Positions 1 through 52,898 of a DNA stretch of 52,898 nt are shown here, in pieces. Positions within the stretch are counted from its first letter, which is position 1, and each line of letters begins with the position of its first letter. A model generated the notes under the pieces. The model was not told the DNA's origin and ran no database searches. It was given only the letters and a program-made list of their open reading frames with translations. Origin of the DNA: an uncultured Eubacteriales bacterium (GTDB lineage Bacteria > Bacillota_I > Bacilli_A > RF39 > UBA660); contig ONQM01000015.1 in assembly GCA_900319955.1 (NCBI GenBank), positions 1 to 52,898 of the forward strand, in the 5' to 3' direction. A program made the translations under genes and the position numbers.

Positions 1-165
1 TATCATTACGGTATCACCTGGTAATATGCGAATGTAATGCATTCGTATTTTACCAGAAACGTGGGCTTCCACAATGTGTCCATTTGATAATTCAACTTTA
101 AATTTACCACCTGGAATGATTTCTAGAACTTTGCCTTCAACTTCAATCACATCTTCTTTAGCCAT
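1..165 (-). CDS. infA: translation initiation factor IF-1 (3' end cut by window edge)
   Basis: My reverse-strand translation from the ATG at 165-163 reads [55 protein letters not shown].. It sits in the canonical position after map. It is absent from the ORF track because it is truncated. Confidence 0.9.
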
Positions 166-920
166 TATTTTTTTAACTCTCCTGTCAATATTTCATATCC
201 ATCTTTTGTTACAACGACTGTGTGTTCATAATGAGCAGAGTGACTATGATCTTCAGTAACTATAGTCCAACCATTGTCCTCCTCATAAATATCTGGACTT
301 CCAAGTGTAAGCATAGGCTCTACTGCAATTACCATACCTTCCCTAAGCTTAGGTCCAGTATGAGCATCACCATAATTAGGAACATCAGGATCTTCATGAA
401 CATCTGTTCCAACTCCATGCCCACATAACTCTTTAACAACACCTAAATGATGAGCATCTGCATATTCTCCAATCGCATGACCGATATCACCAATTCTATT
501 ACCTGGTTTAACCTCATTAAGTCCTATGAATAATGCTTCTTCTGTTTCCTTCATAAGTCTTTCATCTTCTGGACTTATTTTACCTACCTTATAAGTCCAA
601 GCAGAATCTCCATGGTAACCCTTCCAGCATGCACCAATATCAAGTGTTACTATGTCACCATCTTTTAATTTCCTATCACTTGGGAAACCATGTACTACTT
701 CATCATTTATACTAATACAAAGTGCTGCAGGAAATCCTTCATAACCTTTGAAAGAAGGTGTGCATCCTTGAGATCTTATAAAAGCTTCAGCTTTCTCATT
801 TATTTCATTAGTTGTAATTCCCTCTTTTACAAATGGTTTAATATACTGATGTGTTTTCCACACAACATTACCTGCAATTCTAAGTAGCTCTATTTCTCTT
901 TCACTTTTTATTGTTATCAC
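165..920 (-). CDS. map: type I methionine aminopeptidase
   Basis: 251-aa ORF with the MetAP fold signature (..[10 protein letters not shown].., ..CGHGVG.., ..IAVEPM..). It shows conserved adk-map-infA synteny. Confidence 0.95.
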
Positions 921-1584
921 TTATATCACTATCCTTACTTATTATATCATCTATAGCTTTAAATGAATCTTCTAATTTATGATTTCCATCAACGTGAGTT
1001 ACAACACCTTGTTTTTCATAATACTCAATTATAGGTGCAGTCTTTATAAGATACATCTTATATCTTTCTTCAAAAGACTTAATATTATCATCACTTCTCT
1101 GGAATAAATGACCTCCACAGTAATCACAAGTCGATTCTTGTTTAGGTCTTTCTAGAGGATTATTTAAATTATAAACTCTTCCACAATCTTCACATGTTCT
1201 TCTGCCAATTATTCTTTTTTCAAGAATTTCTTTATCAACATCAAGTACAAATACATGTGATAATTTAACATTTTTCTTGTTTAGGATTTCATCAAATTTA
1301 AGAGCTTGTTCATAATTTCTTGGAAAACCATCAATTATGAAACCATTCTTACAATCCATTTCTCCTATACGTTTTTCTATTAGTTTATAAGTAATATCAT
1401 CTTTAACAAGCTTACCAGATGCAAGTGTTTCATGCACGTAAGCTCCTATCTCACTATCTTCTTTTGATATTTCTCTTAAAATATCGCCAGTTGATATATG
1501 AGGAAGATTATACTTCTTAGATAGGAGTTTAGCATGTGATCCTTTACCTGCTGCTGGTGCAGCGATAAACATTATAATTTCCAT
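901..1584 (-). CDS. adk: adenylate kinase (zinc-lid type, unusual P-loop)
   Basis: 227 aa with P-loop AAPAAGKGS and a Cys4 lid (CEDCGRVYN..CDYCGG). It lies between secY and map. Confidence 0.9.
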   Translation of the reverse strand: MEIIMFIAAPAAGKGSHAKLLSKKYNLPHISTGDILREISKEDSEIGAYVHETLASGKLVKDDITYKLIEKRIGEMDCKNGFIIDGFPRNYEQALKFDEILNKKNVKLSHVFVLDVDKEILEKRIIGRRTCEDCGRVYNLNNPLERPKQESTCDYCGGHLFQRSDDNIKSFEERYKMYLIKTAPIIEYYEKQGVVTHVDGNHKLEDSFKAIDDIISKDSDISDNNKK

Positions 1585-2852
1585 TATCTTCTTCTGTAGC
1601 TCCTACGATATTGTCTAGTAAGTAAGCTTCCTTCTAGTTGTTTATAAGTTTCTAGTGCAACTCCAACAACAATTAATAATCCTGTACCACCAATTGATAC
1701 ACTAGTTGGAAGAGATGAAACACTAGAGAATATTATTGGAATACCTGCAAGTACTGATAAGAAGAATGCACCAATTACAGTTATTCTTGAAAGTATCTTG
1801 CTTAGGTAATTTTCTGTGTCTTTACCCGGTCTAATACCTGGTATATATCCACCATTTTCTTGTAAATTCTTTGCAAATTCATCAGGTCTCATTTGTATAA
1901 ATGTATAGAAATATGAGAACAAGAATATTAATACTATATATATAATAAATCCTGTTACAGATGAATAATTCAAATACTTTTGTACAAATAGTGTTAATCC
2001 TTCTTTATTTGCAACTGCTGCAATTATACTTGGAATACTCATAACACTTGATGCAAAAATTACTGGTATAACATTTGCACTATTAACTTTAATAGGCATA
2101 TATGAAGTGTTCTTATCATAACTAGATGCTGACTTATTAGCATACTGAATAGGTAATCTTCTTTCAGATTCTTCAATAAAGACAACTCCTATTAAAATTG
2201 CTAAATAAAGAATAACAAATAGTATAAACTTAACAACTCCAAATGTTATAGCTTGTGCAGTAGATCCTGTTACTAAACTTGTAAATGCTGTAATAAACAT
2301 TTCAGGAAGTGTTGCAATAATACCAGCCATAATTATAAGACTAATACCATTACCAATTCCTTTTTCAGTAATCTGATCACCAAGCCATAATAAGAATGCT
2401 GTACCTGCAGTTAAAATTGTTGCAATGTATAAGTATTCAATTGGATTACCATTTTTTCCATAAAATGCAAATGCAAATGCATAACCTTCAATAAATGCGA
2501 AGGCAATACCCATATAACGAGTAATTCTGTTTAGCTTCTGTCTTCCAGTATACCCTTGCTTAGCAAGTTCTGAGAAATATGGAACAATATCCATTTCTAG
2601 AAGCTGCATTATTATGGATGCTGTTATGTATGGCATAACACCTAAAGCAAATATTGAGAAGTTCTTAAATGCTCCACCACCCATAGAGTTTAAAAGCTCT
2701 AAGAACCCTAAGTTACTATTTACATTATTTGTTCCAGGAACCCTTATGGAACATCCTACAATAAATATTGCTAGACAAACAAGTGTGAAATAAATTCTAT
2801 GTCTAATATCTTTATTAGCAGGTGTAAATAATTGCTTCATGGTTTTATTCAT
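1584..2852 (-). CDS. secY: preprotein translocase subunit SecY
   Basis: 422-aa polytopic membrane ORF immediately after rplO. Confidence 0.95.
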   Translation of the reverse strand: MNKTMKQLFTPANKDIRHRIYFTLVCLAIFIVGCSIRVPGTNNVNSNLGFLELLNSMGGGAFKNFSIFALGVMPYITASIIMQLLEMDIVPYFSELAKQGYTGRQKLNRITRYMGIAFAFIEGYAFAFAFYGKNGNPIEYLYIATILTAGTAFLLWLGDQITEKGIGNGISLIIMAGIIATLPEMFITAFTSLVTGSTAQAITFGVVKFILFVILYLAILIGVVFIEESERRLPIQYANKSASSYDKNTSYMPIKVNSANVIPVIFASSVMSIPSIIAAVANKEGLTLFVQKYLNYSSVTGFIIYIVLIFLFSYFYTFIQMRPDEFAKNLQENGGYIPGIRPGKDTENYLSKILSRITVIGAFFLSVLAGIPIIFSSVSSLPTSVSIGGTGLLIVVGVALETYKQLEGSLLTRQYRRSYRRR

Positions 2853-2853
2853 A

Positions 2854-3297
2854 CTAGATCACCTCAGCTTTACTACCTGACTTTTCAATCTTTTCTAGTG
2901 CAGACTTAGAAAATTTATTAGCCTGTACTGTTAACTTCTTTTCTAAATTTCCGTTTCCTAATACTTTAATACCAGATAACTCTTTCTTAACAAGTCCAGA
3001 TTCCTTTAAAAGTGCTGGTGTTACAACTGTACCATCTTTAAATCTATTTAAATCTTCAACGTTAACTGTTGCATAAACAGTCTTAAACATTGCATTTTTA
3101 AATCCTCTTTTAGGAATGCGGCGATAAAGTGGTAATTGTCCACCTTCAAATACTGGATTAACATGTCCGCCACTTCTAGACTTTTGACCTTTTTCACCAC
3201 GACCACAAGTCTTTCCAAGACCTGATCCAGGTCCACGTCCTACACGTTTCTTAGAATGAGTTGCTCCGATATTTTTTTCTAATTCATTTAACTTCAT
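2854..3297 (-). CDS. rplO: 50S ribosomal protein L15
   Basis: 147 aa; N-terminus [27 protein letters not shown] is typical of L15. Confidence 0.95.
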
Positions 3298-3755
3298 TAT
3301 CCTAATATCTCCTCTACTGATTTTCCACGAAGACGTGCAACTTCTTCTGGTGTTTTAATTGATTCAAGAGCTTTCATTGCAGCCTTTGCCATATTAAGTT
3401 TAGTTCTTGCTCCTAAAGACTTAGATACAACATCACGAACTCCAGCTAGTTCTAGTATTGCACGAACAGATCCACCAGCGACAACTCCAGTTCCGGCAGG
3501 TGCTGGCTTAATCATAACTCTTGCAGCTCCACTAACAGCTTTTGCTTCATGAGCAATTGTACGACCATCTATTAGAGTAATTTTAATTAAATTCTTATTG
3601 GCAGCTTGGATAGCTTTCTTGATAGCGTCAGGTACTTCTGATGCTTTACCAATACCTAAACCAACTTTTCCATTTCTATCTCCAACAACAACAGTTGCTT
3701 CAAATCTTCTTTGACGTCCACCTTTGTTAACTTTAACAACACCTTTAACATCAAT
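3297..3755 (-). CDS. rpsE: 30S ribosomal protein S5, 5' end unresolved (no canonical start codon)
   Basis: The frame of track ORF 3297-3515 stays open up to 3776. It reads ..[98 protein letters not shown].., which is full S5. There is no ATG, GTG or TTG between the in-frame TGA (3779-3777) and Met at 3515. Position 3755 is an ATT codon used only as a nominal boundary. Confidence 0.75.
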
Positions 3756-3757
3756 TA

Positions 3758-4120
3758 CTAATACTTTAGTCCATTCTCACGTGCTGCATCTGCAAGTGCT
3801 GCAACACGACCATGATAAAGATATCCACCTCTATCAAATACTACTTCTGTTATTTTAGCTTTCTTAGCTTTTTCTGCTATAGACTTACCTACAGCTTTAG
3901 CTGCTTCAACATTACTACCATTCTTAAGTTTTAAATCCTTATCTAATGAGGAAGCAGATACTAAAGTAGTTTTAGTTTCATCATCAATTATTTGTGCATA
4001 AATTCCAGTATTTGATCTATAAACATCAAGTCTTGGTAAATCCTTAGTACCATTTACCTTCTCACGAATACGACTATGACGAGCAAGTCTCATACTGTTG
4101 CGTGATTCTTTCTTAATCAT
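3758..4120 (-). CDS. rplR: 50S ribosomal protein L18
   Basis: 120 aa ending ..[17 protein letters not shown]; spc-operon order. Confidence 0.95.
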
Positions 4121-4138
4121 AACTTTCTCTCCTTCCTA

Positions 4139-4672
4139 CTATTTAGCAGCTTTCTTTCCTTCTTTACGACGGATATGTTCATCTTTGTAACGAATTCCTT
4201 TACCTTTATAAGGCTCTGGAAGTCTTACTTTACGAACATTTGCAGCAAACTCACCTAACTTAATCTTATCAATACTTTTAATTGTAAGTTCAGTATTACT
4301 TGGTGCTTCTACTGTTATATCTTCAGGTACTTCTATTTCAACAGGATGTGAATAACCTGCATTAATAACAAGTTTCTTTCCTTGAACATTAAAACGATAT
4401 CCAACACCAACTATTTCTAGTCCTTTTTCATAACCTTTAGTAACTCCCTTAATCATATTAGTGATTAATGAATTCATTGTGCCATGATTTGGTTTATATA
4501 AATCGTTTTCACGTTCAATAGTTAATTTGCCATCAGCCTGTTTAATAATTAAACCTTTTAATAACTTTTCAGTTAATGTTCCTTTAGGTCCTGTAACTGT
4601 AACTATTCCATTATCTACTGTTACTGTTACACCCTCTGGAATTAGAATTACACGATTTCCAATACGGCTCAT
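4139..4672 (-). CDS. rplF: 50S ribosomal protein L6
   Basis: 177 aa starting MSRIGNRVILIPEGVTV..; operon order. Confidence 0.95.
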   Translation of the reverse strand: MSRIGNRVILIPEGVTVTVDNGIVTVTGPKGTLTEKLLKGLIIKQADGKLTIERENDLYKPNHGTMNSLITNMIKGVTKGYEKGLEIVGVGYRFNVQGKKLVINAGYSHPVEIEVPEDITVEAPSNTELTIKSIDKIKLGEFAANVRKVRLPEPYKGKGIRYKDEHIRRKEGKKAAK

Positions 4673-4697
4673 TTTGACACCTCCTTATATTTATTAA

Positions 4698-5087
4698 TTA
4701 CCAAATATAAGCTAGAACTTCTCCACCTATATTTTGCTTGCGAGCTTCTTTATCTGTCATAATTCCTTTTGACGTTGATAATATTGCTATTCCTAAACCA
4801 TTTAATACTTTAGGAATGTTATCATTCTTAGCATATACACGAAGTCCTGGTTTGGAAATTCTCTTTAATCCTGTAATAACTCTTTCTCTTCCTTCAGCAT
4901 ACTTAAGTGTTACTGTAAGAGTTCTTCCTTCTTCTTTATAATCTTTAATAAATCCTTCTTCTTTTAATATTCTTGCAATTTCTCTTTTGATGTTTGAAGC
5001 AGGAATTTCAACAGTTTCATAACGCATCTGATTAGCATTACGAATACGTGTTAACATATCTGCAATTGTATCTGTTACTACTGCCAT
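4698..5087 (-). CDS. rpsH: 30S ribosomal protein S8
   Basis: 129 aa starting ..[14 protein letters not shown]..; operon order. Confidence 0.95.
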
Positions 5088-5108
5088 CTTATATTCCTCC
5101 TTTCCAAA

Positions 5109-5294
5109 TTACCAGCTAGATTTCTTTACACCTGGTATTTGACCTTTATAAGCTAATTCACGAAAACATATACGACATATTCCAAATTTACTCATTACTG
5201 CATGTGGTCTTCCACAACGAGAGCAACGAGTATACTCACGAACTTTGTATTTAGGTTTTCTTTGTGATTTAACAATCATACTTTTTTTTGCCAT
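5109..5294 (-). CDS. rpsN: 30S ribosomal protein S14 type Z (zinc-binding)
   Basis: 61 aa with the CxxC..CxxC pattern ([17 protein letters not shown]). Confidence 0.95.
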
Positions 5295-5308
5295 GTTTCA
5301 CCCTCCAA

Positions 5309-5848
5309 TTACTTTCTAAATGGAATTCCTAATTCTTTTAATAAATCATATGCTTCTTCATTTGTCTTTGCTGTTGTTACAAAAACAATGTCCATACCAC
5401 GTACTTTAACAACTTCATCGAACTTAATTTCTGGGAATATTAATTGTTCTTTTAAACCAAGAGTATAATTACCTCTTCCATCAAAAGCCTTTTCTGATAC
5501 ACCACGGAAATCTCTTACAAGAGGAAGTGAAATACTTGTTAACTTATCCATAAAGTTATACATATTTTCTCCTCTTAATGTAACTTTGCATCCGATTGCT
5601 TGTCCTTCTCTTACTTTGAAACCTGCAATTGACTTTTTAGCTTTAGTAATAATTGGCTTTTGACCTGTTATTAATGCTAAATCATGTGTTGCAGCTTCCA
5701 TAAACTTAGAGTTAGTAGTTGCATCTCCAACTCCCATATTAACAACAATTTTTTCAAGTTTAGGTACTTGCATAATTGACTTATAATTATATTTCTTTTG
5801 TAAATTTGGAACTACTTCATTTAAATATTTTTCTTTTAGGCGGTTCAT
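5309..5848 (-). CDS. rplE: 50S ribosomal protein L5
   Basis: 179 aa starting [16 protein letters not shown]..; operon order. Confidence 0.95.
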
Positions 5849-5870
5849 ATTTTACCCTCCTTCCAATTAA

Positions 5871-6104
5871 TCAAGCTTCCTTAGTCTTAGGATCAATAAT
5901 CATAACATTTGATGCATCAATTGGTGCCTCAACATCAATTATTCCACCGCTAGTCTGTCCATTACCTTTAACATGTTTATGAACAATATTAGCACCTTCA
6001 ATAATTACTTTATTTTCATTTCTTAATGTCTTAATTATCTTTCCAGTTTTTCCTTTATTAGAACCAGCGATAACTATGGCTTCATCTCCAACTTTAAAGT
6101 TCAT
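5871..6104 (-). CDS. rplX: 50S ribosomal protein L24 (short, about 77 aa)
   Basis: The KOW region reads MNFKVGDEAIVIAGSNKGKTGKI.. The start is taken at the internal ATG (6104) preceded by AGGAGGA, because the track start at 6137 overlaps rplN. The ORF ends at TGA right after ..DPKTKEA. Confidence 0.85.
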   Translation of the reverse strand: MNFKVGDEAIVIAGSNKGKTGKIIKTLRNENKVIIEGANIVHKHVKGNGQTSGGIIDVEAPIDASNVMIIDPKTKEA

Positions 6105-6117
6105 ATTTATCCTCCTT

Positions 6118-6486
6118 CTATAGTACTTCTTTAGCAAGGGAAACTATTTTCATATATCCTTTGTCACGAAGTTCTCTGGCTACTGGTCCAAAAATACGAG
6201 TTCCTACTGGACTCTTGTCATCTCTTATGATGACACATGCATTATCATCAAATTTAATGTAACTTCCATCTTCACGACGAATACCTTTTTTAGATCTAAT
6301 GATAATTGCTTTTACAACTTTTCCTGCTGGCATGTTTGAGTTAGGAATTGCAGTTTTAACTGTACCTACTACTACATCACCAATATTTCCAGTCTTAACC
6401 TTACTTCCTCCAAGTACACGAATTACTAATAATTCACGAGCTCCAGAGTTGTCAGCGACTTTCAATCTACTTTCTTGTTGTAACAT
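6118..6486 (-). CDS. rplN: 50S ribosomal protein L14
   Basis: 122 aa starting [18 protein letters not shown].. Confidence 0.95.
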
Positions 6487-6510
6487 ATTTTTTCCTCCTT
6501 CACCTAGTTA

Positions 6511-6771
6511 TTATAAAATAACTGCTTCTTTTACTATTTCTTTTAAATAGAAATGCTTTGTTTTTGAAATTGGTTTTGTTGCAACAATCTTTACAACGTC
6601 TCCAACTTTAGCTTTATTTGTTTCATCATGTACTGCGTACTTTTTAGATGTTTTAACTCTTTTATGATATAAAGAATGAGTCTTGTATGATTCAACTAAA
6701 ACTGTAATAGTTTTATTGTTTCCAGCACTTACAACAGTACCAGTTAATTCCTTTTGTAATTTCTTTTCCAT
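6511..6771 (-). CDS. rpsQ: 30S ribosomal protein S17
   Basis: 86 aa; operon order. Confidence 0.93.
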
Positions 6772-6772
6772 A

Positions 6773-6976
6773 TTACTTTGCCTCCTTCTTTACTTCACGT
6801 TCTTTTAAGACTGTCTTCATTCTAGCAATGGTATGTCTTAATTCTCTTAATCTTGAAGGTTTTTCAATGCTTCCTGTTGCAGCCTGCATACGTAAGTTAA
6901 AGAGTTCTTCTTTAGTTTCTTTTAATTTATTATTTATTTCATCATTATTTAGTTCTCTTATTTCTGAAACCTTCAT
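6773..6976 (-). CDS. rpmC: 50S ribosomal protein L29
   Basis: [31 protein letters not shown].. The start is taken at the ATG at 6976, just after the rplP stop. The track ORF start at 6991 would overlap rplP. Confidence 0.9.
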
Positions 6977-6977
6977 A

Positions 6978-7397
6978 TTACTCACCACCATTTTCTTTCT
7001 TTACGAATTTTGTCTTAATAGGTAGTTTTGCACTAGCAAGACGTAATGCTTCTCTTGCAGTTGCTTCATCAACATCTGCTATTTCAAACATTATCTTACC
7101 TTTCTTAACTACTGCTACCCATTCTTCAACGTTTCCTTTACCTTTACCTTGACGAGTACCAATTGGCTTCTTAGTTAAAGGCATATGTGGGAAAATGTTC
7201 TTCCAAACTTTTCCACCACGTTTCATATAACGAGTCATAGCTACACGAGCAGCTTCAATTTGATTTGATGTGATCCAAGCACCTTCCATAGCCATTAGAC
7301 CATAATCACCGAAGCTTAACTTTGTGTTTCCTCTAGCACGTCCTTCATGAGGTAATCTATGTACACGACGATATTTTGTTCTTGATGGTATTAACAT
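6978..7397 (-). CDS. rplP: 50S ribosomal protein L16
   Basis: 139 aa starting [14 protein letters not shown].. Confidence 0.95.
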
Positions 7398-7399
7398 AA

Positions 7400-8107
7400 T
7401 TACTTACCTCCTTCAGCTTTCTTAGAATCTCTTTTGCTATTATTCTTAGTTTCTTCTTTAGCTTTTTCAGTATTTCTTCCTTTAAGAATTTCACCTTTGT
7501 AAATCCATACTTTAACACCAATCTTACCAAATGTTGTATTTGCCTCAGCAAAACCATAATCAACATCTGCTCTTAATGTATGAAGTGGAATTGTACCTTC
7601 AGTGTATCCTTCGGAACGAGCCATATCAGCTCCGCCAAGTCTACCAGAAACTTTAGTCTTAATACCTTTAGCTCCAGCTTTCATGGCATTTCTTATTGCA
7701 CGTTTTTGAGCCATACGGAATGATGCTCTATTTGATATTTGATTTGCTATTGAATCAGCAACAAGTTGTGCATTAACATCAGCTTTCTTAATATCAACTA
7801 TAGATATTTGTACATTCTCGCCAGTTAAACTTGCAAGCGTCTTCTTTAATTTTTCAATTTCTTCTCCACCTTTGCCAATCATGACACCAGGTTTAGAAGT
7901 ATGGATAACAACTTCACATCTTTTATTATTTCTTTCAATTTCTACTTTAGATATTCCATCTTGTCCTGCTATTTTATCAAAATATTCACGTATCTTAATA
8001 TCTTTTAATAGACTTTTAGAGAAATCAGATTTGTTAGCATACCATTTAGCTTCCCAATCTTTATTTATGCCAAGTCTTAGTCCATTAGGATTAACTTTTT
8101 GTCCCAT
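7400..8107 (-). CDS. rpsC: 30S ribosomal protein S3
   Basis: 235 aa starting [13 protein letters not shown].., with KH and S3-C domains. Confidence 0.95.
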
Positions 8108-8124
8108 AGCATTTTCCTCCTTAC

Positions 8125-8457
8125 TTATTTTGTAGCCACTGTTATAACGATGTGACTAGTTCTTCTATCTCTATGACCAATATGAGAACGTGAATCAAAG
8201 AAATGACGTTTCATAACAGGTCCAGCATCTACTCTTGCTTCTTTAACATATAGTGTATTTCTATCAGCACCATTATTGTTAACAGCATTACTAGTTGCAG
8301 AGATTAATACTTTTTTAATTATTCTTGATGACTTTCTATTAACATTATCTAATATGGTTAATGCTTCATCAACATTCTTACCACGAATTAAATCAATAGT
8401 ATTTCTAGTTCTAATTGGTGATATACGAACGTTTTTAGCTACCGCTTTTGCTTCCAT
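8125..8457 (-). CDS. rplV: 50S ribosomal protein L22
   Basis: 110 aa; operon order. Confidence 0.93.
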
Positions 8458-8483
8458 ATTTTTACCTCCTAGTCAATTATTTT

Positions 8484-8753
8484 TTATTTATCTTTGTCTT
8501 GTCCATGTCCGCCGAATTTACGAGTTAATGCAAATTCTCCTAACTTATGTCCAACCATATCTTCAGTTACGTAAACAGGGATGAATTCTTTTCCGTTGTG
8601 AACTGCAAATGTATGTCCTATAAAATCAGGATATATTGTTGAACGACGTGACCAAGTTTTTATGACTTCTTTTTTTCCAGATTCATTCATTTTTTGAACC
8701 TTAGTAAGTAATCTATCGAAAACGTAAGGTCCTTTCTTTAAACTTCTAGCCAT
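8484..8753 (-). CDS. rpsS: 30S ribosomal protein S19
   Basis: [11 protein letters not shown].. The start is taken at the ATG at 8753 with an AAAGGA Shine-Dalgarno. The track start is a GTG two codons upstream. Confidence 0.93.
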
Positions 8754-8769
8754 TTTCACTCATCCTTTC

Positions 8770-9600
8770 CTATTTACCATTACGACGACGTACTATTAAT
8801 TTATCTGAATGTTTCTTAGTACGAGTCTTTTTACCAATTGCAGGTTTGCCCCATGGTGTCATTGGTGCTTTACGTCCAACTGGAGCACGTCCTTCACCAC
8901 CACCATGTGGATGGTCGTTAGGGTTCATAACAGAACCACGAACTGTAGGTCTAATACCCATATGACGTTTGCGACCAGCTTTACCAATCTTAACTAGTGA
9001 TGAATCTTCATTACCAATTATTCCGATTGTAGCCATACATTCACCAAGTACTTTTCTTTGTTCACCACTTGATAATCTAATCATTACATATTTATCTTCT
9101 CTTCCAAGTATTTGAGCAGAAGCACCAGCAGATCTTGCAAGTTCTCCACCTTTTCCTGGACGAAGTTCTACGTTATGAATAAATGTACCAACTGGAATGT
9201 TCTTTAGTTTTAAAGCATTACCAGTTTTTATATCAGTTGCTTCACCAGCAACTACTGTATCTCCAACATGTAATCCTTGTGGTGCTAAAATATATCTTTT
9301 TTCACCATCTTTATATGTTATTAATGCAATATTTGCTGTTCTATTTGGATCATATTCGATTCCTGTAACAGTTCCTGGCACATCGAACTTATTTCTCTTA
9401 AAATCTATTAAACGATATTTTCTTTTTGCTCCGCCGCCTTGATGACGAACAGTAATTTTACCAGTATTATTTCTTCCAGACTTCTTATTTAAAGTAACTA
9501 CTAAACTTTTCTCAGGTGTCTTCTTAGTTATTTCTTCATTTACTAGCTTACTCATTTTTCTTTGAGCTGGTGTTACGGGTCTAAAATTTCTAATTGCCAT
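8770..9600 (-). CDS. rplB: 50S ribosomal protein L2
   Basis: 276 aa containing ..[13 protein letters not shown].. Confidence 0.95.
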
Positions 9601-9614
9601 AATTTTTCTCCTTT

Positions 9615-9896
9615 CTAACCAATATCAATTGATTCGCCTTCAGCAAGTGTTACAATTGCTTTCTTTGAACGATTAGTTAAACCAGTATAACGGCCAACTC
9701 TCTTCTTTTTAGGTTTCTCATTTAATGTTGAAATAGAAACTACTTTTACATTAAATATTTTTTCAATTGCATGTTTAATTTCAGTTTTATTAGCTTTAGG
9801 GTCAACTCTAAAAGTATATTTTCCCTTAGCTTGCTCATTTGAAGATTTTTCAGTAATAACTGGTGCTTTAATTATATCTAAATATTTAGTATCCAT
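9615..9896 (-). CDS. rplW: 50S ribosomal protein L23
   Basis: 93 aa; operon order. Confidence 0.93.
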
Positions 9897-10529
9897 TATT
9901 TAAGCACCTCCTCAACTTTTTCTAAAGCTTTCTCTTCGATAAGTACTTTAGATGCAGCAACTAAATCTAGTACATTAACTTCCTCAGCAGTAATTAATAC
10001 TACATTTTGAAGATTTCTTGAAGCTAGAATTAAGTTCTCATCTAAGTTTTCAACAACCATTAATACTTTTTCATTTTCAAGCTTTAATCCTTTTAATATT
10101 TCTAAGAAGTCTTTAGTTTTATTACTCTTAACTTCTATTTTATCAACTACAATTAAACTTCCTTCATTAGCTTTTTCAGTTAAAGCTGTTTTTAAAGCTA
10201 AACGACGTTCTTTACGATTTTGTTTCTTACTGTAGTCTCTAGGTACTGGAGTTCCATAATTTCCTCCACCAACCCATTGAACAGCTCTTATAGATCCTTG
10301 ATCCTTGGCGAGCATGTCCTGTTCCTTTTTGTCTCCATGGTTTTCTTCCGCCACCAGAAACTTCAGAACGATTTTTAGTTTTATGTGTACCTTGTCTTAA
10401 AGAAGCTCTAGCAAGAATTATTGCGTCATATAAAACTTTATCATTAGGTTCTATATCAAATACTTCCTCTTCAAGTTTAAGGTCTTTTACTTTTTCACCT
10501 TTAAGGTTTAAAAGATTTACTTTTTTCAT
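9896..10529 (-). pseudogene. rplD: 50S ribosomal protein L4, frameshifted by a 7-nt tandem duplication
   Basis: Two overlapping track ORFs in different frames. ORF 10239-10529 carries the N-terminus up to ..[21 protein letters not shown] 9896-10354 carries ..[22 protein letters not shown].. to the C-terminus. The coding strand reads CGC CAAGGAT CAAGGAT CTATAAGAGC. Deleting one CAAGGAT copy (plus-strand atccttg x2 at 10294-10307) restores [10 protein letters not shown]. Confidence 0.9.
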
Positions 10530-10569
10530 CCTAATTTCCTCCTTTCATCACAGATTTACTTAGTGATGA

Positions 10570-11304
10570 TTATTCTGCAGAAGAGTTATTTTCTTCTACT
10601 ACTGTTTCTGCTGCATCATCAGTCTTAACTTCGAGAGCTTTCTTATAACTTATTAAGTCAGCCTTTTCATTTTTAACATTAGGCTTTTTAACAGCAGTCT
10701 TAATGATAACAAATGAACCCTTTGCTCCAGGAACATTTCCTTTTACCATTATGTAATTATTTTCTAAATCAATCTTAACAATTTCAAGATTTTGAACTGT
10801 TCTCTTAACGCTGCCCATATGTCCTGGCATATGTTTACCTTTAAGAACATGCATTGGTCTCATTGTTCCAAGTGAACCAACACCTCTATGATATTGTGAG
10901 CCATGTCCCATAGGACCTCTTGATTGATTATACTTTTTGATAACGCCTTGGAAGCCTTTACCTTTAGTAACACCAGTTACATCAACTATTTCTCCTTCTT
11001 CGAAGATATTAGCTTTTACTTCATCACCTAAGTTATAGCTAGCAGCGTCCATCCCTCTTATTTCTCTTAAGAAGCGCTTAGGTGTTGTACCAGCTTTCTT
11101 AGTATGACCTTGACTTGGCTTGTTAGCTATCTTTTCACGTTTTTCACCAGTTGCAAGTTGTATAGCATCATAGCCATCTTTGTCGACTGTCTTAATTTGA
11201 GTTACAACATTAGGTTTAACTTCAATGACAGTTACAGGAATTAACTTACCGTTTGTAGTAAATACTTCAGTCATTCCAATTTTTTTACCTAAGATTCCTT
11301 TCAT
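10570..11304 (-). CDS. rplC: 50S ribosomal protein L3 (with acidic C-terminal extension)
   Basis: 244 aa starting [16 protein letters not shown].. Confidence 0.95.
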
Positions 11305-11318
11305 TTTTTCCTCCTACA

Positions 11319-11526
11319 TTAAATCATTTTAATTTCAATATCTACTCCACTAGGTAAATCTATATGAGAAAGAGCCTCAACGATTTCCTATTTCAGTTGG
11401 AAGTGGAACTGGTCCAGATATTTCTCCACCTGATCTTTTAACAGTCTCAACAATCTTTGTAACTGCAGTATCTAAAAGTTTATGATCATAAGCCTTTAAT
11501 CTAATACGCATTTTCTTGTTTGCCAT
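11319..11526 (-). pseudogene. rpsJ: 30S ribosomal protein S10, internally deleted and frameshifted
   Basis: My translation from the ATG at 11526 reads [49 protein letters not shown] then TGA (11379-11377). A second frame reads [22 protein letters not shown] then TAA (11321-11319), which is the S10 C-terminus. The locus is 208 nt, against about 309 nt for a normal S10. No minus-strand ORF of 60 aa or more appears here in the track. Confidence 0.85.
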
Positions 11527-11657
11527 TTAAAATCCTCCCTTCGCCTATATCTAGTATAGACTTGCTCCGTGTAAATAACCTGATACATTTGATTTTGTCT
11601 TTCAACTCTACCTGGTGTATCAGCAACCTCACACATCTAAGCAGCCACACGAGATTA

Positions 11658-11687
11658 ATTATAACACGATATTACAACGTTTTGCAA
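11658..11687 (-). promoter_or_regulatory. sigmaA-type promoter of the S10 operon plus structured leader
   Basis: On the minus strand: TTGCAA (11687-11682), an 18-nt spacer, then TATAAT (11663-11658). The leader of about 125 nt contains an 8-bp stem, CTGATACA..TGTATCAG. Confidence 0.6.
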
Positions 11688-11756
11688 CATATTTTTAAAA
11701 CTTTTTGAAGAAATTTTTTTAAAATTTATATATAAACCATTGTAAATGAGTATTAT

Positions 11757-11785
11757 TTGACTTTTTTATTTCATATTTATATAAT
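11757..11785 (+). promoter_or_regulatory. sigmaA-type promoter
   Basis: TTGACT, 17 nt, then TATAAT, located 33 nt upstream of the ATG at 11819, which has an AAGGAG Shine-Dalgarno. Confidence 0.65.
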
Positions 11786-11818
11786 AATGAACGTTGCGTA
11801 TGAAAGGAGATAAACATT

Positions 11819-12841
11819 ATGAAAAGTAAAGATTTAGATGAAAATTTTTTTGAAAAAGAAAAAAAGAATATAGAAAATAATATGTATGATAATTCGCATA
11901 TGTTTAATGAAGAAGAAAAAGAAAATAATAATTTAGAAGATAACTCATATATGTTTGAAGAAGAAAACGATGAGTATAAAAGAAAAATTATTAGTAAAAG
12001 CTTTGAGCATGAAAGAATTGGAATTAAATCACTAATAATAGGTATATCAGCATTAGCAGCAGCAGGCCTTGTAGGATGTGCAATAGGTGAAGCTGGAGCT
12101 TCTTATAAACTCGAAAAAGAAATAGATAATAAGAAAGAAAAGAATAACTCAACAAATGGTAATACAAAAAAGAAAAAAGAAATAAATTATGAAAAGCAAA
12201 AAGAGGAGAAAAAGGAAACAAGCTTTACAATAGATAACTATAAAAATCCATATGAAAAAAGTGAATATACTACGCAAGAATTTATGCCAGGAGAACATGC
12301 AGTATATGTCCCAATAACAGAAGACAAAGATGTAAGAAAGTTAAACTATAGATATGAATACCATGAAGGTTATAAACCAGTAAAAATACAAATTGAATCT
12401 TATGGTGATGAAGGAGAAAATTTTGGTGGAGGTTATGTTGAGTATATAAATACAGAACCTGTAGAATGTAAATCTAATCTTCAAGGAAGATATGGACATT
12501 ACGTTTATTTAGATTTTGGTAAACCATCATATAAGAAAGAAGAAAAATATAAAAGAGAAAATAATGAATTTGATGTTGGACAGCATATTATTTCTATTCC
12601 TATATATAATACATATGGAGATTTAGAAAATTTCAAAAAAGTAAATGAACATAAAGGATATAAAATAATAGATATATGTGGAACAGCGTATGGTAAGAAT
12701 GATGAATACTATGCAGGAGGAGTTGCTCTTTACATAAACACAGTACCAGTAACTGCAAGTAAATATTCAGATGATATTTATAAAGATTACCAAAACTTTG
12801 GTTATCCAATAGAAAAGCCTAAAACAAAAACTCTAAAATAA
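11819..12841 (+). CDS. membrane-anchored protein with duplicated C-terminal domain, unknown function
   Basis: 340 aa with an acidic and Lys-rich N-terminus and one TM helix (LIIGISALAAAGLVGCAIG). Two homologous modules of about 65 aa follow (GEHAVYVPI..GGGYVEYINTEPV and GQHIISIPI..AGGVALYINTVPV). Confidence 0.7.
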   Translation: MKSKDLDENFFEKEKKNIENNMYDNSHMFNEEEKENNNLEDNSYMFEEENDEYKRKIISKSFEHERIGIKSLIIGISALAAAGLVGCAIGEAGASYKLEKEIDNKKEKNNSTNGNTKKKKEINYEKQKEEKKETSFTIDNYKNPYEKSEYTTQEFMPGEHAVYVPITEDKDVRKLNYRYEYHEGYKPVKIQIESYGDEGENFGGGYVEYINTEPVECKSNLQGRYGHYVYLDFGKPSYKKEEKYKRENNEFDVGQHIISIPIYNTYGDLENFKKVNEHKGYKIIDICGTAYGKNDEYYAGGVALYINTVPVTASKYSDDIYKDYQNFGYPIEKPKTKTLK

Positions 12842-12842
12842 A

Positions 12843-12869
12843 AATTGGGAAATTAATTCTCAATTTTTT
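12843..12869. terminator. bidirectional hairpin terminator between convergent genes
   Basis: AATTGGGA, a 7-nt loop, then TCTCAATT (one G-T pair), flanked by an A-run and a T-run. Confidence 0.45.
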
Positions 12870-14091
12870 ATTTTGTCTTCTTATGTCTTTCACTCTTACC
12901 AATAAGTTTTAAAGATGCAGGAAGAATACTAACAGACCCAAACTTCTTATTTATATCATCAACTATTAAATCAACATCACTTTCTTTTTCTTCTTTATTA
13001 TCATTAAACAAATTAATCTGTACTTGCCTAACACTTGTTAAATCATAAAACCTAACACCAATATTTCTAATTAATTCACCTTTAAAACTATTTTTAAATA
13101 TTCTAATTACATCTTTATAAAGCTCTATAGAATTATTCTTAGGAACATTTAACTTTTCACCATGGGAATACGATTTAAAGCTACTATTCTTATACATTAC
13201 GCAAACGCCTGTTGCATATTTATGAATATCTCTTAAATTTCTAGCAAGCTCTTCCGTCTGCCTAAAAAGTACTTTTTTTAATTCATCGAAATCACTAACA
13301 TCATACTTAAGAGTTTCAGATATGCTTATACTTTCAGTTTTACTCTTTCTTCTTCCAACAGGACTATCATCAATTCCATTAGCAGAATTAATTAAAAACA
13401 TAGTATTATTTTTAAAATATTTTTCAAGTCTATTAGGACTAGCTACTGCTAAATCACCAATAGTATTTATCCCAATACTTCTAAGCTTAGAAGAAGTAGA
13501 CTTCCCAACCATAAATAAATTTTCAATAGGAAGATGCCACATCTTACGCTCTATTTCATTTTTATAAAGAGTATGTACCATATCTGGGCCTTCCATATCA
13601 CTAGCCATCTTTGCACAAAGTTTATTCTCTCCTATTCCAACATTAACCGTAAAACCAAAATTATTCTTAATGTCATCTTTAATCTTATAAGCAAGCTTTA
13701 AATAATCTTTGTATAAATAATTAGTACCTGTTAAATCCATAAAGCATTCATCAATAGAGTACCTCTCAATAACAGGTGTATACTGACATAAATATTCATA
13801 CATTATATCAGATTCTTTTCTATAAAAATCATATTCAGGTGGATAAACTTTTAAATTCTTACATATTTTCCTAGCTTCATAAATAGTAGTTGCAGTCTTT
13901 ATTCCCATACGTTTTGCAATAGGAGATTTAGCTAGTACTATACCATGTCTATCTTCTTCATTACCACCAATTATACTTGGTATCTTTCTAATATCTAACT
14001 TTTCACCCTTTTCAAGCATATGTACTGCAGTCCATGATAAAAACGCATTATTAACATCAACATGAAATATTATTCTTTGCATTTCAATCAC
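12868..14091 (-). CDS. dinB: Y-family DNA polymerase IV
   Basis: 407 aa starting ..IFHVDVNNAFLSWTAV.. with ..YSIDECFMDLTG.., typical of the ImpB/DinB family. Confidence 0.9.
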   Translation of the reverse strand: MIEMQRIIFHVDVNNAFLSWTAVHMLEKGEKLDIRKIPSIIGGNEEDRHGIVLAKSPIAKRMGIKTATTIYEARKICKNLKVYPPEYDFYRKESDIMYEYLCQYTPVIERYSIDECFMDLTGTNYLYKDYLKLAYKIKDDIKNNFGFTVNVGIGENKLCAKMASDMEGPDMVHTLYKNEIERKMWHLPIENLFMVGKSTSSKLRSIGINTIGDLAVASPNRLEKYFKNNTMFLINSANGIDDSPVGRRKSKTESISISETLKYDVSDFDELKKVLFRQTEELARNLRDIHKYATGVCVMYKNSSFKSYSHGEKLNVPKNNSIELYKDVIRIFKNSFKGELIRNIGVRFYDLTSVRQVQINLFNDNKEEKESDVDLIVDDINKKFGSVSILPASLKLIGKSERHKKTK

Positions 14092-14270
14092 TTCCTCTAT
14101 ATAAATATTATACTAAATTTTTCATATAACAAACAATATAATAAAAAAATAACTTTTTAACTACATTATATAGACAAATACTACTTATGCTCGTAGAGGA
14201 ACTTAATTCGTTAGGTGTTTATACTCAGGACCATTAAAATTTATTTTATTGGAAGTGGAAAGAGGAACAA

Positions 14271-14333
14271 ATGGAGTACTTAATTGTACTTATCATTATT
14301 CTAGTTCTTATTATAAGACTCCTAGGCAAATAG
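14271..14333 (+). CDS. candidate 20-aa hydrophobic peptide (type I toxin-like)
   Basis: AGAGGA Shine-Dalgarno 6 nt before the ATG. The peptide is MEYLIVLIIILVLIIRLLGK. A convergent hairpin with a T-tail on the opposite strand (14337-14368) lies immediately 3'. A plus-strand hairpin with a T-run lies near 14407-14445. Confidence 0.3.
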   Translation: MEYLIVLIIILVLIIRLLGK

Positions 14334-14558
14334 AAAAGAACACCTACTCAAAAGAGTTAAGGTGTTCAAAGACATTAAATTATTAATTAATGGACTGAGA
14401 ACACTTAACATTCCAAAATTAAGTATCCTCTTATTTTGAAGATAATTTCTTCAACCAACTATAATATAACACAAACCACTTATTTTGTTTAGTACATCTA
14501 GTTCAAAGAAATTTCTTCATAACTATTATATTGCTTATTTAATTAAATATGTAAGTAT

Positions 14559-16268
14559 TTAATCTTTTTTATATAAATCAAGAACATAATTATAACTATC
14601 TAAATTGATCTTTTTAAGTAAAGAAAGTGAAGTATCTAAACTCTTTTTGTAATTTCCCTTATTAAATAAATTAGTTGCATCTTCAATAATTAATTCATTA
14701 TTGCCTAAATCACTAAATCTATTTAAATAAATAATTAACTTTTCAGAAAAACCAGCATCCTTAATAATACTACTTGTTGTATTGAAAAGTTTTAGTACAA
14801 GATCACGTGCTGTATCAACTCTAGTATTTAAAGTAGATATAGTAATAGGTTTATTAGAAAGTTCTTTTATAACCTCACTAATAGCTTCATTAGCTTCATT
14901 AAGTTCAACAAAATACTTATCACTAATTACTGGAAGCTTATAATTATGCATTAAGTTCTTGCTACTTTTTAAGAATTTTTCAATCTCTTCAAGCTGCTCA
15001 CGTGCTCTTTGCTCATCATCATACATAGTACCTAAACTCTTTAAACTATCATCAAGCTTTAATGTAACATTCTTAAGTTCTTCTGATAATTTTTCAAGTT
15101 CTAAATGCATCTCTGAATATGGTGCAGCTTTATTTTCAAGTTTACCTTTAAGCTTATTATAATTATCATTAATAGTTGTCATTTCTTTATTTTCGCTTCT
15201 AATTAATGCAACATCATCATCTTTTAAATTATAAGTATTTTTAATATTATCAAGAGATGTAAAAACACTTCCTATTGCATTATTTGTCTTAGAAAGCTTT
15301 AAAGCAAAATCTCTATTAGCATCTTCAAAGGCAGTCCTATTAAGTCTTTCCTTTTCAAAATCCATAAAAGTAGAATCAAGATATTTAAGCATTGTATCAA
15401 CTTCAAGTTTACAATCATTCATATTTAAAACCTTAATTCTATCATAAACATTTTCTGTATTTTTTTTAATTTCTTTTAAATTATAAGGAATATTTAAATA
15501 ATCAAGAACATATCCTTCTTTTATCATCTGATTATACTGGTCTTCAACATCTTTTGCTTTACCAGGAAGAATCTGCCTGCACATAAGAATTAAATCTGGT
15601 ACATCTTTAATTACAACACTCATTTCATCAATCATACTAGTAAGTCCTCTAACAATATGCATAGCATCATTATAGTTGTTGGACTCCATAACTTTCTCAA
15701 ATTCCATAAAACGTTTTTCAATACTTTCAAACTTCAAACTAATAGCATCAATTGTTTCCTCATAAAGCTTTTTATGTTTATTAAAATCACTAGTTAACTT
15801 TCTATATCTTGTCTTTAACTTTGTTATCATTGATCTATACTTTTCATCACTAGATGTTATTTCAGTTATTTCTTTTAAAAGCGTATTAGCATATTCTCTC
15901 ACTCTATATATCTCAAACTCTGTTTTATTAATTTTCATATCACAGGTTTCATAATCTTTTTTATCATAAAAAGTATCAAGCTCAATTAACATATCATCTA
16001 TATGAGGCAGCATCTCATTTTTTATTTTATTTAATCTATCATTAAACTCTTCACACTTCTTTTGAAGATCCTCATTCTTTGATAAATCTTCAACTTTAGA
16101 AAGCTCTAAAGAAATAGGAATACTTGAAACAATATTTTTTTGATACTCTAAATCATCTAAAGTATTTTTATAATACTTATTTTTCTTAGATTTAAGAACT
16201 CTTACAATAATTATTATGAACAAAACTATAAATACCACTGCACCAATAATAATATAAGTCATTTTCAT
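14559..16268 (-). CDS. ezrA: septation ring formation regulator EzrA-like
   Basis: About 569 aa with an N-terminal TM helix followed by long coiled-coil repeats. The start is taken at the ATG at 16268 after GAGGTG. Confidence 0.7.
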   Translation of the reverse strand: MKMTYIIIGAVVFIVLFIIIIVRVLKSKKNKYYKNTLDDLEYQKNIVSSIPISLELSKVEDLSKNEDLQKKCEEFNDRLNKIKNEMLPHIDDMLIELDTFYDKKDYETCDMKINKTEFEIYRVREYANTLLKEITEITSSDEKYRSMITKLKTRYRKLTSDFNKHKKLYEETIDAISLKFESIEKRFMEFEKVMESNNYNDAMHIVRGLTSMIDEMSVVIKDVPDLILMCRQILPGKAKDVEDQYNQMIKEGYVLDYLNIPYNLKEIKKNTENVYDRIKVLNMNDCKLEVDTMLKYLDSTFMDFEKERLNRTAFEDANRDFALKLSKTNNAIGSVFTSLDNIKNTYNLKDDDVALIRSENKEMTTINDNYNKLKGKLENKAAPYSEMHLELEKLSEELKNVTLKLDDSLKSLGTMYDDEQRAREQLEEIEKFLKSSKNLMHNYKLPVISDKYFVELNEANEAISEVIKELSNKPITISTLNTRVDTARDLVLKLFNTTSSIIKDAGFSEKLIIYLNRFSDLGNNELIIEDATNLFNKGNYKKSLDTSLSLLKKINLDSYNYVLDLYKKD

Positions 16269-16311
16269 TAGTTTCACCTCTATTATCATAGAAATATCAT
16301 ATCACATAAAT

Positions 16312-16339
16312 TTGACAAAATAAATATTTAGCGTATAAT
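16312..16339 (+). promoter_or_regulatory. sigmaA-type promoter of rpsD with leader of about 160 nt
   Basis: TTGACA (16312-16317), 16 nt, then TATAAT (16334-16339). The long untranslated leader may be the S4 autoregulatory site. Confidence 0.6.
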
Positions 16340-16504
16340 AAAATTTGCATATTTCGTTTAGACAGCGTTTTTAGAATATTTTAATGTGTTTTACAAATAA
16401 CTCTAGTAACTCTTCCGCTGTAAGAGTGAAAGACAAAGTAAGACTCCCTAAGATATGACTAAAAAAGTATAAAGGAAAATGTAATATTATGAAAGGAGAA
16501 AGTT

Positions 16505-17107
16505 ATGGCAAGATATACAGGACCTAGTTACAAAAAAGCAAGACATGTTGGTTTCTCAATTTCTGAAACAGGAAAAGAATTAGCTCGTCGTCCTTATGGA
16601 CCTGGTGATCATGGAAATGGTCGTCATGGTAAGCTTTCTGATTATGGAGTACAATTAAAAGAAAAACAAAAAGTTAAATTCATGTATGGTTTAAATGAAA
16701 AGCAATTTAGAAAAACATTTGATGATGCTGCTAAAATGCCTGGTATACATGGTGAAAACTTCTTAAAGCTTTTAGAGTCTCGTCTAGATAACTTAGTTTA
16801 TCGTATGGGATTTGCAACTACAAGACGTGGTGCAAGACAACTAGTTAACCATGGACATATTACTGTTGATGGTAAGAAAGTTGATATTCCATCATATAGA
16901 GTTAAACCTGGACAAGTAATCGCAATAAAAGAAAACTCTAAAGATCATAAAGCTGTTAAAGAAGCTCTAGAAAAAGTAACTAAGAGAGTAGAATTTGTAA
17001 ATTATGATGATTCTAAAATGGCTGGTACTTATGTAAGATATCCAGAAAGAACAGAATTAAATGCTGATATTGATGAATCACTAATCGTTGAATTCTATAA
17101 CAAATAA
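16505..17107 (+). CDS. rpsD: 30S ribosomal protein S4
   Basis: 200 aa starting [17 protein letters not shown].. Confidence 0.95.
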
Positions 17108-17126
17108 AAATAAGACAAGCAAAGTC

Positions 17127-17660
17127 TTATTTTTTTATATCAAACTCTTCTAAATAACAATTATCTATTTTAAAATCATCTGGTTTTGCAATAGTTCCTG
17201 TTAAAAAGTTATGAAAGCATCTTACAACAGCACTATGAGATACAATTAAAACATTTTTATCTTCATAATTCTCTTTTAAATAATTAATAAAATCTTCTAC
17301 TCTTTTATAAACATCGTTAATAGGCTCTATATGATTATCATTAGAGTTTAATTTTGTATCCCAATATTTATCCATAGCATAAAGGTCTTTAGATTCACCC
17401 TCTAAATAACCTAAATTTCTTTCTCTTAACCTATTATCTTTTAAAATTAGGCATCTATCACCTACTATTATAAAAGCAGTTTGTAAAGCTCTAATTAAAG
17501 GGGAAGAAAAACATACATCTATTTCTTTATTCTTTAACTTCTCCCTTAACTCTTTAGCTTCCTCTATTCCCTTTTTATTAAGAACAGTATCTATAGTACC
17601 CTGCATATGTCCTTTAGAGTTCTCTAGTGTCTGTCCATGTCTTACTAAATAAATATGCAT
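17127..17660 (-). CDS. histidine phosphatase family protein (phosphoglycerate-mutase-like)
   Basis: 177 aa with the N-terminal RHG motif (LVRHGQTLEN) and HSAVVR. Confidence 0.85.
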   Translation of the reverse strand: MHIYLVRHGQTLENSKGHMQGTIDTVLNKKGIEEAKELREKLKNKEIDVCFSSPLIRALQTAFIIVGDRCLILKDNRLRERNLGYLEGESKDLYAMDKYWDTKLNSNDNHIEPINDVYKRVEDFINYLKENYEDKNVLIVSHSAVVRCFHNFLTGTIAKPDDFKIDNCYLEEFDIKK

Positions 17661-18865
17661 TACTTTAAATTTCCTTTATAAGTTATAAACATATTATTAT
17701 ATTTTTTCTCAGTATCATTACTGTTATAACCACTAACAACATATAACTCATTATACTTATTTATATCAGTAAAGTAGTTGTTGCTATATTTGTTATAAAT
17801 GTTTTTATCCTCAAGTTTCAAATCTAAACTATACTTATTAATTAAACCTCTATAATTATATGCAAATTCTTTTTTAGTAGATTTCTTCTTATTTAAAACA
17901 GCCTCATGTCCAACAACATAAATATCTTTACCATCAATAATTAAATTATTGAATCTTTCTAAGCCTTTCTTAGTATCCTTGTATGTAACTTCATCTTTCT
18001 TTTCAAGATTTTCATCATACTTAACAATTAATCCATCTATATCATGATCATACTCATCATCTTCGTTTAGCTTTTTAGCACCAACAACATATAAGTATCC
18101 ATCTTTATATTCTATACTTGAAAAACCAATAGTATCAGTTTTAGCATAACTAACTGCTTTCACATACTCACCATCTAAAGTATATTTTGCAACAACACCA
18201 TAACGAGTTGCATCTTTACCTGCTAAATATAAATATTTTCCATGTTTAACAATGTCATTAAATAGTCCTGACTTATTGCCACCTAAATGCTTCTTCCAAA
18301 GAATCTTACCATTCTTATCATATTTTATAAGCATTCCGCCACCTGTATTTTCATTACCTAATACATCATTTGGATAAATACTTTGTCCGACAACAATATA
18401 ACCATCATCGGCAACAATTAAATTAGTAAACTTAGAAACACCTAAATCTTGATAAGTCTTCTTAAAAAGCAATTTACCATCTTTACTATACTTTGCAATT
18501 AAAGCACTTCTATATTTATTTTTATTCTCATCTTTAGTGTTCTCAACAGATCCAACTGCAACTAAATTATTACCATCCTCTTTAACATAAAAGAAAGTAC
18601 TATTATATTTAGAATCTAATACATAAGAATTAACCTTTCTTAAATTACTATTGTATTTATAAATAACTCCTTCTTCTTTTTTATCTTTATTCTTATTTGT
18701 ACTACCACAAGCATAAATAGTATCCTTATCATAAAAGAAAGAATTTAAACTTTCAAAATTAAGATTTTTGCTATCTGTCTTCAAAAATAGAAAGATATCA
18801 ACCCCTAAAACTATAACACATAAAACTATTACAACTATTAATATTCTTTTTAATTTCTTACTCAT
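17660..18865 (-). CDS. membrane-anchored repeat (beta-propeller-like) protein, unknown function
   Basis: N-terminal TM helix followed by repeats of about 45 aa of the form ..VGS..ALIAKYSKDGKLLFKK.., ..MLIKYDKNGKILWKK.., ..GVVAKYTLDGEYV.., ..GLIVKYDENLE.. The start is taken at the ATG at 18865 after AAGGTGA. Confidence 0.6.
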   Translation of the reverse strand: MSKKLKRILIVVIVLCVIVLGVDIFLFLKTDSKNLNFESLNSFFYDKDTIYACGSTNKNKDKKEEGVIYKYNSNLRKVNSYVLDSKYNSTFFYVKEDGNNLVAVGSVENTKDENKNKYRSALIAKYSKDGKLLFKKTYQDLGVSKFTNLIVADDGYIVVGQSIYPNDVLGNENTGGGMLIKYDKNGKILWKKHLGGNKSGLFNDIVKHGKYLYLAGKDATRYGVVAKYTLDGEYVKAVSYAKTDTIGFSSIEYKDGYLYVVGAKKLNEDDEYDHDIDGLIVKYDENLEKKDEVTYKDTKKGLERFNNLIIDGKDIYVVGHEAVLNKKKSTKKEFAYNYRGLINKYSLDLKLEDKNIYNKYSNNYFTDINKYNELYVVSGYNSNDTEKKYNNMFITYKGNLK

Positions 18866-18877
18866 TACTATCACCTT

Positions 18878-20101
18878 CTAAAAACTAATTATAAAATACT
18901 TTTTCTTGCCACGTCTAATTACAGTATATTTATTATCAATAGATTTATCTTTTGAAACTAAATAATCTAAATCTGTTACCTTATCCCCATTAACACTAAT
19001 AGCACCATTACCAATAAACTCTCTAGCTTCTCTCTTACTAGAACATATCTTGTTGTCAACGAGTGTTTCAACAAGATTTTTATTTTCTCCTTTAAAAATA
19101 GGCATACCTTTAAATACACTTTCAATATCTTTAGAATTAAAATCTTTTATATTACCACTAAATAATGCTTCAGAAAGATTAAGTGCATGATTATATTCTT
19201 CTTTTCCATGAAGATCAGTAATAATTTCTTTTGCAAGAGCTTTTTGTGCTATATGAAGTTCAGGTTTTTCATTATGCTTCTTCATAATATCAATTATTTG
19301 ATCTGGTGTTAAAAATGTATAAACTTTTAAGTATTCTTCTACCTTAGTATCACTAGCATTAATTAAGAACTGATAAAGTTCGTAACTAGAAGTCTTATTC
19401 TTATCAAGCCAAATAGCATTACCTTCACTCTTACCAAACTTCTTACCATTTTCATCAAGAATTAATGGCATAGTAAATGCATAAGCATCTTTTCCTTCAA
19501 CTTTCTTAATTAAATCAATACCAGTTGTTATATTGCCCCACTGATCAGAACCTTCTGCCTGAAGAACACAATTTTTTTCTTTAAATAAATGTAAAAAATC
19601 ATATCCTTGCATTAAAGTATAAGTAAACTCTGCAAAAGTAATGCCAGTTTCTAATCTTCTTCTAATAATGTCCTTATCAAGCATATAATTAACATTAATA
19701 TACTTACCAGTATCTCTTAAAAAATCTATTAAAGTAATATTCTTCATCCAATCATAATTATTAACAATCTCACAATTACCATCAAAAATATTAGTAACTT
19801 GTTTTTTAATAGCATCAACATTATGTAAAACAGCGTCTTTTGATATAATTTCACGTTCTGCAGTAGGACGAGGATCCCCAATTAAACCAGTAGCTCCTCC
19901 AATTAAAAGAATTGGATGATTTCCCATTTTAGCAAGTCTTTTTGCAGTAACTAGTGATGAATAATGTCCTATATGAAGCGAATCTGCAGTAGGATCTGTT
20001 CCCCAGTAGAAAGTAAACCCACCTTTATTAATTAAACTTTCAACATCTCCAGCTTCATCTTTTATTAAGCCTCTCCATTTTAACTCTTCGTAATTTGTCA
20101 T
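18878..20101 (-). CDS. tyrS: tyrosine--tRNA ligase
   Basis: 407 aa with HIGH (LHIGHY), KMSKS-like KFGKS, and a C-terminal S4 domain. Confidence 0.95.
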   Translation of the reverse strand: MTNYEELKWRGLIKDEAGDVESLINKGGFTFYWGTDPTADSLHIGHYSSLVTAKRLAKMGNHPILLIGGATGLIGDPRPTAEREIISKDAVLHNVDAIKKQVTNIFDGNCEIVNNYDWMKNITLIDFLRDTGKYINVNYMLDKDIIRRRLETGITFAEFTYTLMQGYDFLHLFKEKNCVLQAEGSDQWGNITTGIDLIKKVEGKDAYAFTMPLILDENGKKFGKSEGNAIWLDKNKTSSYELYQFLINASDTKVEEYLKVYTFLTPDQIIDIMKKHNEKPELHIAQKALAKEIITDLHGKEEYNHALNLSEALFSGNIKDFNSKDIESVFKGMPIFKGENKNLVETLVDNKICSSKREAREFIGNGAISVNGDKVTDLDYLVSKDKSIDNKYTVIRRGKKKYFIISF

Positions 20102-20284
20102 ATTAAAACCTCCTCAAAATAAAAGAAAGCCTAATTATAAGGACGAAAAACGCGGTACCACCTTACTTCATAGACTCTCTATGCACTCATACTTTTAACG
20201 CAAGTATACGTTTTTTCTCATGGCTTGTAAGACCAATCAATGAAAAATATATCTTATTATATCAGAAAGCAAAAATTAAATCTA
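20102..20284 (-). promoter_or_regulatory. T-box leader (tyrosine specifier likely)
   Basis: The minus strand contains the conserved T-box sequence AGGTGGTACCGCG (plus-strand 20151-20162). An upstream UAC-containing loop (CGTATACTTGCG) is present. The element lies directly 5' of tyrS. Confidence 0.7.
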
Positions 20285-20689
20285 CTATTTATCTTCTAAT
20301 TTCTTAAGAACTTTTTTAGTAGCTTTAATAGCTTCTTTTCTAACACTTTCAGCAGCTTCTTCAACATAAGGAGTTGCTTTATCTCTTGCATAAGCTGCAA
20401 GCTCTTCTGCCTTTTCTTTAATATCTTCTGCCTTTTCTTTAGCTATCTTTAAAGCTTTTTCCTTGTCTAAATCTTTAAGTTCTTCTTGTAAAGAGTTAAG
20501 CCTTTCAAGCATATTATCTTTAACTTCTTCTTTATCAATATTCTTAATTCTTTTAGCAAGTTCCTTAAAGCTATCCTTTACGTCTTCTCTCATCTCAGAT
20601 CCTTTCTTAGGTGCAAGAAGTACTCCAATTCCAGCTCCTATTCCAAGTCCTAATAAAAACTTACCAAATCCTTTATTTTCTCTACTCAT
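20285..20689 (-). CDS. YtxH-like general stress protein
   Basis: MSRENKGFGKFLLGLGIGAGIGVLLAPKKGSEMRED.., followed by a Lys/Glu-rich helix. The start is taken at the internal ATG at 20689. Confidence 0.7.
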   Translation of the reverse strand: MSRENKGFGKFLLGLGIGAGIGVLLAPKKGSEMREDVKDSFKELAKRIKNIDKEEVKDNMLERLNSLQEELKDLDKEKALKIAKEKAEDIKEKAEELAAYARDKATPYVEEAAESVRKEAIKATKKVLKKLEDK

Positions 20690-20972
20690 AATCTTCCTCC
20701 TCACTTTCTTCTTCTTTTTTTCTTTTACCTCCAAATATCTTTTTAATAGCACCACTTAGTCCATAAAGAACTGAGTCACTGATATTTGAAAGGCCAAGGC
20801 TTACTTTGTCAACTGTCTTAAATATTCCATCAAGACTGTCAACTTTCTCTTCAATACTATCTGCTATCTTGTTAGCCTTATCAACAAGTATAACAGCTTT
20901 CACTGCAAGTACTATTAGTACAATTAATAATATGATGCCACACATAGTAAGTATTACTGATAAATCTACCAT
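20682..20972 (-). CDS. DUF948-like small membrane protein
   Basis: 96 aa with an N-terminal TM helix and a helical region. It pairs with the ytxH-like gene, as is common in Firmicutes. Confidence 0.55.
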   Translation of the reverse strand: MVDLSVILTMCGIILLIVLIVLAVKAVILVDKANKIADSIEEKVDSLDGIFKTVDKVSLGLSNISDSVLYGLSGAIKKIFGGKRKKEEESEEEDYE

Positions 20973-20984
20973 CTAATCACCTTC

Positions 20985-22061
20985 CTATTTTTCATTATCG
21001 TACATTGAGTCGATTAAGTCAAATAAATTATCATCATCACTTGACACTTTCTTAATGTTTTTAACATCATTTGACTTATCTTCCTTCTTAGGTGTTCCTT
21101 CTTCATCATCACTATTATTCTCTTTTTTTACTTTTTCATACTCTTCATCTTTTTTAACTCTACTTTTAGTCTTATTAGCATCTATATAATCACTATTATA
21201 TTCAAGACCTAAATCATCATAATACTCTTCTGCATCACCCATAGTTACCTTATTAACAGAAGGTTTATCAGTATTTGTTAAATCAATGAAGTCTTCATCT
21301 ATTGGAGTTTCTTTTTCTTCCTCTTCTTCTTCCCTATCAAGTCCAAGAACTTTCTTTCTAACTTCATCTATATCAGGTTTTTCTACAGGTATTGCTGTTG
21401 TAAGTCTAACTTCTCTTTTTACCTCTTCTTCCTTAGGTTCAGGATCATCAATTATTCCATATACTGGACTAATATTTGGACTAGGTTTAAATCCATGTTT
21501 TTCTTTAGTCTTAGGATATGTTCCATATTCTGATGATGTAAACTTCTTAACATATTCTTCTCTAGAATTAGTTTTATATGGAAGATTTTCATTATAACCT
21601 CCATAAAGCTTAGGCTTCTCTTCTTTTTTAGGCTCTTCCTTTACTTCTTCAGAAACTATTCTATTAACTGCTTCTCTTCTTTCTTCCTTTTCATCACTAT
21701 CAAGAAGAGGAATATCTGCATCAATCTTTGTTCTTTCTTCTTTAGTATCTGTAAAGAAAGAATCATCTTCAGGGAATATAAAATCACTTTTCTTTTCTTT
21801 TACAGGCTCTTCATTCTTTTCTCTTACATCAATTATCTTTTTAGCAACCTGCTCTTCTTCCTCTTCTTCATCATCAAAAGAATCATCGTAATTAGTTACT
21901 TTGACATCCTTAATTCTAGTTTCTTCCTTAATCCTATCAATATTACTTCTAAATTTACTTTTTTCATGTTCCTTTTCTTTCTTTTCCTTTACAGGCTTAT
22001 CAGGAACATCAACATATTCTTCTTCAAATAGTGCATCCTTTAACTTATCAAATAATTTCAT
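20985..22061 (-). CDS. acidic, Glu/Lys/Asp-rich low-complexity protein
   Basis: About 358 aa with an amphipathic N-terminus, MKLFDKLKDALFEEE. No recognisable catalytic domain. Confidence 0.5.
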   Translation of the reverse strand: MKLFDKLKDALFEEEYVDVPDKPVKEKKEKEHEKSKFRSNIDRIKEETRIKDVKVTNYDDSFDDEEEEEEQVAKKIIDVREKNEEPVKEKKSDFIFPEDDSFFTDTKEERTKIDADIPLLDSDEKEERREAVNRIVSEEVKEEPKKEEKPKLYGGYNENLPYKTNSREEYVKKFTSSEYGTYPKTKEKHGFKPSPNISPVYGIIDDPEPKEEEVKREVRLTTAIPVEKPDIDEVRKKVLGLDREEEEEEKETPIDEDFIDLTNTDKPSVNKVTMGDAEEYYDDLGLEYNSDYIDANKTKSRVKKDEEYEKVKKENNSDDEEGTPKKEDKSNDVKNIKKVSSDDDNLFDLIDSMYDNEK

Positions 22062-22072
22062 CAAAAACACCT

Positions 22073-22762
22073 CTAATCGATAAATGAATCTATGTCTATC
22101 ATATCTTCATCACTACTACTTTTTTCAACTCTTGATATAACGTTTTCATTTTCTCTAACATATTCCAAATAACTTCCGCTATTTTTCTTTTTAGATGTAA
22201 ATATATTAAACTCCTCTTCTTTACCACTTGCTGTATTTGAACTATCAAGTTTTAAAATATTATCATTGTATTTTACTGAAGACATAACTTCACACATATT
22301 TATTATAGTATCAGGAATAGCATTCCTTCTACTATATACTTCTATTTTAACATAATTATAGGCTCCATGTAAAAAATATTTTTCATTATCTTTAATTATT
22401 TCTATATAACCATTATGATTTTTACCTTTTATATTCTTATAATAATAATTATTTTTATACTTTTTATAAGAAAGATGAGTCTTATTTATATGAGAAACTG
22501 TATCAACATAAACATAATAAACATTGTTATTCTTATCTCTAAAAACAATATTATTATCATCTTTATAATCAAGTTTTAACCCCTTAGGTATATAAAGAGA
22601 ATATCCTTGGAAATTGCTCCTTTTAACTTTTCTTTCTCCATTAAAATAACTATCTATTACACTATCATAATTATTAACATTAACTTTTCTAATACTACAA
22701 CCTGTTATTAAAAGTGGAATTAATAAAACAAGTATTATCTTTTTTTTCACATGCATCACCAT
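22073..22762 (-). CDS. lipoprotein, unknown function
   Basis: Signal peptide with lipobox LLITGCS. Confidence 0.65.
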   Translation of the reverse strand: MVMHVKKKIILVLLIPLLITGCSIRKVNVNNYDSVIDSYFNGERKVKRSNFQGYSLYIPKGLKLDYKDDNNIVFRDKNNNVYYVYVDTVSHINKTHLSYKKYKNNYYYKNIKGKNHNGYIEIIKDNEKYFLHGAYNYVKIEVYSRRNAIPDTIINMCEVMSSVKYNDNILKLDSSNTASGKEEEFNIFTSKKKNSGSYLEYVRENENVISRVEKSSSDEDMIDIDSFID

Positions 22763-22781
22763 CTATATTACATTATACCAT

Positions 22782-23405
22782 TTATTTAATAGCCTTTAAA
22801 GAATAAATTTTATTTCCATTTTCTGAAAATTTATCTTCATACTCAGTTGTTATTAGATCATCACTATCTTTATGTAAATCAAAAGTCACATCATAAAGAG
22901 TATACTTATGTGCTGAAAGCATTTCAATTGAATATATGAAAAGTTCTTCATTATCTGTACGAATCTCTATTTCTTTCTTATCCTTAAATATTTTTTCATA
23001 CTTATCTAAAAATATAGGACTAGTAAGACGTCTACCTGCTTGTCTTTTCTTTGGCCATGGATCAGAAAAATTTAAAAATAATTTATCTATATCTTTATCA
23101 AAATATTCATCAATCTCTAAAGCATTACCTCTTATAACCTTTAAGTTAAGAACTCCCTCTGGTATCCATTTAAGAGCTCTCGCTAAAATATTATCCTGCT
23201 TTTCAATACCAATATAATTAATATTAGTATTACTAATAGCATTATTATAAATAAACTTCCCTCTTCCCATACCAATCTCAACATATATAGGATTATCATT
23301 ACCAAAAAGCCTATCCATATGTCCTTTGTAGTCTTTTATATTTCTAACAACATAAGAAGATCCATTAATTATTTCTTCTTTATTCTTTAAATTTCTAAGT
23401 CTCAT
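22782..23405 (-). CDS. trmB: tRNA (guanine-N7)-methyltransferase
   Basis: 207 aa containing ..PIYVEIGMGRGKFI.. and ..LNFSDPWPKKRQ.. Confidence 0.9.
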   Translation of the reverse strand: MRLRNLKNKEEIINGSSYVVRNIKDYKGHMDRLFGNDNPIYVEIGMGRGKFIYNNAISNTNINYIGIEKQDNILARALKWIPEGVLNLKVIRGNALEIDEYFDKDIDKLFLNFSDPWPKKRQAGRRLTSPIFLDKYEKIFKDKKEIEIRTDNEELFIYSIEMLSAHKYTLYDVTFDLHKDSDDLITTEYEDKFSENGNKIYSLKAIK

Positions 23406-23470
23406 AATATCACCAAAATAAGTATAACATATTTTTATTAGTTAAACATATATTTTTAAGGGAGGATTAT

Positions 23471-23710
23471 ATGTTTGGAGATAATTTTTTTAAAAAAGTT
23501 GAAAATAAAACAAAAGTTAATAAAGAAACAATTCTAGGTCTAGCTAAAAAACTTCAAAACTCAAATATGAAAGATGAAAAGTCAATAAGAGAAGTAATAC
23601 ATGAGATATCAGGACTTACTGGTAAAGATGTAACAAAAGAAAAAGAAGATAAAATAGTAAATAGTATTCTAAAAGATAAGGTACCTAAAAATATAGATAA
23701 AATGTTTTAA
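23471..23710 (+). CDS. SpoVIF-like small sporulation protein
   Basis: 79 aa. The pattern ..IREVIHEISGLTGKDVTKEKEDKIVNSIL..KVPKNIDKMF resembles stage VI sporulation protein F. Confidence 0.5.
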   Translation: MFGDNFFKKVENKTKVNKETILGLAKKLQNSNMKDEKSIREVIHEISGLTGKDVTKEKEDKIVNSILKDKVPKNIDKMF

Positions 23711-23730
23711 ACAGACTAAACTCTGTTTTT

Positions 23731-24012
23731 TTAAAACAAAGAATCTAAAAAATCATTTATTTTATCATAATTATTATCAGAAATTTCTATAAGCAAATTA
23801 ATTTTATTAATTAAAAAATTTAATTTTTCATTCTTAGAAAACTTAGCATTGGCAGCTTTTATATAACTAAAATAAAAATTATCATTATAACAACACTTAT
23901 CTAATACATTCTCATCTAAATCATATGTAACAAAATTAATATGCTTATTTTTTAATTCACTAATAACCCTACTATAAGAATTAGAGCTAAACCCAAGTTC
24001 ATTATCTTTCAT
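23731..24012 (-). CDS. MutS-domain-I-like protein, C-terminal part
   Basis: 93 aa. The segment ELGFSSNSYSRVISELKNKHINFVTYD fits the MutS mismatch-binding domain pattern (GvP..a...yi.kLv..G.kVai.eQ). Its ATG overlaps the TGA of the upstream 41-aa ORF (ATGA). Confidence 0.4.
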   Translation of the reverse strand: MKDNELGFSSNSYSRVISELKNKHINFVTYDLDENVLDKCCYNDNFYFSYIKAANAKFSKNEKLNFLINKINLLIEISDNNYDKINDFLDSLF

Positions 24013-24134
24013 TTTATATTCAAATAAGTACCATCACCATTATAAGAATAATAAAATATACCACTTTTAACAATAACAAGGCTATCCTCATTATCTTCTT
24101 TATATTTATTATAAAATTTTTCTATTTTATTCAT
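24009..24134 (-). CDS. MutS-domain-I-like protein, N-terminal part (41 aa)
   Basis: My translation reads MNKIEKFYNKYKEDNEDSLVIVKSGIFYYSYNGDGTYLNIK. It fits the MutS N-terminal pattern (Y...K...pd.llf.r.GdFYe.f..DA). It starts 2 nt after the RT stop. Confidence 0.4.
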   Translation of the reverse strand: MNKIEKFYNKYKEDNEDSLVIVKSGIFYYSYNGDGTYLNIK

Positions 24135-24136
24135 AT

Positions 24137-25258
24137 TCATATCTCTAACTTATAAAACTTATTTTTTTCTATAAAAGAATAACAGTCGCACATATTAAAA
24201 TACCCTTGATAACTAGAAAGACTAGTATTATATTTAGCTTTATTATTATGTCTAAAATATCTAAGTCTTTTAGATATTCTTTTCTTTGTCTTACTATTCA
24301 TTATAATAACAAGTTTGTTATTCTTATTTAATAAAAATCTATATCCTAAAAAACTAATACCATTTTTAATAGAATAAATATGAGTCTTTCTCATATTTAA
24401 TTCAAGTTTTTCTTTAGCTAGAAATTCCTTTATTTTTTTATAACAATATTTAAGATACTCTTCATCTTCATGAAGTAAAATAAGATCATCCATATATCTA
24501 ATATAATATTTAATATGTAGTTTTTCTTTTATAAAATGATCTAAGTCATTTAAGTAATAAACCGCTATTATTTGACTAGTCATATTGCCAATTGGAATAC
24601 CTTTATTGAGATTATAATAAGGTATTTCTTTTAATTCCTTTATTTTTTCATTAATATGGGGATTAGAAGACTTCTTTAATCTATCAATTTCTTTATTTAT
24701 TTCATCTTTTATTCTAACATTAGTCTCAAGCCTATTAGTAGTTCCTAGTATTTCTTCTAAAATATTAAGAACATCTTCATCATCAATAAGATTCTTTAAT
24801 TTACTCATTACAATTTCATGATCTATATTATAAAAATATTTTTTTACATCTAACTGTAAAATATAAAAATTAGGATTATTAACTTTAATCTTATTTATAT
24901 ACTTCTTTAAATATTTAATACCAAAGCTAGTACCTTTACCTCTTCTAGTAGCAACATTAGTATCAATAAGTTTAGGTTCAATAAGAGGTAATAAAACTTC
25001 TTCACTAATTAAATGATTAATAATTTTATCAGTTAAACATTCAGACATAATTAATCTATATTTCTTCTCTCTATAAAGAAAAATATTATATTTCTGATGT
25101 TTAAAATTTTTTGATTTTAATATTTCATATATACTCATTACATTTGTAATATAAAAAGATTCAAAATTTACAATTTTACTTTTATACCTAGTAGTTTTTT
25201 TTACATCATTATAAACTCTTTCAATCTTATCAAGATTAAGTATTTTTTGATACAACAT
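24137..25258 (-). CDS. diversity-generating retroelement reverse transcriptase
   Basis: 373 aa. The RT motifs are LDVKKYFYNIDH, IPIGNMTSQ (the [I/L]GxxxSQ hallmark of DGR RTs) and YIRYMDDLILL (YxDD). It has no maturase or endonuclease tail. Confidence 0.88.
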   Translation of the reverse strand: MLYQKILNLDKIERVYNDVKKTTRYKSKIVNFESFYITNVMSIYEILKSKNFKHQKYNIFLYREKKYRLIMSECLTDKIINHLISEEVLLPLIEPKLIDTNVATRRGKGTSFGIKYLKKYINKIKVNNPNFYILQLDVKKYFYNIDHEIVMSKLKNLIDDEDVLNILEEILGTTNRLETNVRIKDEINKEIDRLKKSSNPHINEKIKELKEIPYYNLNKGIPIGNMTSQIIAVYYLNDLDHFIKEKLHIKYYIRYMDDLILLHEDEEYLKYCYKKIKEFLAKEKLELNMRKTHIYSIKNGISFLGYRFLLNKNNKLVIIMNSKTKKRISKRLRYFRHNNKAKYNTSLSSYQGYFNMCDCYSFIEKNKFYKLEI

Positions 25259-25610
25259 TCTTATTGCTCCTTATAACACCATATAAAAGTTTTTTTATAA
25301 TAATTAAAAGTCTAGATATACATTCAAGTTGGTGTTTACTTATATATCTTTTCTTATAACAAATTCTAATATACATATCATACATAGAAAGTTTGACATG
25401 AAAATCTTTTAAATACTTTTCACGTATTCTAGGGCTTCCAGAATTAACATTAAAATAAAATATACATTCAATAAGTTCATATTGTGTCTTTTCAATATTT
25501 TGTTTTAATATAACCTCTTTCTTAGGTAAATTAGGAAGTAAATTATTAAAATAATTAATAAGTTTATTAGTACTGTCAAGTAAATTAAATTTGAACTTTC
25601 CTTCTTCCAT
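25236..25610 (-). CDS. avd: Avd-like accessory variability determinant (four-helix-bundle family)
   Basis: 124-aa basic all-helical ORF. It overlaps the RT start by 23 nt and lies directly 3' of the TR-like block. Size, position and charge fit Avd. The call rests on sequence and context only. Confidence 0.65.
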   Translation of the reverse strand: MEEGKFKFNLLDSTNKLINYFNNLLPNLPKKEVILKQNIEKTQYELIECIFYFNVNSGSPRIREKYLKDFHVKLSMYDMYIRICYKKRYISKHQLECISRLLIIIKKLLYGVIRSNKNVVSKNT

Positions 25611-25920
25611 ATATAAATCTCCATAAAAACCAAAAGATATAGTTTATAGTATTTAAAGATAAAAACCTCTAAATACATCTATATCATATATTCTGACAAT
25701 TAAGTCAAGGAATGAACTTATTTCCAATCTGATTAGGAATCATCTTAAATAAGAATATGTATTAAATATAATTATTTATCCGGACCTTATCAAATCAAAA
25801 AATGAAACACATATAAGACCCACAGATTATATACTAAGTAAACTTAGTATACTACTTCTTCTGACTATCAGACATATCCAATAGTACTCAGTGACACTAG
25901 TAAATTACTAATCGTAGTAA

Positions 25921-26043
25921 GGAAGTTCCGGGCGAACCCCATTCGAGTTAGTCGCGTTATTGTCATCAAGAGCGCCGCCGCCGTTGACGTTGAACACGTT
26001 CGCATTCCAGGTAGAGTTGCCGAAGTTGACATAACCGCCAATC
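25921..26043 (-). repeat. DGR template repeat (TR) candidate
   Basis: A 120-nt block with 66/120 G+C (55%) in flanks of about 25% G+C. The minus strand reads in frame as FWIGGYVNFGNSTWNANVFNVNGGGALDDNNATNSNGVRPE, with 10 AAY codons in 34. The 3' end AATGGGGTTCGCCCGGAA matches the target gene at 26261-26278. Confidence 0.75.
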
Positions 26044-26148
26044 CAAAAGGTTAAACCTGCTTTTAAGAACATCCCTATATTAATCTATATAAAAATGATT
26101 AATACCATATTTTAAATATGTTAACATAAGTTAACAACAAAAATTTGA

Positions 26149-26176
26149 CTTTTTTCGCAAAGAGTTGCGAAAAAAG
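26149..26176 (-). promoter_or_regulatory. perfect 12-bp hairpin with 4-nt loop downstream of the DGR target
   Basis: Plus strand: CTTTTTTCGCAA AGAG TTGCGAAAAAAG. It lies 15 nt 3' of the frame-B stop of the target. It has no T-tail in either orientation, so it is not a standard terminator. Confidence 0.6.
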
Positions 26177-26191
26177 GATATTAGTCTTCGT

Positions 26192-27176
26192 CTATCCTAC
26201 AGTGTAAGGATTAGAAGAAGTACCATCTCCTCCTGTTATTGCATCTGCCCTCAGATTTATGACCGGGCGAACCCCAAGTAGGTGTCATAGTCCAGTATTC
26301 TGTTCCAATATTTGCATAATTAGTAGCTCCTTTTGTATAATTTGCAGCTCCATCAAATACTCCACCGGATGCACCTGCTAAAATTACTTCATCTGAAGTC
26401 ATTAATCCAATTGGATAAGTTAAAGCTTTATTTCCTTTAGATGAAGATGAAACAGTATATAAATCATTTACTTGTCTACATTTTAAACTTGGTTCACTAA
26501 ATACTGTACGAGTATAACCATCATAATATGTAGTTAAATTACTGTATCCGTAATAAGATCCAGATCTTGATCTATCACCACAGAATCCTGCATCAGTTGA
26601 AATATATTTTGCATAATTTGTAAGATTTTGTTGATACCAATTATCAACTGCTTGTTTTATTACACTAGAATTAGTGTTTTTAGTTGCTTCATCATATGAG
26701 CTTGCACCTACTTTACCATACATATAAAATGCATTAGCATTATCTGAATAAGATGTATTAAACTGACTATTAGTACCTGTTGTACCATTAAGAACAATTC
26801 TAACAGTCTTATCACCATTAACTCTAATTACTCTCCATATTTTACCCGCAAAAGAAACATAATTATTAGATGAATTACCTCTAAAGTAATAGCTTGTTCC
26901 ATCATCATCGTCCATTGCATAAACGCCTTCCTCTGATGTTGCAGTTTTAAAGTCAGGTGTTCCTTCACTAACTTTAAATGTTAAACCAGAAAGATTATGA
27001 ATAGTAGCTCCTGCAAGATTTTTTGAAACTGTCATTTTAATACTATTATTAGTTGTAACTTCTTTTGAAAAAGTAGCATGAGAAGAAGGAAGAAGTCTAG
27101 TAACTACACTTCCTAAAACAAATGCAGAAACTGCTAAAATAATCATCTTATTTTTACTCCACTTTACACTTTTCAT
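26192..27176 (-). pseudogene. secreted DGR target protein, frame broken at the variable-repeat position
   Basis: Track ORF 26211-27176 has a SipW-type-like signal (..LLPSSHATFSKE..), a YYFRG..WRVIRV.. domain, and ends ..EYWTMTPTWGSPGHKSEGRCNNRRRWYFF*. The other frame from 26284 reads HLLGVRPVINLRADAITGGDGTSSNPYTVG* (stop at 26194-26192). That looks like the genuine C-terminus and is the frame used by the TR. Confidence 0.7.
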
Positions 27177-27210
27177 TTTATCACCATATCCTCGCTAACA
27201 TAACAATATC

Positions 27211-27227
27211 AAAAAAAAAAAAAAAAA
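27211..27227. repeat. A17 (T17 on minus strand) homopolymer tract
   Basis: Read directly from the sequence. It lies 35-51 nt upstream of the target-gene ATG (27176), between TTGCTT and TATTGT on the minus strand. Confidence 0.85.
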
Positions 27228-27357
27228 GCAATATTTTTAGGAATAAAAAGTGTAAAGTAAATAAATTAAATTTAAAAAATTATTGAAAAAATAATTTAAT
27301 TATACATGAATATTTAAAATAATTATTCATAAAATTAATTAGACAGGAGAAGATGTT

Positions 27358-28833
27358 ATGGAAAAACAAGAAATTATAAAGAATATTATTGAACGTTCTG
27401 GTGGAGATATCTACCTAGGTGTTGTAGGAGCGGTTAGAACTGGTAAATCAACATTCATAAAGAAAGTTGCAGAAAACCTAATAATACCTAACATGAACGA
27501 TGAATATGAAAAGAAAAGACTTTTAGATGAACTACCACAATCTGCTAAAGGTAAAATGATAATGACAACAGAGCCTAAATTTGTACCAAGTAAGGCTGCA
27601 AACATTAAAATAGATAACTTTAATTGTAAAGTAAGACTAATAGATTGTGTTGGCTTTGCAATTAATGGTGCAGATGGACTAACAGTAGATGGAGCACCTC
27701 GTATGGTTAAAACACCATGGTATGATGAAGAAGTACCATTTGTAGAAGCCGCTGAAATAGGAACAGAAAAAGTAATCAAAGAGCATTCAACAATAGGAAT
27801 AGTTCTAACAACAGATGGATCAATTGGAGAGTTTACAAGGGGAGACTACCTAGAAGCAGAAGAAAAAGTAATAACAGAACTAAAAGAAATAAATAAACCA
27901 TTTATAGTTGTTTTAAATACAACACATAAAGAATCTAAAGAAACAGAAAAAATAAGAAAAAGCATTGAAGAAAAATATAATGCAACAACACTTGCAATAA
28001 ACATTGAAACAATGAATAAAGAAGATATGTATACTATACTTAAAGCAGCACTCTATGAATACCCAGTAACAGAAATAAAAGTATCTATGCCAGACTGGAT
28101 TGGAATACTAGATTCACATCATGAAATAAAGAAAAAATACATGGATGAAATAAGAAAAAGTGTTATAAACGTTGATAAACTAAAAGATGTAGAAAAAATA
28201 AATAGTAACTTTGAAAAATGTCCTGAAATAGAAAAAGCATTTGTAAAAGAAATAGATCCTAAAACAGGTACAGTTACAATAGAGCTCCATGCACCTAATA
28301 ACCTATTTGATAAAACACTAAAAGAAATAATGAATATAGATGTTAAAACAAAAGCAGATTTATTAAAAGTATTCCAAGAATTTAACATAGCAAAATCGGA
28401 GTATGACAACATAAAATATGCTTTAAAGATGGTTAAAGAAACAGGATATGGAGTAGCAATACCTAAAATAAACGATATGAAAATAATAAAACCTGAAGTT
28501 GTAAAAGAAGGAGCAAGATATGGAGTTAGAATAAAGTCAGTCGCTCCAACTATTCACTTAATAAAAGTAAATGTAGAATCAACCTTTGAACCAATTATAG
28601 GTAGTGAAAAAGAATCAAAAGAATTAGCAGATAACCTTCTTAAAAACTATAAAGACAATAAAGAAAACTTATGGAATAGTGAAATATTTGGAAGAACAAT
28701 TAATAATATAGTAGAAGAAGGAGTAAAAGCTAAAATAAATATGATGCCAGATAATATAAGATATAAACTAGGTAAAACAATAACTAAAGTAGTAAATAAA
28801 GGATCAAATAACTTAATAACAATAGTTATATAG
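27358..28833 (+). CDS. spoIVA: stage IV sporulation protein A
   Basis: 491 aa with an N-terminal Walker A (GVVGAVRTGKSTFIKK) and the full-length SpoIVA pattern. Confidence 0.9.
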   Translation: MEKQEIIKNIIERSGGDIYLGVVGAVRTGKSTFIKKVAENLIIPNMNDEYEKKRLLDELPQSAKGKMIMTTEPKFVPSKAANIKIDNFNCKVRLIDCVGFAINGADGLTVDGAPRMVKTPWYDEEVPFVEAAEIGTEKVIKEHSTIGIVLTTDGSIGEFTRGDYLEAEEKVITELKEINKPFIVVLNTTHKESKETEKIRKSIEEKYNATTLAINIETMNKEDMYTILKAALYEYPVTEIKVSMPDWIGILDSHHEIKKKYMDEIRKSVINVDKLKDVEKINSNFEKCPEIEKAFVKEIDPKTGTVTIELHAPNNLFDKTLKEIMNIDVKTKADLLKVFQEFNIAKSEYDNIKYALKMVKETGYGVAIPKINDMKIIKPEVVKEGARYGVRIKSVAPTIHLIKVNVESTFEPIIGSEKESKELADNLLKNYKDNKENLWNSEIFGRTINNIVEEGVKAKINMMPDNIRYKLGKTITKVVNKGSNNLITIVI

Positions 28834-29230
28834 ATGGATTTCCATCTTTTTCTTTTGAAAGAATAAAATCACCAAACTCAACATACTTAATAATATTATC
28901 AAGTTTTTCTAAATTAATAAAATAATAACCATCCTTATAAAAATCATACTTATCTAGTATATAATAATCCCTAAATTTAAAATAAATCTTATAATTATTT
29001 CTAACAACTATCTTATAATCAAAATCATCATATAAATCATCTATCTTTTTAATATATATTATATTTAAAAACTTATTAGTATAAATAGTAACTTTATAAA
29101 AGCCATTAAATTTCATATCAGTTAAATTAATTATCTTATTAAAATACTTATTAACATCATCCTTATCAAAAGGAATAATACTATTTAAAACTACTAACTT
29201 ATAAACATTATCTTCTTTAATTATTTTCAT
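28826..29230 (-). CDS. hypothetical protein
   Basis: 134-aa Tyr/Lys/Asp-rich ORF upstream of engB. No recognisable motif. Confidence 0.45.
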   Translation of the reverse strand: MKIIKEDNVYKLVVLNSIIPFDKDDVNKYFNKIINLTDMKFNGFYKVTIYTNKFLNIIYIKKIDDLYDDFDYKIVVRNNYKIYFKFRDYYILDKYDFYKDGYYFINLEKLDNIIKYVEFGDFILSKEKDGNPSI

Positions 29231-29261
29231 ACACTCACCTAAAATAGTGTATGAAAAAAGC

Positions 29262-29855
29262 TTAGATAGTTTCTTCTACTAAGCTTTCTATTTTCTTTAA
29301 AGTTTCCGCTCTACCAAGCTTTGTTGTACTAGAAAATACAATTAAATCATCACCAACAACTAAATCAATAGTGTCCATTATACCTCTAATACATTTTTCT
29401 TTCTTAGAGCCTCCAACCTTGTCAGCCTTTGTTGCAATGATAGTCACAGGAATATTAAAATACTTTAAATAATTATACATTAAAACATCATCTTCAGTTG
29501 GTTTTCTTCTAAAATCAACAAGCATAAAAACTCTCTTTAATTGTTTTCTAGTCTTAATATACTCTTCAATCATCATTCCAAACTTTTCCTGTTTCTTTTT
29601 AGAAACCATTGCATAACCATACCCTGGAACATCAACTAAATAAAACTGTTTATTAATTAAATAAAAATTAAGTGTCTGTGTTTTACCAGGTTTAGAAGAT
29701 GTATAAGCTAGATTCTTCCTATTTAATAAACAATTTATAAAACTAGACTTACCCACATTACTTCTTCCAACAAGTAAAAACTCAGGAAGAGCTCCCTCAG
29801 GATACTGACTAATTCTTGTAGCAAGAACCTCTAAATCTGCACTTTTTATTACCAT
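29262..29855 (-). CDS. engB: ribosome biogenesis GTPase YsxC/EngB
   Basis: 197 aa with G1 GRSNVGKSS, G3 DVPGYG and G4 TKADK. Confidence 0.9.
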   Translation of the reverse strand: MVIKSADLEVLATRISQYPEGALPEFLLVGRSNVGKSSFINCLLNRKNLAYTSSKPGKTQTLNFYLINKQFYLVDVPGYGYAMVSKKKQEKFGMMIEEYIKTRKQLKRVFMLVDFRRKPTEDDVLMYNYLKYFNIPVTIIATKADKVGGSKKEKCIRGIMDTIDLVVGDDLIVFSSTTKLGRAETLKKIESLVEETI

Positions 29856-29857
29856 AC

Positions 29858-30814
29858 TTAATCACCCAAATCATTTTCTTTTATATATTCTTCACAAAGC
29901 TCATTTAAATCTTTAACTAAAAGATGTGCTTCTTCAAACGTTGTAACTCTAGCGCCTGATGCAAACTTGTGACCACCGCCATTATACTTTTCAGCAAGCT
30001 TGTTAATAACAGGTCCACGTGATCTAATAGAAATACGTATTATTCCCTGCTTAACATCTTCAGTTATCGTAACCCATACAAGTACTTCATTAATAAAATT
30101 AAAATCATTAACCATATTACCTGCAGCAGCACTATCAACGTCAAAGCGTGTTTGCATATCATCTGTTATATCAATATATGCAACACCACTTTCTGTTACA
30201 GTCATATTAGAAGCAATATAACCTTTTAATCTTACTTCACTAAGTGGTCTAGCATATAAATTATCATAAACTTCTTTTATATTAAATGGATACTTTCTTA
30301 AATAATTTGAAACAAGATTAAAAGTCTCATAACTAGATGATTCAAATAAGAATCTATTAGAATCACTAACAAGACCATAATATAAAGTTTTAGCAATAGA
30401 ACTGTTACATTTAAGTCTTGTCTTTTCTAAGAGTTCCATTATAAGCTCACAAGCAGATGATGCATTTGGTTTAATAAACTCAAGTCCACCAAAGTCATCA
30501 ATAAAAGGATGATGGTCTATTTTAATAACGTAATCAAAATCTTTTGGATCAGCACCATCAATTCTTTTAATATCAGGAGTATCACAAACAATTAATAAAC
30601 TATTTGAATAATCATCTACCTTATCAAGTTTTCCAATATATGAAAACCTTTTGGTACCAGTTCCTATTGCATAAACCTCTTTAGTTGGAAAAGTAAGCCT
30701 AATGCTATCTCTTAATCCAATCTCACTCGCCATAGCATCAGGATCAACTCCTTTATGTCTTGCAATAATTATCTTGTCATACTTCTTAATTATTTTATAT
30801 ATTTCTTTATACAT
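29858..30814 (-). CDS. nrnA: DHH-family phosphoesterase (NrnA-like oligoribonuclease/pAp phosphatase)
   Basis: 318 aa with ..ARHKGVDPDAMAS.., ..IDHHP.. and GGGH near the C-terminus. Confidence 0.85.
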   Translation of the reverse strand: MYKEIYKIIKKYDKIIIARHKGVDPDAMASEIGLRDSIRLTFPTKEVYAIGTGTKRFSYIGKLDKVDDYSNSLLIVCDTPDIKRIDGADPKDFDYVIKIDHHPFIDDFGGLEFIKPNASSACELIMELLEKTRLKCNSSIAKTLYYGLVSDSNRFLFESSSYETFNLVSNYLRKYPFNIKEVYDNLYARPLSEVRLKGYIASNMTVTESGVAYIDITDDMQTRFDVDSAAAGNMVNDFNFINEVLVWVTITEDVKQGIIRISIRSRGPVINKLAEKYNGGGHKFASGARVTTFEEAHLLVKDLNELCEEYIKENDLGD

Positions 30815-32002
30815 CTAAATACCGCTTTCTATAGCCTTCTTAACATCACGTGCAATCATTAACTCTTCATTAGTTGGAATAACATAAACATCTATCTTAG
30901 AGCCTTTAGCACTTATCTTAGCAGTCTCTCCCATAACCTTATTTTTCTCTAAATCAAGTTTAACACCTAAACTACTTAAGTTTTCACATATCTTCATACG
31001 AGTAGGTGCAGAGTTTTCTCCTAAGCCTGCAGTAAATACAATAGCATCAGCACCACCTAAAAGTACATAATATTGTGCTATATAATTTGTAACAGTTCTG
31101 CAATACTTTAAGAAAGCAAGACGTGCATTTTCATTACCAGAATTCATCGCACTAATTACATCACGCATATCATTAGACTCTTCACTCATACCAAGAAGAC
31201 CAGATTTTTTATTTAAATCATCAATAACTTCTTCAGCATTTTTACCTTCTTTTTCCATTATATAAGGAATAATAGAAGGATCAACATCACCAGATCTAGT
31301 ACCCATCATTATACCAGTAAGAGGTGTAAATCCCATACTTGTATCAATAGACTTCCCTGAATCAATTGCACAAATACTTCCACCACTACCTAAGTGACAA
31401 CTAATAATCTTTAAATCATTTCTATTAAGCATATTAGATAAAGTTTCATTTATATATCTATGACTTGTACCATGGAATCCATACTTTCTTACACCATAAT
31501 CTCTATACCAAGAAAGAGGTACTGGATATAAATATGCTTCCTTTTCCATAGTTTGATGGAATGCAGTATCAAATACTCCAACCATTAAAGTATTAGGAAG
31601 TATCTCTTTAAAAGCTTTTATTCCAACAATATTAGGTCCATTATGAAGAGGAGCGAAAGCTTTAAACTCATCTAAGTCTTTAATAACCTCATCAGTTATA
31701 ATAACACTCTTATTATATTTATCCTTTCCATGAACTACACGATGTCCTATACCATCAATTTCATTTAAATTATTAACAATCTTTAAATTAATTAACTTAT
31801 CAAGAAGAACATTAACAGCATCTGCATGATCCTTCATAGGTATCTTTTCTTCTAATTTCATACCATTAAACTTAATAATTGTATTAGAGTTTTCCATTCC
31901 AATACGTTCAAATAATCCACTTGCAATTACACTTTCATCATCCATATTAAATAAACTAAACTTAAGTGAACTACTACCAGTGTTTATTGACATAATTTTC
32001 AT
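30815..32002 (-). CDS. ackA: acetate kinase
   Basis: 395 aa with ..INTGSSSLKF.., ..GHRVVHG.. and ..GFHGTSH.. Confidence 0.95.
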   Translation of the reverse strand: MKIMSINTGSSSLKFSLFNMDDESVIASGLFERIGMENSNTIIKFNGMKLEEKIPMKDHADAVNVLLDKLINLKIVNNLNEIDGIGHRVVHGKDKYNKSVIITDEVIKDLDEFKAFAPLHNGPNIVGIKAFKEILPNTLMVGVFDTAFHQTMEKEAYLYPVPLSWYRDYGVRKYGFHGTSHRYINETLSNMLNRNDLKIISCHLGSGGSICAIDSGKSIDTSMGFTPLTGIMMGTRSGDVDPSIIPYIMEKEGKNAEEVIDDLNKKSGLLGMSEESNDMRDVISAMNSGNENARLAFLKYCRTVTNYIAQYYVLLGGADAIVFTAGLGENSAPTRMKICENLSSLGVKLDLEKNKVMGETAKISAKGSKIDVYVIPTNEELMIARDVKKAIESGI

Positions 32003-32066
32003 ATACTTATCACCTCAACCTTTTTTATTATACTATATAAAAAGAAAAAAAGCACCCCAAAGATGC

Positions 32067-32333
32067 TTAATAACCCTTACTTTTTAAAAAATACACAAGT
32101 TTTTCTTCAGTAAGTATTAAATCATTATAAATTTTAACAAGATTTTCATCTTCAGTATCTAAATTACTAGGATTATATTCAGTTAATATATTACTTACAG
32201 GACTCTTTTTAAAGCTAGATACCATATCAAGAACATTAGAAATTCTTTGAAACTCTAAAAAAATTTCTTTCTTCTTATCTTCAATACCTAAGTCATAATA
32301 CTTTGTTATTAATTCATTATATTCTTTATTCAT
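32067..32333 (-). CDS. hypothetical protein
   Basis: 88-aa ORF with no recognisable motif. Confidence 0.45.
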   Translation of the reverse strand: MNKEYNELITKYYDLGIEDKKKEIFLEFQRISNVLDMVSSFKKSPVSNILTEYNPSNLDTEDENLVKIYNDLILTEEKLVYFLKSKGY

Positions 32334-32341
32334 ATTAGCAC

Positions 32342-33040
32342 CTACTCATAATCCTTTAATTTTGATATAGTATCTGTTAAATGTTTCATATAAGCTTCTT
32401 TAACAGTTTCAAAGTCATCACTACTTTCTATAGAGTCTTCTCCAAGAATTTCTTTTAAAAACTTATTCTTAGAAGAATTAGAAGAAGAACTTACACTACT
32501 ACTTAATAATACTTTCTTTTCTTCCTTCTTTTCTATACCAAGTTCTCTTTCTTTTTCTGCAACTTTCTCATTATAAGTTATTTCATAAATCTTTTGAGTA
32601 CAATAATTTCTAATCGCTTGATTAACACCATAAGCTATACCATGATCACTTACTTCTTTACCTAAATTATTACCAATAATAATATATTTATCATCATCAT
32701 AAACTCTTCCCGTTGGATTCATTTCACGAGCAAGCTCTCTTCCTTTTCTAACTAAAACTTCACTTATCTCAACTGGACTTATAAGCTGCTCAGTAATTTC
32801 CTTATTTAAATTATCAGTAATATCATTAAGCTCACCAACAGTCATCTTATCAAGTTCTTCTTTAGAATCAGCATTCTTAATTCTATTAAAGTAGTCTTTA
32901 GCAGCTTTAGTATTAATTCCTCTCCTATCAAGAATTTCAGTAATAACATCAAAACCAGCTCTCTCTAAAGCATCCTCTTTTATTTTAGTCATTTTAATTT
33001 CATCTTTGTAACTATTAATTACAAGTTCATCGCCCATCAT
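32342..33040 (-). CDS. hypothetical protein
   Basis: 232-aa ORF with a Ser-rich linker. No recognisable motif. Confidence 0.5.
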   Translation of the reverse strand: MMGDELVINSYKDEIKMTKIKEDALERAGFDVITEILDRRGINTKAAKDYFNRIKNADSKEELDKMTVGELNDITDNLNKEITEQLISPVEISEVLVRKGRELAREMNPTGRVYDDDKYIIIGNNLGKEVSDHGIAYGVNQAIRNYCTQKIYEITYNEKVAEKERELGIEKKEEKKVLLSSSVSSSSNSSKNKFLKEILGEDSIESSDDFETVKEAYMKHLTDTISKLKDYE

Positions 33041-33132
33041 ATTAATGCACCCCTTTATTATATAAAATATAATAACACAAAACTATTTTTAATTAAAGTA
33101 AATTAAAAGTTTTGCAGTTGTAAAATTTAAAA

Positions 33133-33165
33133 TACTATTTTAACCTTTATTTTTCAATGCTTTAC
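33133..33165 (-). repeat. copy 3 (inverted orientation) of a 32-nt intergenic motif
   Basis: The reverse complement reads GTAAAGCATTGAAAAATAAAGGTTAAAATAGTA. Compare with the copies at 42922 and 48535. Confidence 0.6.
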
Positions 33166-33190
33166 AAAAATTAACTACAAAAACGCGTGT

Positions 33191-34372
33191 CTAAAGCAAA
33201 TCAGAGAATTCTTCATTATCTCTTTTAATACTTATTGTATAGTCATGACTTACTGCATCATCTATCATCTTTTTATAATCAAACTTATTTTCATACTCTA
33301 TTGCCCTATCCATTTCAGGATTAATTACAGGATGTTTTGGAACAAAAACAGTACAGCAATCCTCATATGGCAATATACTAATATCATAAGTATCAATCTT
33401 CTTGCTAATATCAATAATTTCAAGCTTATCAAGACAAGCTACAGGCCTTATAACAGGAAGATTTGTAACACTATTAATTACTTTCATACTGTTAAGAGTT
33501 TGACTTGCAACCTGTCCTACACTTTCTCCATTAATAATTGCAGCACCTTTATTTCTCTTAATAAGTTCTTCCATAATTCTATACATCATTCTTCTCATTA
33601 TAGTAATAACATAAGAGTTATCTGCAGTCTTATATATTTCTTCTTGAATCTTAGTAAAATCAATTATATGAAGATTAATAGTACCCTGATACTTAGAAAG
33701 TTTTCTAGTTAAATCAATAACCTTTTGCCTAGCATTTAAACTAGTATGAGGAAGAGCCTCAAAATAAACGCAATCTATCTTAATACCTCTTTTCATAGCA
33801 AGATAGGCAGCAACTGGAGAATCTATTCCACCACTTAACATAACAAAACTTCTAGGTTGTACTCCAACAGGATAACCACCAAGTCCCTTATAACTATTAA
33901 AATAAATGTAACTTTTACCCTCTCTTATTTCAACATTAACTAAAAAATCAGGATTATGTACATTAACCTTTTTACCACTTATATTTTTTAAAATATAAGA
34001 TCCAAGCATCCTAGAAAAGTCTGGTGACTTTATAGGAAACTCTTTCCAAGCTCTTTTAGTTTCAACTTTAAAACTTTTAAACTCTTTATCCTTTAAAAGT
34101 TCTAAAACTTTATTAAAAATATCTTCTTTAGTGCTTAAACATACATCACAAATATCATATTCTTGAATACCAAAAGTATGGTTGATGGCATCCTCTACTT
34201 TTTCTAGTTCATCATCACTGCACTCTATATACATATGTCCTCTATCATGAACTATTTTAGCAGAAGTACTGCTTAAACCTCTTTCCAAATTTTTCTTTAA
34301 AGTACTGATAAAAAATCCCCTATTAGCTTTCTTAGTACTTAACTCTCCATATCTTAATAAAATTACTTTCAT
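33191..34372 (-). CDS. thiI: tRNA 4-thiouridine synthase ThiI
   Basis: 393 aa with a THUMP region and the PP-loop SGGIDSPVA. Confidence 0.92.
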   Translation of the reverse strand: MKVILLRYGELSTKKANRGFFISTLKKNLERGLSSTSAKIVHDRGHMYIECSDDELEKVEDAINHTFGIQEYDICDVCLSTKEDIFNKVLELLKDKEFKSFKVETKRAWKEFPIKSPDFSRMLGSYILKNISGKKVNVHNPDFLVNVEIREGKSYIYFNSYKGLGGYPVGVQPRSFVMLSGGIDSPVAAYLAMKRGIKIDCVYFEALPHTSLNARQKVIDLTRKLSKYQGTINLHIIDFTKIQEEIYKTADNSYVITIMRRMMYRIMEELIKRNKGAAIINGESVGQVASQTLNSMKVINSVTNLPVIRPVACLDKLEIIDISKKIDTYDISILPYEDCCTVFVPKHPVINPEMDRAIEYENKFDYKKMIDDAVSHDYTISIKRDNEEFSDLL

Positions 34373-34538
34373 AATATCACTCCAAACAACTTATATATTA
34401 TATAAGAAAAAACAACATGTCCTGAGGTGTCAATCAAACTAAACAAATAATCTTCTCCATTATTCTATCTGCAAGAGTTGACTTAGCATAATCTATATGT
34501 GCAATTATTGAAAAATTTCTTATGTTTTTTTTATCCAT
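34369..34538 (-). pseudogene. lepA: remnant of elongation factor 4 (lepA)
   Basis: My translation after an AGGAGG Shine-Dalgarno reads [34 protein letters not shown], then TGA, then [22 protein letters not shown], then TGA. It contains G1-like (AHIDHGKST has become YAKST) and G3-like (LIDTPGHVDF has become TSGHVVF) segments, with about 45 aa missing between them. The total is 57 codons. Confidence 0.7.
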
Positions 34539-34548
34539 GATGCACCTC

Positions 34549-35829
34549 CTAAGGTTTTAATGCTGTTATTGGTAAAATGTAAATACCTGTTACTGGATCT
34601 TTTGCAACATATGTAGAATTTGAGGTTATAATACACATAAACTTAGGCTTTTTTGTCATCTTATCTTTAAATTTAAGTAAAGTAGTTTTAGCTTCTTCTA
34701 TTTTATTGTTTCCAAGTTTTATCTCAACAGCAGCATATTCTCCATCAGGAAATTCCAAGATTGAATCAACTTCAAGTCCACTTACATTGTCTCTAAAGTG
34801 AAATAAATGCCCTCCTAAATATTCAATATAAATTTTTAAATCTCTTTCTACTAATGACTCAAATAAAAATCCAAAAGTATTTAAATCATTTAAAAGTTTT
34901 TCTGGAGTCAAATCAAGAATTGCTGCTGGTAAAGAAGGATCAACATAATGCCTTTTTGATGACTTTCCAACTCTTTTTGATGAACGAAAATTATCACTAT
35001 ATGCTTCTTGATTTTCTAATATATTAAGTCTTGAAAGTATATCAATATAATCTGAAATAGTATTTCTACTTTCGATTAAATCTTCTTTATTGGAATTTGA
35101 ATAATTAAAAATATCATTCATAATAGTTTGATTACTAACAATAGTTGATTCATTTCTAGCTAAGCTTCCAAGAAGTAATGTCATCTTGTTTTTATCTCTA
35201 GTTTTATCTTCATTTATATCATTTGAAAGAATTGTTTCAATATATCCTTTCGGAACAAGATTTGCAACATCTTTTGGTACATTTAAATTGCTAGGCCATC
35301 CTCCTCTAATTATTAAATAAGCAATTTCTAAAAGTGATGGTACTTTTACATTTTGATCTTTTTGATTATCATTATACATGTCTGTAATTGATGCTTGTCC
35401 TGTTGAATCCTTAGATTCATAAAGAGACATTGGATACATTTTTAATTTACCAATCCTACCTGCACCAGAATGAAAAATTTCTTTTCTTTCTTCACTATTT
35501 AATTTTGTAGAACATGTAAGTATATAATTTCCTTTTTTCTGTGTTTCATCACATTTTCTACGAACTCTATCCCAAATTTGGGGAAGCTTAATCCATTCAT
35601 CTATAAGTTCAGGCTTACTTTCATTTAAAATTAAATTGGTATTTAAAGATGCACGTTCAAAAGTTTCATCATCATCTAAAAATACACTACTATTTGATGC
35701 ATTTGTTGCAGTCCAAGTTTTTCCACACCATTTAGCTCCTTCAACTGAAACAGCTCCAAATGCTTGCAAATATTTTTTTAATATTTCATCTGCAAGCCTT
35801 GGCAAATATTTTTTCTCATCAAAATTCAT
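34549..35829 (-). CDS. AAA-superfamily ATPase with DUF4143-like C-terminal domain (COG1373-like)
   Basis: 426 aa with a degenerate P-loop (GAKWCGKTW) and a C-terminal restriction-endonuclease-like region (..[14 protein letters not shown]..). Confidence 0.7.
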
Positions 35830-35877
35830 TTTGACTCACCTCTCACCATATATAATTCATTATAACATAGCAATCAT

Positions 35878-35969
35878 CATTGTGCAACTTTTAAGCTTTT
35901 TGTTGTGCAATTTTTAGCCTTTTCATTGTGCAATATTTAAACTTTTTGTTGTGCAATTTTTAAAATAAT
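35878..35969. repeat. 4 x 23-bp tandem direct repeat
   Basis: The four units are cattgtgcaacttttaagctttt, tgttgtgcaatttttagcctttt, cattgtgcaatatttaaactttt and tgttgtgcaatttttaaaataat, with core TTGTGCAA. They lie between the stop of ATPase 36002-37279 and the start of ATPase 34549-35829. Confidence 0.85.
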
Positions 35970-36001
35970 TTTATATATAAAAAGTTAATCTAAAGCAATG
36001 A

Positions 36002-37279
36002 TTAACTTAAAATTTCATCTAAACAAAATATTGCATATACTGGAAGATATCTAACTTCCTTCTTACTAGAAAAATTATTCTCAGTTATTCTATATGCTTC
36101 TAAACATAAAAACTTCTTCATAAATACAGATAAACTTTTAGCCTTACTATTTTTAATAGTTGCAAGCTCAATTGGTATAATCTTACCCATTCTGTTCTGT
36201 ACGACAAATGAAAGTTCTGCTTTACCTTCAGACTGATAATAATACATAGGGCAAGATAGTTCTGCTAAGGTCTTTGCAATAAAATTCTCATATAAAGTTT
36301 CTCTTATCTTATCACTTGTCATAATATCTTTTCTAGTTAAATGCATCATATATCCTAAAAGACCAACATCATTTAAATAAAGTTTAAAACTATCTTTCTC
36401 TCTGCAACTAGAAAGAGGACTCTTCGCTTCCATTATCTTATAACTTCTATAAACCATCTGATTAGTAACTAAAAACTCAATAGAATCTTCAAACTCTTTC
36501 GCTCTTCTGCCTTCACCTAAAACTCCATATTGAAACTTCTTATTAGTCTTTTTAAGCTGTAAAGGTATACTATCAAATACTTTTTCACATCTTTCAACAT
36601 CTATTAAATTCTTAGCATTTAAAAACTCTCTCTTATAAGTATCAATAATCTTACCCTTAATAGAATCTAAGAAATAATCACTCTTACCCTTTATATAAGC
36701 ATCAACAACTTCTGGCATACCACCTACTATTAAATATTCTGTGAAAAGTTCTAATGCTACTTGATGAAAAGGGCAAGTTCTCTTTTTCTTAAAACTTTCA
36801 CGTATTAATCCTGCTAAATTCTTCTCTTCCTTAGCCCATAAAAACTCTTCAAAATCCATAGAAGACATACTCTTAAATTGTAACTCTTCTCCTTTAAACT
36901 CTTTTAACTTTTCTCTTCTAGATGTAAGCATAATTATATTGTAAGAAGCATACTTTTCACTAAATAATTTAATAGCTTTAACAATTTCATTATTATTAAC
37001 ATTATCTAAAATTATTAAAGTATCATTTTCCATTATAGTTTCTCCAGACATAATACCAAGATTCATAATAATCCTTTCAGGTACTTTATCTTTCTTAAAT
37101 AAATCTATAATCTCTTTATTATTATCTGTATTAAAATAAACGGTATTCTTATAATACTTTTTACCAAAGTCTAAAACAGAATATGTCTTTCCAACTTGTT
37201 TTGGTCCATAAATTAAAAGTGGTTTCTTAATCCTATCATTCTTCCACTTAACTAAGAATTCAGTAATTTTTCGTTCCAT
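36002..37279 (-). CDS. AAA-superfamily ATPase with DUF4143-like domain
   Basis: 425 aa with Walker A GPKQVGKT and Walker B LIILDNV. Confidence 0.75.
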   Translation of the reverse strand: MERKITEFLVKWKNDRIKKPLLIYGPKQVGKTYSVLDFGKKYYKNTVYFNTDNNKEIIDLFKKDKVPERIIMNLGIMSGETIMENDTLIILDNVNNNEIVKAIKLFSEKYASYNIIMLTSRREKLKEFKGEELQFKSMSSMDFEEFLWAKEEKNLAGLIRESFKKKRTCPFHQVALELFTEYLIVGGMPEVVDAYIKGKSDYFLDSIKGKIIDTYKREFLNAKNLIDVERCEKVFDSIPLQLKKTNKKFQYGVLGEGRRAKEFEDSIEFLVTNQMVYRSYKIMEAKSPLSSCREKDSFKLYLNDVGLLGYMMHLTRKDIMTSDKIRETLYENFIAKTLAELSCPMYYYQSEGKAELSFVVQNRMGKIIPIELATIKNSKAKSLSVFMKKFLCLEAYRITENNFSSKKEVRYLPVYAIFCLDEILS

Positions 37280-37342
37280 TTATTGTAGCCTCCTTACATC
37301 TTTCTTACTTAATTATATATTTTTATAACCCTTAAGTCAATC

Positions 37343-37369
37343 AAAAAGAGTAGAAAATTTATTCTACTC
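37343..37369 (-). terminator. rho-independent terminator
   Basis: GAGTAGAA, a 6-nt loop, then TTCTACTC, followed by a T5 tail on the minus strand. It lies 7 nt after the stop of ORF 37376-38584. Confidence 0.7.
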
Positions 37370-37375
37370 AATTAA

Positions 37376-38554
37376 TTAAATATTATCCAAATTATCCATT
37401 AAAAGAAAATCTTTAAGTTTAATATGCTTAACATTTGCAGTTGAATAATCAAAATCATCATTCGTTATTATTATTTTCTTGCTATCATTGTCCAAATTAT
37501 TAAATACTCTAAATTCTCTTTCATAATTTTTTTCCTCAACTATAGTGTAAGCAACCTGTATATAATATTTCTTATTATTTTTAATCGCAAGAAAATCAAT
37601 TCCTTTATCATCATTGTTAAAGACTTTTACTTCATAGTCCATATATAATAATTCATTATAAACGATATTTTCAAGATTATGAGTTAAATCAAATCTACCT
37701 GATAACTGTCTTATAGAATTTAACGATACATCAGCATCATATAATTTGAAATAATACTTTAAATCTTCTTTAGTTTTAGTATTAAATGGAGCTATCTTAT
37801 CTATTATAAAAGCCTCTTCCAAATGATCCAAATAACTTATAATTGTATTAATAGAGCCACTTATCTTTTCACCCTTTAAATATGTTTCAATACTTCTAGT
37901 AGAAAAAACTCTACCATTAGACTTTAACACATAATCAACTATTCTTTTAAATAAATTTTCATTCTTAATATTATACCTATTAATTAAATCATTATATATA
38001 ATAGTATTATTTAAATCACTTAAATACCTATTCCTAGCATCATCAGTATTAAACTCAAATCTTTTAGGAAAACCGCCCCAAATAAGATAATCCATAATAC
38101 TTGCCTCAATTCCAAGCTCTTTACTATATTCTAATATTTCTTTATAAACAAATGGTCTTACTCTAAAAGAAACATATCTTCCAGAAAATTCTCTAGATAA
38201 AATCTTAGAATTAGATCCAGAAATAAAAACTGAATTATTATGAAGTCTTAAAGTTTTACATGCCTTTTGCCAATTATCAATTTCTTGAATTTCATCAAAA
38301 AACAAATAAGCTTTACCACTTTTTTTATGTTCATCGACATATTTTAATAAACCATCACAATTACAAATACTAGAAGATAATATTTCATCTTCAAAATTAA
38401 GGTAAATAATATTATCACTTTTTTTAGCTATTTCATCTCTTATTTCTTCAAGAATAACAGACTTACCACATCTACGTATACCAGTAATAATCTTTATCAA
38501 ATCAGAATCATAAAATTCTCTTATTTTTTCAATATAATGTTCTCTAATTATCAT
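37376..38554 (-). CDS. AAA-superfamily ATPase (AAA_14 / DUF4143-like)
   Basis: About 392 aa with Walker A GIRRCGKS and Walker B LFFDEIQ. The start is taken at the ATG at 38554 after GGTGAT. Confidence 0.75.
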   Translation of the reverse strand: MIIREHYIEKIREFYDSDLIKIITGIRRCGKSVILEEIRDEIAKKSDNIIYLNFEDEILSSSICNCDGLLKYVDEHKKSGKAYLFFDEIQEIDNWQKACKTLRLHNNSVFISGSNSKILSREFSGRYVSFRVRPFVYKEILEYSKELGIEASIMDYLIWGGFPKRFEFNTDDARNRYLSDLNNTIIYNDLINRYNIKNENLFKRIVDYVLKSNGRVFSTRSIETYLKGEKISGSINTIISYLDHLEEAFIIDKIAPFNTKTKEDLKYYFKLYDADVSLNSIRQLSGRFDLTHNLENIVYNELLYMDYEVKVFNNDDKGIDFLAIKNNKKYYIQVAYTIVEEKNYEREFRVFNNLDNDSKKIIITNDDFDYSTANVKHIKLKDFLLMDNLDNI

Positions 38555-38608
38555 TTTAATCACCATTATAATTATACTGAACAATTTTTAGATTAAATGT
38601 AAAATTGT

Positions 38609-39877
38609 TCAATTGCCTAAATAAGTAATCCTAGCATATCCATTACCTGAATGTCCTACTGCAGTAGAACCATCTGGTTGAGGCTGTCCTACATATTCTT
38701 CCTTTTCAGTAGTCCAGTTATATCCTGCTCCATCTATCATTACTGTATCTGTAAATATATAGTTACTATAATGGTAAGAACATGTTATATCTGTTGTTCC
38801 ATCTGTACAAGTATTACCACTAGAATCCATTCTTTGTTTTATATTATCTTCAGTTGAATCTTCTGTTATTGCTACACATCCATTATGTCCTGAAATGAAA
38901 GATGATCCTCCGCCACCACCATGACCTGTACCGCCAACAGTTGTTCCACCACCAGGACCACCTCCATAATAACCAGAACCGCCACCACCAGCACCAACTA
39001 GACTTGAATAATTAATTGAATTTCCGCCAACTCCAAATGTGCCTGATGTGGATAAATTATTTTCAGTTACAATTATTCCTGCACCTAGACCTAGATTTTT
39101 TCCAACTTTTCCACCAGAAGTTTGTGTTGCACCAAATCCATAGCATTCAAGATCACCATGAGCTTGATAGTAATTTCCATTATATCCTTTTAGACCACCT
39201 GCAATGCTATTATTATCACTATATGAATATATTCCATCTCCGCCGCCTCCGCCAGCAACAAGAATTCTAGATTTTAATGAATTAAAGTTATTCCAACTTC
39301 CACCATTTAATCTGACATCTGTAGCTCCACCACCGCCAGCACCTTGATTATGTTCTGTACTATAAACTTTTTGAGGTTCTAAATACCCTGTTTCATTATC
39401 ATTGCCTAACAAAGTTCCATAACCACCAGAACCGCCACCATTAAAAGAAACTAAAAAATCATATTTTCCCGTTTGGCCAACATAAACATAGATTATTTTA
39501 TCTTTATCAATTTTTAGTATTCCAGATACATATGCACCAGTTGAATATTTACCATATCGACCAGGAATCTCAGGTTCAGAGTTATTCCACGTGTAAGAAT
39601 CTCTTGCTACTCCTCCACTTGCTCCCCAAAGTTCAATTTTATATTTTCCAGTTTTAGGTACTATAAAGGTTTGTTTTCCTCCGGTGTAATCAAAATTATA
39701 GATTCCACCAGACTTGATTGCTATTTTATTTTTACTGTTAATAGATTTTGTGAATAAAGCATTACTACTGCCAATTATTCTTATACAATTAACTATTGTT
39801 AATACTGAAAATATAACTATACTTGTTTTTAATATTTTAATTATATTTTTTTCTTTATTATTCATCATAATCACCAT
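38609..39877 (-). CDS. secreted glycine-rich-domain protein
   Basis: 422 aa with an N-terminal TM/signal segment and a SipW-type-like motif (..IGSSNALFTKS..). It then shows FDYTGGKQTFIVPKTGKYKIELWGASGG.. and long GGGG/GxGG tracts. Confidence 0.65.
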   Translation of the reverse strand: MVIMMNNKEKNIIKILKTSIVIFSVLTIVNCIRIIGSSNALFTKSINSKNKIAIKSGGIYNFDYTGGKQTFIVPKTGKYKIELWGASGGVARDSYTWNNSEPEIPGRYGKYSTGAYVSGILKIDKDKIIYVYVGQTGKYDFLVSFNGGGSGGYGTLLGNDNETGYLEPQKVYSTEHNQGAGGGGATDVRLNGGSWNNFNSLKSRILVAGGGGGDGIYSYSDNNSIAGGLKGYNGNYYQAHGDLECYGFGATQTSGGKVGKNLGLGAGIIVTENNLSTSGTFGVGGNSINYSSLVGAGGGGSGYYGGGPGGGTTVGGTGHGGGGGSSFISGHNGCVAITEDSTEDNIKQRMDSSGNTCTDGTTDITCSYHYSNYIFTDTVMIDGAGYNWTTEKEEYVGQPQPDGSTAVGHSGNGYARITYLGN

Positions 39878-39941
39878 TTATTCTTTCTGTCGAGATTCGA
39901 CTTTTATTATAAATTTAATTATAGCATACTTTAATTAAATT

Positions 39942-40229
39942 GTGGTGATTAAAGTGAAAAAAATTTATGATGAAAACAATATTTATCAGAATATAGGTAA
40001 CAATTTAAAGAAACTATATTCTAAAATTTCAGATAAAAATTATAAAAACAAAACTGATAAACTAGAAATGGTAAGTTCAGAAATAGGTATATCAGCATCT
40101 TTCCTACAACATATTATAAATGGAACAAATAAAAATCAAAGACCATCTCTTCCAACTTTAGTCGCTATATGTAATTATTTTGAAATAAATATTGATGAAT
40201 TACTAAAAGATAATAATCAAAAAGGCTAA
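39942..40229 (+). CDS. XRE-family helix-turn-helix regulator
   Basis: 95 aa (GTG start). The HTH reads ..MVSSEIGISASFLQHIINGT.. and ..LPTLVAICNYFEINIDELL. It is divergent from the glycine-rich gene, with a 64-nt gap. Confidence 0.75.
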   Translation: MVIKVKKIYDENNIYQNIGNNLKKLYSKISDKNYKNKTDKLEMVSSEIGISASFLQHIINGTNKNQRPSLPTLVAICNYFEINIDELLKDNNQKG

Positions 40230-40490
40230 TAGTTAATCACTCTATTAGTCTTTTAAAATTTAATAAATTTCTTATTGACAATCATATATCTTATCTATTA
40301 CTATAATTAACAAGAAGTATTAAACTGTTTAAGTGTTCTCCTAACTTAAATATCATTAAGAAAGGAAAGAACTCTTATATTTAAAATAAACAAGAAGAAT
40401 TTTTTAATAACTATACTTGTATTAATTGATTTATTACAAGCTGCAGCTTTGATTATTCTTGCTTTATAAGGCTAAGAGTTTGGTTGAATA

Positions 40491-40710
40491 TAAAAATCGC
40501 ACTTAAATAAAGTGCGATACCATAAACAATATGGAGAACACCGAAAAGTTTGATGCTTCTCTTTTTTTATGTTCTTCCAATCACTAAATTATTAATGAAA
40601 TAAGAGAAATTAATATTGAAGATTAATAAGAAAAATCTTTTAAATATAATCCCACCAGATTATAACTTTTTTGAATTCTCCAATTCATTATATGCAAGAA
40701 TTCTCTTGCT
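40491..40710 (-). ncRNA. candidate orphan small RNA (own promoter and terminator)
   Basis: On the minus strand: TTGAAA (40745-40740), 17 nt, then TAATAT (40722-40717). An 8-bp hairpin ATCGCACT..AGTGCGAT (40496-40518) has a T-tail. Only a 21-codon ORF lies inside. A long-range pairing GGAGAA..TTCTCC is present. Confidence 0.3.
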
Positions 40711-40747
40711 ATTTAAATATTAACATAAATAAGTTTATATTTCAAGT

Positions 40748-40778
40748 AAGAAAAAGAAGTCCAATTATTTAGACTTCT
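40748..40778 (-). terminator. rho-independent terminator of htrA
   Basis: AGAAGTC..GACTTCT hairpin spanning the stop codon, followed by a T-rich tail on the minus strand. Confidence 0.6.
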
Positions 40779-41868
40779 GTAAAGTAACCTTAGTAGTACG
40801 TTCTTTTTTATCTCTTAAATAAGTTATTTCAATAGTATCACCAGGTTTATACTTATAAAGTTCATATCTTAAGTAAGCTATATTCTTAACTTTTTCTTTA
40901 TTAATAGCAGTTATAATATCACCTTTTTGTAAATCAGATCTAGCCGCTCCAGATCCTTTAGAAACATCAATTACAACAACACCATCAGTAGAACCATCTG
41001 TAATATCAATACCGCTTCTATATAGATATGTAGTATCAGTAACATTAAGCATAGAAATACCTAAAACTGGCCACTCTATTTCTTTTCCCTGCTCTAGATT
41101 CTCAATATGACTCATTGCATATTCAATTGGAATAGCAAATCCCATACCTTCAATTTCTTGATCTACAAGTTTCATTGAAACAATGCCAATAACTTCACCA
41201 TTACTATTAAGAAGTGGTCCTCCAGAGTTACCAGGATTTACCGCAGCATCTATTTGTAAAACTTTCATAACATAATCAGATGTTTCACTATTATTTCCAA
41301 CTGAAACAGACACCATTCTATCTTTTCCAGAAAGAATACCAGATGTAACAGTTCCTCTATACTCATATCCCATAGGAGTACCAATAGTAAATATAGTATC
41401 ACCTACTTTAGACTTTTCACTAGAAGATATTATTGCAACACCCTTGATCTTATTCTTATCCATTCTAATAACAGCAAGATCAAGATACTCATCAGACCCA
41501 AGAACCTTACCTTCTACTTCAGAGTCATCACTCATAACAAGAACAATCTTATTGCATCCATCAATAACATGTTCGTTTGTCATAACATATGCATACTTAT
41601 CATCTGCCTTATAAACAAAACCCGTTCCAGTAGAAGACATATCATTACCCTTATATCCTTCTATCATTACAACAGAGTCTTTAGCCTTATCAACACTAGA
41701 TGCTAGACTATTTTTTTCTATTATAGTCTTACCACTATAGTTCTTAATTACATTATTAGTAGAACCACCATTATTAAATAATCCAGTATACTTATAAAGT
41801 AATCCAACAATTAATATTCCTATTACTATACCTAAAACAATGTACAGAATTTTATTCATTTTCTTCAT
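40765..41868 (-). CDS. htrA: HtrA/DegP-family serine protease with PDZ domain
   Basis: 367 aa with an N-terminal TM helix, the catalytic motifs TNEHVI, ..DLAV.. and GNSGGPL, and a C-terminal PDZ domain. Confidence 0.92.
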   Translation of the reverse strand: MKKMNKILYIVLGIVIGILIVGLLYKYTGLFNNGGSTNNVIKNYSGKTIIEKNSLASSVDKAKDSVVMIEGYKGNDMSSTGTGFVYKADDKYAYVMTNEHVIDGCNKIVLVMSDDSEVEGKVLGSDEYLDLAVIRMDKNKIKGVAIISSSEKSKVGDTIFTIGTPMGYEYRGTVTSGILSGKDRMVSVSVGNNSETSDYVMKVLQIDAAVNPGNSGGPLLNSNGEVIGIVSMKLVDQEIEGMGFAIPIEYAMSHIENLEQGKEIEWPVLGISMLNVTDTTYLYRSGIDITDGSTDGVVVIDVSKGSGAARSDLQKGDIITAINKEKVKNIAYLRYELYKYKPGDTIEITYLRDKKERTTKVTLQKSK

Positions 41869-42814
41869 CTGTTATATAACTCCTTTCTATATTCATAATA
41901 TCACTCCAGTTAGAAGGAAATCCCATCTTTCTAAGTACTTTATCAACACTTATTGTATGAAGGTTATGACTAAGCTCATCAACAACATGTTCTATTTCAA
42001 TAATCATGTTTGTAAATTCATCACCTCTTAACATATCCTTCATTATAATTATTAGTGCATATAAATCATTCTTACCATATATATATTCGCCATCTTTTTT
42101 TTCTATGTCTAATACCCTATGAAAAATAGTATCATCAATAGACTTCTGTGATCTATTATCAAATAAAATATCTTCATGAGCACATAAGTTTCTATAATTA
42201 GCAAGAATTGGTAAATAAGTAATTAAAGTATTTTTATCAATATGATAAACATCTGCAATAGCTTTCTGATCTTCTGGCTTTAATATTGAATACATCTCGC
42301 ATACTATTCCAAACGATAAAACTTTAACAAGTATCCATAAAGGAATATATCCGTAATTATTAGCATAATGAAGTGTAGCAGAATGTTCTCTTCCATTTAT
42401 TCTTATCTGTCTTTTCATCTTAGAAATTAAATCTTTAACTTGCCTTCTTCTTTCAGGATCACTTGTAAAGTTTTTCTCTTTCAAATAATCTTTCTCTTTA
42501 TAACCATACTTCTTAGAAAGTTGATAAGAAGAAATAGACTTTAAGTTATTCTCAATAACAAGTAAATTCTTAAATAGTATATTTCTAAGCTTTCTATCAA
42601 ACAAGAACATACTATAAAGCTCTTCAAAAGTAGTGCCTTCTTTGTATCTTCTATCCTCTTCAGACACAAGAAATAAATGTCTATATCCATTTAAAAAGAA
42701 ATAATTTTCTCTTAAAAGAATATCTTTAGCATACTTTTCATTCCGAATAACAAGACCCTTATACTCAAGAATCTTTATTTGTTCATCCAAACTCTTAAAT
42801 CTTTTCTCAATCAT
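41852..42814 (-). CDS. Abi_2 (AbiD/AbiF-like) abortive-infection family protein
   Basis: 320 aa. The N-terminus ..LDEQIKILEYKGLVI.NEKYAKDILLRENYFFLNGYRHLF and ..RNLCAHEDILFD.. are characteristic of the Abi_2 family. A TGgTATAAT extended -10 lies upstream. Confidence 0.75.
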   Translation of the reverse strand: MIEKRFKSLDEQIKILEYKGLVIRNEKYAKDILLRENYFFLNGYRHLFLVSEEDRRYKEGTTFEELYSMFLFDRKLRNILFKNLLVIENNLKSISSYQLSKKYGYKEKDYLKEKNFTSDPERRRQVKDLISKMKRQIRINGREHSATLHYANNYGYIPLWILVKVLSFGIVCEMYSILKPEDQKAIADVYHIDKNTLITYLPILANYRNLCAHEDILFDNRSQKSIDDTIFHRVLDIEKKDGEYIYGKNDLYALIIIMKDMLRGDEFTNMIIEIEHVVDELSHNLHTISVDKVLRKMGFPSNWSDIMNIERSYITDEENE

Positions 42815-42921
42815 CTAATCACCACTTACTATATGATTATACCATATTTTTATAAATAAAATGTGAAATATTAATGAAATTATGTAAAGAAAGGAAAAGA
42901 AATATAAAACATTGTCATCTA

Positions 42922-42953
42922 GCAAAGTATTGAAAAATAAGGGTAAAAATAAG
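42922..42953 (+). repeat. copy 1 of the 32-nt intergenic motif (downstream flank of T7SS module)
   Basis: GCAAAGTATTGAAAAATAAGGGTAAAAATAAGA. About 30/33 identical to the copy at 48535, in the same orientation. Confidence 0.7.
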
Positions 42954-42991
42954 ATCCTGGTAAATCTGACATGCATCCTATTTTTTACAAG

Positions 42992-43018
42992 AAAAAAAGT
43001 AGATCGCAAAAATCTACT
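42992..43018 (-). terminator. rho-independent terminator of the T7SS operon
   Basis: AGTAGAT, a 7-nt loop, then ATCTACT, followed by T7 on the minus strand. It overlaps the stop of the 46-aa ORF. Confidence 0.75.
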
Positions 43019-43154
43019 TTTGAGAGTCATAAATTATATCATCCATACTCTTTGTTACATCTTCTTTTGAATATCTTTTAGATGCATTATTAATTTCTTC
43101 TTCGGCTTCCTTTAAACACTTATAAATATACTCATTTATATCTTTATTCTTCAT
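43014..43154 (-). CDS. 46-aa helical protein in T7SS operon
   Basis: My translation reads MKNKDINEYIYKCLKEAEEEINNASKRYSKEDVTKSMDDIIYDSQK. It starts 1 nt after the stop of the upstream ORF. Confidence 0.45.
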   Translation of the reverse strand: MKNKDINEYIYKCLKEAEEEINNASKRYSKEDVTKSMDDIIYDSQK

Positions 43155-43155
43155 A

Positions 43156-43383
43156 TTACTCACTAACCTCTTTTAATCTTTCTAATGCTTTATCAGCATC
43201 TCTATTAAGAGAAAGAGTAGAATTAAGATATTCAATATAACTATCAAGTTCTTCAGTAAAACGCTTCATTTTAGATGTATTTGCACTTCCCATATTATTA
43301 AGAATTATTTTTAAATTGTCATTAGCAGCCTTAAGTGTATTAGAAAGTGATTCAAAATCTTCATACTTTAAATTACCTATCAT
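43156..43383 (-). CDS. 75-aa helix-turn-helix-hairpin protein, possible WXG100-like T7SS substrate (no WXG)
   Basis: Track ORF with two predicted helices separated by ..NNMGSANTS.. It sits in the operon position typical of Esx-like proteins. Confidence 0.45.
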   Translation of the reverse strand: MIGNLKYEDFESLSNTLKAANDNLKIILNNMGSANTSKMKRFTEELDSYIEYLNSTLSLNRDADKALERLKEVSE

Positions 43384-43547
43384 TTAGAATCACTACCTTC
43401 CGCTGCAAGCTCAACTGCATCACTTTTATATTCTTCTAAATTATTAATCATATTAATATTATCATTATCTTGATAATTAGTCTTTAAAGACTCTAAACAA
43501 GTAAATATAATATTAACCATTTTTTGATAATTTTCCATGTTACTCAT
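43380..43547 (-). CDS. 55-aa helical protein in T7SS operon
   Basis: My translation reads MSNMENYQKMVNIIFTCLESLKTNYQDNDNINMINNLEEYKSDAVELAAEGSDSK. Its TGA overlaps the next ATG (ATGA). Confidence 0.45.
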   Translation of the reverse strand: MSNMENYQKMVNIIFTCLESLKTNYQDNDNINMINNLEEYKSDAVELAAEGSDSK

Positions 43548-43555
43548 AATATCAC

Positions 43556-43807
43556 CTACACTAAAATTATTTTTGAAGCATTCTTTAAATCTGTATCTTT
43601 AACAAGAAGCTGAAAATCATATTCTTTACCAGTATCTTTACTATAAAAGTTGCTATCATCTTTTATTTCATAGCCAATCATTTCTTCTAATGATTTTTCA
43701 ATGATAGATTTTATAGTACCAATTCTTTTATTAATTGGAATAAAGATATCATACTCTCTTTCATATTCAGGAAGATAAAGTTCAATAAGTATTTTATTTT
43801 TATCCAT
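43556..43807 (-). CDS. esaB: YukD/EsaB-like ubiquitin-fold T7SS protein
   Basis: 83 aa. The pattern ..ELYLPEYEREYDIFIPINKRIGTIK.. and ..LKNASKIILV fits the EsaB/YukD beta-grasp. It overlaps the essC stop by 8 nt. Confidence 0.65.
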   Translation of the reverse strand: MDKNKILIELYLPEYEREYDIFIPINKRIGTIKSIIEKSLEEMIGYEIKDDSNFYSKDTGKEYDFQLLVKDTDLKNASKIILV

Positions 43808-46800
43808 CGTATATATCTCCTTCCAAAAGCTTAATTATAATAGGGCGACTCTTAACAAGAAGTACTCCAAATCCTGAATCAAGCTCTCCTCTAAGTTCAC
43901 TTGGACTACTAGCAAGTTTAAGAGTAAACTGATCAAGTATTCCACTACCAAGCCATAACACATTAGATAAATCAAGATTATCTTTAAGCCATAACTCAAA
44001 TGATAAGTTCTTAACTTTATCTATATTATCAACAATAACAAGCTTTAAATTATCTCTATCACCAATTGTTTTTAATGCATCAGTAAATGCAGTCTTAACA
44101 GCAGGATCAAGCTTAGAAAGTAAATCAGTAAATCCAACAAACATAATAGTATTAACACTATCATTTTTAGAAATTGTATTAGTTAACTCTTTAACAGAAT
44201 CATCAAATGAATCACTAATAACGTCATATGAATCAGTTTCATACATAATATCCATTGTATCAAATACTGTTACATTATTACCATCAATCATAGAAAGAGT
44301 TGTAGCAAGATTATTTATAAAGTCAGGGTATTCATCAACTGATGTACCAGTAACAGTATAAACTTTCTCTTTATCCATATTAACCGCAGCAATTCTTAAA
44401 GAATCTTTTTCAATACCAAGTGGAACAGTTGTAAATGTACCAATTGCATTCTTAACAGTATCTTGAGTAATATTTGCAGGTAGAACTGGTATTCTAGGAG
44501 CACGAGTTTTAAATATTCCATTTAACTTTTTACAAACAACTTTAACATATTCACTTAACTTAGCATTAGGATAAGCATAAGCAGTTTGGAACTCAAATAA
44601 ATCCTCTCTATTAACAAGTCCTCTACCATAAATCTTAGATGGATACTTCTTATGAACATTACCAAGAATTGCAGAATAGTCACTTTCATCATTAAACTGA
44701 AGAACAATATTTTGTGGGAAGTTCTGTCTTATTCTATATCTTAAAGATGTTGTAGTACCTGCTGTAACAACAAACTCTATTCCATACTTGTTCGCTTCTC
44801 TTGTAAGAGTAGAAAGATCATCCGTATAAGCATCAAATGTTTCACTAAATGCATCATAGTTATTAATAACAACAACAATTATTGGAAGAGTCTTACCACT
44901 ATGTTTGATATAGAAATCATAATCTCCGTTATAATCAACAAATAACTTCTTACGTTCTTCAAGCTTTCTATTAAGCATCTTAAGAAGATTAGCAACCTTT
45001 TCTTCATCAGTTGAAAGAATAATATCACCAACTTGAGGAGCATCTTTAAAGTTTCTTAAAGTTTCAGCACCAAAATCCATAATATAAAGGTTAACCTCAT
45101 CAGGAGAATGATCTGTTATAATACTATAAATCATTGTAGTAAGAGCAAGCTCCTTACCAGATCCAGCACTACCATAAATAATTGCACTACCTTCTCTAGA
45201 AAGAGGAAGAGTAAGTAAATCTTGTCTCTGATTATTAGGATCATCAAGTTCACCAATTATTGGATTAATATCATGTAAAAGAGGTGTATAATTATATTTT
45301 TTCTTAAGATCTTCAACAAATATTTCAGCAGGAATCTTAGGAAGCCATAAACGTCTAGCATACTTATTTTCCTTTTTAGCCTCATCACAAATATACTTAA
45401 CGATATTAGTAATTTCTTCACCCTGTGCTACTAACTTAACTTTTCTATTAGTACTATCTATACTTCTAATAACATTACCAACATCATCAATAAAATCGAT
45501 TCTCTCATCAATCTTTGTTTGAGACTTTTCTTGTGGATAATATTTAGCACCAGTCCATGCAGACTGACCCATTGCAAATAGTTCATTATAACCAACTTGT
45601 AAATAGAATCTACCAGTTTCCTTTAAAGCAGCAGCAACTGGAGACTTAATCATATCCATAGAGTCAGATCTGTCTTGAACCTTTAAACAAATTCTGAATT
45701 TAGAGTTAGACCAGATCTGATCATCAACAACACCAGCAGGCTTCTGAGTTGCAAGAATTAAGTGAACACCTAAGGAACGACCAATACGTGCAGTAGATAT
45801 AAGTTCATCCATAAAGTCAGGCTGTTGATCTTTAAGTTCTGCAAATTCATCAGATACAATAATCAAATGTGGAATAGGTTCCTTTACAAGACCTTCTTTA
45901 AATAAAGTCTGATACTTATAAATATCAATAGTACTTTCATTTAAAGCATCACGTGTTTCATTAAACTTCTTTTGTCTTCTTCTAAGCTCACTTTGAATAG
46001 ATGCTAAACTTCTGTAAATTTCTGCAGTATCAAGGTTTGTAATAGTTCCAGCAAGATGAGGAAGACGAAGACCTGTTTCTTTATTTTCAAAGGCACCAGC
46101 AAGTCCACCACCTTTATAATCGATAAGAATAAAACTAACTTCTTCTGGACTATAATTAAGAGCCATAGAAAGAATATAAGTAATAATAAGTTCACTTTTA
46201 CCAGAACCAGTCATACCAGCAATTAAGCCATGTGGTCCATGAGCTTTTTCATGTAAATCGAGTTTAAATAGTTCTCTATTCTTATCAACACCAATAGGAG
46301 CTTGAAGTGTCTTAGTAGGATTACTATTCTTCCATTTATTAAGTATATCCAGCTGCTCTACTTTACCACATTTATACATTTCAAGAAAACTAATCATATT
46401 AGGAAGTTCACTATTTTCTTTAGCAGTTTCAACAGGAATATTTGCAAGTACTTTAGCAACCTGATACATATCTATATTAGGATCATAATCTGCAATAAAC
46501 TCTTTCTGCTTATTAGAAACAATCTCATTTTCAAACACACCAGATTTAGCATCATTAATGCTTATAAATGTATGACACTCATTAGGAAGATTAGCAAGTC
46601 TATTATTAATAATTGTCATACTAAAACCACTATTAACACTAGCATCACATATATCCTTTATAATTTCAAGTTCACGTACTTGTTTAAAATCATCAATAAT
46701 GATAAAGAAATAAGGTGAAAAATTCTTATAATTTTTTTCATCATCGCTTAATGAAACAGTTCCTTCATCATCATTTGATGTTTCAGTTCTTTCTTGGAAT

Positions 46801-48371
46801 ACTTGTTCAAGAGCTAAACTAAGCTCTTTCGCCTCATCATTATTAGTAGAGAAAAATCTCATAGTTCTAGAATTATTCCATACATGAGGCATAGTCTTAA
46901 GATATTCCCATCTGCTTTCATTCTTAGAATTAGTAAATATAACAATTTTTAAATCAGTATAACTATGAAAAGTAACAAGCTGTAAAATTAAACCATCAAT
47001 AAATGCGTTTTTCTGTTTCCCTTCTCCAATAATTGCAGTTATATTGTTATTAACAAAAGATAAATTAATAGGAACATTTTCAAGTGTCTTAGACTCTTTA
47101 CCTAAGTCATTAACAAGTTTCATTAAATCATCTTCTTGCAGAGTAAATCTAGCTTCAGGATATTTAACACTACCACTAAACTCCTTATTACCAAGTCCAA
47201 GTCTTAAATCAAGAAAATCGCTTTGATCAATTTCTCTTTCCCATAGATTTCTTTTTCTTCCAACAGCAATGTTATATACCTCACCCAAGGATATATAATT
47301 TTCCTCTAAAACTTTCTTTTCATTTTCCATCTCAGTATGAATCTTTTCTCTTTTAGATTCAATATACTTTCTATACTTATCTTGTCTTAACTTTTCTTGC
47401 TTCTTAACCTTTCTCTTTTGAAATCTTCTATTAAGTAAAGGCCACATAATCATTGAAACAAGCATAAGAACGCACATAACAATTTGAATAGATGCTCCAC
47501 TATTATTACCAGATGATAAGCTAAATAAAGATCCATACCCCATAAATAGTGAAACCATTCCCATACTAAGCATAGGACCAATTACATATAAAAGTGGTGT
47601 ATCATCAGCTTCGTTTTTAGCAGGAGGAGCATCAATTGTTATTGAAACAGGCTCTATTCCAGCTTTAAATCTAGGAGATCTAAAGAAATAATCTTCTTCA
47701 TTATAAAAATCAATAACCTCTTCCTTACTATTACCTTCATCTATTGGAGGTTGTACTCTAGGATGTTTTATTTTAAATACACTATTATCCAAACTAACTA
47801 AAGAACCAATATTATTAATAATTAAAGAATTACCAACAGGTATAATCTTTAAACCCATTATAAAAATAATATCGCCATGATAAATTCTAGAATTAACCGC
47901 TAATCTATCATTAACATAAGTTCCATAACTAGTGCTATAATTTTCTAAATACCAAGTACCATTCTGATATATAAGTCCTGCATGTTTAGGAGATATTAAA
48001 GGATAATTATAATTAATCGCACATCCTCTTCCATTACCAATAATAAGTCTAGTGCCTTCCTGTACTTCAACTCTTACATTCTCTTCTCTATCAGGAGATG
48101 CATAAAGCATCATAAAATTATTTTCATTATTAATTCTTAAAAAATATAAATTATGTTCCCTAAGAGCAATAGAATCAATAACAGTTTTATTAGCAATTAT
48201 TTTAGTCTCAAAATTACTCTTTAAATATAAATCACCATCATGAGGCTCAACACTTACAAGATTTCTAGTATTACCCAGTCCATCAGTATCAGTAATCCAA
48301 AAAATCCCGTTAAGATTATCGGGTAATCTAAAATTATATATTTTTGTACGCTTTATAAGTCTAAGTATCAT
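43800..48371 (-). CDS. essC: type VII secretion FtsK/SpoIIIE-family ATPase EssC
   Basis: 1523 aa with N-terminal FHA-like repeats (..GDIIFIMGLKI..) and two TM helices around aa 260-320. There are three ATPase domains. D1 has Walker A GMTGSGKSE and Walker B IIVSDEF. D2 has GSAGSGKE. D3 has no P-loop. Confidence 0.9.
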   Translation of the reverse strand: MILRLIKRTKIYNFRLPDNLNGIFWITDTDGLGNTRNLVSVEPHDGDLYLKSNFETKIIANKTVIDSIALREHNLYFLRINNENNFMMLYASPDREENVRVEVQEGTRLIIGNGRGCAINYNYPLISPKHAGLIYQNGTWYLENYSTSYGTYVNDRLAVNSRIYHGDIIFIMGLKIIPVGNSLIINNIGSLVSLDNSVFKIKHPRVQPPIDEGNSKEEVIDFYNEEDYFFRSPRFKAGIEPVSITIDAPPAKNEADDTPLLYVIGPMLSMGMVSLFMGYGSLFSLSSGNNSGASIQIVMCVLMLVSMIMWPLLNRRFQKRKVKKQEKLRQDKYRKYIESKREKIHTEMENEKKVLEENYISLGEVYNIAVGRKRNLWEREIDQSDFLDLRLGLGNKEFSGSVKYPEARFTLQEDDLMKLVNDLGKESKTLENVPINLSFVNNNITAIIGEGKQKNAFIDGLILQLVTFHSYTDLKIVIFTNSKNESRWEYLKTMPHVWNNSRTMRFFSTNNDEAKELSLALEQVFQERTETSNDDEGTVSLSDDEKNYKNFSPYFFIIIDDFKQVRELEIIKDICDASVNSGFSMTIINNRLANLPNECHTFISINDAKSGVFENEIVSNKQKEFIADYDPNIDMYQVAKVLANIPVETAKENSELPNMISFLEMYKCGKVEQLDILNKWKNSNPTKTLQAPIGVDKNRELFKLDLHEKAHGPHGLIAGMTGSGKSELIITYILSMALNYSPEEVSFILIDYKGGGLAGAFENKETGLRLPHLAGTITNLDTAEIYRSLASIQSELRRRQKKFNETRDALNESTIDIYKYQTLFKEGLVKEPIPHLIIVSDEFAELKDQQPDFMDELISTARIGRSLGVHLILATQKPAGVVDDQIWSNSKFRICLKVQDRSDSMDMIKSPVAAALKETGRFYLQVGYNELFAMGQSAWTGAKYYPQEKSQTKIDERIDFIDDVGNVIRSIDSTNRKVKLVAQGEEITNIVKYICDEAKKENKYARRLWLPKIPAEIFVEDLKKKYNYTPLLHDINPIIGELDDPNNQRQDLLTLPLSREGSAIIYGSAGSGKELALTTMIYSIITDHSPDEVNLYIMDFGAETLRNFKDAPQVGDIILSTDEEKVANLLKMLNRKLEERKKLFVDYNGDYDFYIKHSGKTLPIIVVVINNYDAFSETFDAYTDDLSTLTREANKYGIEFVVTAGTTTSLRYRIRQNFPQNIVLQFNDESDYSAILGNVHKKYPSKIYGRGLVNREDLFEFQTAYAYPNAKLSEYVKVVCKKLNGIFKTRAPRIPVLPANITQDTVKNAIGTFTTVPLGIEKDSLRIAAVNMDKEKVYTVTGTSVDEYPDFINNLATTLSMIDGNNVTVFDTMDIMYETDSYDVISDSFDDSVKELTNTISKNDSVNTIMFVGFTDLLSKLDPAVKTAFTDALKTIGDRDNLKLVIVDNIDKVKNLSFELWLKDNLDLSNVLWLGSGILDQFTLKLASSPSELRGELDSGFGVLLVKSRPIIIKLLEGDIYDG

Positions 48372-48432
48372 TTTGTCACCCCAATTAGTATAAAAGTATA
48401 TAATATACCCTTTCTACTTTTCTTCCATCTTA

Positions 48433-48461
48433 ATTATATTATTAATATAATCTTTTTTCAA
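48433..48461 (-). promoter_or_regulatory. sigmaA-type promoter of essC operon
   Basis: On the minus strand: TTGAAA (48461-48456), 17 nt, then TATAAT (48438-48433). A GGGGTGA Shine-Dalgarno precedes the ATG at 48371. Confidence 0.65.
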
Positions 48462-48534
48462 GATAAACTTAAAACAAAAAAGAAAATATAAAAAGCAAAT
48501 TAAAAACTTTGACACTTGTAAATAATAAATGCTC

Positions 48535-48566
48535 GCAAAGCATTGAAAAATAAGGATAAAATAATA
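48535..48566 (+). repeat. copy 2 of the 32-nt intergenic motif (upstream flank of T7SS module)
   Basis: GCAAAGCATTGAAAAATAAGGATAAAATAATA. Confidence 0.7.
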
Positions 48567-48599
48567 CTTTTATATCATCAACTGTCAAAGATTAAAATC

Positions 48600-48621
48600 A
48601 AAAAAAAAGACATAAAGTCTT
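48600..48621 (-). terminator. rho-independent terminator
   Basis: AAGAC..GTCTT hairpin followed by T9 on the minus strand, directly after the stop at 48624. Confidence 0.55.
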
Positions 48622-48623
48622 AA

Positions 48624-48923
48624 TTATTTATCCTTATTATTTCTTAAATCATCAAAAGAACAAAGCTTACCTTCTAATGTCTTATAAATAGTATCCGCTC
48701 CAAGAAAACTAAATAGCCCAACCCATAAACTTTCAGGAAACTTAACACTAGAAAAACTCTTACAAAATATAAGCCCAACAATCATATTAACAAGTAAATT
48801 ATAAAACATTAAATATTTAGATGATTTAAAAAACTTCTTAGTCTTCTGAACAAAAGCACAAGTAACTGCAGAAAGAGCAACTGAAGTAATAAGAAGTTCT
48901 TGCAATAAATTTAATTTCAACAT
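48624..48923 (-). CDS. small three-TM membrane protein (holin-like topology)
   Basis: About 99 aa from the internal ATG at 48923 (MLKLNLLQELLITSVALSAV..). The longer track ORF would overlap the rpsI 3' end. Confidence 0.45.
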   Translation of the reverse strand: MLKLNLLQELLITSVALSAVTCAFVQKTKKFFKSSKYLMFYNLLVNMIVGLIFCKSFSSVKFPESLWVGLFSFLGADTIYKTLEGKLCSFDDLRNNKDK

Positions 48924-49014
48924 AATATCACTTAATAAAATATATGCTAAAAATTTAAAAAAGTTACAAAAAATCTTGAAAGAATAAACTTCCAAGATAT
49001 AAAGAAACAATATA

Positions 49015-49437
49015 TTAACGTTTTGAGAACTGTGGTGCTCTTCTTGCTTTCTTAAGACCAGGTTTCTTACGTTCTTTCTTACGTGGATCACGAGTAACAA
49101 AACCTGCAGCTTTTAAAATCTTTCTAAAACTATTTTCTGAATCAGCTGGTGTAGTTTTATCATAATCAAGTAATGCTCTAGTAATACCTAAACGAATAGC
49201 TCCTGTTTGACCGGAATATCCGCCGCCTTTAACAACAGCATTAACATCAAACATTTCATTAGTTTTAGTTGCAACTAATGGTTGACTTAAATCCATTACT
49301 TCGATATCAGATGGAAAATATTCTTTAACATCTTTTCCATTAACTGTTATCTTACCTTTACCAGGTGTTAAAGTAACTTTAGCTATACTTGTTTTTCTTC
49401 TACCAGTTCCATAGTATTTACTTTCTTCTTTTGCCAT
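49015..49437 (-). CDS. rpsI: 30S ribosomal protein S9
   Basis: 140 aa ending ..[14 protein letters not shown]. Confidence 0.95.
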
Positions 49438-49868
49438 TATTTAACCTCCATAACTTCTGGTTTTTGTGCTTCATGCTTATGTTCAGGTCCAGCATATACA
49501 AATAACTTTCTATACATACTCCTACCTAAACGATTCTTAGGAAGCATACCTCTTACAGCACGTCTTACCATTTCTTCAGGATATCTTTCTTGCATTTCTC
49601 TTGCAGTTCTTTCTCTTAATCCTCCTGGATATTGTGAATGATTGTAATAGATTTTCTTATCTAATTTGTTACCAGTTAAAAGTGCTTTTTCAGCATTAAC
49701 TATAATAACATAATCACCACAATCAATATGAGGTGTATAAGTAGGTTTATTCTTACCTCTTAATACACTAGCAGCTTTGCTAGCAACACGTCCTAGTGGT
49801 TTACCTTCAGCATCGATAACATACCACTTACGTTCTACTGTTTCTTTTTTTTGCATATAACTTGTCAT
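49437..49868 (-). CDS. rplM: 50S ribosomal protein L13
   Basis: 143 aa starting ..[15 protein letters not shown].. Confidence 0.95.
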
Positions 49869-49945
49869 AATTTTTTCTCCTTTTCAACTTAACCTTCGCA
49901 TCCCATTACGAAAGTTTGTGGGGATAATTAAATGTACCGATTAAA

Positions 49946-49974
49946 ATTATACTAAATAATCCCTTTAAAATCAA
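49946..49974 (-). promoter_or_regulatory. sigmaA-type promoter of rplM-rpsI
   Basis: On the minus strand: TTGATT (49974-49969), 17 nt, then TATAAT (49951-49946). The leader is about 75 nt. Confidence 0.6.
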
Positions 49975-49979
49975 GCTTT

Positions 49980-50732
49980 TTAGCCTATTTTCTCGAAAGA
50001 ATTGTCCTTAAACTCAATATTTTCAAGATAAAGTCCTTCTGCTTTTGCAGTAAGTCCTCCACACCTTACTTTGCTATCAAGAATTTCTTTTACTCTTATA
50101 GGTTTATCTTTACCCTGACCAACTCTTAAAAGTGCTCCAACTAAGTTTCTAACCTCATATCTCATAAAGCCATTTCCAGTAAAAATAAATATTAAAGTGT
50201 CACCTTTTCTCTCAATACTAGCATCACTAATTACCCTAACACAATTATCTTTATCCACATTATCTGTTACAAAAGCTCGAAAATCATGCTCTCCAATAAA
50301 ATATTTAATAGCATCAGCAATTGCTTCAACATCAAGTTTGTAACAATATTGATAAACATAGTTTCTTTTTATGGGATCATACTCTCCCATATTTAAATAA
50401 TACTTATAAGTTTTTTCTTTAACCTCGTATCTAGCATTAAAATCATCTCTAACATTATAAACATCTATTACATGAATGTCTTCTGGAAGATTACTATTTA
50501 ATGCTCTTTTAATTCCTTTTAATGTAGCATTAATACTTAAATCAAAATTAGCGTACTGGCACTTAGCATGAACACCCTTATCAGTTCTACCTGTTGCATT
50601 TATTTTAACAGGACTATTATTTAACTTAGATGCGGCATTCTCCAAACATCCTTCAACAGTTCTTAGTCCCTTTTGTTTTTGAAATCCAGAAAAAGAACTC
50701 CCATCATAAGAAAACTTAATTAAATAGCGCAT
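49980..50732 (-). CDS. truA: tRNA pseudouridine(38-40) synthase TruA
   Basis: 250 aa with ..YDGSSFSGFQKQ.. and ..GRTDKGVHA.. Confidence 0.93.
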   Translation of the reverse strand: MRYLIKFSYDGSSFSGFQKQKGLRTVEGCLENAASKLNNSPVKINATGRTDKGVHAKCQYANFDLSINATLKGIKRALNSNLPEDIHVIDVYNVRDDFNARYEVKEKTYKYYLNMGEYDPIKRNYVYQYCYKLDVEAIADAIKYFIGEHDFRAFVTDNVDKDNCVRVISDASIERKGDTLIFIFTGNGFMRYEVRNLVGALLRVGQGKDKPIRVKEILDSKVRCGGLTAKAEGLYLENIEFKDNSFEKIG

Positions 50733-50741
50733 AAAATCCTC

Positions 50742-51482
50742 CTATACATGTTTATATATATCTTTGATAATATCTCTAACATCTCTATGATAATCAATAC
50801 CAGCTCCCATCTCTCTAGCTTTATAAGTAAAGAGTACTGTATCAGGAACCTCTATATTATTTTGAATAAGAAGTGGAGCATCCTGAAATACTTCTTTAGT
50901 ATCTCCTTCTTTAAAATAATTAGAAGTAATAATTATAGAATAAGATGCATACTTATATAACTTTTCCACATCTCTTGTTAATAAAATAATTCCAATATTA
51001 TATTTATCATTTAATTCCATTAAAAGTCTATAAATCTTTTTTTCAAGTTTAACATCAAAAAAATCAAAATAATTTACAAAAATTAACTCTTTAGGATTAT
51101 TTAGTAGAGAAAGAGCAAGAGATGCTAAACATCTTTCTGTGCTTGATAAACTAGATATACTTTTATGAAGAACATTCTCTTTTAATGAAACAATTTTTAA
51201 AGATCCAAGTATCTTTTTATAAGGATCCTTTAAATTTAAATTATTAACTTCTATATAATAATTCATATATTCTTCTAAAGTATTAAATAAAGATAAATCT
51301 ATATCATTCTTAATAATAGAAATATCCTTAAGAGAATTAACCCTATTTTTCTTAGTAACCCTAACTCCATTAATAGAATACACTTTAAAAGATGAAAAAA
51401 AATTACTATCAGAATAAATACCACTTATCACTCCATCAGGGACTTTAAATTTTTGACTACTATTTTTAAAAACTATTTCCAT
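50742..51482 (-). CDS. degenerate ABC ATPase-like protein in the EcfA2 position
   Basis: 246 aa. It has a signature-like LSSTERCLASLALSLL. There is no Walker A (..GIYSDSNFFSS..) and Walker B is degenerate (LIFVNYFDFFD). Confidence 0.6.
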   Translation of the reverse strand: MEIVFKNSSQKFKVPDGVISGIYSDSNFFSSFKVYSINGVRVTKKNRVNSLKDISIIKNDIDLSLFNTLEEYMNYYIEVNNLNLKDPYKKILGSLKIVSLKENVLHKSISSLSSTERCLASLALSLLNNPKELIFVNYFDFFDVKLEKKIYRLLMELNDKYNIGIILLTRDVEKLYKYASYSIIITSNYFKEGDTKEVFQDAPLLIQNNIEVPDTVLFTYKAREMGAGIDYHRDVRDIIKDIYKHV

Positions 51483-52282
51483 AAAGCATTAACCATCCTA
51501 TCAATATCATCAATCATATCACCAATTAAATTATAATCTATAAGTTTATCAGATAAATCATAAATAAAAGGTAGATCTAAAGAACATTTGTTAAGCTTAT
51601 TATCTTCCCTTAATATTTTATCTCTTTCTCCATTTAATACAATCTCACCTTTATAAAGAACATAAATATAATCTGTATATGTAATAGGTAAAAGATTAGA
51701 AGAAGAAATAACTATTGTAACACCATATTCTTTATTTAAAATATTAAAAATATTTTCAAAAGCTTTTCTTTCTTTTTTTGTATTAAAAGTACATAAATTA
51801 TCAATTAAAAGGCACTTAGGATCACTAATTAAAGATAGACCTACTAATACCTTATCCTTATTAAATTTATTTAAAGAATTAAAATCACAAAGGGTAACGT
51901 CTGCTATATCACATATATTAATAATATCTTTATACTTCTTAGTTATGTCTTCATTTTTAACTTTATTTTTTAAATTTTTAAGAAATATATCTTCAACATT
52001 ACCATAAAAAATAACTTTACTATTTAAATCAATATACTTAATATTATCAAATAAAACATTTCTATTTAATGAACTATACTCTTTACCAGAATATTTAATA
52101 ACAACATTTGTACTTATAAGTCCACCAATTATTTTTAAAAGCGTAGACTTACCAGAAAGAGATGGACCAGCAATTAAATTATAAGAGCCATCATATATCT
52201 TAATACTTAAATTCTTAAATAATGTACTATAATCTAAATTGTCGATTTCAATTAAAGTATTTTTTTTAGACATACTACCCAC
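51473..52282 (-). CDS. degenerate ABC ATPase-like protein in the EcfA1 position
   Basis: 269 aa. Walker A GPSLSGKST is intact. The signature is replaced (LNKFNKDKV). Walker B is LLIDN, so the catalytic Glu is lost. Confidence 0.65.
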   Translation of the reverse strand: MGSMSKKNTLIEIDNLDYSTLFKNLSIKIYDGSYNLIAGPSLSGKSTLLKIIGGLISTNVVIKYSGKEYSSLNRNVLFDNIKYIDLNSKVIFYGNVEDIFLKNLKNKVKNEDITKKYKDIINICDIADVTLCDFNSLNKFNKDKVLVGLSLISDPKCLLIDNLCTFNTKKERKAFENIFNILNKEYGVTIVISSSNLLPITYTDYIYVLYKGEIVLNGERDKILREDNKLNKCSLDLPFIYDLSDKLIDYNLIGDMIDDIDRMVNALWK

Positions 52283-52335
52283 CTCGTCAATTTAATATTA
52301 TAAAGTATTTTCCTTATAAAGAAAAGAAAAAAATC

Positions 52336-52360
52336 AAAAAAAAGATCTCAAATGAGACCT
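52336..52360 (-). terminator. rho-independent terminator of tuf
   Basis: AGGTCTCA..TGAGATCT (one G-U pair) followed by T8 on the minus strand. Confidence 0.65.
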
Positions 52361-52381
52361 TTTTAATATGCAATAATTTTA

Positions 52382-52898
52382 TTACTTAATAATTTCAGTA
52401 ACAACACCAGCACCAACAGTATGTCCGCCCTCACGAATAGAGAACTTAGTACCATTTTCTAGTGCGATTGGATGTATTAACTCAACTTCAAAGTTAACAT
52501 TATCACCAGGCATTACCATTTCAGTACCTTCAGGTAAATCAATTACACCAGTAATATCAGTAGTTCTGAAATAGAATTGTGGACGATAATTTGTGAAGAA
52601 TGGAGTATGACGTCCGCCTTCTTCTTTAGTTAATACATAAACTGATGCTTTGAACTTAGTATGTGGAGTAACTGATCCAGGTTTAGCTAGAACTTGTCCT
52701 CTTTCTACTTGTTCACGAGAGATACCACGAAGAAGAACTCCTGCATTATCTCCAGCTTCAGCATAGTCTAGTTGTTTTCTAAACATCTCAATTCCAGTTG
52801 CAACTGTCTTTTGAGTAGGTTTAATACCAACAATTTCAACTTCATCATTAAGATTTAATTTACCACGTTCAACACGTCCTGTAACAACAGTACCACGA
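52382..52898 (-). CDS. tuf: elongation factor Tu, C-terminal part (5' end outside window)
   Basis: The frame is open to the window edge. It reads ..[59 protein letters not shown].. to ..[10 protein letters not shown]. Confidence 0.95.

Follow-up and report, generated by a model that had tools for sequence, protein, structure and literature searches.

Does the G+C-rich block at positions 25921-26043 of the MAG contig analysed here (complete, 52,898 nt, hereafter the window) serve as the template repeat (TR) of a diversity-generating retroelement (DGR), and which sequence does it rewrite? As a whole, 67 of the 123 nt of the block are G or C (54.5%), the highest value among all 123-nt stretches of the contig, whose mean is 28.8% (sd 6.0% for stretches of that length), placing the block about 4.3 sd higher; in a 120-nt sliding profile, G+C peaks at 0.50. 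The island, which a sequence-only reading had counted as 66 G+C in 120 nt, is real, but its limits had been drawn some 3-7 nt too wide at each end. Read on the minus strand, the block is MFLKAGLTFWIGGYVNFGNSTWNANVFNVNGGGALDDNNATNSNGVRPELPYYD, and the repeat itself is a core of 113 nt, TGGCGGTTATGTC...GGGGTTCGCCCGG (25928..26040, minus strand), which aligns end to end with the variable repeats (VRs) of L001, L002, L004, L009, L011 and L013, six loci from other assemblies.

This TR/VR-homologous core (26040..25928) comprises 37 codons, including the seven AAC and three AAT codons that had already been noticed on the minus strand. Twenty of its 25 adenines fall within AAY codons, the remaining five being located in TAT, ACC, GAT, GAC and ACT. 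Codons ending in A are absent from the core vs. 35-37% in the flanking genes, and GC3 reaches 0.70, as against 0.10 in the target gene, 0.12 in the reverse transcriptase (RT) and 0.14 in avd. Concerning these neighbours, RT and avd are both present and, as had been proposed, host-like and A+T-rich (20-21% G+C), the RT, avd and RNA of the cassette ranging together from 20 to 26%.

The minus-strand order of the cassette is target gene, TR, structured RNA (~235 nt), avd, RT and small MutS-like ORFs, the whole lying between spoIVA and spoVIF/trmB, with tyrS and ackA also found in the flanks. Since these flanks consist of housekeeping and sporulation genes, the element is chromosomal and its host a spore-forming Firmicute. 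The RT (373 aa; 24137..25258, minus strand) overlaps avd by 23 nt and matches RVT_1 (E=2e-22). Its best solved-structure match is 8ub7_A, named 'Reverse transcriptase' in the 8ub7-8ube series (E=2.2e-28), a chain that we take to be the Bordetella DGR RT (bRT), whereas retron and group II intron RTs were matched at 1e-10 or worse. The RT motif GIPIGNMTSQ aligns with GIPIGSLTSQ of 8ub7_A, in keeping with the I/V/LGxxxSQ form of the DGR clade; among the NCBIfam models, no RT model was reached at its cut-off. The avd product (124 aa; 25236..25610, minus strand) matches PF22296 (bAvd) with E=2.4e-11 and 44.5 bits for a cut-off of 40 bits, and the DGR Avd model NF033474 with E=8.9e-9 and 35.6 bits, under its 80-bit cut-off; a sequence search of avd against the PDB gave no match. 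Between the G+C block and avd, 317 nt are devoid of any long ORF. Downstream of the RT, two small ORFs of 43 and 93 aa (23731..24140, minus strand), sharing an ATGA overlap at 24009-24012, resemble the MSL accessory gene class (described in PMC5758913), the 43-aa ORF matching PF01624 (MutS_I) with E=0.0037 and 17.9 bits, under the 20.6-bit cut-off. Both are called in all the sister contigs, and L060 has one unbroken ORF instead.

As the TR/VR pair is absent from the window, the evidence of DGR activity comes entirely from other assemblies of the species. Exact look-ups of RT and target homologues provided sister loci from ten of them (L001, L002, L007-L013 and the 80%-identical L004). In all ten, the adjacent gene encodes 347-361 aa and contains a stretch of 104-116 nt collinear with the block, i.e. 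the VR, and the flanks around the VR are identical among these contigs. The VR had been assumed to lie near the template; in the window it is deleted, and the A-biased matches to the block that were to be expected of a template were searched for and found only in these other assemblies. For the mismatch analysis, six distinct VRs (L001, L002, L004, L009, L011 and L013) were each aligned to their own TR: 88 of the 97 TR-to-VR substitutions are at TR adenines, 57 adenines being unchanged, vs. 9 changed and 512 unchanged positions at the other bases (Fisher p=1.6e-59). Besides these nine substitutions off A (9/97), several VRs display indels, the in-frame ones in the species being of -9, -3 and +3 nt; a proposed source of such indels is slippage by the DGR RT (PMC12875486).

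Apart from one or two lineage SNPs, the TR sequence is constant in eight sister loci. Two TR changes of L013, TTC>TTT and AAT>AAC, are both found in the L013 VR, and those of the L004 TR (TAT GGC, GAT GGT GGC GGT) are likewise found in the L004 VR. That such lineage-specific non-A changes of the TR recur in the VR of their own locus shows that the TR is the source of information and the VR its recipient. A T>G change of the TR in L007 and L008, located inside the 14-mer TGGGGTTCGCCCGG, is absent from the VR. At the protein level, 21 distinct VR peptides were counted among 23 cluster proteins; each of the ten AAY sites displays 6-11 residues (17 same-length alleles), while G, V, W, F and the GGGALDD scaffold are invariant.

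Taken together, the RT, Avd, the A-specific VR mismatches, the 21 VR alleles and the TR-to-VR transfer all agree with the proposal that the block is a DGR template of AAY design. We thus hold with high confidence that it is the TR of a chromosomal DGR, organised as a minus-strand cassette and hypermutating a signal-anchored surface protein in a gut Firmicute that is uncultured, A+T-rich and spore-forming. At the species level, the element has an RT of the DGR clade, Avd, A-specific and directional diversification, a 3' boundary and the structured RNA; the window itself lacks only the VR.

A second TR was also considered for polymorphic codons upstream of the VR (E/Y/G/Q/N at 'GTEYW', A/T/G/V at 'DGAANY'), for which the window has no A-tolerant match; as these changes travel with synonymous ones, they are ordinary lineage polymorphism. 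An exact search of the JGI metagenome contigs with the 3' flank of the VR gave no match (0).

What remains of the rewritten sequence in the window is small. Searched across the 52.9-kb contig, the TR matches nothing but itself and the 14-nt TGGGGTTCGCCCGG (26263-26276), and global and multiple alignments to the sister contigs place a deletion junction, ...ACACCTACT|TGGGGTTCG..., at 26276..26277 (minus strand). The loss amounts to 98 nt against L002 and to 95 nt against L001, the VR of the latter being 3 nt shorter; otherwise, global alignment over ~1.3 kb showed no difference between the window and either contig. The missing tract opens with the first base in common with the TR (GGCGG...) and closes with the last templated adenine, so that ...ACACCTACT|TGGGGTTCGCCCGG... 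is left over. As 98 is not divisible by three, the frame of the target gene (26192..27176, minus strand) shifts: its ORF (26211..27176, 321 aa), which has an N-terminal signal-anchor and is out of frame past the deletion, enters a 20-residue tail, and the true C-terminus (GVRPVINL...PYTVG*), GVRPVINLRADAITGGDGTSSNPYTVG*, survives beyond the deletion in another frame (26192..26275, minus strand). With the hypervariable tract missing, the deposited contig annotates a shortened target, and this 311/321-aa product is recorded from this contig only. As assembled, therefore, the TR has no nearby sequence to rewrite, its cis target having lost the whole rewritten tract. The deletion may be an artefact, a minority allele of clonal origin picked by the assembler, or else a genuine and dominant loss of function.

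That most cells do not have the VR-less target, which would then reflect either an assembly effect or a minority allele, is a serious possibility to which we give slightly less than an even chance. Where every cell has its own VR, the k-mers of each variant are rare, and the assembler may have been left with no path other than that of a clonal deletion allele or one produced by faulty joining or polishing. Consistent with this, ten other assemblies have the full VR in otherwise identical surroundings, the shortened product is known from a single contig, other assemblies of the locus break or hold N-runs nearby (L002, L003), and L107 carries a probable VR/TR chimera. However, the two sides of the junction ACT|TGGGG have at most 1 nt in common, and a de Bruijn assembler needs reads containing the junction; moreover, the left edge coincides with the boundary of TR homology, whereas a break in coverage should have fallen after the invariant GGCGGTTATGTC. 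Microhomology slippage was considered but found no support: a TGG/TGG slip predicts an in-frame loss of 99 nt leaving one T, whereas TT and a loss of 98 nt are observed and, as the two sides share no more than one base, simple slippage between repeats does not account for the deletion.

Both ends of the deletion match the boundaries of the rewritten tract, within 1 nt of the first TR-homologous base and of the last templated adenine, respectively, which, for a single case, is suggestive of the element's own involvement. The retroelement may have made this exact loss through an aberrant or aborted homing event, either, for example, because the two integration boundaries of the target were opened and joined to each other with no cDNA in between, or because the cDNA resulted from a template jump across the TR; the in-frame indels seen in other VRs of the species point the same way. 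We nevertheless consider such an origin improbable, since there is one instance only, since the TR lacks homology to the region upstream of the VR, which would bar a deleted cDNA from the known homology-dependent step of 5' integration, and since slippage within AAC repeats would give losses in multiples of three, unlike the one observed. The case also calls for caution, in that assemblies of hypervariable DGR loci need read-level checking.

The G+C-rich 14-mer TGGGGTTCGCCCGG (26263..26276, minus strand), identical to the 3' end of the TR, was identified by searching the window with the TR and by the alignments as the sole remnant of the VR. TR/VR similarity ends directly after it, forming an IMH-like boundary whose role in homing would be analogous to that in known DGRs. 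Six nt past the 14-mer, the inverted repeat ATCTG-AGGG-CAGAT (26243..26256, minus strand) is a candidate post-IMH hairpin, of 5 bp, A+T-rich and within coding sequence. Its ATCTG/CAGAT stem is retained with another loop in L004-L006, and similar repeats are found in L070, L074, L075 and L084; hairpins of at least 5 bp follow 10 of 33 high-GC paralogues vs. 5 of 51 low-GC ones. An inverted repeat downstream of the VR is not universal among DGRs, being present in 34% of them (PMC5758913).

An alignment of 19 units further delineated a structured RNA directly 3' of the TR (25693..25927; all features on the minus strand). It starts with a conserved CUUCCUUACUACG (25913-25927), followed by hairpin P1 (25897-25911), hairpin P2 (25864-25885; 9 bp, tetraloop, five covarying pairs), a purine-rich GAAGAAGUAG (25852-25863) and hairpin P3 (25830-25851). 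Then come the AAUC/GAUU pairing P4 (25825-25828 with 25726-25729), which encloses a lineage-specific insertion of ~95 nt, the 3' strand of a long-range duplex after GGAAA (25708-25719), and hairpin P6 (25693-25708). The 5' strand of the duplex, AGGGAUGUUCUU, lies 24 nt upstream of the TR (26065..26076) and pairs at 10 of 12 positions with 25708..25719. Downstream of the TR, the relatives have in common CUUCCU(U)ACUACGAUUAG, two hairpins, a purine-rich GAGAAGAAGUAG, further hairpins and GAUUGGAAA.

On the 19 distinct units, RNAalifold gave 32 pairs, 13 of which show compensatory changes, counts that do not represent independent events since many of the units are paralogues from four arrays. As scored on the alignment from which the structure was derived, 98.4% of the cells are paired, vs. 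22-51% in slid controls, and none of 500 shuffles reached the observed values. The P2 tetraloop is UAUG in the window and UACG, UAUG, UAAG or CACG in the relatives. In every related unit, a long-range duplex of 10-12 bp brackets the TR at the same distance with different compensating sequences, such as GGGAUUAUUU/AAAUAAUCCC, GGGGUAGUC/GACUACUCC and GGGAUAAUCU/AGAUUAUUCC. An Rfam search with this RNA, at gathering thresholds and at permissive E-values, returned no match. An Avd-binding stem-loop and a 'cPRT Stop' duplex have been predicted for 207 of 278 Avd-containing DGRs (bioRxiv 10.1101/2023.10.23.563531) and, by position and shape, P2 and the long-range duplex would correspond to the Avd stem-loop and stop duplex of Bordetella.

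A 17-nt motif following the TR was also used as a probe. All seven of its matches in viral contigs, and most of its 45 metagenome matches, are devoid of the rest of the RNA motif and are for that reason regarded as chance; the seven viral-contig matches thus gave no sign of a phage-borne RNA of this type.

That the block is instead the coding sequence of a 54-aa protein (25908..26072) is hardly tenable, for the ATG-initiated ORF is present in the window and in near-identical sister contigs, but an in-frame start is lacking in the closest distinct relative, L004, and in most related TR units, the ATG lies inside the AGGGAUGUUCUU strand of the conserved RNA duplex, and the product matches no protein family. 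The short 'MFLK' ORF, earlier taken for the block's own context, is therefore incidental. The accompanying suggestion that the block derives from the 3' end of a target paralogue fared better. Upstream of the repeat, the TR frame resembles the target family (FLKAGLTFW vs. YLxxGxxFWTMTP), and this relic similarity at the protein level (hhalign probability 98%) supports a duplication; the comparison fits a TR that would have arisen by duplication of the 3' end of the target.

As for the composition of the block, it had been called foreign to the host. The island is only 113 nt long and lies inside an A+T-rich cassette, and the same island is found in five related TRs and in many VR-equivalents of paralogues. 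In the five relatives, TR G+C is 0.43-0.53 vs. 0.16-0.24 for the RT genes. Among ~115 paralogues of the target, the VR-equivalent varied greatly, from 27% to 67% G+C and from 0.08 to 0.81 in GC3, while GC3 of the remainder of each gene is 0.09-0.27; all the copies for which a TR is in hand belong to the high-GC3 group. The comparison with the target paralogues that had been called for thus revealed VR-equivalents with GC3 up to 0.81 and others at about 0.1-0.25. High G+C is a trait of TRs and targeted VRs across the whole family and does not result from horizontal transfer. Adenine is kept out of every position of the repeat that must stay constant, third positions included, an exclusion that follows directly from the mutagenesis mechanism. 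Silent sites also favour C or G over T, and we conjecture that this steadies the pairing between cDNA and target despite some 15-20 mismatches; G+C-rich segments flanking the mutagenised part of TR and VR have been described (PMC5758913). With respect to a decaying, functionless target paralogue acquired horizontally, i.e. foreign or relic DNA, the deviation of 4 sd from the contig mean and the relic similarity just upstream of the repeat could be cited, but this origin is very unlikely given that the block is conserved at the nucleotide level across strains while its target copy varies only at A, that it sits within a covarying RNA, that the adjoining RT and avd are host-like in composition, and that the island recurs in the TRs of relatives whose RTs are 44-80% identical.

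The target gene itself belongs to an unnamed, multi-copy family of signal-anchored proteins with more than 700 database relatives, and some MAGs of gut 'Bacilli' or 'Tenericutes' have at least eight family loci each among the 79 loci listed. Intact homologues of the target (P0001 and P0121-P0143) are 347-361 aa in length. No Pfam or NCBIfam family was matched by the target; among 50 family members, Pfam gave only sub-threshold matches, three of them (3/50) weakly to DUF6273, and the family profile found nothing among the PDB sequences. The AF2 model of the intact P0001 has a pLDDT of 83, as against 46 when the C-terminal 125 residues were modelled alone. Searched against the PDB with Foldseek, the top matches of the P0001 model are nearly all C-type lectin domains, including the C-terminal domain of Legionella Lcl, but at E>1, and against BFVD the model matches DUF6273 proteins of gut phages with E=3e-5 to 1e-3 and low TM-scores (0.3-0.4). 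For the modelled target, a C-type lectin fold is thus a candidate, the PDB matches being non-significant (E>1).

If the Bordetella phage DGR is taken as a model, RT-Avd would bind an RNA that begins at ~26100 and spans the TR together with the structured region downstream, with the 9-bp tetraloop hairpin P2 as the putative Avd-binding stem-loop, and the duplex 26065-26076/25708-25719 would act as a stop element ending cDNA synthesis just upstream of the TR. The cDNA would be primed in cis, the TR being copied with random incorporation opposite A, and would then replace the VR, for which the G+C-rich TGGGGTTCGCCCGG would provide a fixed 3' boundary. Each of the ten AAY codons could in this way encode as many as 15 residues without ever yielding a stop codon, and the AAY-coded residues would be located on the predicted C-terminal beta-hairpin region of the signal-anchored surface protein. 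Concerning the transcript, a promoter-like TTGTTA-17-TAAAAT (26109..26137, minus strand; 9/12 matches) is suggested as a site that could start the TR-containing RNA, promoter-like sites being no more frequent in the region than in shuffled sequence. A consensus scan also placed a terminator-like hairpin after the target gene (26149..26176, minus strand; 12-bp stem, T-rich tail).

The element has much in common with the prototype DGR of Bordetella phage BPP-1 (mtd-avd-TR-brt): an RT of the same clade (IGxxxSQ) and Avd, a TR of ~110-130 nt with AAY codons and A-specific TR-to-VR differences, a VR located at the 3' end of the target and closing in a G+C-rich 14-mer common to the TR, and structured RNA flanking the TR on either side, with a tetraloop-capped hairpin and an upstream/downstream duplex (the 'Sp' counterpart on the 3' side). 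Unlike BPP-1, which is phage-borne, it is chromosomal and has its TR upstream of avd. There is no extended IMH, TR/VR similarity ending at the 14-mer, only a weak, A+T-rich inverted repeat of 5 bp follows the VR, and the target is not Mtd-like. Also unlike BPP-1, the repeat stands out as an island because its host has 29% G+C.

The DGRs associated with MSL genes (Architecture D, Wu et al. 2018, PMC5758913), such as that of Legionella pneumophila Corby, likewise have avd and a surface-anchored target with a C-terminal VR, and the small MutS-like ORF beside their RT has a candidate counterpart here. The present element differs from them in that the MutS_I match is sub-threshold, the gene is split into two overlapping ORFs and the target has no DUF1566 match. 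For DGR targets of gut phages such as the tentaclin-associated ones, DUF6273 domains have been reported to be similar to C-type lectin domains, a beta-hairpin bearing the VR (PMC10743442). The target family is reminiscent of these phage targets through the BFVD structure matches and the three weak Pfam matches among 50 members, but its sequence similarity to them is below the Pfam thresholds and it is cellular, signal-anchored and multi-copy.

As a whole, the DGR is ordinary for gut microbes and belongs to a known system; what deserves follow-up is the exact excision of the VR, the G+C/GC3 signature and the TR-RNA arrays of its relatives. In an A+T-rich genome, composition and codon design are by themselves enough to recognise a DGR template, as this result confirms. 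As high GC3 without any third-position A marks both the TRs and the targeted copies of the surface-protein genes in this gut Bacilli lineage, this signature offers a cheap screen for DGR targets located far from the RT. In addition, a chromosomal DGR of a spore-former, with a covarying template RNA, provides a second system, beside Bordetella, for the model of the stop duplex and Avd hairpin.

Concerning the number of templates, the DGR of Stenotrophomonas sp. SKA14 has two TRs (PMC6642488) and, similarly, relatives of the present element serve several TRs with one avd-RT pair. The difference lies in their arrangement, as these relatives have tandem arrays of 2, 3, 5 or 8 complete TR-plus-RNA units with a spacing of ~334 nt; the window has a single unit. 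No description of such tandem arrays was found in the literature searched. A joint reading, in which the 98-nt loss is a scar of the homing machinery recording both boundaries of cDNA integration, and the TR-plus-RNA unit a portable module that has been multiplied in the relatives, each copy as the template for a different paralogue, appears unlikely to us. In the array of L070, which holds eight TRs, TR3 is the only one with a cognate VR among the loci in hand, the two being collinear over 93 nt with nine mismatches at A and none at the other bases.

In relatives of the DGR of the window, complete units consisting of a template repeat (TR) and the structured RNA directly 3' of it were found in tandem arrays, with a spacing of about 334 nt. 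These arrays sit upstream of a single avd-RT pair in the four relatives concerned, with eight units in L070 (5980-8570), five in L143 (minus strand), three in L100 and two in L107, and the encoded scaffold differs from TR to TR within arrays. Among the loci compared, the third TR of L070 is the only array TR with a cognate variable region (VR), which spans 93 nt and has 9 mismatches at A and 0 at non-A positions. In the literature searched, DGRs with two TRs were found, and no TR-RNA arrays of this kind.

On the minus strand of L107, a 667-aa ORF of the target family runs directly into the first TR unit and the RNA after it (...GVRASFLLRLVNANALRVNGYDY, then the stop codon). The ORF terminates at the unit with index 11351, and the TR stands in place of the VR and the 3' end of the gene. 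This fusion arose either by recombination between VR and TR or during assembly, as a chimera formed via shared k-mers.

Within the species, several VR alleles carry in-frame indels relative to the TR: -9 nt in target protein P0121 (sister assemblies L007-L010), -3 nt in P0132 (L001) and P0126, and +3 nt, an extra GGC, in P0125, P0128 and L013. Of the substitutions between VRs and TR in the species, about 9% fell at non-A positions. In L007 (~5300) and L008 (~1393), the TR has a T>G change within the G+C-rich 14-mer of its 3' end (GGGGGTCGCCCGG), while their VR retains GGGGTTCGCCCGG; either the transferred tract does not extend to this position, or the mutation arose after the last homing event.

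Just 5' of the VR (26277-26360), a few target codons are unusually polymorphic between strains, namely GT[E/Y/G/Q/N/I]YW, DG[A/T/G/V]ANY and TP[T/C/I]GG. Synonymous changes are included among the DNA differences, and no template for these codons exists in the window. This polymorphism, located beside the variable surface, looks ordinary and possibly selected.

Among the matches listed, MAGs of uncultured gut 'Bacilli', 'Tenericutes' and 'Mycoplasma sp. CAG:776' (loci L014-L092) contain a heavily expanded set of target-family genes, often in tandem clusters, with up to four copies within 10 kb, e.g. in L036. The majority of these copies are far from any RT; many of them nonetheless carry G+C-rich VR-like ends, which suggests that they are trans targets.

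Two independent assemblies are interrupted, by a break or a gap of 10 Ns, at the same point of the post-TR RNA region (L002, N-run at ~1490; L003, at its start). This point, 25784-25785 in the window (GATAAGG|TCCGG), lies inside a lineage-specific insertion of the RNA; possible causes include variation between strains and a drop in coverage.

The putative MutS-like accessory gene (23731-24140) consists of two ORFs, of 43 and 93 aa, with an ATGA overlap, in the window as in all sister contigs. In L060, a distant relative, a single uninterrupted ORF of about 125 aa is found. The split may represent a case of translational coupling, or else come from a frameshift or decay.

Besides the G+C-rich TR block, only three regions of the contig exceed 48% G+C (3431-3556, 8815-8989 and 38860-39045); no tRNAs were found in the window, and these are therefore not tRNAs. 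At 35877-35962, a 23-nt unit with TTGTGCAA occurs in three to four tandem copies (TCATTGTGCAACTTTTAAGCTTT...), which may form an array of binding sites. Finally, an S10-Clostridia ribosomal-protein leader (RF03136) was detected at 11541-11647 on the minus strand, with a score (35.4 bits) just over the threshold, consistent with a Firmicute host.

Follow-up and report, generated by a model that had tools for sequence, protein, structure and literature searches.

One of the closest described systems to the locus analysed here is the diversity-generating retroelement (DGR) of Bordetella phage BPP-1 (mtd/TR/avd/brt). In both, an adenine-mutagenic RT is accompanied by Avd and a template repeat (TR) of ~110-130 nt rewrites the 3' end of a target gene; in both, an adenine-free GC-rich block lies at the 3' end of the VR, where TR/VR homology stops, and a small inverted repeat follows a few bases downstream of that block. 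In BPP-1, the (GC)14 block is the site to which 3' cDNA integration has been mapped, 5' cDNA integration requires at least 8 bp of TR/VR homology, and cryptic 5' integration sites come into use in targets without the 5' portion of the VR (PMC3240598). The latter behavior was seen in truncated-VR BPP-1 targets (Guo et al. 2011, PMC3240598) and in an 18-nt repair reporter (PMC12875486), which lack part of the VR and keep the IMH, and which showed that 5' cDNA integration needs TR/VR homology and is otherwise able to use cryptic sites (PMC3240598, PMC12875486). A second point of comparison is provided by the MSL-containing DGRs, designated ‘Architecture D’ by Wu et al. 2018, which include the Legionella DGR (PMC5758913). 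They have a small MutS-domain-I-like accessory gene alongside avd, for which our locus has a candidate; no HRDC gene was seen in our cassette.

The locus lies within a stretch of 52,898 nt, which we refer to as the window. On its minus strand, between 23.7 and 27.2 kb, are a target gene, a TR, bAvd, an RT and a MutS-like (MSL) gene, in that order (Table 1). The RT translation contains IGNMTSQ and YMDD, corresponding to the [I/L]GxxxSQ motif and YxDD catalytic motif by which we defined DGR-clade RTs. Of the features that mark a DGR, the window has a DGR-clade RT, Avd and an IMH-type 3' element. Another such feature, a TR/VR pair of ~100 nt with mismatches at TR adenines, is absent, as only 14 nt of VR are left. 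Since this pair is present in strains of the same species, we consider the window locus to be a DGR with a lost VR rather than a non-DGR.

The locus differs from BPP-1 in several ways. The BPP-1 element belongs to a phage, whereas this one is chromosomal, not prophage-borne, and its host is an uncultured low-GC gut or rumen Bacillota; its neighbors encode housekeeping and sporulation functions (SpoIVA, SpoVIF, a Methyltransf_4-family methyltransferase and tyrosyl-tRNA synthetase). The order target, TR, avd, RT and the additional MSL gene also set it apart, as does the deletion of the VR body in the window contig. Elsewhere in the window, at 35877-35962, we observed a 23-nt unit repeated in tandem, its three copies following the pattern TCATTGTGCAA(T/C)(T/A)TTTA(A/G)(G/C/A)C(T)TTT (family D2 of our repeat scan).

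Relatives of the RT are encoded on 110 stretches of the genome collection, from which 80 loci were kept, the best RT being 80% identical. Related RTs are found in many MAGs of uncultured Bacilli from gut and rumen, and ordinary TR/VR pairs, 95-155 nt in length, accompany nearly all of them; loci that were first scored without TR/VR proved on inspection to have normal pairs or to lie on cut contigs. In one contig of a sister species (L082, a JGI contig carrying the P0002 allele), the RT is called in three pieces of 155, 150 and 69 aa (2042-3161) and the VR has four non-adenine mismatches to its TR, which might reflect either decay of the DGR or low assembly quality.

The window DGR appears to be typical of the avd + MSL type (‘Architecture D’). 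The position and sequence of the MSL gene are kept in more than 25 related loci of the RT clade, and its orthologue in the related contig L002 is intact (138 aa). Compared to described members of this type, however, its match to MutS_I (E 0.004, 17.9 bits) is below the Pfam cut-off of 20.6, and the gene is split in the window by a 13-nt deletion between 24035 and 24034, flanked by ATG, that leaves an ATGA stop/start overlap. The split is common to the related contigs L085 to L091, whose VRs all differ, and in contig L001 the frame is kept with a nonsense codon at residue 108; the VRs diversify nonetheless. Either the MSL product is dispensable for diversification or its two pieces are still functional.

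Table 1. Features of the DGR locus, in window coordinates. A slash marks the point at which sequence is absent.
Feature	Position	Strand	Basis
DGR target ORF, 321 aa, frameshifted pseudogene	26211..27176	-	ORF list
Displaced native C-terminus GVRPVINLRADAITGGDGTSSNPYTVG*, stop 26194-26192, other frame	26192..26275	-	Three-frame translation
Deletion junction ACT/TGGGG; 98 nt (GGCGGTTATG...TCGNN) absent compared to intact alleles	26276..26277	-	MAFFT against L001, L085, L086
VR remnant, 14-nt adenine-free GC-rich block TGGGGTTCGCCCGG, identical to TR 3' end	26263..26276	-	TR scan and exact match
Inverted repeat ATCTG-AGGG-CAGAT, 6 nt downstream of the 14-mer	26243..26256	-	DNA fold
Terminator-like hairpin, 12-bp stem, past the native stop of the target	26149..26176	-	Fold -12 kcal/mol, z -4.2
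TR, 113 nt, intact, a GC-rich island; 25 adenines among the 112 nt that follow the leading T	25928..26040	-	TR/VR pairs in sister strains
Non-coding TR-avd spacer, begins AACTTCCTTACTACGATTAG	25611..25927	-	AACTTCCTTACTACGATTAG conserved in L001-L012
bAvd, 124 aa, intact	25236..25610	-	Pfam PF22296, E 2.4e-11, 44.5 bits (cut-off 40)
DGR RT, 373 aa, intact	24137..25258	-	Pfam RVT_1, E 2.2e-22
MSL gene, split into 43-aa and 93-aa ORFs	23731..24140	-	Weak MutS_I match; intact orthologue in L002

The initial annotation of this DNA had placed a frame break in the target exactly at a short TR-matching sequence, and this was borne out. Residues 1-301 of the ORF are native and comprise an N-terminal hydrophobic anchor or signal followed by a conserved domain. 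After WTMTPT the ORF leaves its native frame, so that its last 20 residues are out of frame (..GTEYWTMTPT, then WGSPGHKSEGRCNNRRRWYFF). The tail that terminates every intact allele, GVRPVINLRADAITGGDGTSSNPYTVG, is encoded in another frame: these C-terminal 27 residues have been displaced by a 98-nt (3n+2) loss.

A protein search identified at least 738 relatives, the closest being P0001 (350 aa, intact, 99% identical). The family has no match in Pfam, and a search of PDB sequences with the family profile was also empty. An AlphaFold model of the intact allele P0001 (pLDDT 82, pTM 0.82) places the strands of the VR and tail at high pLDDT; its top Foldseek matches in the PDB are nearly all C-type lectin domains (CD23, MBP-A, LOX-1), with values below significance (E 0.4-2, TM <0.35). 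The truncated protein loses the variable ligand-binding strands together with the conserved C-terminal tail. As the VR and tail make up the last six beta-strands of the intact-allele model, the truncated product is very probably non-functional.

It had been proposed from the window alone that a VR body of roughly 100 nt is missing between YWTMTP and GVRP, that the indel is of length 3n+2 and that about 34 residues would normally occupy this position. The intact alleles agree with all three proposals. In the 90%-identity cluster, 17 of the 18 members are intact and the window allele, called at 311 aa, is the only truncated one; the 14 intact members listed are 347-361 aa long, and their VRs are distinct in all but two pairs. 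P0001 continues ..EYWTMTPT GGYVAFGGSAWDALVFLVVGGGALDDYDAAYSR GVRPVINL.., and in the intact alleles 34 residues (T plus 33 VR codons) separate WTMTP from GVRPV. Of the 120 relatives with the best scores, 64 could be scored for the WTMTP-[GV]RPV spacing by our patterns, and the same value is modal, being seen in 51. At the DNA level, sequence that is present in near-identical strains is absent between 26277 and 26276, the gap measuring exactly 98 nt in the alignments to L001 and L085 and 95 nt in that to L086, the VR of which is one codon shorter. The 5' end of the deletion is the first TR-homologous base and its 3' end is 1 nt before the adenine-free 14-mer. Also lost are the ~12 nt with which the VR begins, GGCGGTTATGTC, and which are nearly invariant among alleles. 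The TR, Avd and RT are unaffected.

Three assemblies resemble the window closely. L001, the contig that encodes P0001, is 99.6% identical to it over 9.2 kb and L085 is 99.95% identical over 21 kb. L086 (ENA assembly ERZ27279859) has an intact VR; on the TR side of it, 10,085 nt match the window (26276..16192) at 100.000% identity, and upstream of the VR there are only three mismatches, all at the contig end of L086. Differences between L085 and L086 are almost confined to the VR. The identity to L086 over 10,085 nt alongside an intact VR argues that the deletion is very recent. Taken together, these alignments indicate that the window allele is a single, very recent 98-nt loss-of-function deletion in an otherwise ordinary, active DGR.

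One possibility for this observation is an artefact of assembly or consensus calling, in which heterogeneous VR reads led an assembler or polisher to join the flanks. Assembly breaks do occur at VR/TR regions: shortly beyond the target gene in L083 and L084, and inside a VR at the start of L048. L086 is identical elsewhere yet has an intact VR, and both assemblies may sample one population. Moreover, the deletion allele is represented by one contig only: an exact search of genome and metagenome contig collections with the deletion junction gave 0 matches, as did a search of metagenome contigs with the sequence downstream of the VR, and the exact truncated product is not on record elsewhere. 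We consider an artefact unlikely, however. After a collapse, the bases that do not vary (GGCGGTT..., as far as the first variable adenine) should still be present, and these have been lost. No repeat of more than 2 nt is found at the junction, and a de Bruijn or overlap join would need k-mers or reads that span ACT/TGGGG. It is the loss of ~12 nearly invariant VR bases, combined with this need for spanning reads, that makes assembly collapse improbable. In addition, there is no indel relative to L086 over ~11 kb, and relative to L085 the only one over 21 kb is a 2-nt difference in poly-T length. A softer version is possible, in which a real minority allele was preferred by the assembler because it is clonal, in contrast to heterogeneous intact VRs. 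The initial annotation had left deletion and assembly collapse as alternatives; the evidence favors a real deletion allele and leaves a reduced place for the second.

Three smaller differences from these assemblies were observed. Divergence from L001 is ~5-fold higher in the target and TR (26004-27182; 15 substitutions in 1.18 kb) than in 17083-26003 (21 in 8.9 kb), and among the target's 12 coding changes, 10 are synonymous. The higher divergence and the predominance of synonymous changes suggest that a diverged allele was imported by recombination, as opposed to decay. The second difference is in the tyrosyl-tRNA synthetase gene, where four substitutions relative to L085 fall within 15 nt (19727-19741), with one other difference in the surrounding 21 kb. 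The third is a 17-nt poly-T at 27211-27227, ~35 nt upstream of the target start and two T's longer than in L085, which could be assembly noise or a length-variable promoter/spacer tract.

When the VRs of sister strains were compared to their own TRs, the mismatches fell at TR adenines in 18 of 18 cases for L001, 14 of 14 for L085, 13 of 13 for L086 and 14 of 15 for L087. Because these VRs differ from one another and mismatch their TRs almost only at adenines, the comparison indicates that the DGR is active in the window's species. The window TR is identical to the TRs of L085, L086, L087 and L088. It differs from that of L001 at two sites, 26022 and 26004, and comparison with L002 shows both window changes to be derived. 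The VRs of L085 and L086 have the window-type bases at these two sites, which argues that rewriting went on after the TR changes. Relative to the 112-nt TR, in-frame VR length variants were also found: -3 nt in L086 (~994; P0126), -9 nt in L089 and L090, and +3 nt in a GGC run in L091 (P0128). Slippage of the RT along the TR could have given rise to such variants, and small in-frame indels of this kind have been attributed to it (PMC12875486).

What is left of the VR in the window is the block TGGGGTTCGCCCGG. The window has exactly two copies of it, both on the minus strand: one is the TR 3' end (25928-25941) and the other lies in the target (26263-26276); the number expected from shuffled sequences is 0. 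Past this block the VR goes on TCATAAAT and the TR goes on AACTTCC in all alleles read; in all relatives read, TR/VR homology starts at T/GGCGGTTATG and stops at ..CCCGG. The initial annotation had described an 18-nt match with an identical 14-nt center and four differences, all at TR adenines, and took these differences as the signature of a DGR. The identical center stands, but the demonstrable homology is 14 nt, or 15 nt with the preceding T, and fixed flank sequence explains all four differing bases. The 3' TC (26262-26261) does not belong to the TR/VR homology of any intact allele that was read (the VR has CCGGTC and the TR CCGGA[A/G]), and the 5' CT corresponds to the last two bases of the ACT flank codon that precedes the VR in intact alleles; the VR of L089 happens to end CTTGGGG. 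Judged from these alignments, the 5' CT cannot be assigned to mutagenised TR adenines. As had also been claimed, there is no TR homology upstream of the match: neither a general search for repeats nor an adenine-tolerant scan with the complete TR detected another TR-like segment or a second VR on either strand of the 52.9 kb.

The 14-nt block sits where the (GC)14 element of an IMH would be and may have a role analogous to that of (GC)14 in BPP-1 (PMC3240598). In contrast to BPP-1, three of its positions are T, and we identified no 21-bp IMH element. A search of genome contigs with the 14-mer gave random matches in high-GC genomes and was uninformative. In L089 (~5300) and L090 (~1390), which are two independent assemblies, the 14-mer of the TR carries a T>G change (GGGGGTCGCCCGG) and the VR retains GGGGTTCGCCCGG. 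If retrohoming came after this TR change, the 3' information-transfer boundary would be upstream of the changed base.

Phage DGRs have a hairpin or cruciform just downstream of the VR, with a GC-rich stem of 7-10 bp and a GRNA loop. The inverted repeat at the corresponding place in the window is predicted to fold into a 5-bp stem with a 4-nt loop, AGGG, which is not GRNA, and its energy is non-significant, being no better than that of shuffled sequences (z -0.69). A stem with another loop is predicted at the same position in L002. We regard this repeat as a weak candidate for a target-recognition hairpin. The energy of the terminator-like hairpin past the native stop was matched by 0 of 200 shuffles. 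The spacer between the TR and avd, which is presumed to belong to the DGR RNA, is identical in sequence in L086, L089 and L090. A search of 23500-27400 against Rfam gave no meaningful match.

Immediately upstream of the VR, single codons within 26279-26375 are hyper-polymorphic among alleles otherwise at least 90% identical, following the pattern DG[A/T/V/G]AN..GA[T/N]NYA[N/T]IGT[E/Y/G/Q/N/I]YWTMTP[T/C/I]. These codons are not templated by the TR. A second TR was considered and rejected, because the adenine-rich codons beside them (Asn, Lys, Thr) do not vary and the variants come with synonymous changes. The variation looks like ordinary diversifying selection or recombination beside the binding site.

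If the deletion is real, its origin may or may not involve the RT. An RT-independent event, such as illegitimate recombination, a replication error or end-joining in the GC-rich VR, is a plausible though somewhat less favored source; the allele would then persist since loss of the surface protein is neutral or advantageous. The junction shows 0 nt of microhomology if the parent VR was like those of L086, L085 and L001, and at most 2 nt if it ended CTT like that of L089, and an event of this kind does not require TR-derived sequence. The two edges lie in similar G-rich motifs, ACT/GGCGG and T/GGGG, both of the form TGG(C)GG, which could favor mispairing. Simple slippage on the shared TGG was rejected, however: it predicts CCTACTGGGG, a 99-nt in-frame loss with one T fewer than the observed CCTACTTGGGG. 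The cassette has a second small deletion, the 13 nt missing from the MSL gene, that is clearly ordinary and has been inherited by many strains, and there are decayed relatives, L092 and L093, in which stops or frameshifts interrupt the VR-like region and no DGR is visible nearby. Against these points, both ends of the 98-nt deletion are within 1 nt of functional VR boundaries, a small target in a gene of ~1 kb, and the segment lost is the one that the active RT of this lineage demonstrably rewrites.

Two other candidates were tried and rejected. Homologous recombination between VR and TR is at odds with the intact TR and 335-nt spacer. The truncated relatives P0063 and P0087 were considered as comparable events, but they are AT-rich, decayed copies; the P0063 contig has no DGR beside the gene and the P0087 contig is too short to judge.

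We give almost even weight to the possibility that the DGR itself produced the deletion in a failed or aberrant retrohoming event, and prefer this to an RT-independent origin. This reading is favored by the end-points within 1 nt of the VR boundaries in combination with the integration rules of BPP-1 and the indels in sister VRs. Two routes could be envisaged: the cDNA may have ended, or switched to another template, once the 14-mer had been copied, or the strand of the old VR may have been removed and not replaced. By either route, the end would then have been joined to the VR 5' edge with 0-2 nt of homology. The junction has no unambiguous mutagenised TR sequence, which would prove involvement of cDNA. 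None of the ~80 related RT/DGR loci has a comparable VR-body deletion, and a recurrent RT-driven process is therefore not demonstrated. Somewhat more tentatively, the end-points may mark, in vivo, where cDNA integration starts (the edge of the 14-mer) and where it finishes (the first TR-homologous base), and thus be a natural footprint of failed retrohoming.

The allele is probably no longer rewritable. At most 1 nt of 5' TR/VR homology is left, and given the 8 bp or more needed in BPP-1, the DGR should not rebuild the VR. The truncated-VR targets described previously were made in the laboratory and had VR homology left, whereas the window allele is natural and all of its 5' homology is gone, so repair by the DGR would not be expected.

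These observations bear on the annotation of such elements, as a DGR with a TR and no detectable VR may have lost its VR only in the assembled allele, and assemblers may favor a clonal deletion allele over heterogeneous intact VRs. The locus is a clean natural loss of a DGR target for which a near-isogenic strain with an intact VR provides a before-and-after comparison to the base. If the allele is confirmed and events of this class prove to be RT-dependent, it would represent a failure mode of mutagenic retrohoming in which the VR is lost precisely between the two integration boundaries, and it would be relevant to the cDNA-integration step and to the fitness cost that a DGR imposes on its host. 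If the end-points are indeed the footprint of failed retrohoming, then a DGR would at times destroy its own target, at a cost measurable in irreparable VR-less alleles.

What the first reader, a model, noticed from the sequence alone, without database searches (positions are those of the whole stretch)
43014..48461. Minimal type VII secretion module: EssC plus a YukD-like protein plus three tiny helical proteins, without EsaA, EssA or EssB
The module is a single operon with its own consensus promoter (48461-48433) and terminator (42992-43018). It encodes a 1523-aa EssC (FHA-like N-terminus, 2 TM helices, three ATPase domains with progressive P-loop decay). It also encodes an 83-aa ubiquitin-fold EsaB/YukD-like protein and ORFs of 55, 75 and 46 aa, chained by ATGA or 1-nt junctions. 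None of the small proteins has a WXG motif. The membrane partners that define Firmicute T7SSb (EsaA, EssA, EssB) and LXG-type toxins are not adjacent. The flanks are rpsI on one side and abi/htrA on the other. This is either an unusually reduced secretion apparatus with non-canonical substrates, or a dispersed system.
Basis: partly seen in the sequence, partly recalled or inferred. Interest (0 to 1): 0.65.

Follow-up and report, generated by a model that had tools for sequence, protein, structure and literature searches.

The report
Stripped-down type VII secretion operon
An uncultured rumen/gut Bacillota bacterium carries a conserved operon with only the motor ATPase of a type VII secretion system, its small ubiquitin-like partner and two tiny helical-hairpin proteins, possibly the simplest natural version of this machine, though partner genes elsewhere in the genome could not be ruled out.

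Summary
On the minus strand, 48371-43014 encodes a genuine EssC (1523 aa; NCBIfam EssC 1027 bits against a cut-off of 778), followed by proteins of 83, 55, 75 and 46 aa. The 83-aa protein has no YukD Pfam hit, but it folds confidently (pLDDT 94) as a ubiquitin-like beta-grasp and lies next to EssC in essentially all ~40 related loci with usable flanks. EssC, the ubiquitin-like protein and the 55- and 75-aa proteins are conserved together, always beside rplM-rpsI, in at least 15 species of uncultured gut/rumen Bacillota. The 46-aa ORF is specific to this species.

The 55-aa protein is a predicted helical hairpin. Its family has a conserved Trp at the turn (Tyr in the window) and weak reciprocal homology to a Pfam-validated tandem WXG100 protein that follows EssC in more distant relatives. 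The 75-aa protein carries a conserved YxxxD-like C-terminal motif.

No EssB, EsaA or EssA was recognised in the 52.9-kb window or in the neighbours scanned at ~40 related loci. Metatranscriptome contigs cover the operon.

I read it as a new, streamlined variant beyond the published T7SSa-j. Genome-wide absence of partner genes could not be tested, so a dispersed system remains possible.

The parts
48433..48461 (-). Sigma-70-type promoter candidate, TTGAAA-17 nt-TATAAT, for the essC operon
   Evidence: 11 of 12 consensus match. The hexamers are identical and the spacer nearly so in the closest relative L011, whose EssC is only 83% identical. Consensus matches alone are at chance level in this AT-rich DNA.
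48372..48432 (-). 5' untranslated leader with the ribosome-binding site GGGGTG
   Evidence: Read from the sequence. Largely conserved with L011. No Rfam family matches it.
43800..48371 (-). EssC/TsxC: membrane FtsK/SpoIIIE-type T7SS ATPase. Layout: FHA region, 2 TM helices, DUF, then D1 (intact Walker A and B), D2 (GxxGxGK-E) and D3 (no P-loop)
   Evidence: Pfam. NCBIfam TIGR03928, 1027 bits against a cut-off of 778. Best PDB sequence match is B. subtilis YukB 9qks, 408 bits. Motif conservation in 69 homologues. TM helices. 941 homologues in metagenomes.
43556..43807 (-). 83-aa ubiquitin-like (EsaB/YukD/TsxB-type) protein. Its start overlaps the essC stop by 8 nt
   Evidence: AlphaFold2 pLDDT 94, beta-beta-alpha-beta-beta. 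Foldseek: ubiquitin-like folds including the EccD5 Ubl domain 7np7_D2. No C-terminal Gly-Gly. A family member sits next to EssC in essentially all related loci with usable flanks. 178 homologues. No Pfam, NCBIfam or PDB sequence hit.
43380..43547 (-). 55-aa helical hairpin, a shortened and degenerate WXG100-like protein (TsxA-like)
   Evidence: AlphaFold2 pLDDT 84, helices 3-24 and 31-53. The family has conserved W-x-x-x-D-N at the turn; the window has Y-Q-D-N-D-N. hhalign against the N-terminal half of a Pfam-validated tandem WXG100: E 2.8e-4, probability 41%, W aligned to W. Reciprocal HMM hits at E 1.5e-4 to 7.8e-4 among 979 ORFs. Present in all close-clade loci. The Pfam WXG100 model is not hit.
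43156..43383 (-). 75-aa predicted helical-hairpin partner, with the conserved C-terminal motif L-[YN]-x-[DE]-[AS]-D-x-A-[LV] (YxxxD-like). Its ATG overlaps the 55-aa stop (ATGA)
   Evidence: Alignment of 14 species: indels are confined to the centre, and F42, Y49, D64 and A66 are conserved. The ATGA overlap recurs in relatives (coordinates). A profile search of the PDB finds only antiparallel helical hairpins (MCP tip, E 1.2e-4). No WXG100 Pfam hit. Comparison with WXG100 is not significant.
43014..43154 (-). 46-aa ORF. Species-specific, and its status as a gene is uncertain
   Evidence: Found only in contigs of the same species (L001-L003). Absent from L011, where the gene of the 75-aa-type protein is followed directly by a terminator-like hairpin. 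No family hits.
42988..43021 (-). Intrinsic terminator: 11-bp stem, 5-nt loop, U-run
   Evidence: RNA fold -9.7 kcal/mol, z -2.6; 1 of 200 shuffles folds as well.
48624..48923 (-). 99-aa membrane protein (2-3 TM helices) between rpsI and essC. Syntenic in the close clade; whether it belongs to the system is unresolved
   Evidence: Cluster c11 is present upstream of EssC in 12 loci, but often separated from it by other genes. Only weak similarity to the A118 holin (E 0.012, below cut-off). Only a weak hairpin and T-run follow it (-5.8 kcal/mol, z -0.65).

Best explanation
This is a vertically inherited, streamlined type VII secretion system. Its conserved genetic unit has four parts:
- an EssC-type ATPase;
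- a YukD/EsaB-type ubiquitin-like protein;
- a translationally coupled pair of mini helical-hairpin proteins. One of them is a truncated WXG100 derivative. The other carries a YxxxD-like C-terminal motif.

Proposed working (inferred from the families named, unless marked as shown):
1. EssC oligomerises. Its two TM helices per protomer form the membrane channel.
2. The ubiquitin-like protein is clamped between the EssC FHA region and the DUF domain and stabilises each protomer. This is what YukD does with YukB in the B. subtilis cryo-EM structure.
3. The 55- and 75-aa proteins are made in equal amounts (the ATGA overlap is shown) and form an EsxA/EsxB-like four-helix bundle.
4. The C-terminal tail of the 75-aa protein docks on the degenerate D3 domain.
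5. ATP hydrolysis by D1 drives export. D1 is the only domain with intact Walker A and B motifs (shown).

The hairpin pair is the core secreted cofactor or substrate. The T7SSb membrane partners EssB, EsaA and EssA are not part of the conserved unit and are probably dispensable in this lineage.
For: - EssC identity and domain state.
- Ubl fold and constant adjacency to EssC.
- YukD-YukB clamp: PMC12637312.
- Conserved order rplM-rpsI...EssC-Ubl-c3-c4...Abi_2-HtrA in L004-L017 and L027 (EssC 53-83% identical).
- Relatives at about 40% identity have EssC plus the Ubl plus other hairpin proteins after rpoB-rpoC or near ffh. When the locus sits elsewhere, only these genes travel together.
- One MAG has two such loci (L017, L040).
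- The 55-aa protein is a hairpin weakly homologous to WXG100.
- YxxxD-like motif and central indels in the 75-aa family.
- None of the ~40 neighbouring proteins scanned hit the EssB/YukC, EsaA or EssA Pfam families.
- The operon is covered by contigs of bovine gut metatranscriptomes at depth 2-6, against 16-44 for rplM/rpsI. A DNA-like run is flat at 28-46.
- Promoter and leader are conserved. Terminator.
Against: - Genome-wide absence of essB, esaA and essA was not tested. All published T7SS variants (a-j) have at least one further component (PMC11217815).
- EssC keeps its FHA region. In T7SSb the FHA region also contacts EssB.
- The 55- and 75-aa proteins do not reach the Pfam WXG100 model. 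The link between the 75-aa protein and WXG100 is not significant.
- The heterodimer, the docking on D3 and secretion itself are all inferred.
- The RNA evidence comes from assembled contigs and could include DNA carry-over.
- A conserved 99-aa membrane protein nearby could be an unrecognised partner.
Confidence: 0.55

Rival explanations
1. Dispersed or partly unrecognised system. The operon is only the cytoplasmic and motor half of a T7SS. Essential membrane partners are encoded elsewhere, or nearby in unrecognisable form. These could be EssB/EsaA/EssA homologues or non-homologous replacements such as the 99-aa membrane protein.
For: - Every described T7SS variant has extra components.
- The FHA region is retained, and YukC binds the FHA2 domain of YukB.
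- A syntenic 99-aa membrane protein lies upstream.
- Some distant relatives have large membrane-anchored proteins of 2435-2538 aa right after the locus.
Against: - About 40 loci spanning 38-100% EssC identity, in at least three different chromosomal contexts, never carry such genes next to essC.
- The 99-aa gene is often separated from essC by unrelated genes and is missing from the distant clades.
- Retention of the FHA region is explained by Ubl clamping alone.
Confidence: 0.25
2. The small proteins are not the cargo. They are Lap/EsxB-like targeting partners for large toxin substrates (LXG, RHS and similar) encoded elsewhere, and the system serves interbacterial competition as T7SSb does.
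For: - Weak profile similarity of the 75-aa family to a YwqH-like helper family found in related loci (E 0.0015, probability 17%).
- Small hairpin partners are general in T7SS substrate targeting (PMC11217815).
Against: - No LXG, RHS or immunity-like genes were seen in what was scanned of the window or the close-clade loci.
- The pair keeps a fixed position directly after essC and the Ubl gene, as tsxA genes do.
- The locus sits in the conserved core genome, not in a variable island.
Confidence: 0.12
3. Remnant of a T7SSb locus in a reduced genome, with no secretion activity or a function unrelated to secretion.
For: - Relatives have small genomes: a 1.53-Mb complete chromosome.
- The window copy of the 55-aa protein has lost the Trp.
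- D2 and D3 are degenerate.
Against: - An intact 1500-aa ORF is kept in hundreds of metagenomic sequences.
- D1 motifs are invariant.
- The small ORFs are conserved in length, order and coupling across at least 15 species.
- The operon appears in metatranscriptomes.
- D2/D3 degeneracy is also known in functional EssC proteins (my own knowledge, not checked here).
Confidence: 0.05

Closest known systems
T7SSb (Ess/Yuk system of Staphylococcus aureus and Bacillus subtilis)
   Same: - An EssC with an N-terminal FHA region, 2 TM helices, DUF and three ATPase domains. It passes the NCBIfam EssC equivalog model, and its best solved relative is YukB.
- A separate small ubiquitin-like partner without Gly-Gly.
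- Small helical-hairpin proteins encoded alongside.
   Different: - No EssB/YukC, EsaA/YueB or EssA/YueC in the window or in related loci.
- No protein matching the WXG100 model. Instead there is a coupled pair of 55-69 and 71-83 aa.
- No LXG toxin or immunity genes.
- The locus is fixed beside rplM-rpsI in the core genome.
T7SSg (Acetivibrio/Paenibacillus) and T7SSf (Clostridia), Garrett, Higginson and Palmer 2024 (PMC11217815)
   Same: - Simple Bacillota variants built round TsxA, TsxB and TsxC.
- T7SSg has a non-identical pair of hairpin proteins.
- T7SSf has FHA domains on TsxC.
   Different: - T7SSg's ATPase lacks FHA domains, and the system has a DUF5050 beta-propeller (TsgL) next to Tad pilus genes.
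- T7SSf has a PPM phosphatase, a DUF6382-FHA protein and an AAA+ ATPase.
- None of these is in the window or in the related loci scanned here.
EsxA/EsxB (WXG100) heterodimers of T7SSa
   Same: - Two adjacent, co-translated small helical-hairpin proteins.
- One has an aromatic residue at the turn.
- The other has a YxxxD-like C-terminal motif.
   Different: - About half to three-quarters of the length of WXG100 proteins.
- The glycine of WXG is absent.
- No significant Pfam WXG100 match.
- Dimerisation and the signal function are untested.
Tandem-WXG100 loci of related gut MAGs (L019-L024, L030, L034, L035, L037)
   Same: - EssC about 40% identical.
- The same Ubl family adjacent to it.
- Embedded among housekeeping genes.
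- No EssB, EsaA or EssA.
   Different: - The Ubl gene precedes essC.
- The hairpins are fused into one 205-aa protein that does match Pfam WXG100 (38 bits).
- The locus follows rpoB-rpoC.
- YwqH-like helper proteins are present, and in some loci very large proteins follow.

Membership tests
T7SS core in the broad sense (TsxA + TsxB + TsxC; PMC11217815) | Membrane-bound EccC/EssC-type FtsK/SpoIIIE ATPase with several NTPase domains | tested here: met
   TIGR03928, 1027 bits against a cut-off of 778. Pfam FtsK_SpoIIIE. YukB is the best PDB match. Walker motifs.
T7SS core in the broad sense (TsxA + TsxB + TsxC; PMC11217815) | Small ubiquitin-like protein (EsaB/YukD type) without a C-terminal Gly-Gly | tested here: met
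   AF2 beta-grasp, pLDDT 94. Foldseek ubiquitin-like hits including the EccD5 Ubl domain. Ends in ...KIILV. Always next to EssC. Met on fold only; no sequence-model hit.
T7SS core in the broad sense (TsxA + TsxB + TsxC; PMC11217815) | WXG100-family helical-hairpin protein (EsxA/TsxA) | tested here: inconclusive
   The 55-aa protein is a predicted hairpin with weak reciprocal homology to a validated WXG100. It fails the Pfam model: 1 of 15 members at E 0.12.
T7SSb (Firmicute Ess/Yuk) | EssB/YukC membrane pseudokinase | tested here: not met
   No Pfam hit among the window ORFs and locus neighbours scanned, and no ORF with a mid-protein single TM helix after a ~200-aa N-domain. Tested at locus level only; the rest of the genome was not searchable.
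T7SSb (Firmicute Ess/Yuk) | EsaA/YueB large polytopic envelope protein | tested here: not met
   Apart from EssC, the largest ORF in the window is 576 aa and is EzrA. None in the close-clade loci. Genome-wide: not testable.
T7SSb (Firmicute Ess/Yuk) | EssA/YueC small membrane protein | tested here: inconclusive
   No Pfam hit. A 99-aa membrane protein lies upstream, but it has only sub-threshold holin and BioY similarity.
T7SSb (Firmicute Ess/Yuk) | EssC with N-terminal FHA domains that lack the phosphothreonine-binding consensus | tested here: met
   FHA hit at 110-169. The Gly-Arg of the pThr site is present in the window (R115) but not conserved among relatives. The first FHA domain is inferred only.
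WXG100 (Pfam PF06013) | Significant match to the family model; about 100 aa; W-x-G at the hairpin turn | tested here: not met
   No member of the 55-aa or 75-aa families reaches the cut-off. Lengths are 55-83 aa. The turn is W-x-x-x-D-N in relatives and Y-Q-D-N-D-N in the window.
YukD (Pfam PF08817) | Match to the YukD sequence model | tested here: not met
   No Pfam or NCBIfam hit. A profile of 37 members finds no YukD or EsaB chain in the PDB. The fold and the genomic context agree with YukD all the same.
T7SSg / T7SSf (PMC11217815) | T7SSg: ATPase without FHA plus a DUF5050 propeller. T7SSf: PPM phosphatase, DUF6382-FHA protein and AAA+ TsfV | tested here: not met
   FHA is present on EssC. 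None of these domains occurs in the neighbours scanned.

The most novel reading that the evidence does not exclude
This clade of uncultured gut and rumen Bacillota runs a type VII secretion system made of only EssC, one ubiquitin-like protein and a mini hairpin pair, with no EssB, EsaA, EssA or any substitute. That would be the smallest natural T7SS. It is fixed in the core genome beside ribosomal-protein genes, which hints at a housekeeping role (envelope or spore biogenesis, or host interaction) rather than toxin warfare.
Probability: 0.4. Interest if true: 0.75.

Novelty: new variant of a known kind. Interest (0 to 1): 0.6.

Why it matters
Which components are truly needed to build a T7SS channel, and whether the EssC/EccC hexamer alone is the pore, is still unsettled. 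The B. subtilis core complex could not be obtained as a hexamer (PMC12637312). Every described variant, T7SSa to T7SSj, has extra lineage-specific parts (PMC11217815).

A natural system reduced to ATPase, Ubl and hairpin pair would be a compact 5.4-kb operon to reconstitute and image.

The family is also common. The search returned 941 EssC homologues, and single 90% clusters have up to 561 member sequences. They come from human (Hadza), mouse, rabbit, goat, sheep and cattle gut metagenomes. That makes it a widespread but unstudied secretion system of uncultured gut commensals.

The published survey of T7SS variants used RefSeq, which probably under-represents these uncultured lineages.

Tried and rejected
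- **Phosphothreonine regulation through the FHA domain.** The window has GR...SxxH, but the Arg is not conserved in relatives. Dropped.
- **Sequence-profile searches of the PDB.** The Ubl family found nothing relevant. Neither did the 55-aa family. The 75-aa family found only generic helical hairpins.
- **Foldseek of the 55-aa model.** No significant hit, as expected for a bare hairpin.
- **Homologue search with the 75-aa protein.** It found only itself, so no admissible alignment was available and no structure was predicted for it.
- **P0245**, a 1301-aa hit to the 55-aa protein, is an unrelated repeat protein.
- **rpoB and rpoC.** Proteins of 1220-1234 aa next to EssC in distant relatives looked like EsaA candidates. 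The one scanned is RpoB, so its neighbour is presumably RpoC.
- **Other neighbours in distant loci** are RNase J, a histidine kinase, Ffh, NUDIX and VanZ, which are not T7SS parts.
- **The 99-aa membrane protein as EssA or a holin.** Only sub-threshold hits.
- **Rfam.** Nothing in or near the operon.
- **Literature.** No match for 'T7SSk'. No paper links T7SS to RF39, RFN20 or Tenericutes MAGs beyond one incidental co-mention.
Full report
**What is in the sequence**

The minus strand between 48371 and 43014 carries five consecutive ORFs of 1523, 83, 55, 75 and 46 aa. They are tightly packed:
- EssC and the 83-aa ORF overlap by 8 nt.
- The 83- and 55-aa ORFs are separated by 8 nt.
- The 55- and 75-aa ORFs overlap by ATGA.
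- The 75- and 46-aa ORFs are separated by 1 nt.

The window has 28.8% G+C, so a 1523-codon ORF cannot be chance.

A TTGAAA-17-TATAAT element lies at 48461-48433. Such matches are not rarer than in shuffled sequence (48 found, 58 expected). However, the hexamers are identical, and the spacer and most of the leader conserved, in the closest relative, whose EssC protein is only 83% identical.

After the last ORF there is an 11-bp hairpin followed by a U-run (43021-42988; -9.7 kcal/mol, z -2.6).

**The large protein is a genuine EssC**

- Pfam finds FHA (110-169) and FtsK_SpoIIIE.
- NCBIfam's equivalog model for Firmicute EssC scores 1027 bits against a cut-off of 778.
- The best solved relative by sequence is B. 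subtilis YukB (9qks, 408 bits).
- Two TM helices lie at about 259-277 and 290-308.

In an alignment of 69 homologues:
- D1 keeps invariant Walker A (GMTGSGKS) and Walker B (DEF) motifs.
- D2 keeps GxxGxGK, but with Glu or Asp in place of Ser/Thr.
- D3 has no P-loop.

**The 83-aa protein is ubiquitin-like**

It has no Pfam, NCBIfam or PDB sequence match. With an alignment of 51 homologues, AlphaFold2 gives a beta-beta-alpha-beta-beta beta-grasp at mean pLDDT 94. Foldseek returns ubiquitin-like proteins, including the ubiquitin-like domain of EccD5 from the ESX-5 complex. The protein ends in ...KIILV, with no Gly-Gly.

A member of this family sits next to EssC in essentially every related locus with usable flanks (cluster c1).

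The B. subtilis cryo-EM structure shows YukD gripped between the FHA domains and the DUF domain of YukB (PMC12637312). That explains an obligate EssC-Ubl pair.

**Comparative genomics**

The exact EssC occurs on four metagenome contigs, among them bovine rumen contigs, with identical gene order. A search returned 941 homologues, many from MAGs labelled 'Bacilli bacterium'.

Thirty-seven loci from species-representative genomes were fetched, plus two more. Their ORFs were called and clustered.

*Close clade.* All loci with EssC at least 53% identical have the same order. These are 15 species from cattle, goat, sheep, rabbit, mouse and human gut. The order is:
- rplM-rpsI, followed in most loci by the ~100-aa membrane protein and then variable genes;
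- then EssC, the Ubl, a 55-69-aa protein and a 71-83-aa protein;
- often SpoIID and a phospholipase C on the other strand;
- then Abi_2 and HtrA.

*Distant relatives.* Relatives at about 40% identity are labelled Tenericutes, Erysipelotrichaceae or Clostridium sp. CAG:524. They have the Ubl and EssC in other housekeeping contexts:
- directly after rplJ-rplL-methyltransferase-rpoB-rpoC;
- or beside ffh, or after rpoZ.

In these loci EssC is followed by other small helical proteins. In one group it is a 205-aa tandem WXG100 protein that does match Pfam PF06013 (38 bits).

One MAG has two such loci (L017 and L040).

Only EssC, the Ubl and hairpin proteins are found together in every context.

**The small proteins**

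*The 55-aa family (25 sequences):*
- It has a conserved W-[TSP]-x-x-D-N at its centre. The window copy reads Y-Q-D-N-D-N.
- AlphaFold2 predicts helix 3-24, a turn at exactly this motif, and helix 31-53 (pLDDT 84).
- Profile-profile comparison aligns it, Trp on Trp, with the N-terminal WXG100 domain of the tandem protein (E 9.5e-4; E 2.8e-4 and probability 41% with more sequences).
- HMM searches among the 979 ORFs of all loci give reciprocal hits and no other cross-family hits (E 1.5e-4 to 7.8e-4).
- No member reaches the Pfam WXG100 cut-off.

I read it as a shortened, degenerate WXG100 relative.

*The 75-aa family (14 species):*
- Indels are confined to the centre.
- It has invariant F42 and Y49 and a conserved C-terminal L-[YN]-x-[DE]-[AS]-D-x-A-[LV]. 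In many members this reads Y-x-x-x-D, like the T7SS export motif.
- Its profile finds only antiparallel helical hairpins in the PDB.
- Its similarity to WXG100 is not significant.
- The 4-nt ATGA overlap with the 55-aa gene recurs in relatives (coordinates), as expected for subunits made in equal amounts.

*The 46-aa ORF* exists only in this species. In the nearest relative the gene of the 75-aa-type protein runs straight into a terminator-like hairpin.

**Expression**

Three bovine gut metatranscriptome runs hold contigs on essC, the Ubl gene and the 55/75-aa junction. Their depth is 2-6, against 16-44 on rplM/rpsI. A run that behaves like DNA is flat at 28-46.

This fits low-level transcription. 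Contig depth is a poor measure, and DNA carry-over cannot be excluded.

**What is absent, and the limit of that statement**

- No neighbour scanned in the window or in the related loci matches EssB/YukC, EsaA/YueB or EssA/YueC.
- Besides EssC, the largest ORF of the window is EzrA at 576 aa.
- No ORF has the EssB topology.
- No LXG-type toxin was seen near the close-clade loci.

I could not search the rest of any genome of this clade. Genome-wide absence is therefore untested.

**Comparison with what is known**

Garrett, Higginson and Palmer (2024, PMC11217815) define T7SSa to T7SSj. All share TsxC, nearly all share TsxA and TsxB, and each has further components: kinases, phosphatases, FHA proteins, large envelope proteins, a beta-propeller or EspG-like chaperones. 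That survey used RefSeq.

The simplest variants differ from this one:
- T7SSg lacks FHA on its ATPase and adds a DUF5050 propeller.
- T7SSf adds a phosphatase, a DUF6382-FHA protein and an AAA+ ATPase.

Neither fits here. Full-text searches found no later description of an A/B/C-only system, nor any paper that links T7SS to these uncultured lineages beyond an incidental co-mention.

**Verdict**

It is best read as a new, streamlined T7SS variant whose functional unit is EssC, a YukD-type Ubl and a coupled mini hairpin pair. The unit is inherited vertically at a core-genome position in common but uncultured gut Bacillota.

The mechanism is inferred from T7SSa and T7SSb knowledge, not shown. It comprises the Ubl clamp, a heterodimer, a C-terminal signal on D3 and D1-driven export.

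The main rival, unlinked or unrecognised membrane partners, keeps about a quarter of the probability until complete genomes are searched.

Noticed in passing
window 48624-48923 (-): A 99-aa protein with 2-3 TM helices lies between rpsI and essC. It is conserved upstream of EssC in 12 loci of the close clade. Its only similarities are sub-threshold (A118-type holin, E 0.012, and BioY). A possible unrecognised membrane partner, or just a syntenic neighbour.
   Followed up: partly
window 40765-42814 (-): An Abi_2/AbiD-like gene (PADLOC AbiD, E 4e-60) overlaps the start of an HtrA-type serine protease gene by 17 nt. This pair follows the T7SS unit in all close-clade loci with enough downstream flank. 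An abortive-infection-type gene coupled to htrA in the core genome is odd.
   Followed up: partly
window 34549-38584 (-): Three tandem paralogues of AAA_14/DUF4143 ATPases, each matching the PADLOC candidate defence family PDC-S01 (E down to 3e-119).
   Followed up: partly
window 24137-25610 (-): A 373-aa reverse transcriptase (Pfam RVT_1; PADLOC RT E 5.5e-34, with DRT/UG-type models also hit). Its start overlaps an upstream 124-aa ORF that has no family hit. Probably a defence-type or retron-like RT.
   Followed up: partly
window 38609-39877 (-): A 422-aa protein with an N-terminal TM anchor and a long glycine-rich region (Pfam ALK_LTK_GRD, from the precomputed annotation of the identical locus L001). 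A divergently oriented small HTH gene lies beside it (39942-40229 +).
   Followed up: no
window 27358-28833 (+); 14559-16289 (-): SpoIVA (all three domains, E 5e-104) and EzrA are present, and relatives have SpoIID. This small-genome organism therefore keeps sporulation and cell-wall genes and is not a wall-less mollicute.
   Followed up: no
window 43014-43154 (-); L011 6800-6900: The 46-aa ORF and about 150 nt around it are an insertion specific to this species. The nearest relative goes from the gene of the 75-aa-type protein straight to a terminator-like hairpin.
   Followed up: yes
L030 15836-23143; L035 15875-23491: In relatives at ~40% EssC identity, the locus is followed by proteins of 2435-2538 aa with an N-terminal zinc ribbon, one TM helix and a huge region without Pfam hits. 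They are candidates for envelope-spanning components or substrates.
   Followed up: partly
L017 and L040 (both from MAG CAJMSU01): One genome carries two minimal EssC-Ubl-hairpin loci. One lies beside rpsI (EssC 55% identical to the window's). The other lies between rplL and rpoB (38% identical).
   Followed up: partly
L018 8889-9863: A CHAP/NlpC-P60-type cell-wall hydrolase candidate lies directly upstream of EssC in one distant relative (sub-threshold hits only). It recalls the S. aureus T7SS hydrolase EssH. The same contig has a second copy of the Ubl gene (2518-2775).
   Followed up: no
window 11541-11647 (-): An S10-Clostridia ribosomal-protein leader (Rfam RF03136, 35.4 bits, just above the gathering score) lies upstream of the S10 operon.
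   Followed up: no
window 20985-22070 (-): A 361-aa, extremely charged (Glu/Lys/Asp-rich) protein with no family hit.
   Followed up: no
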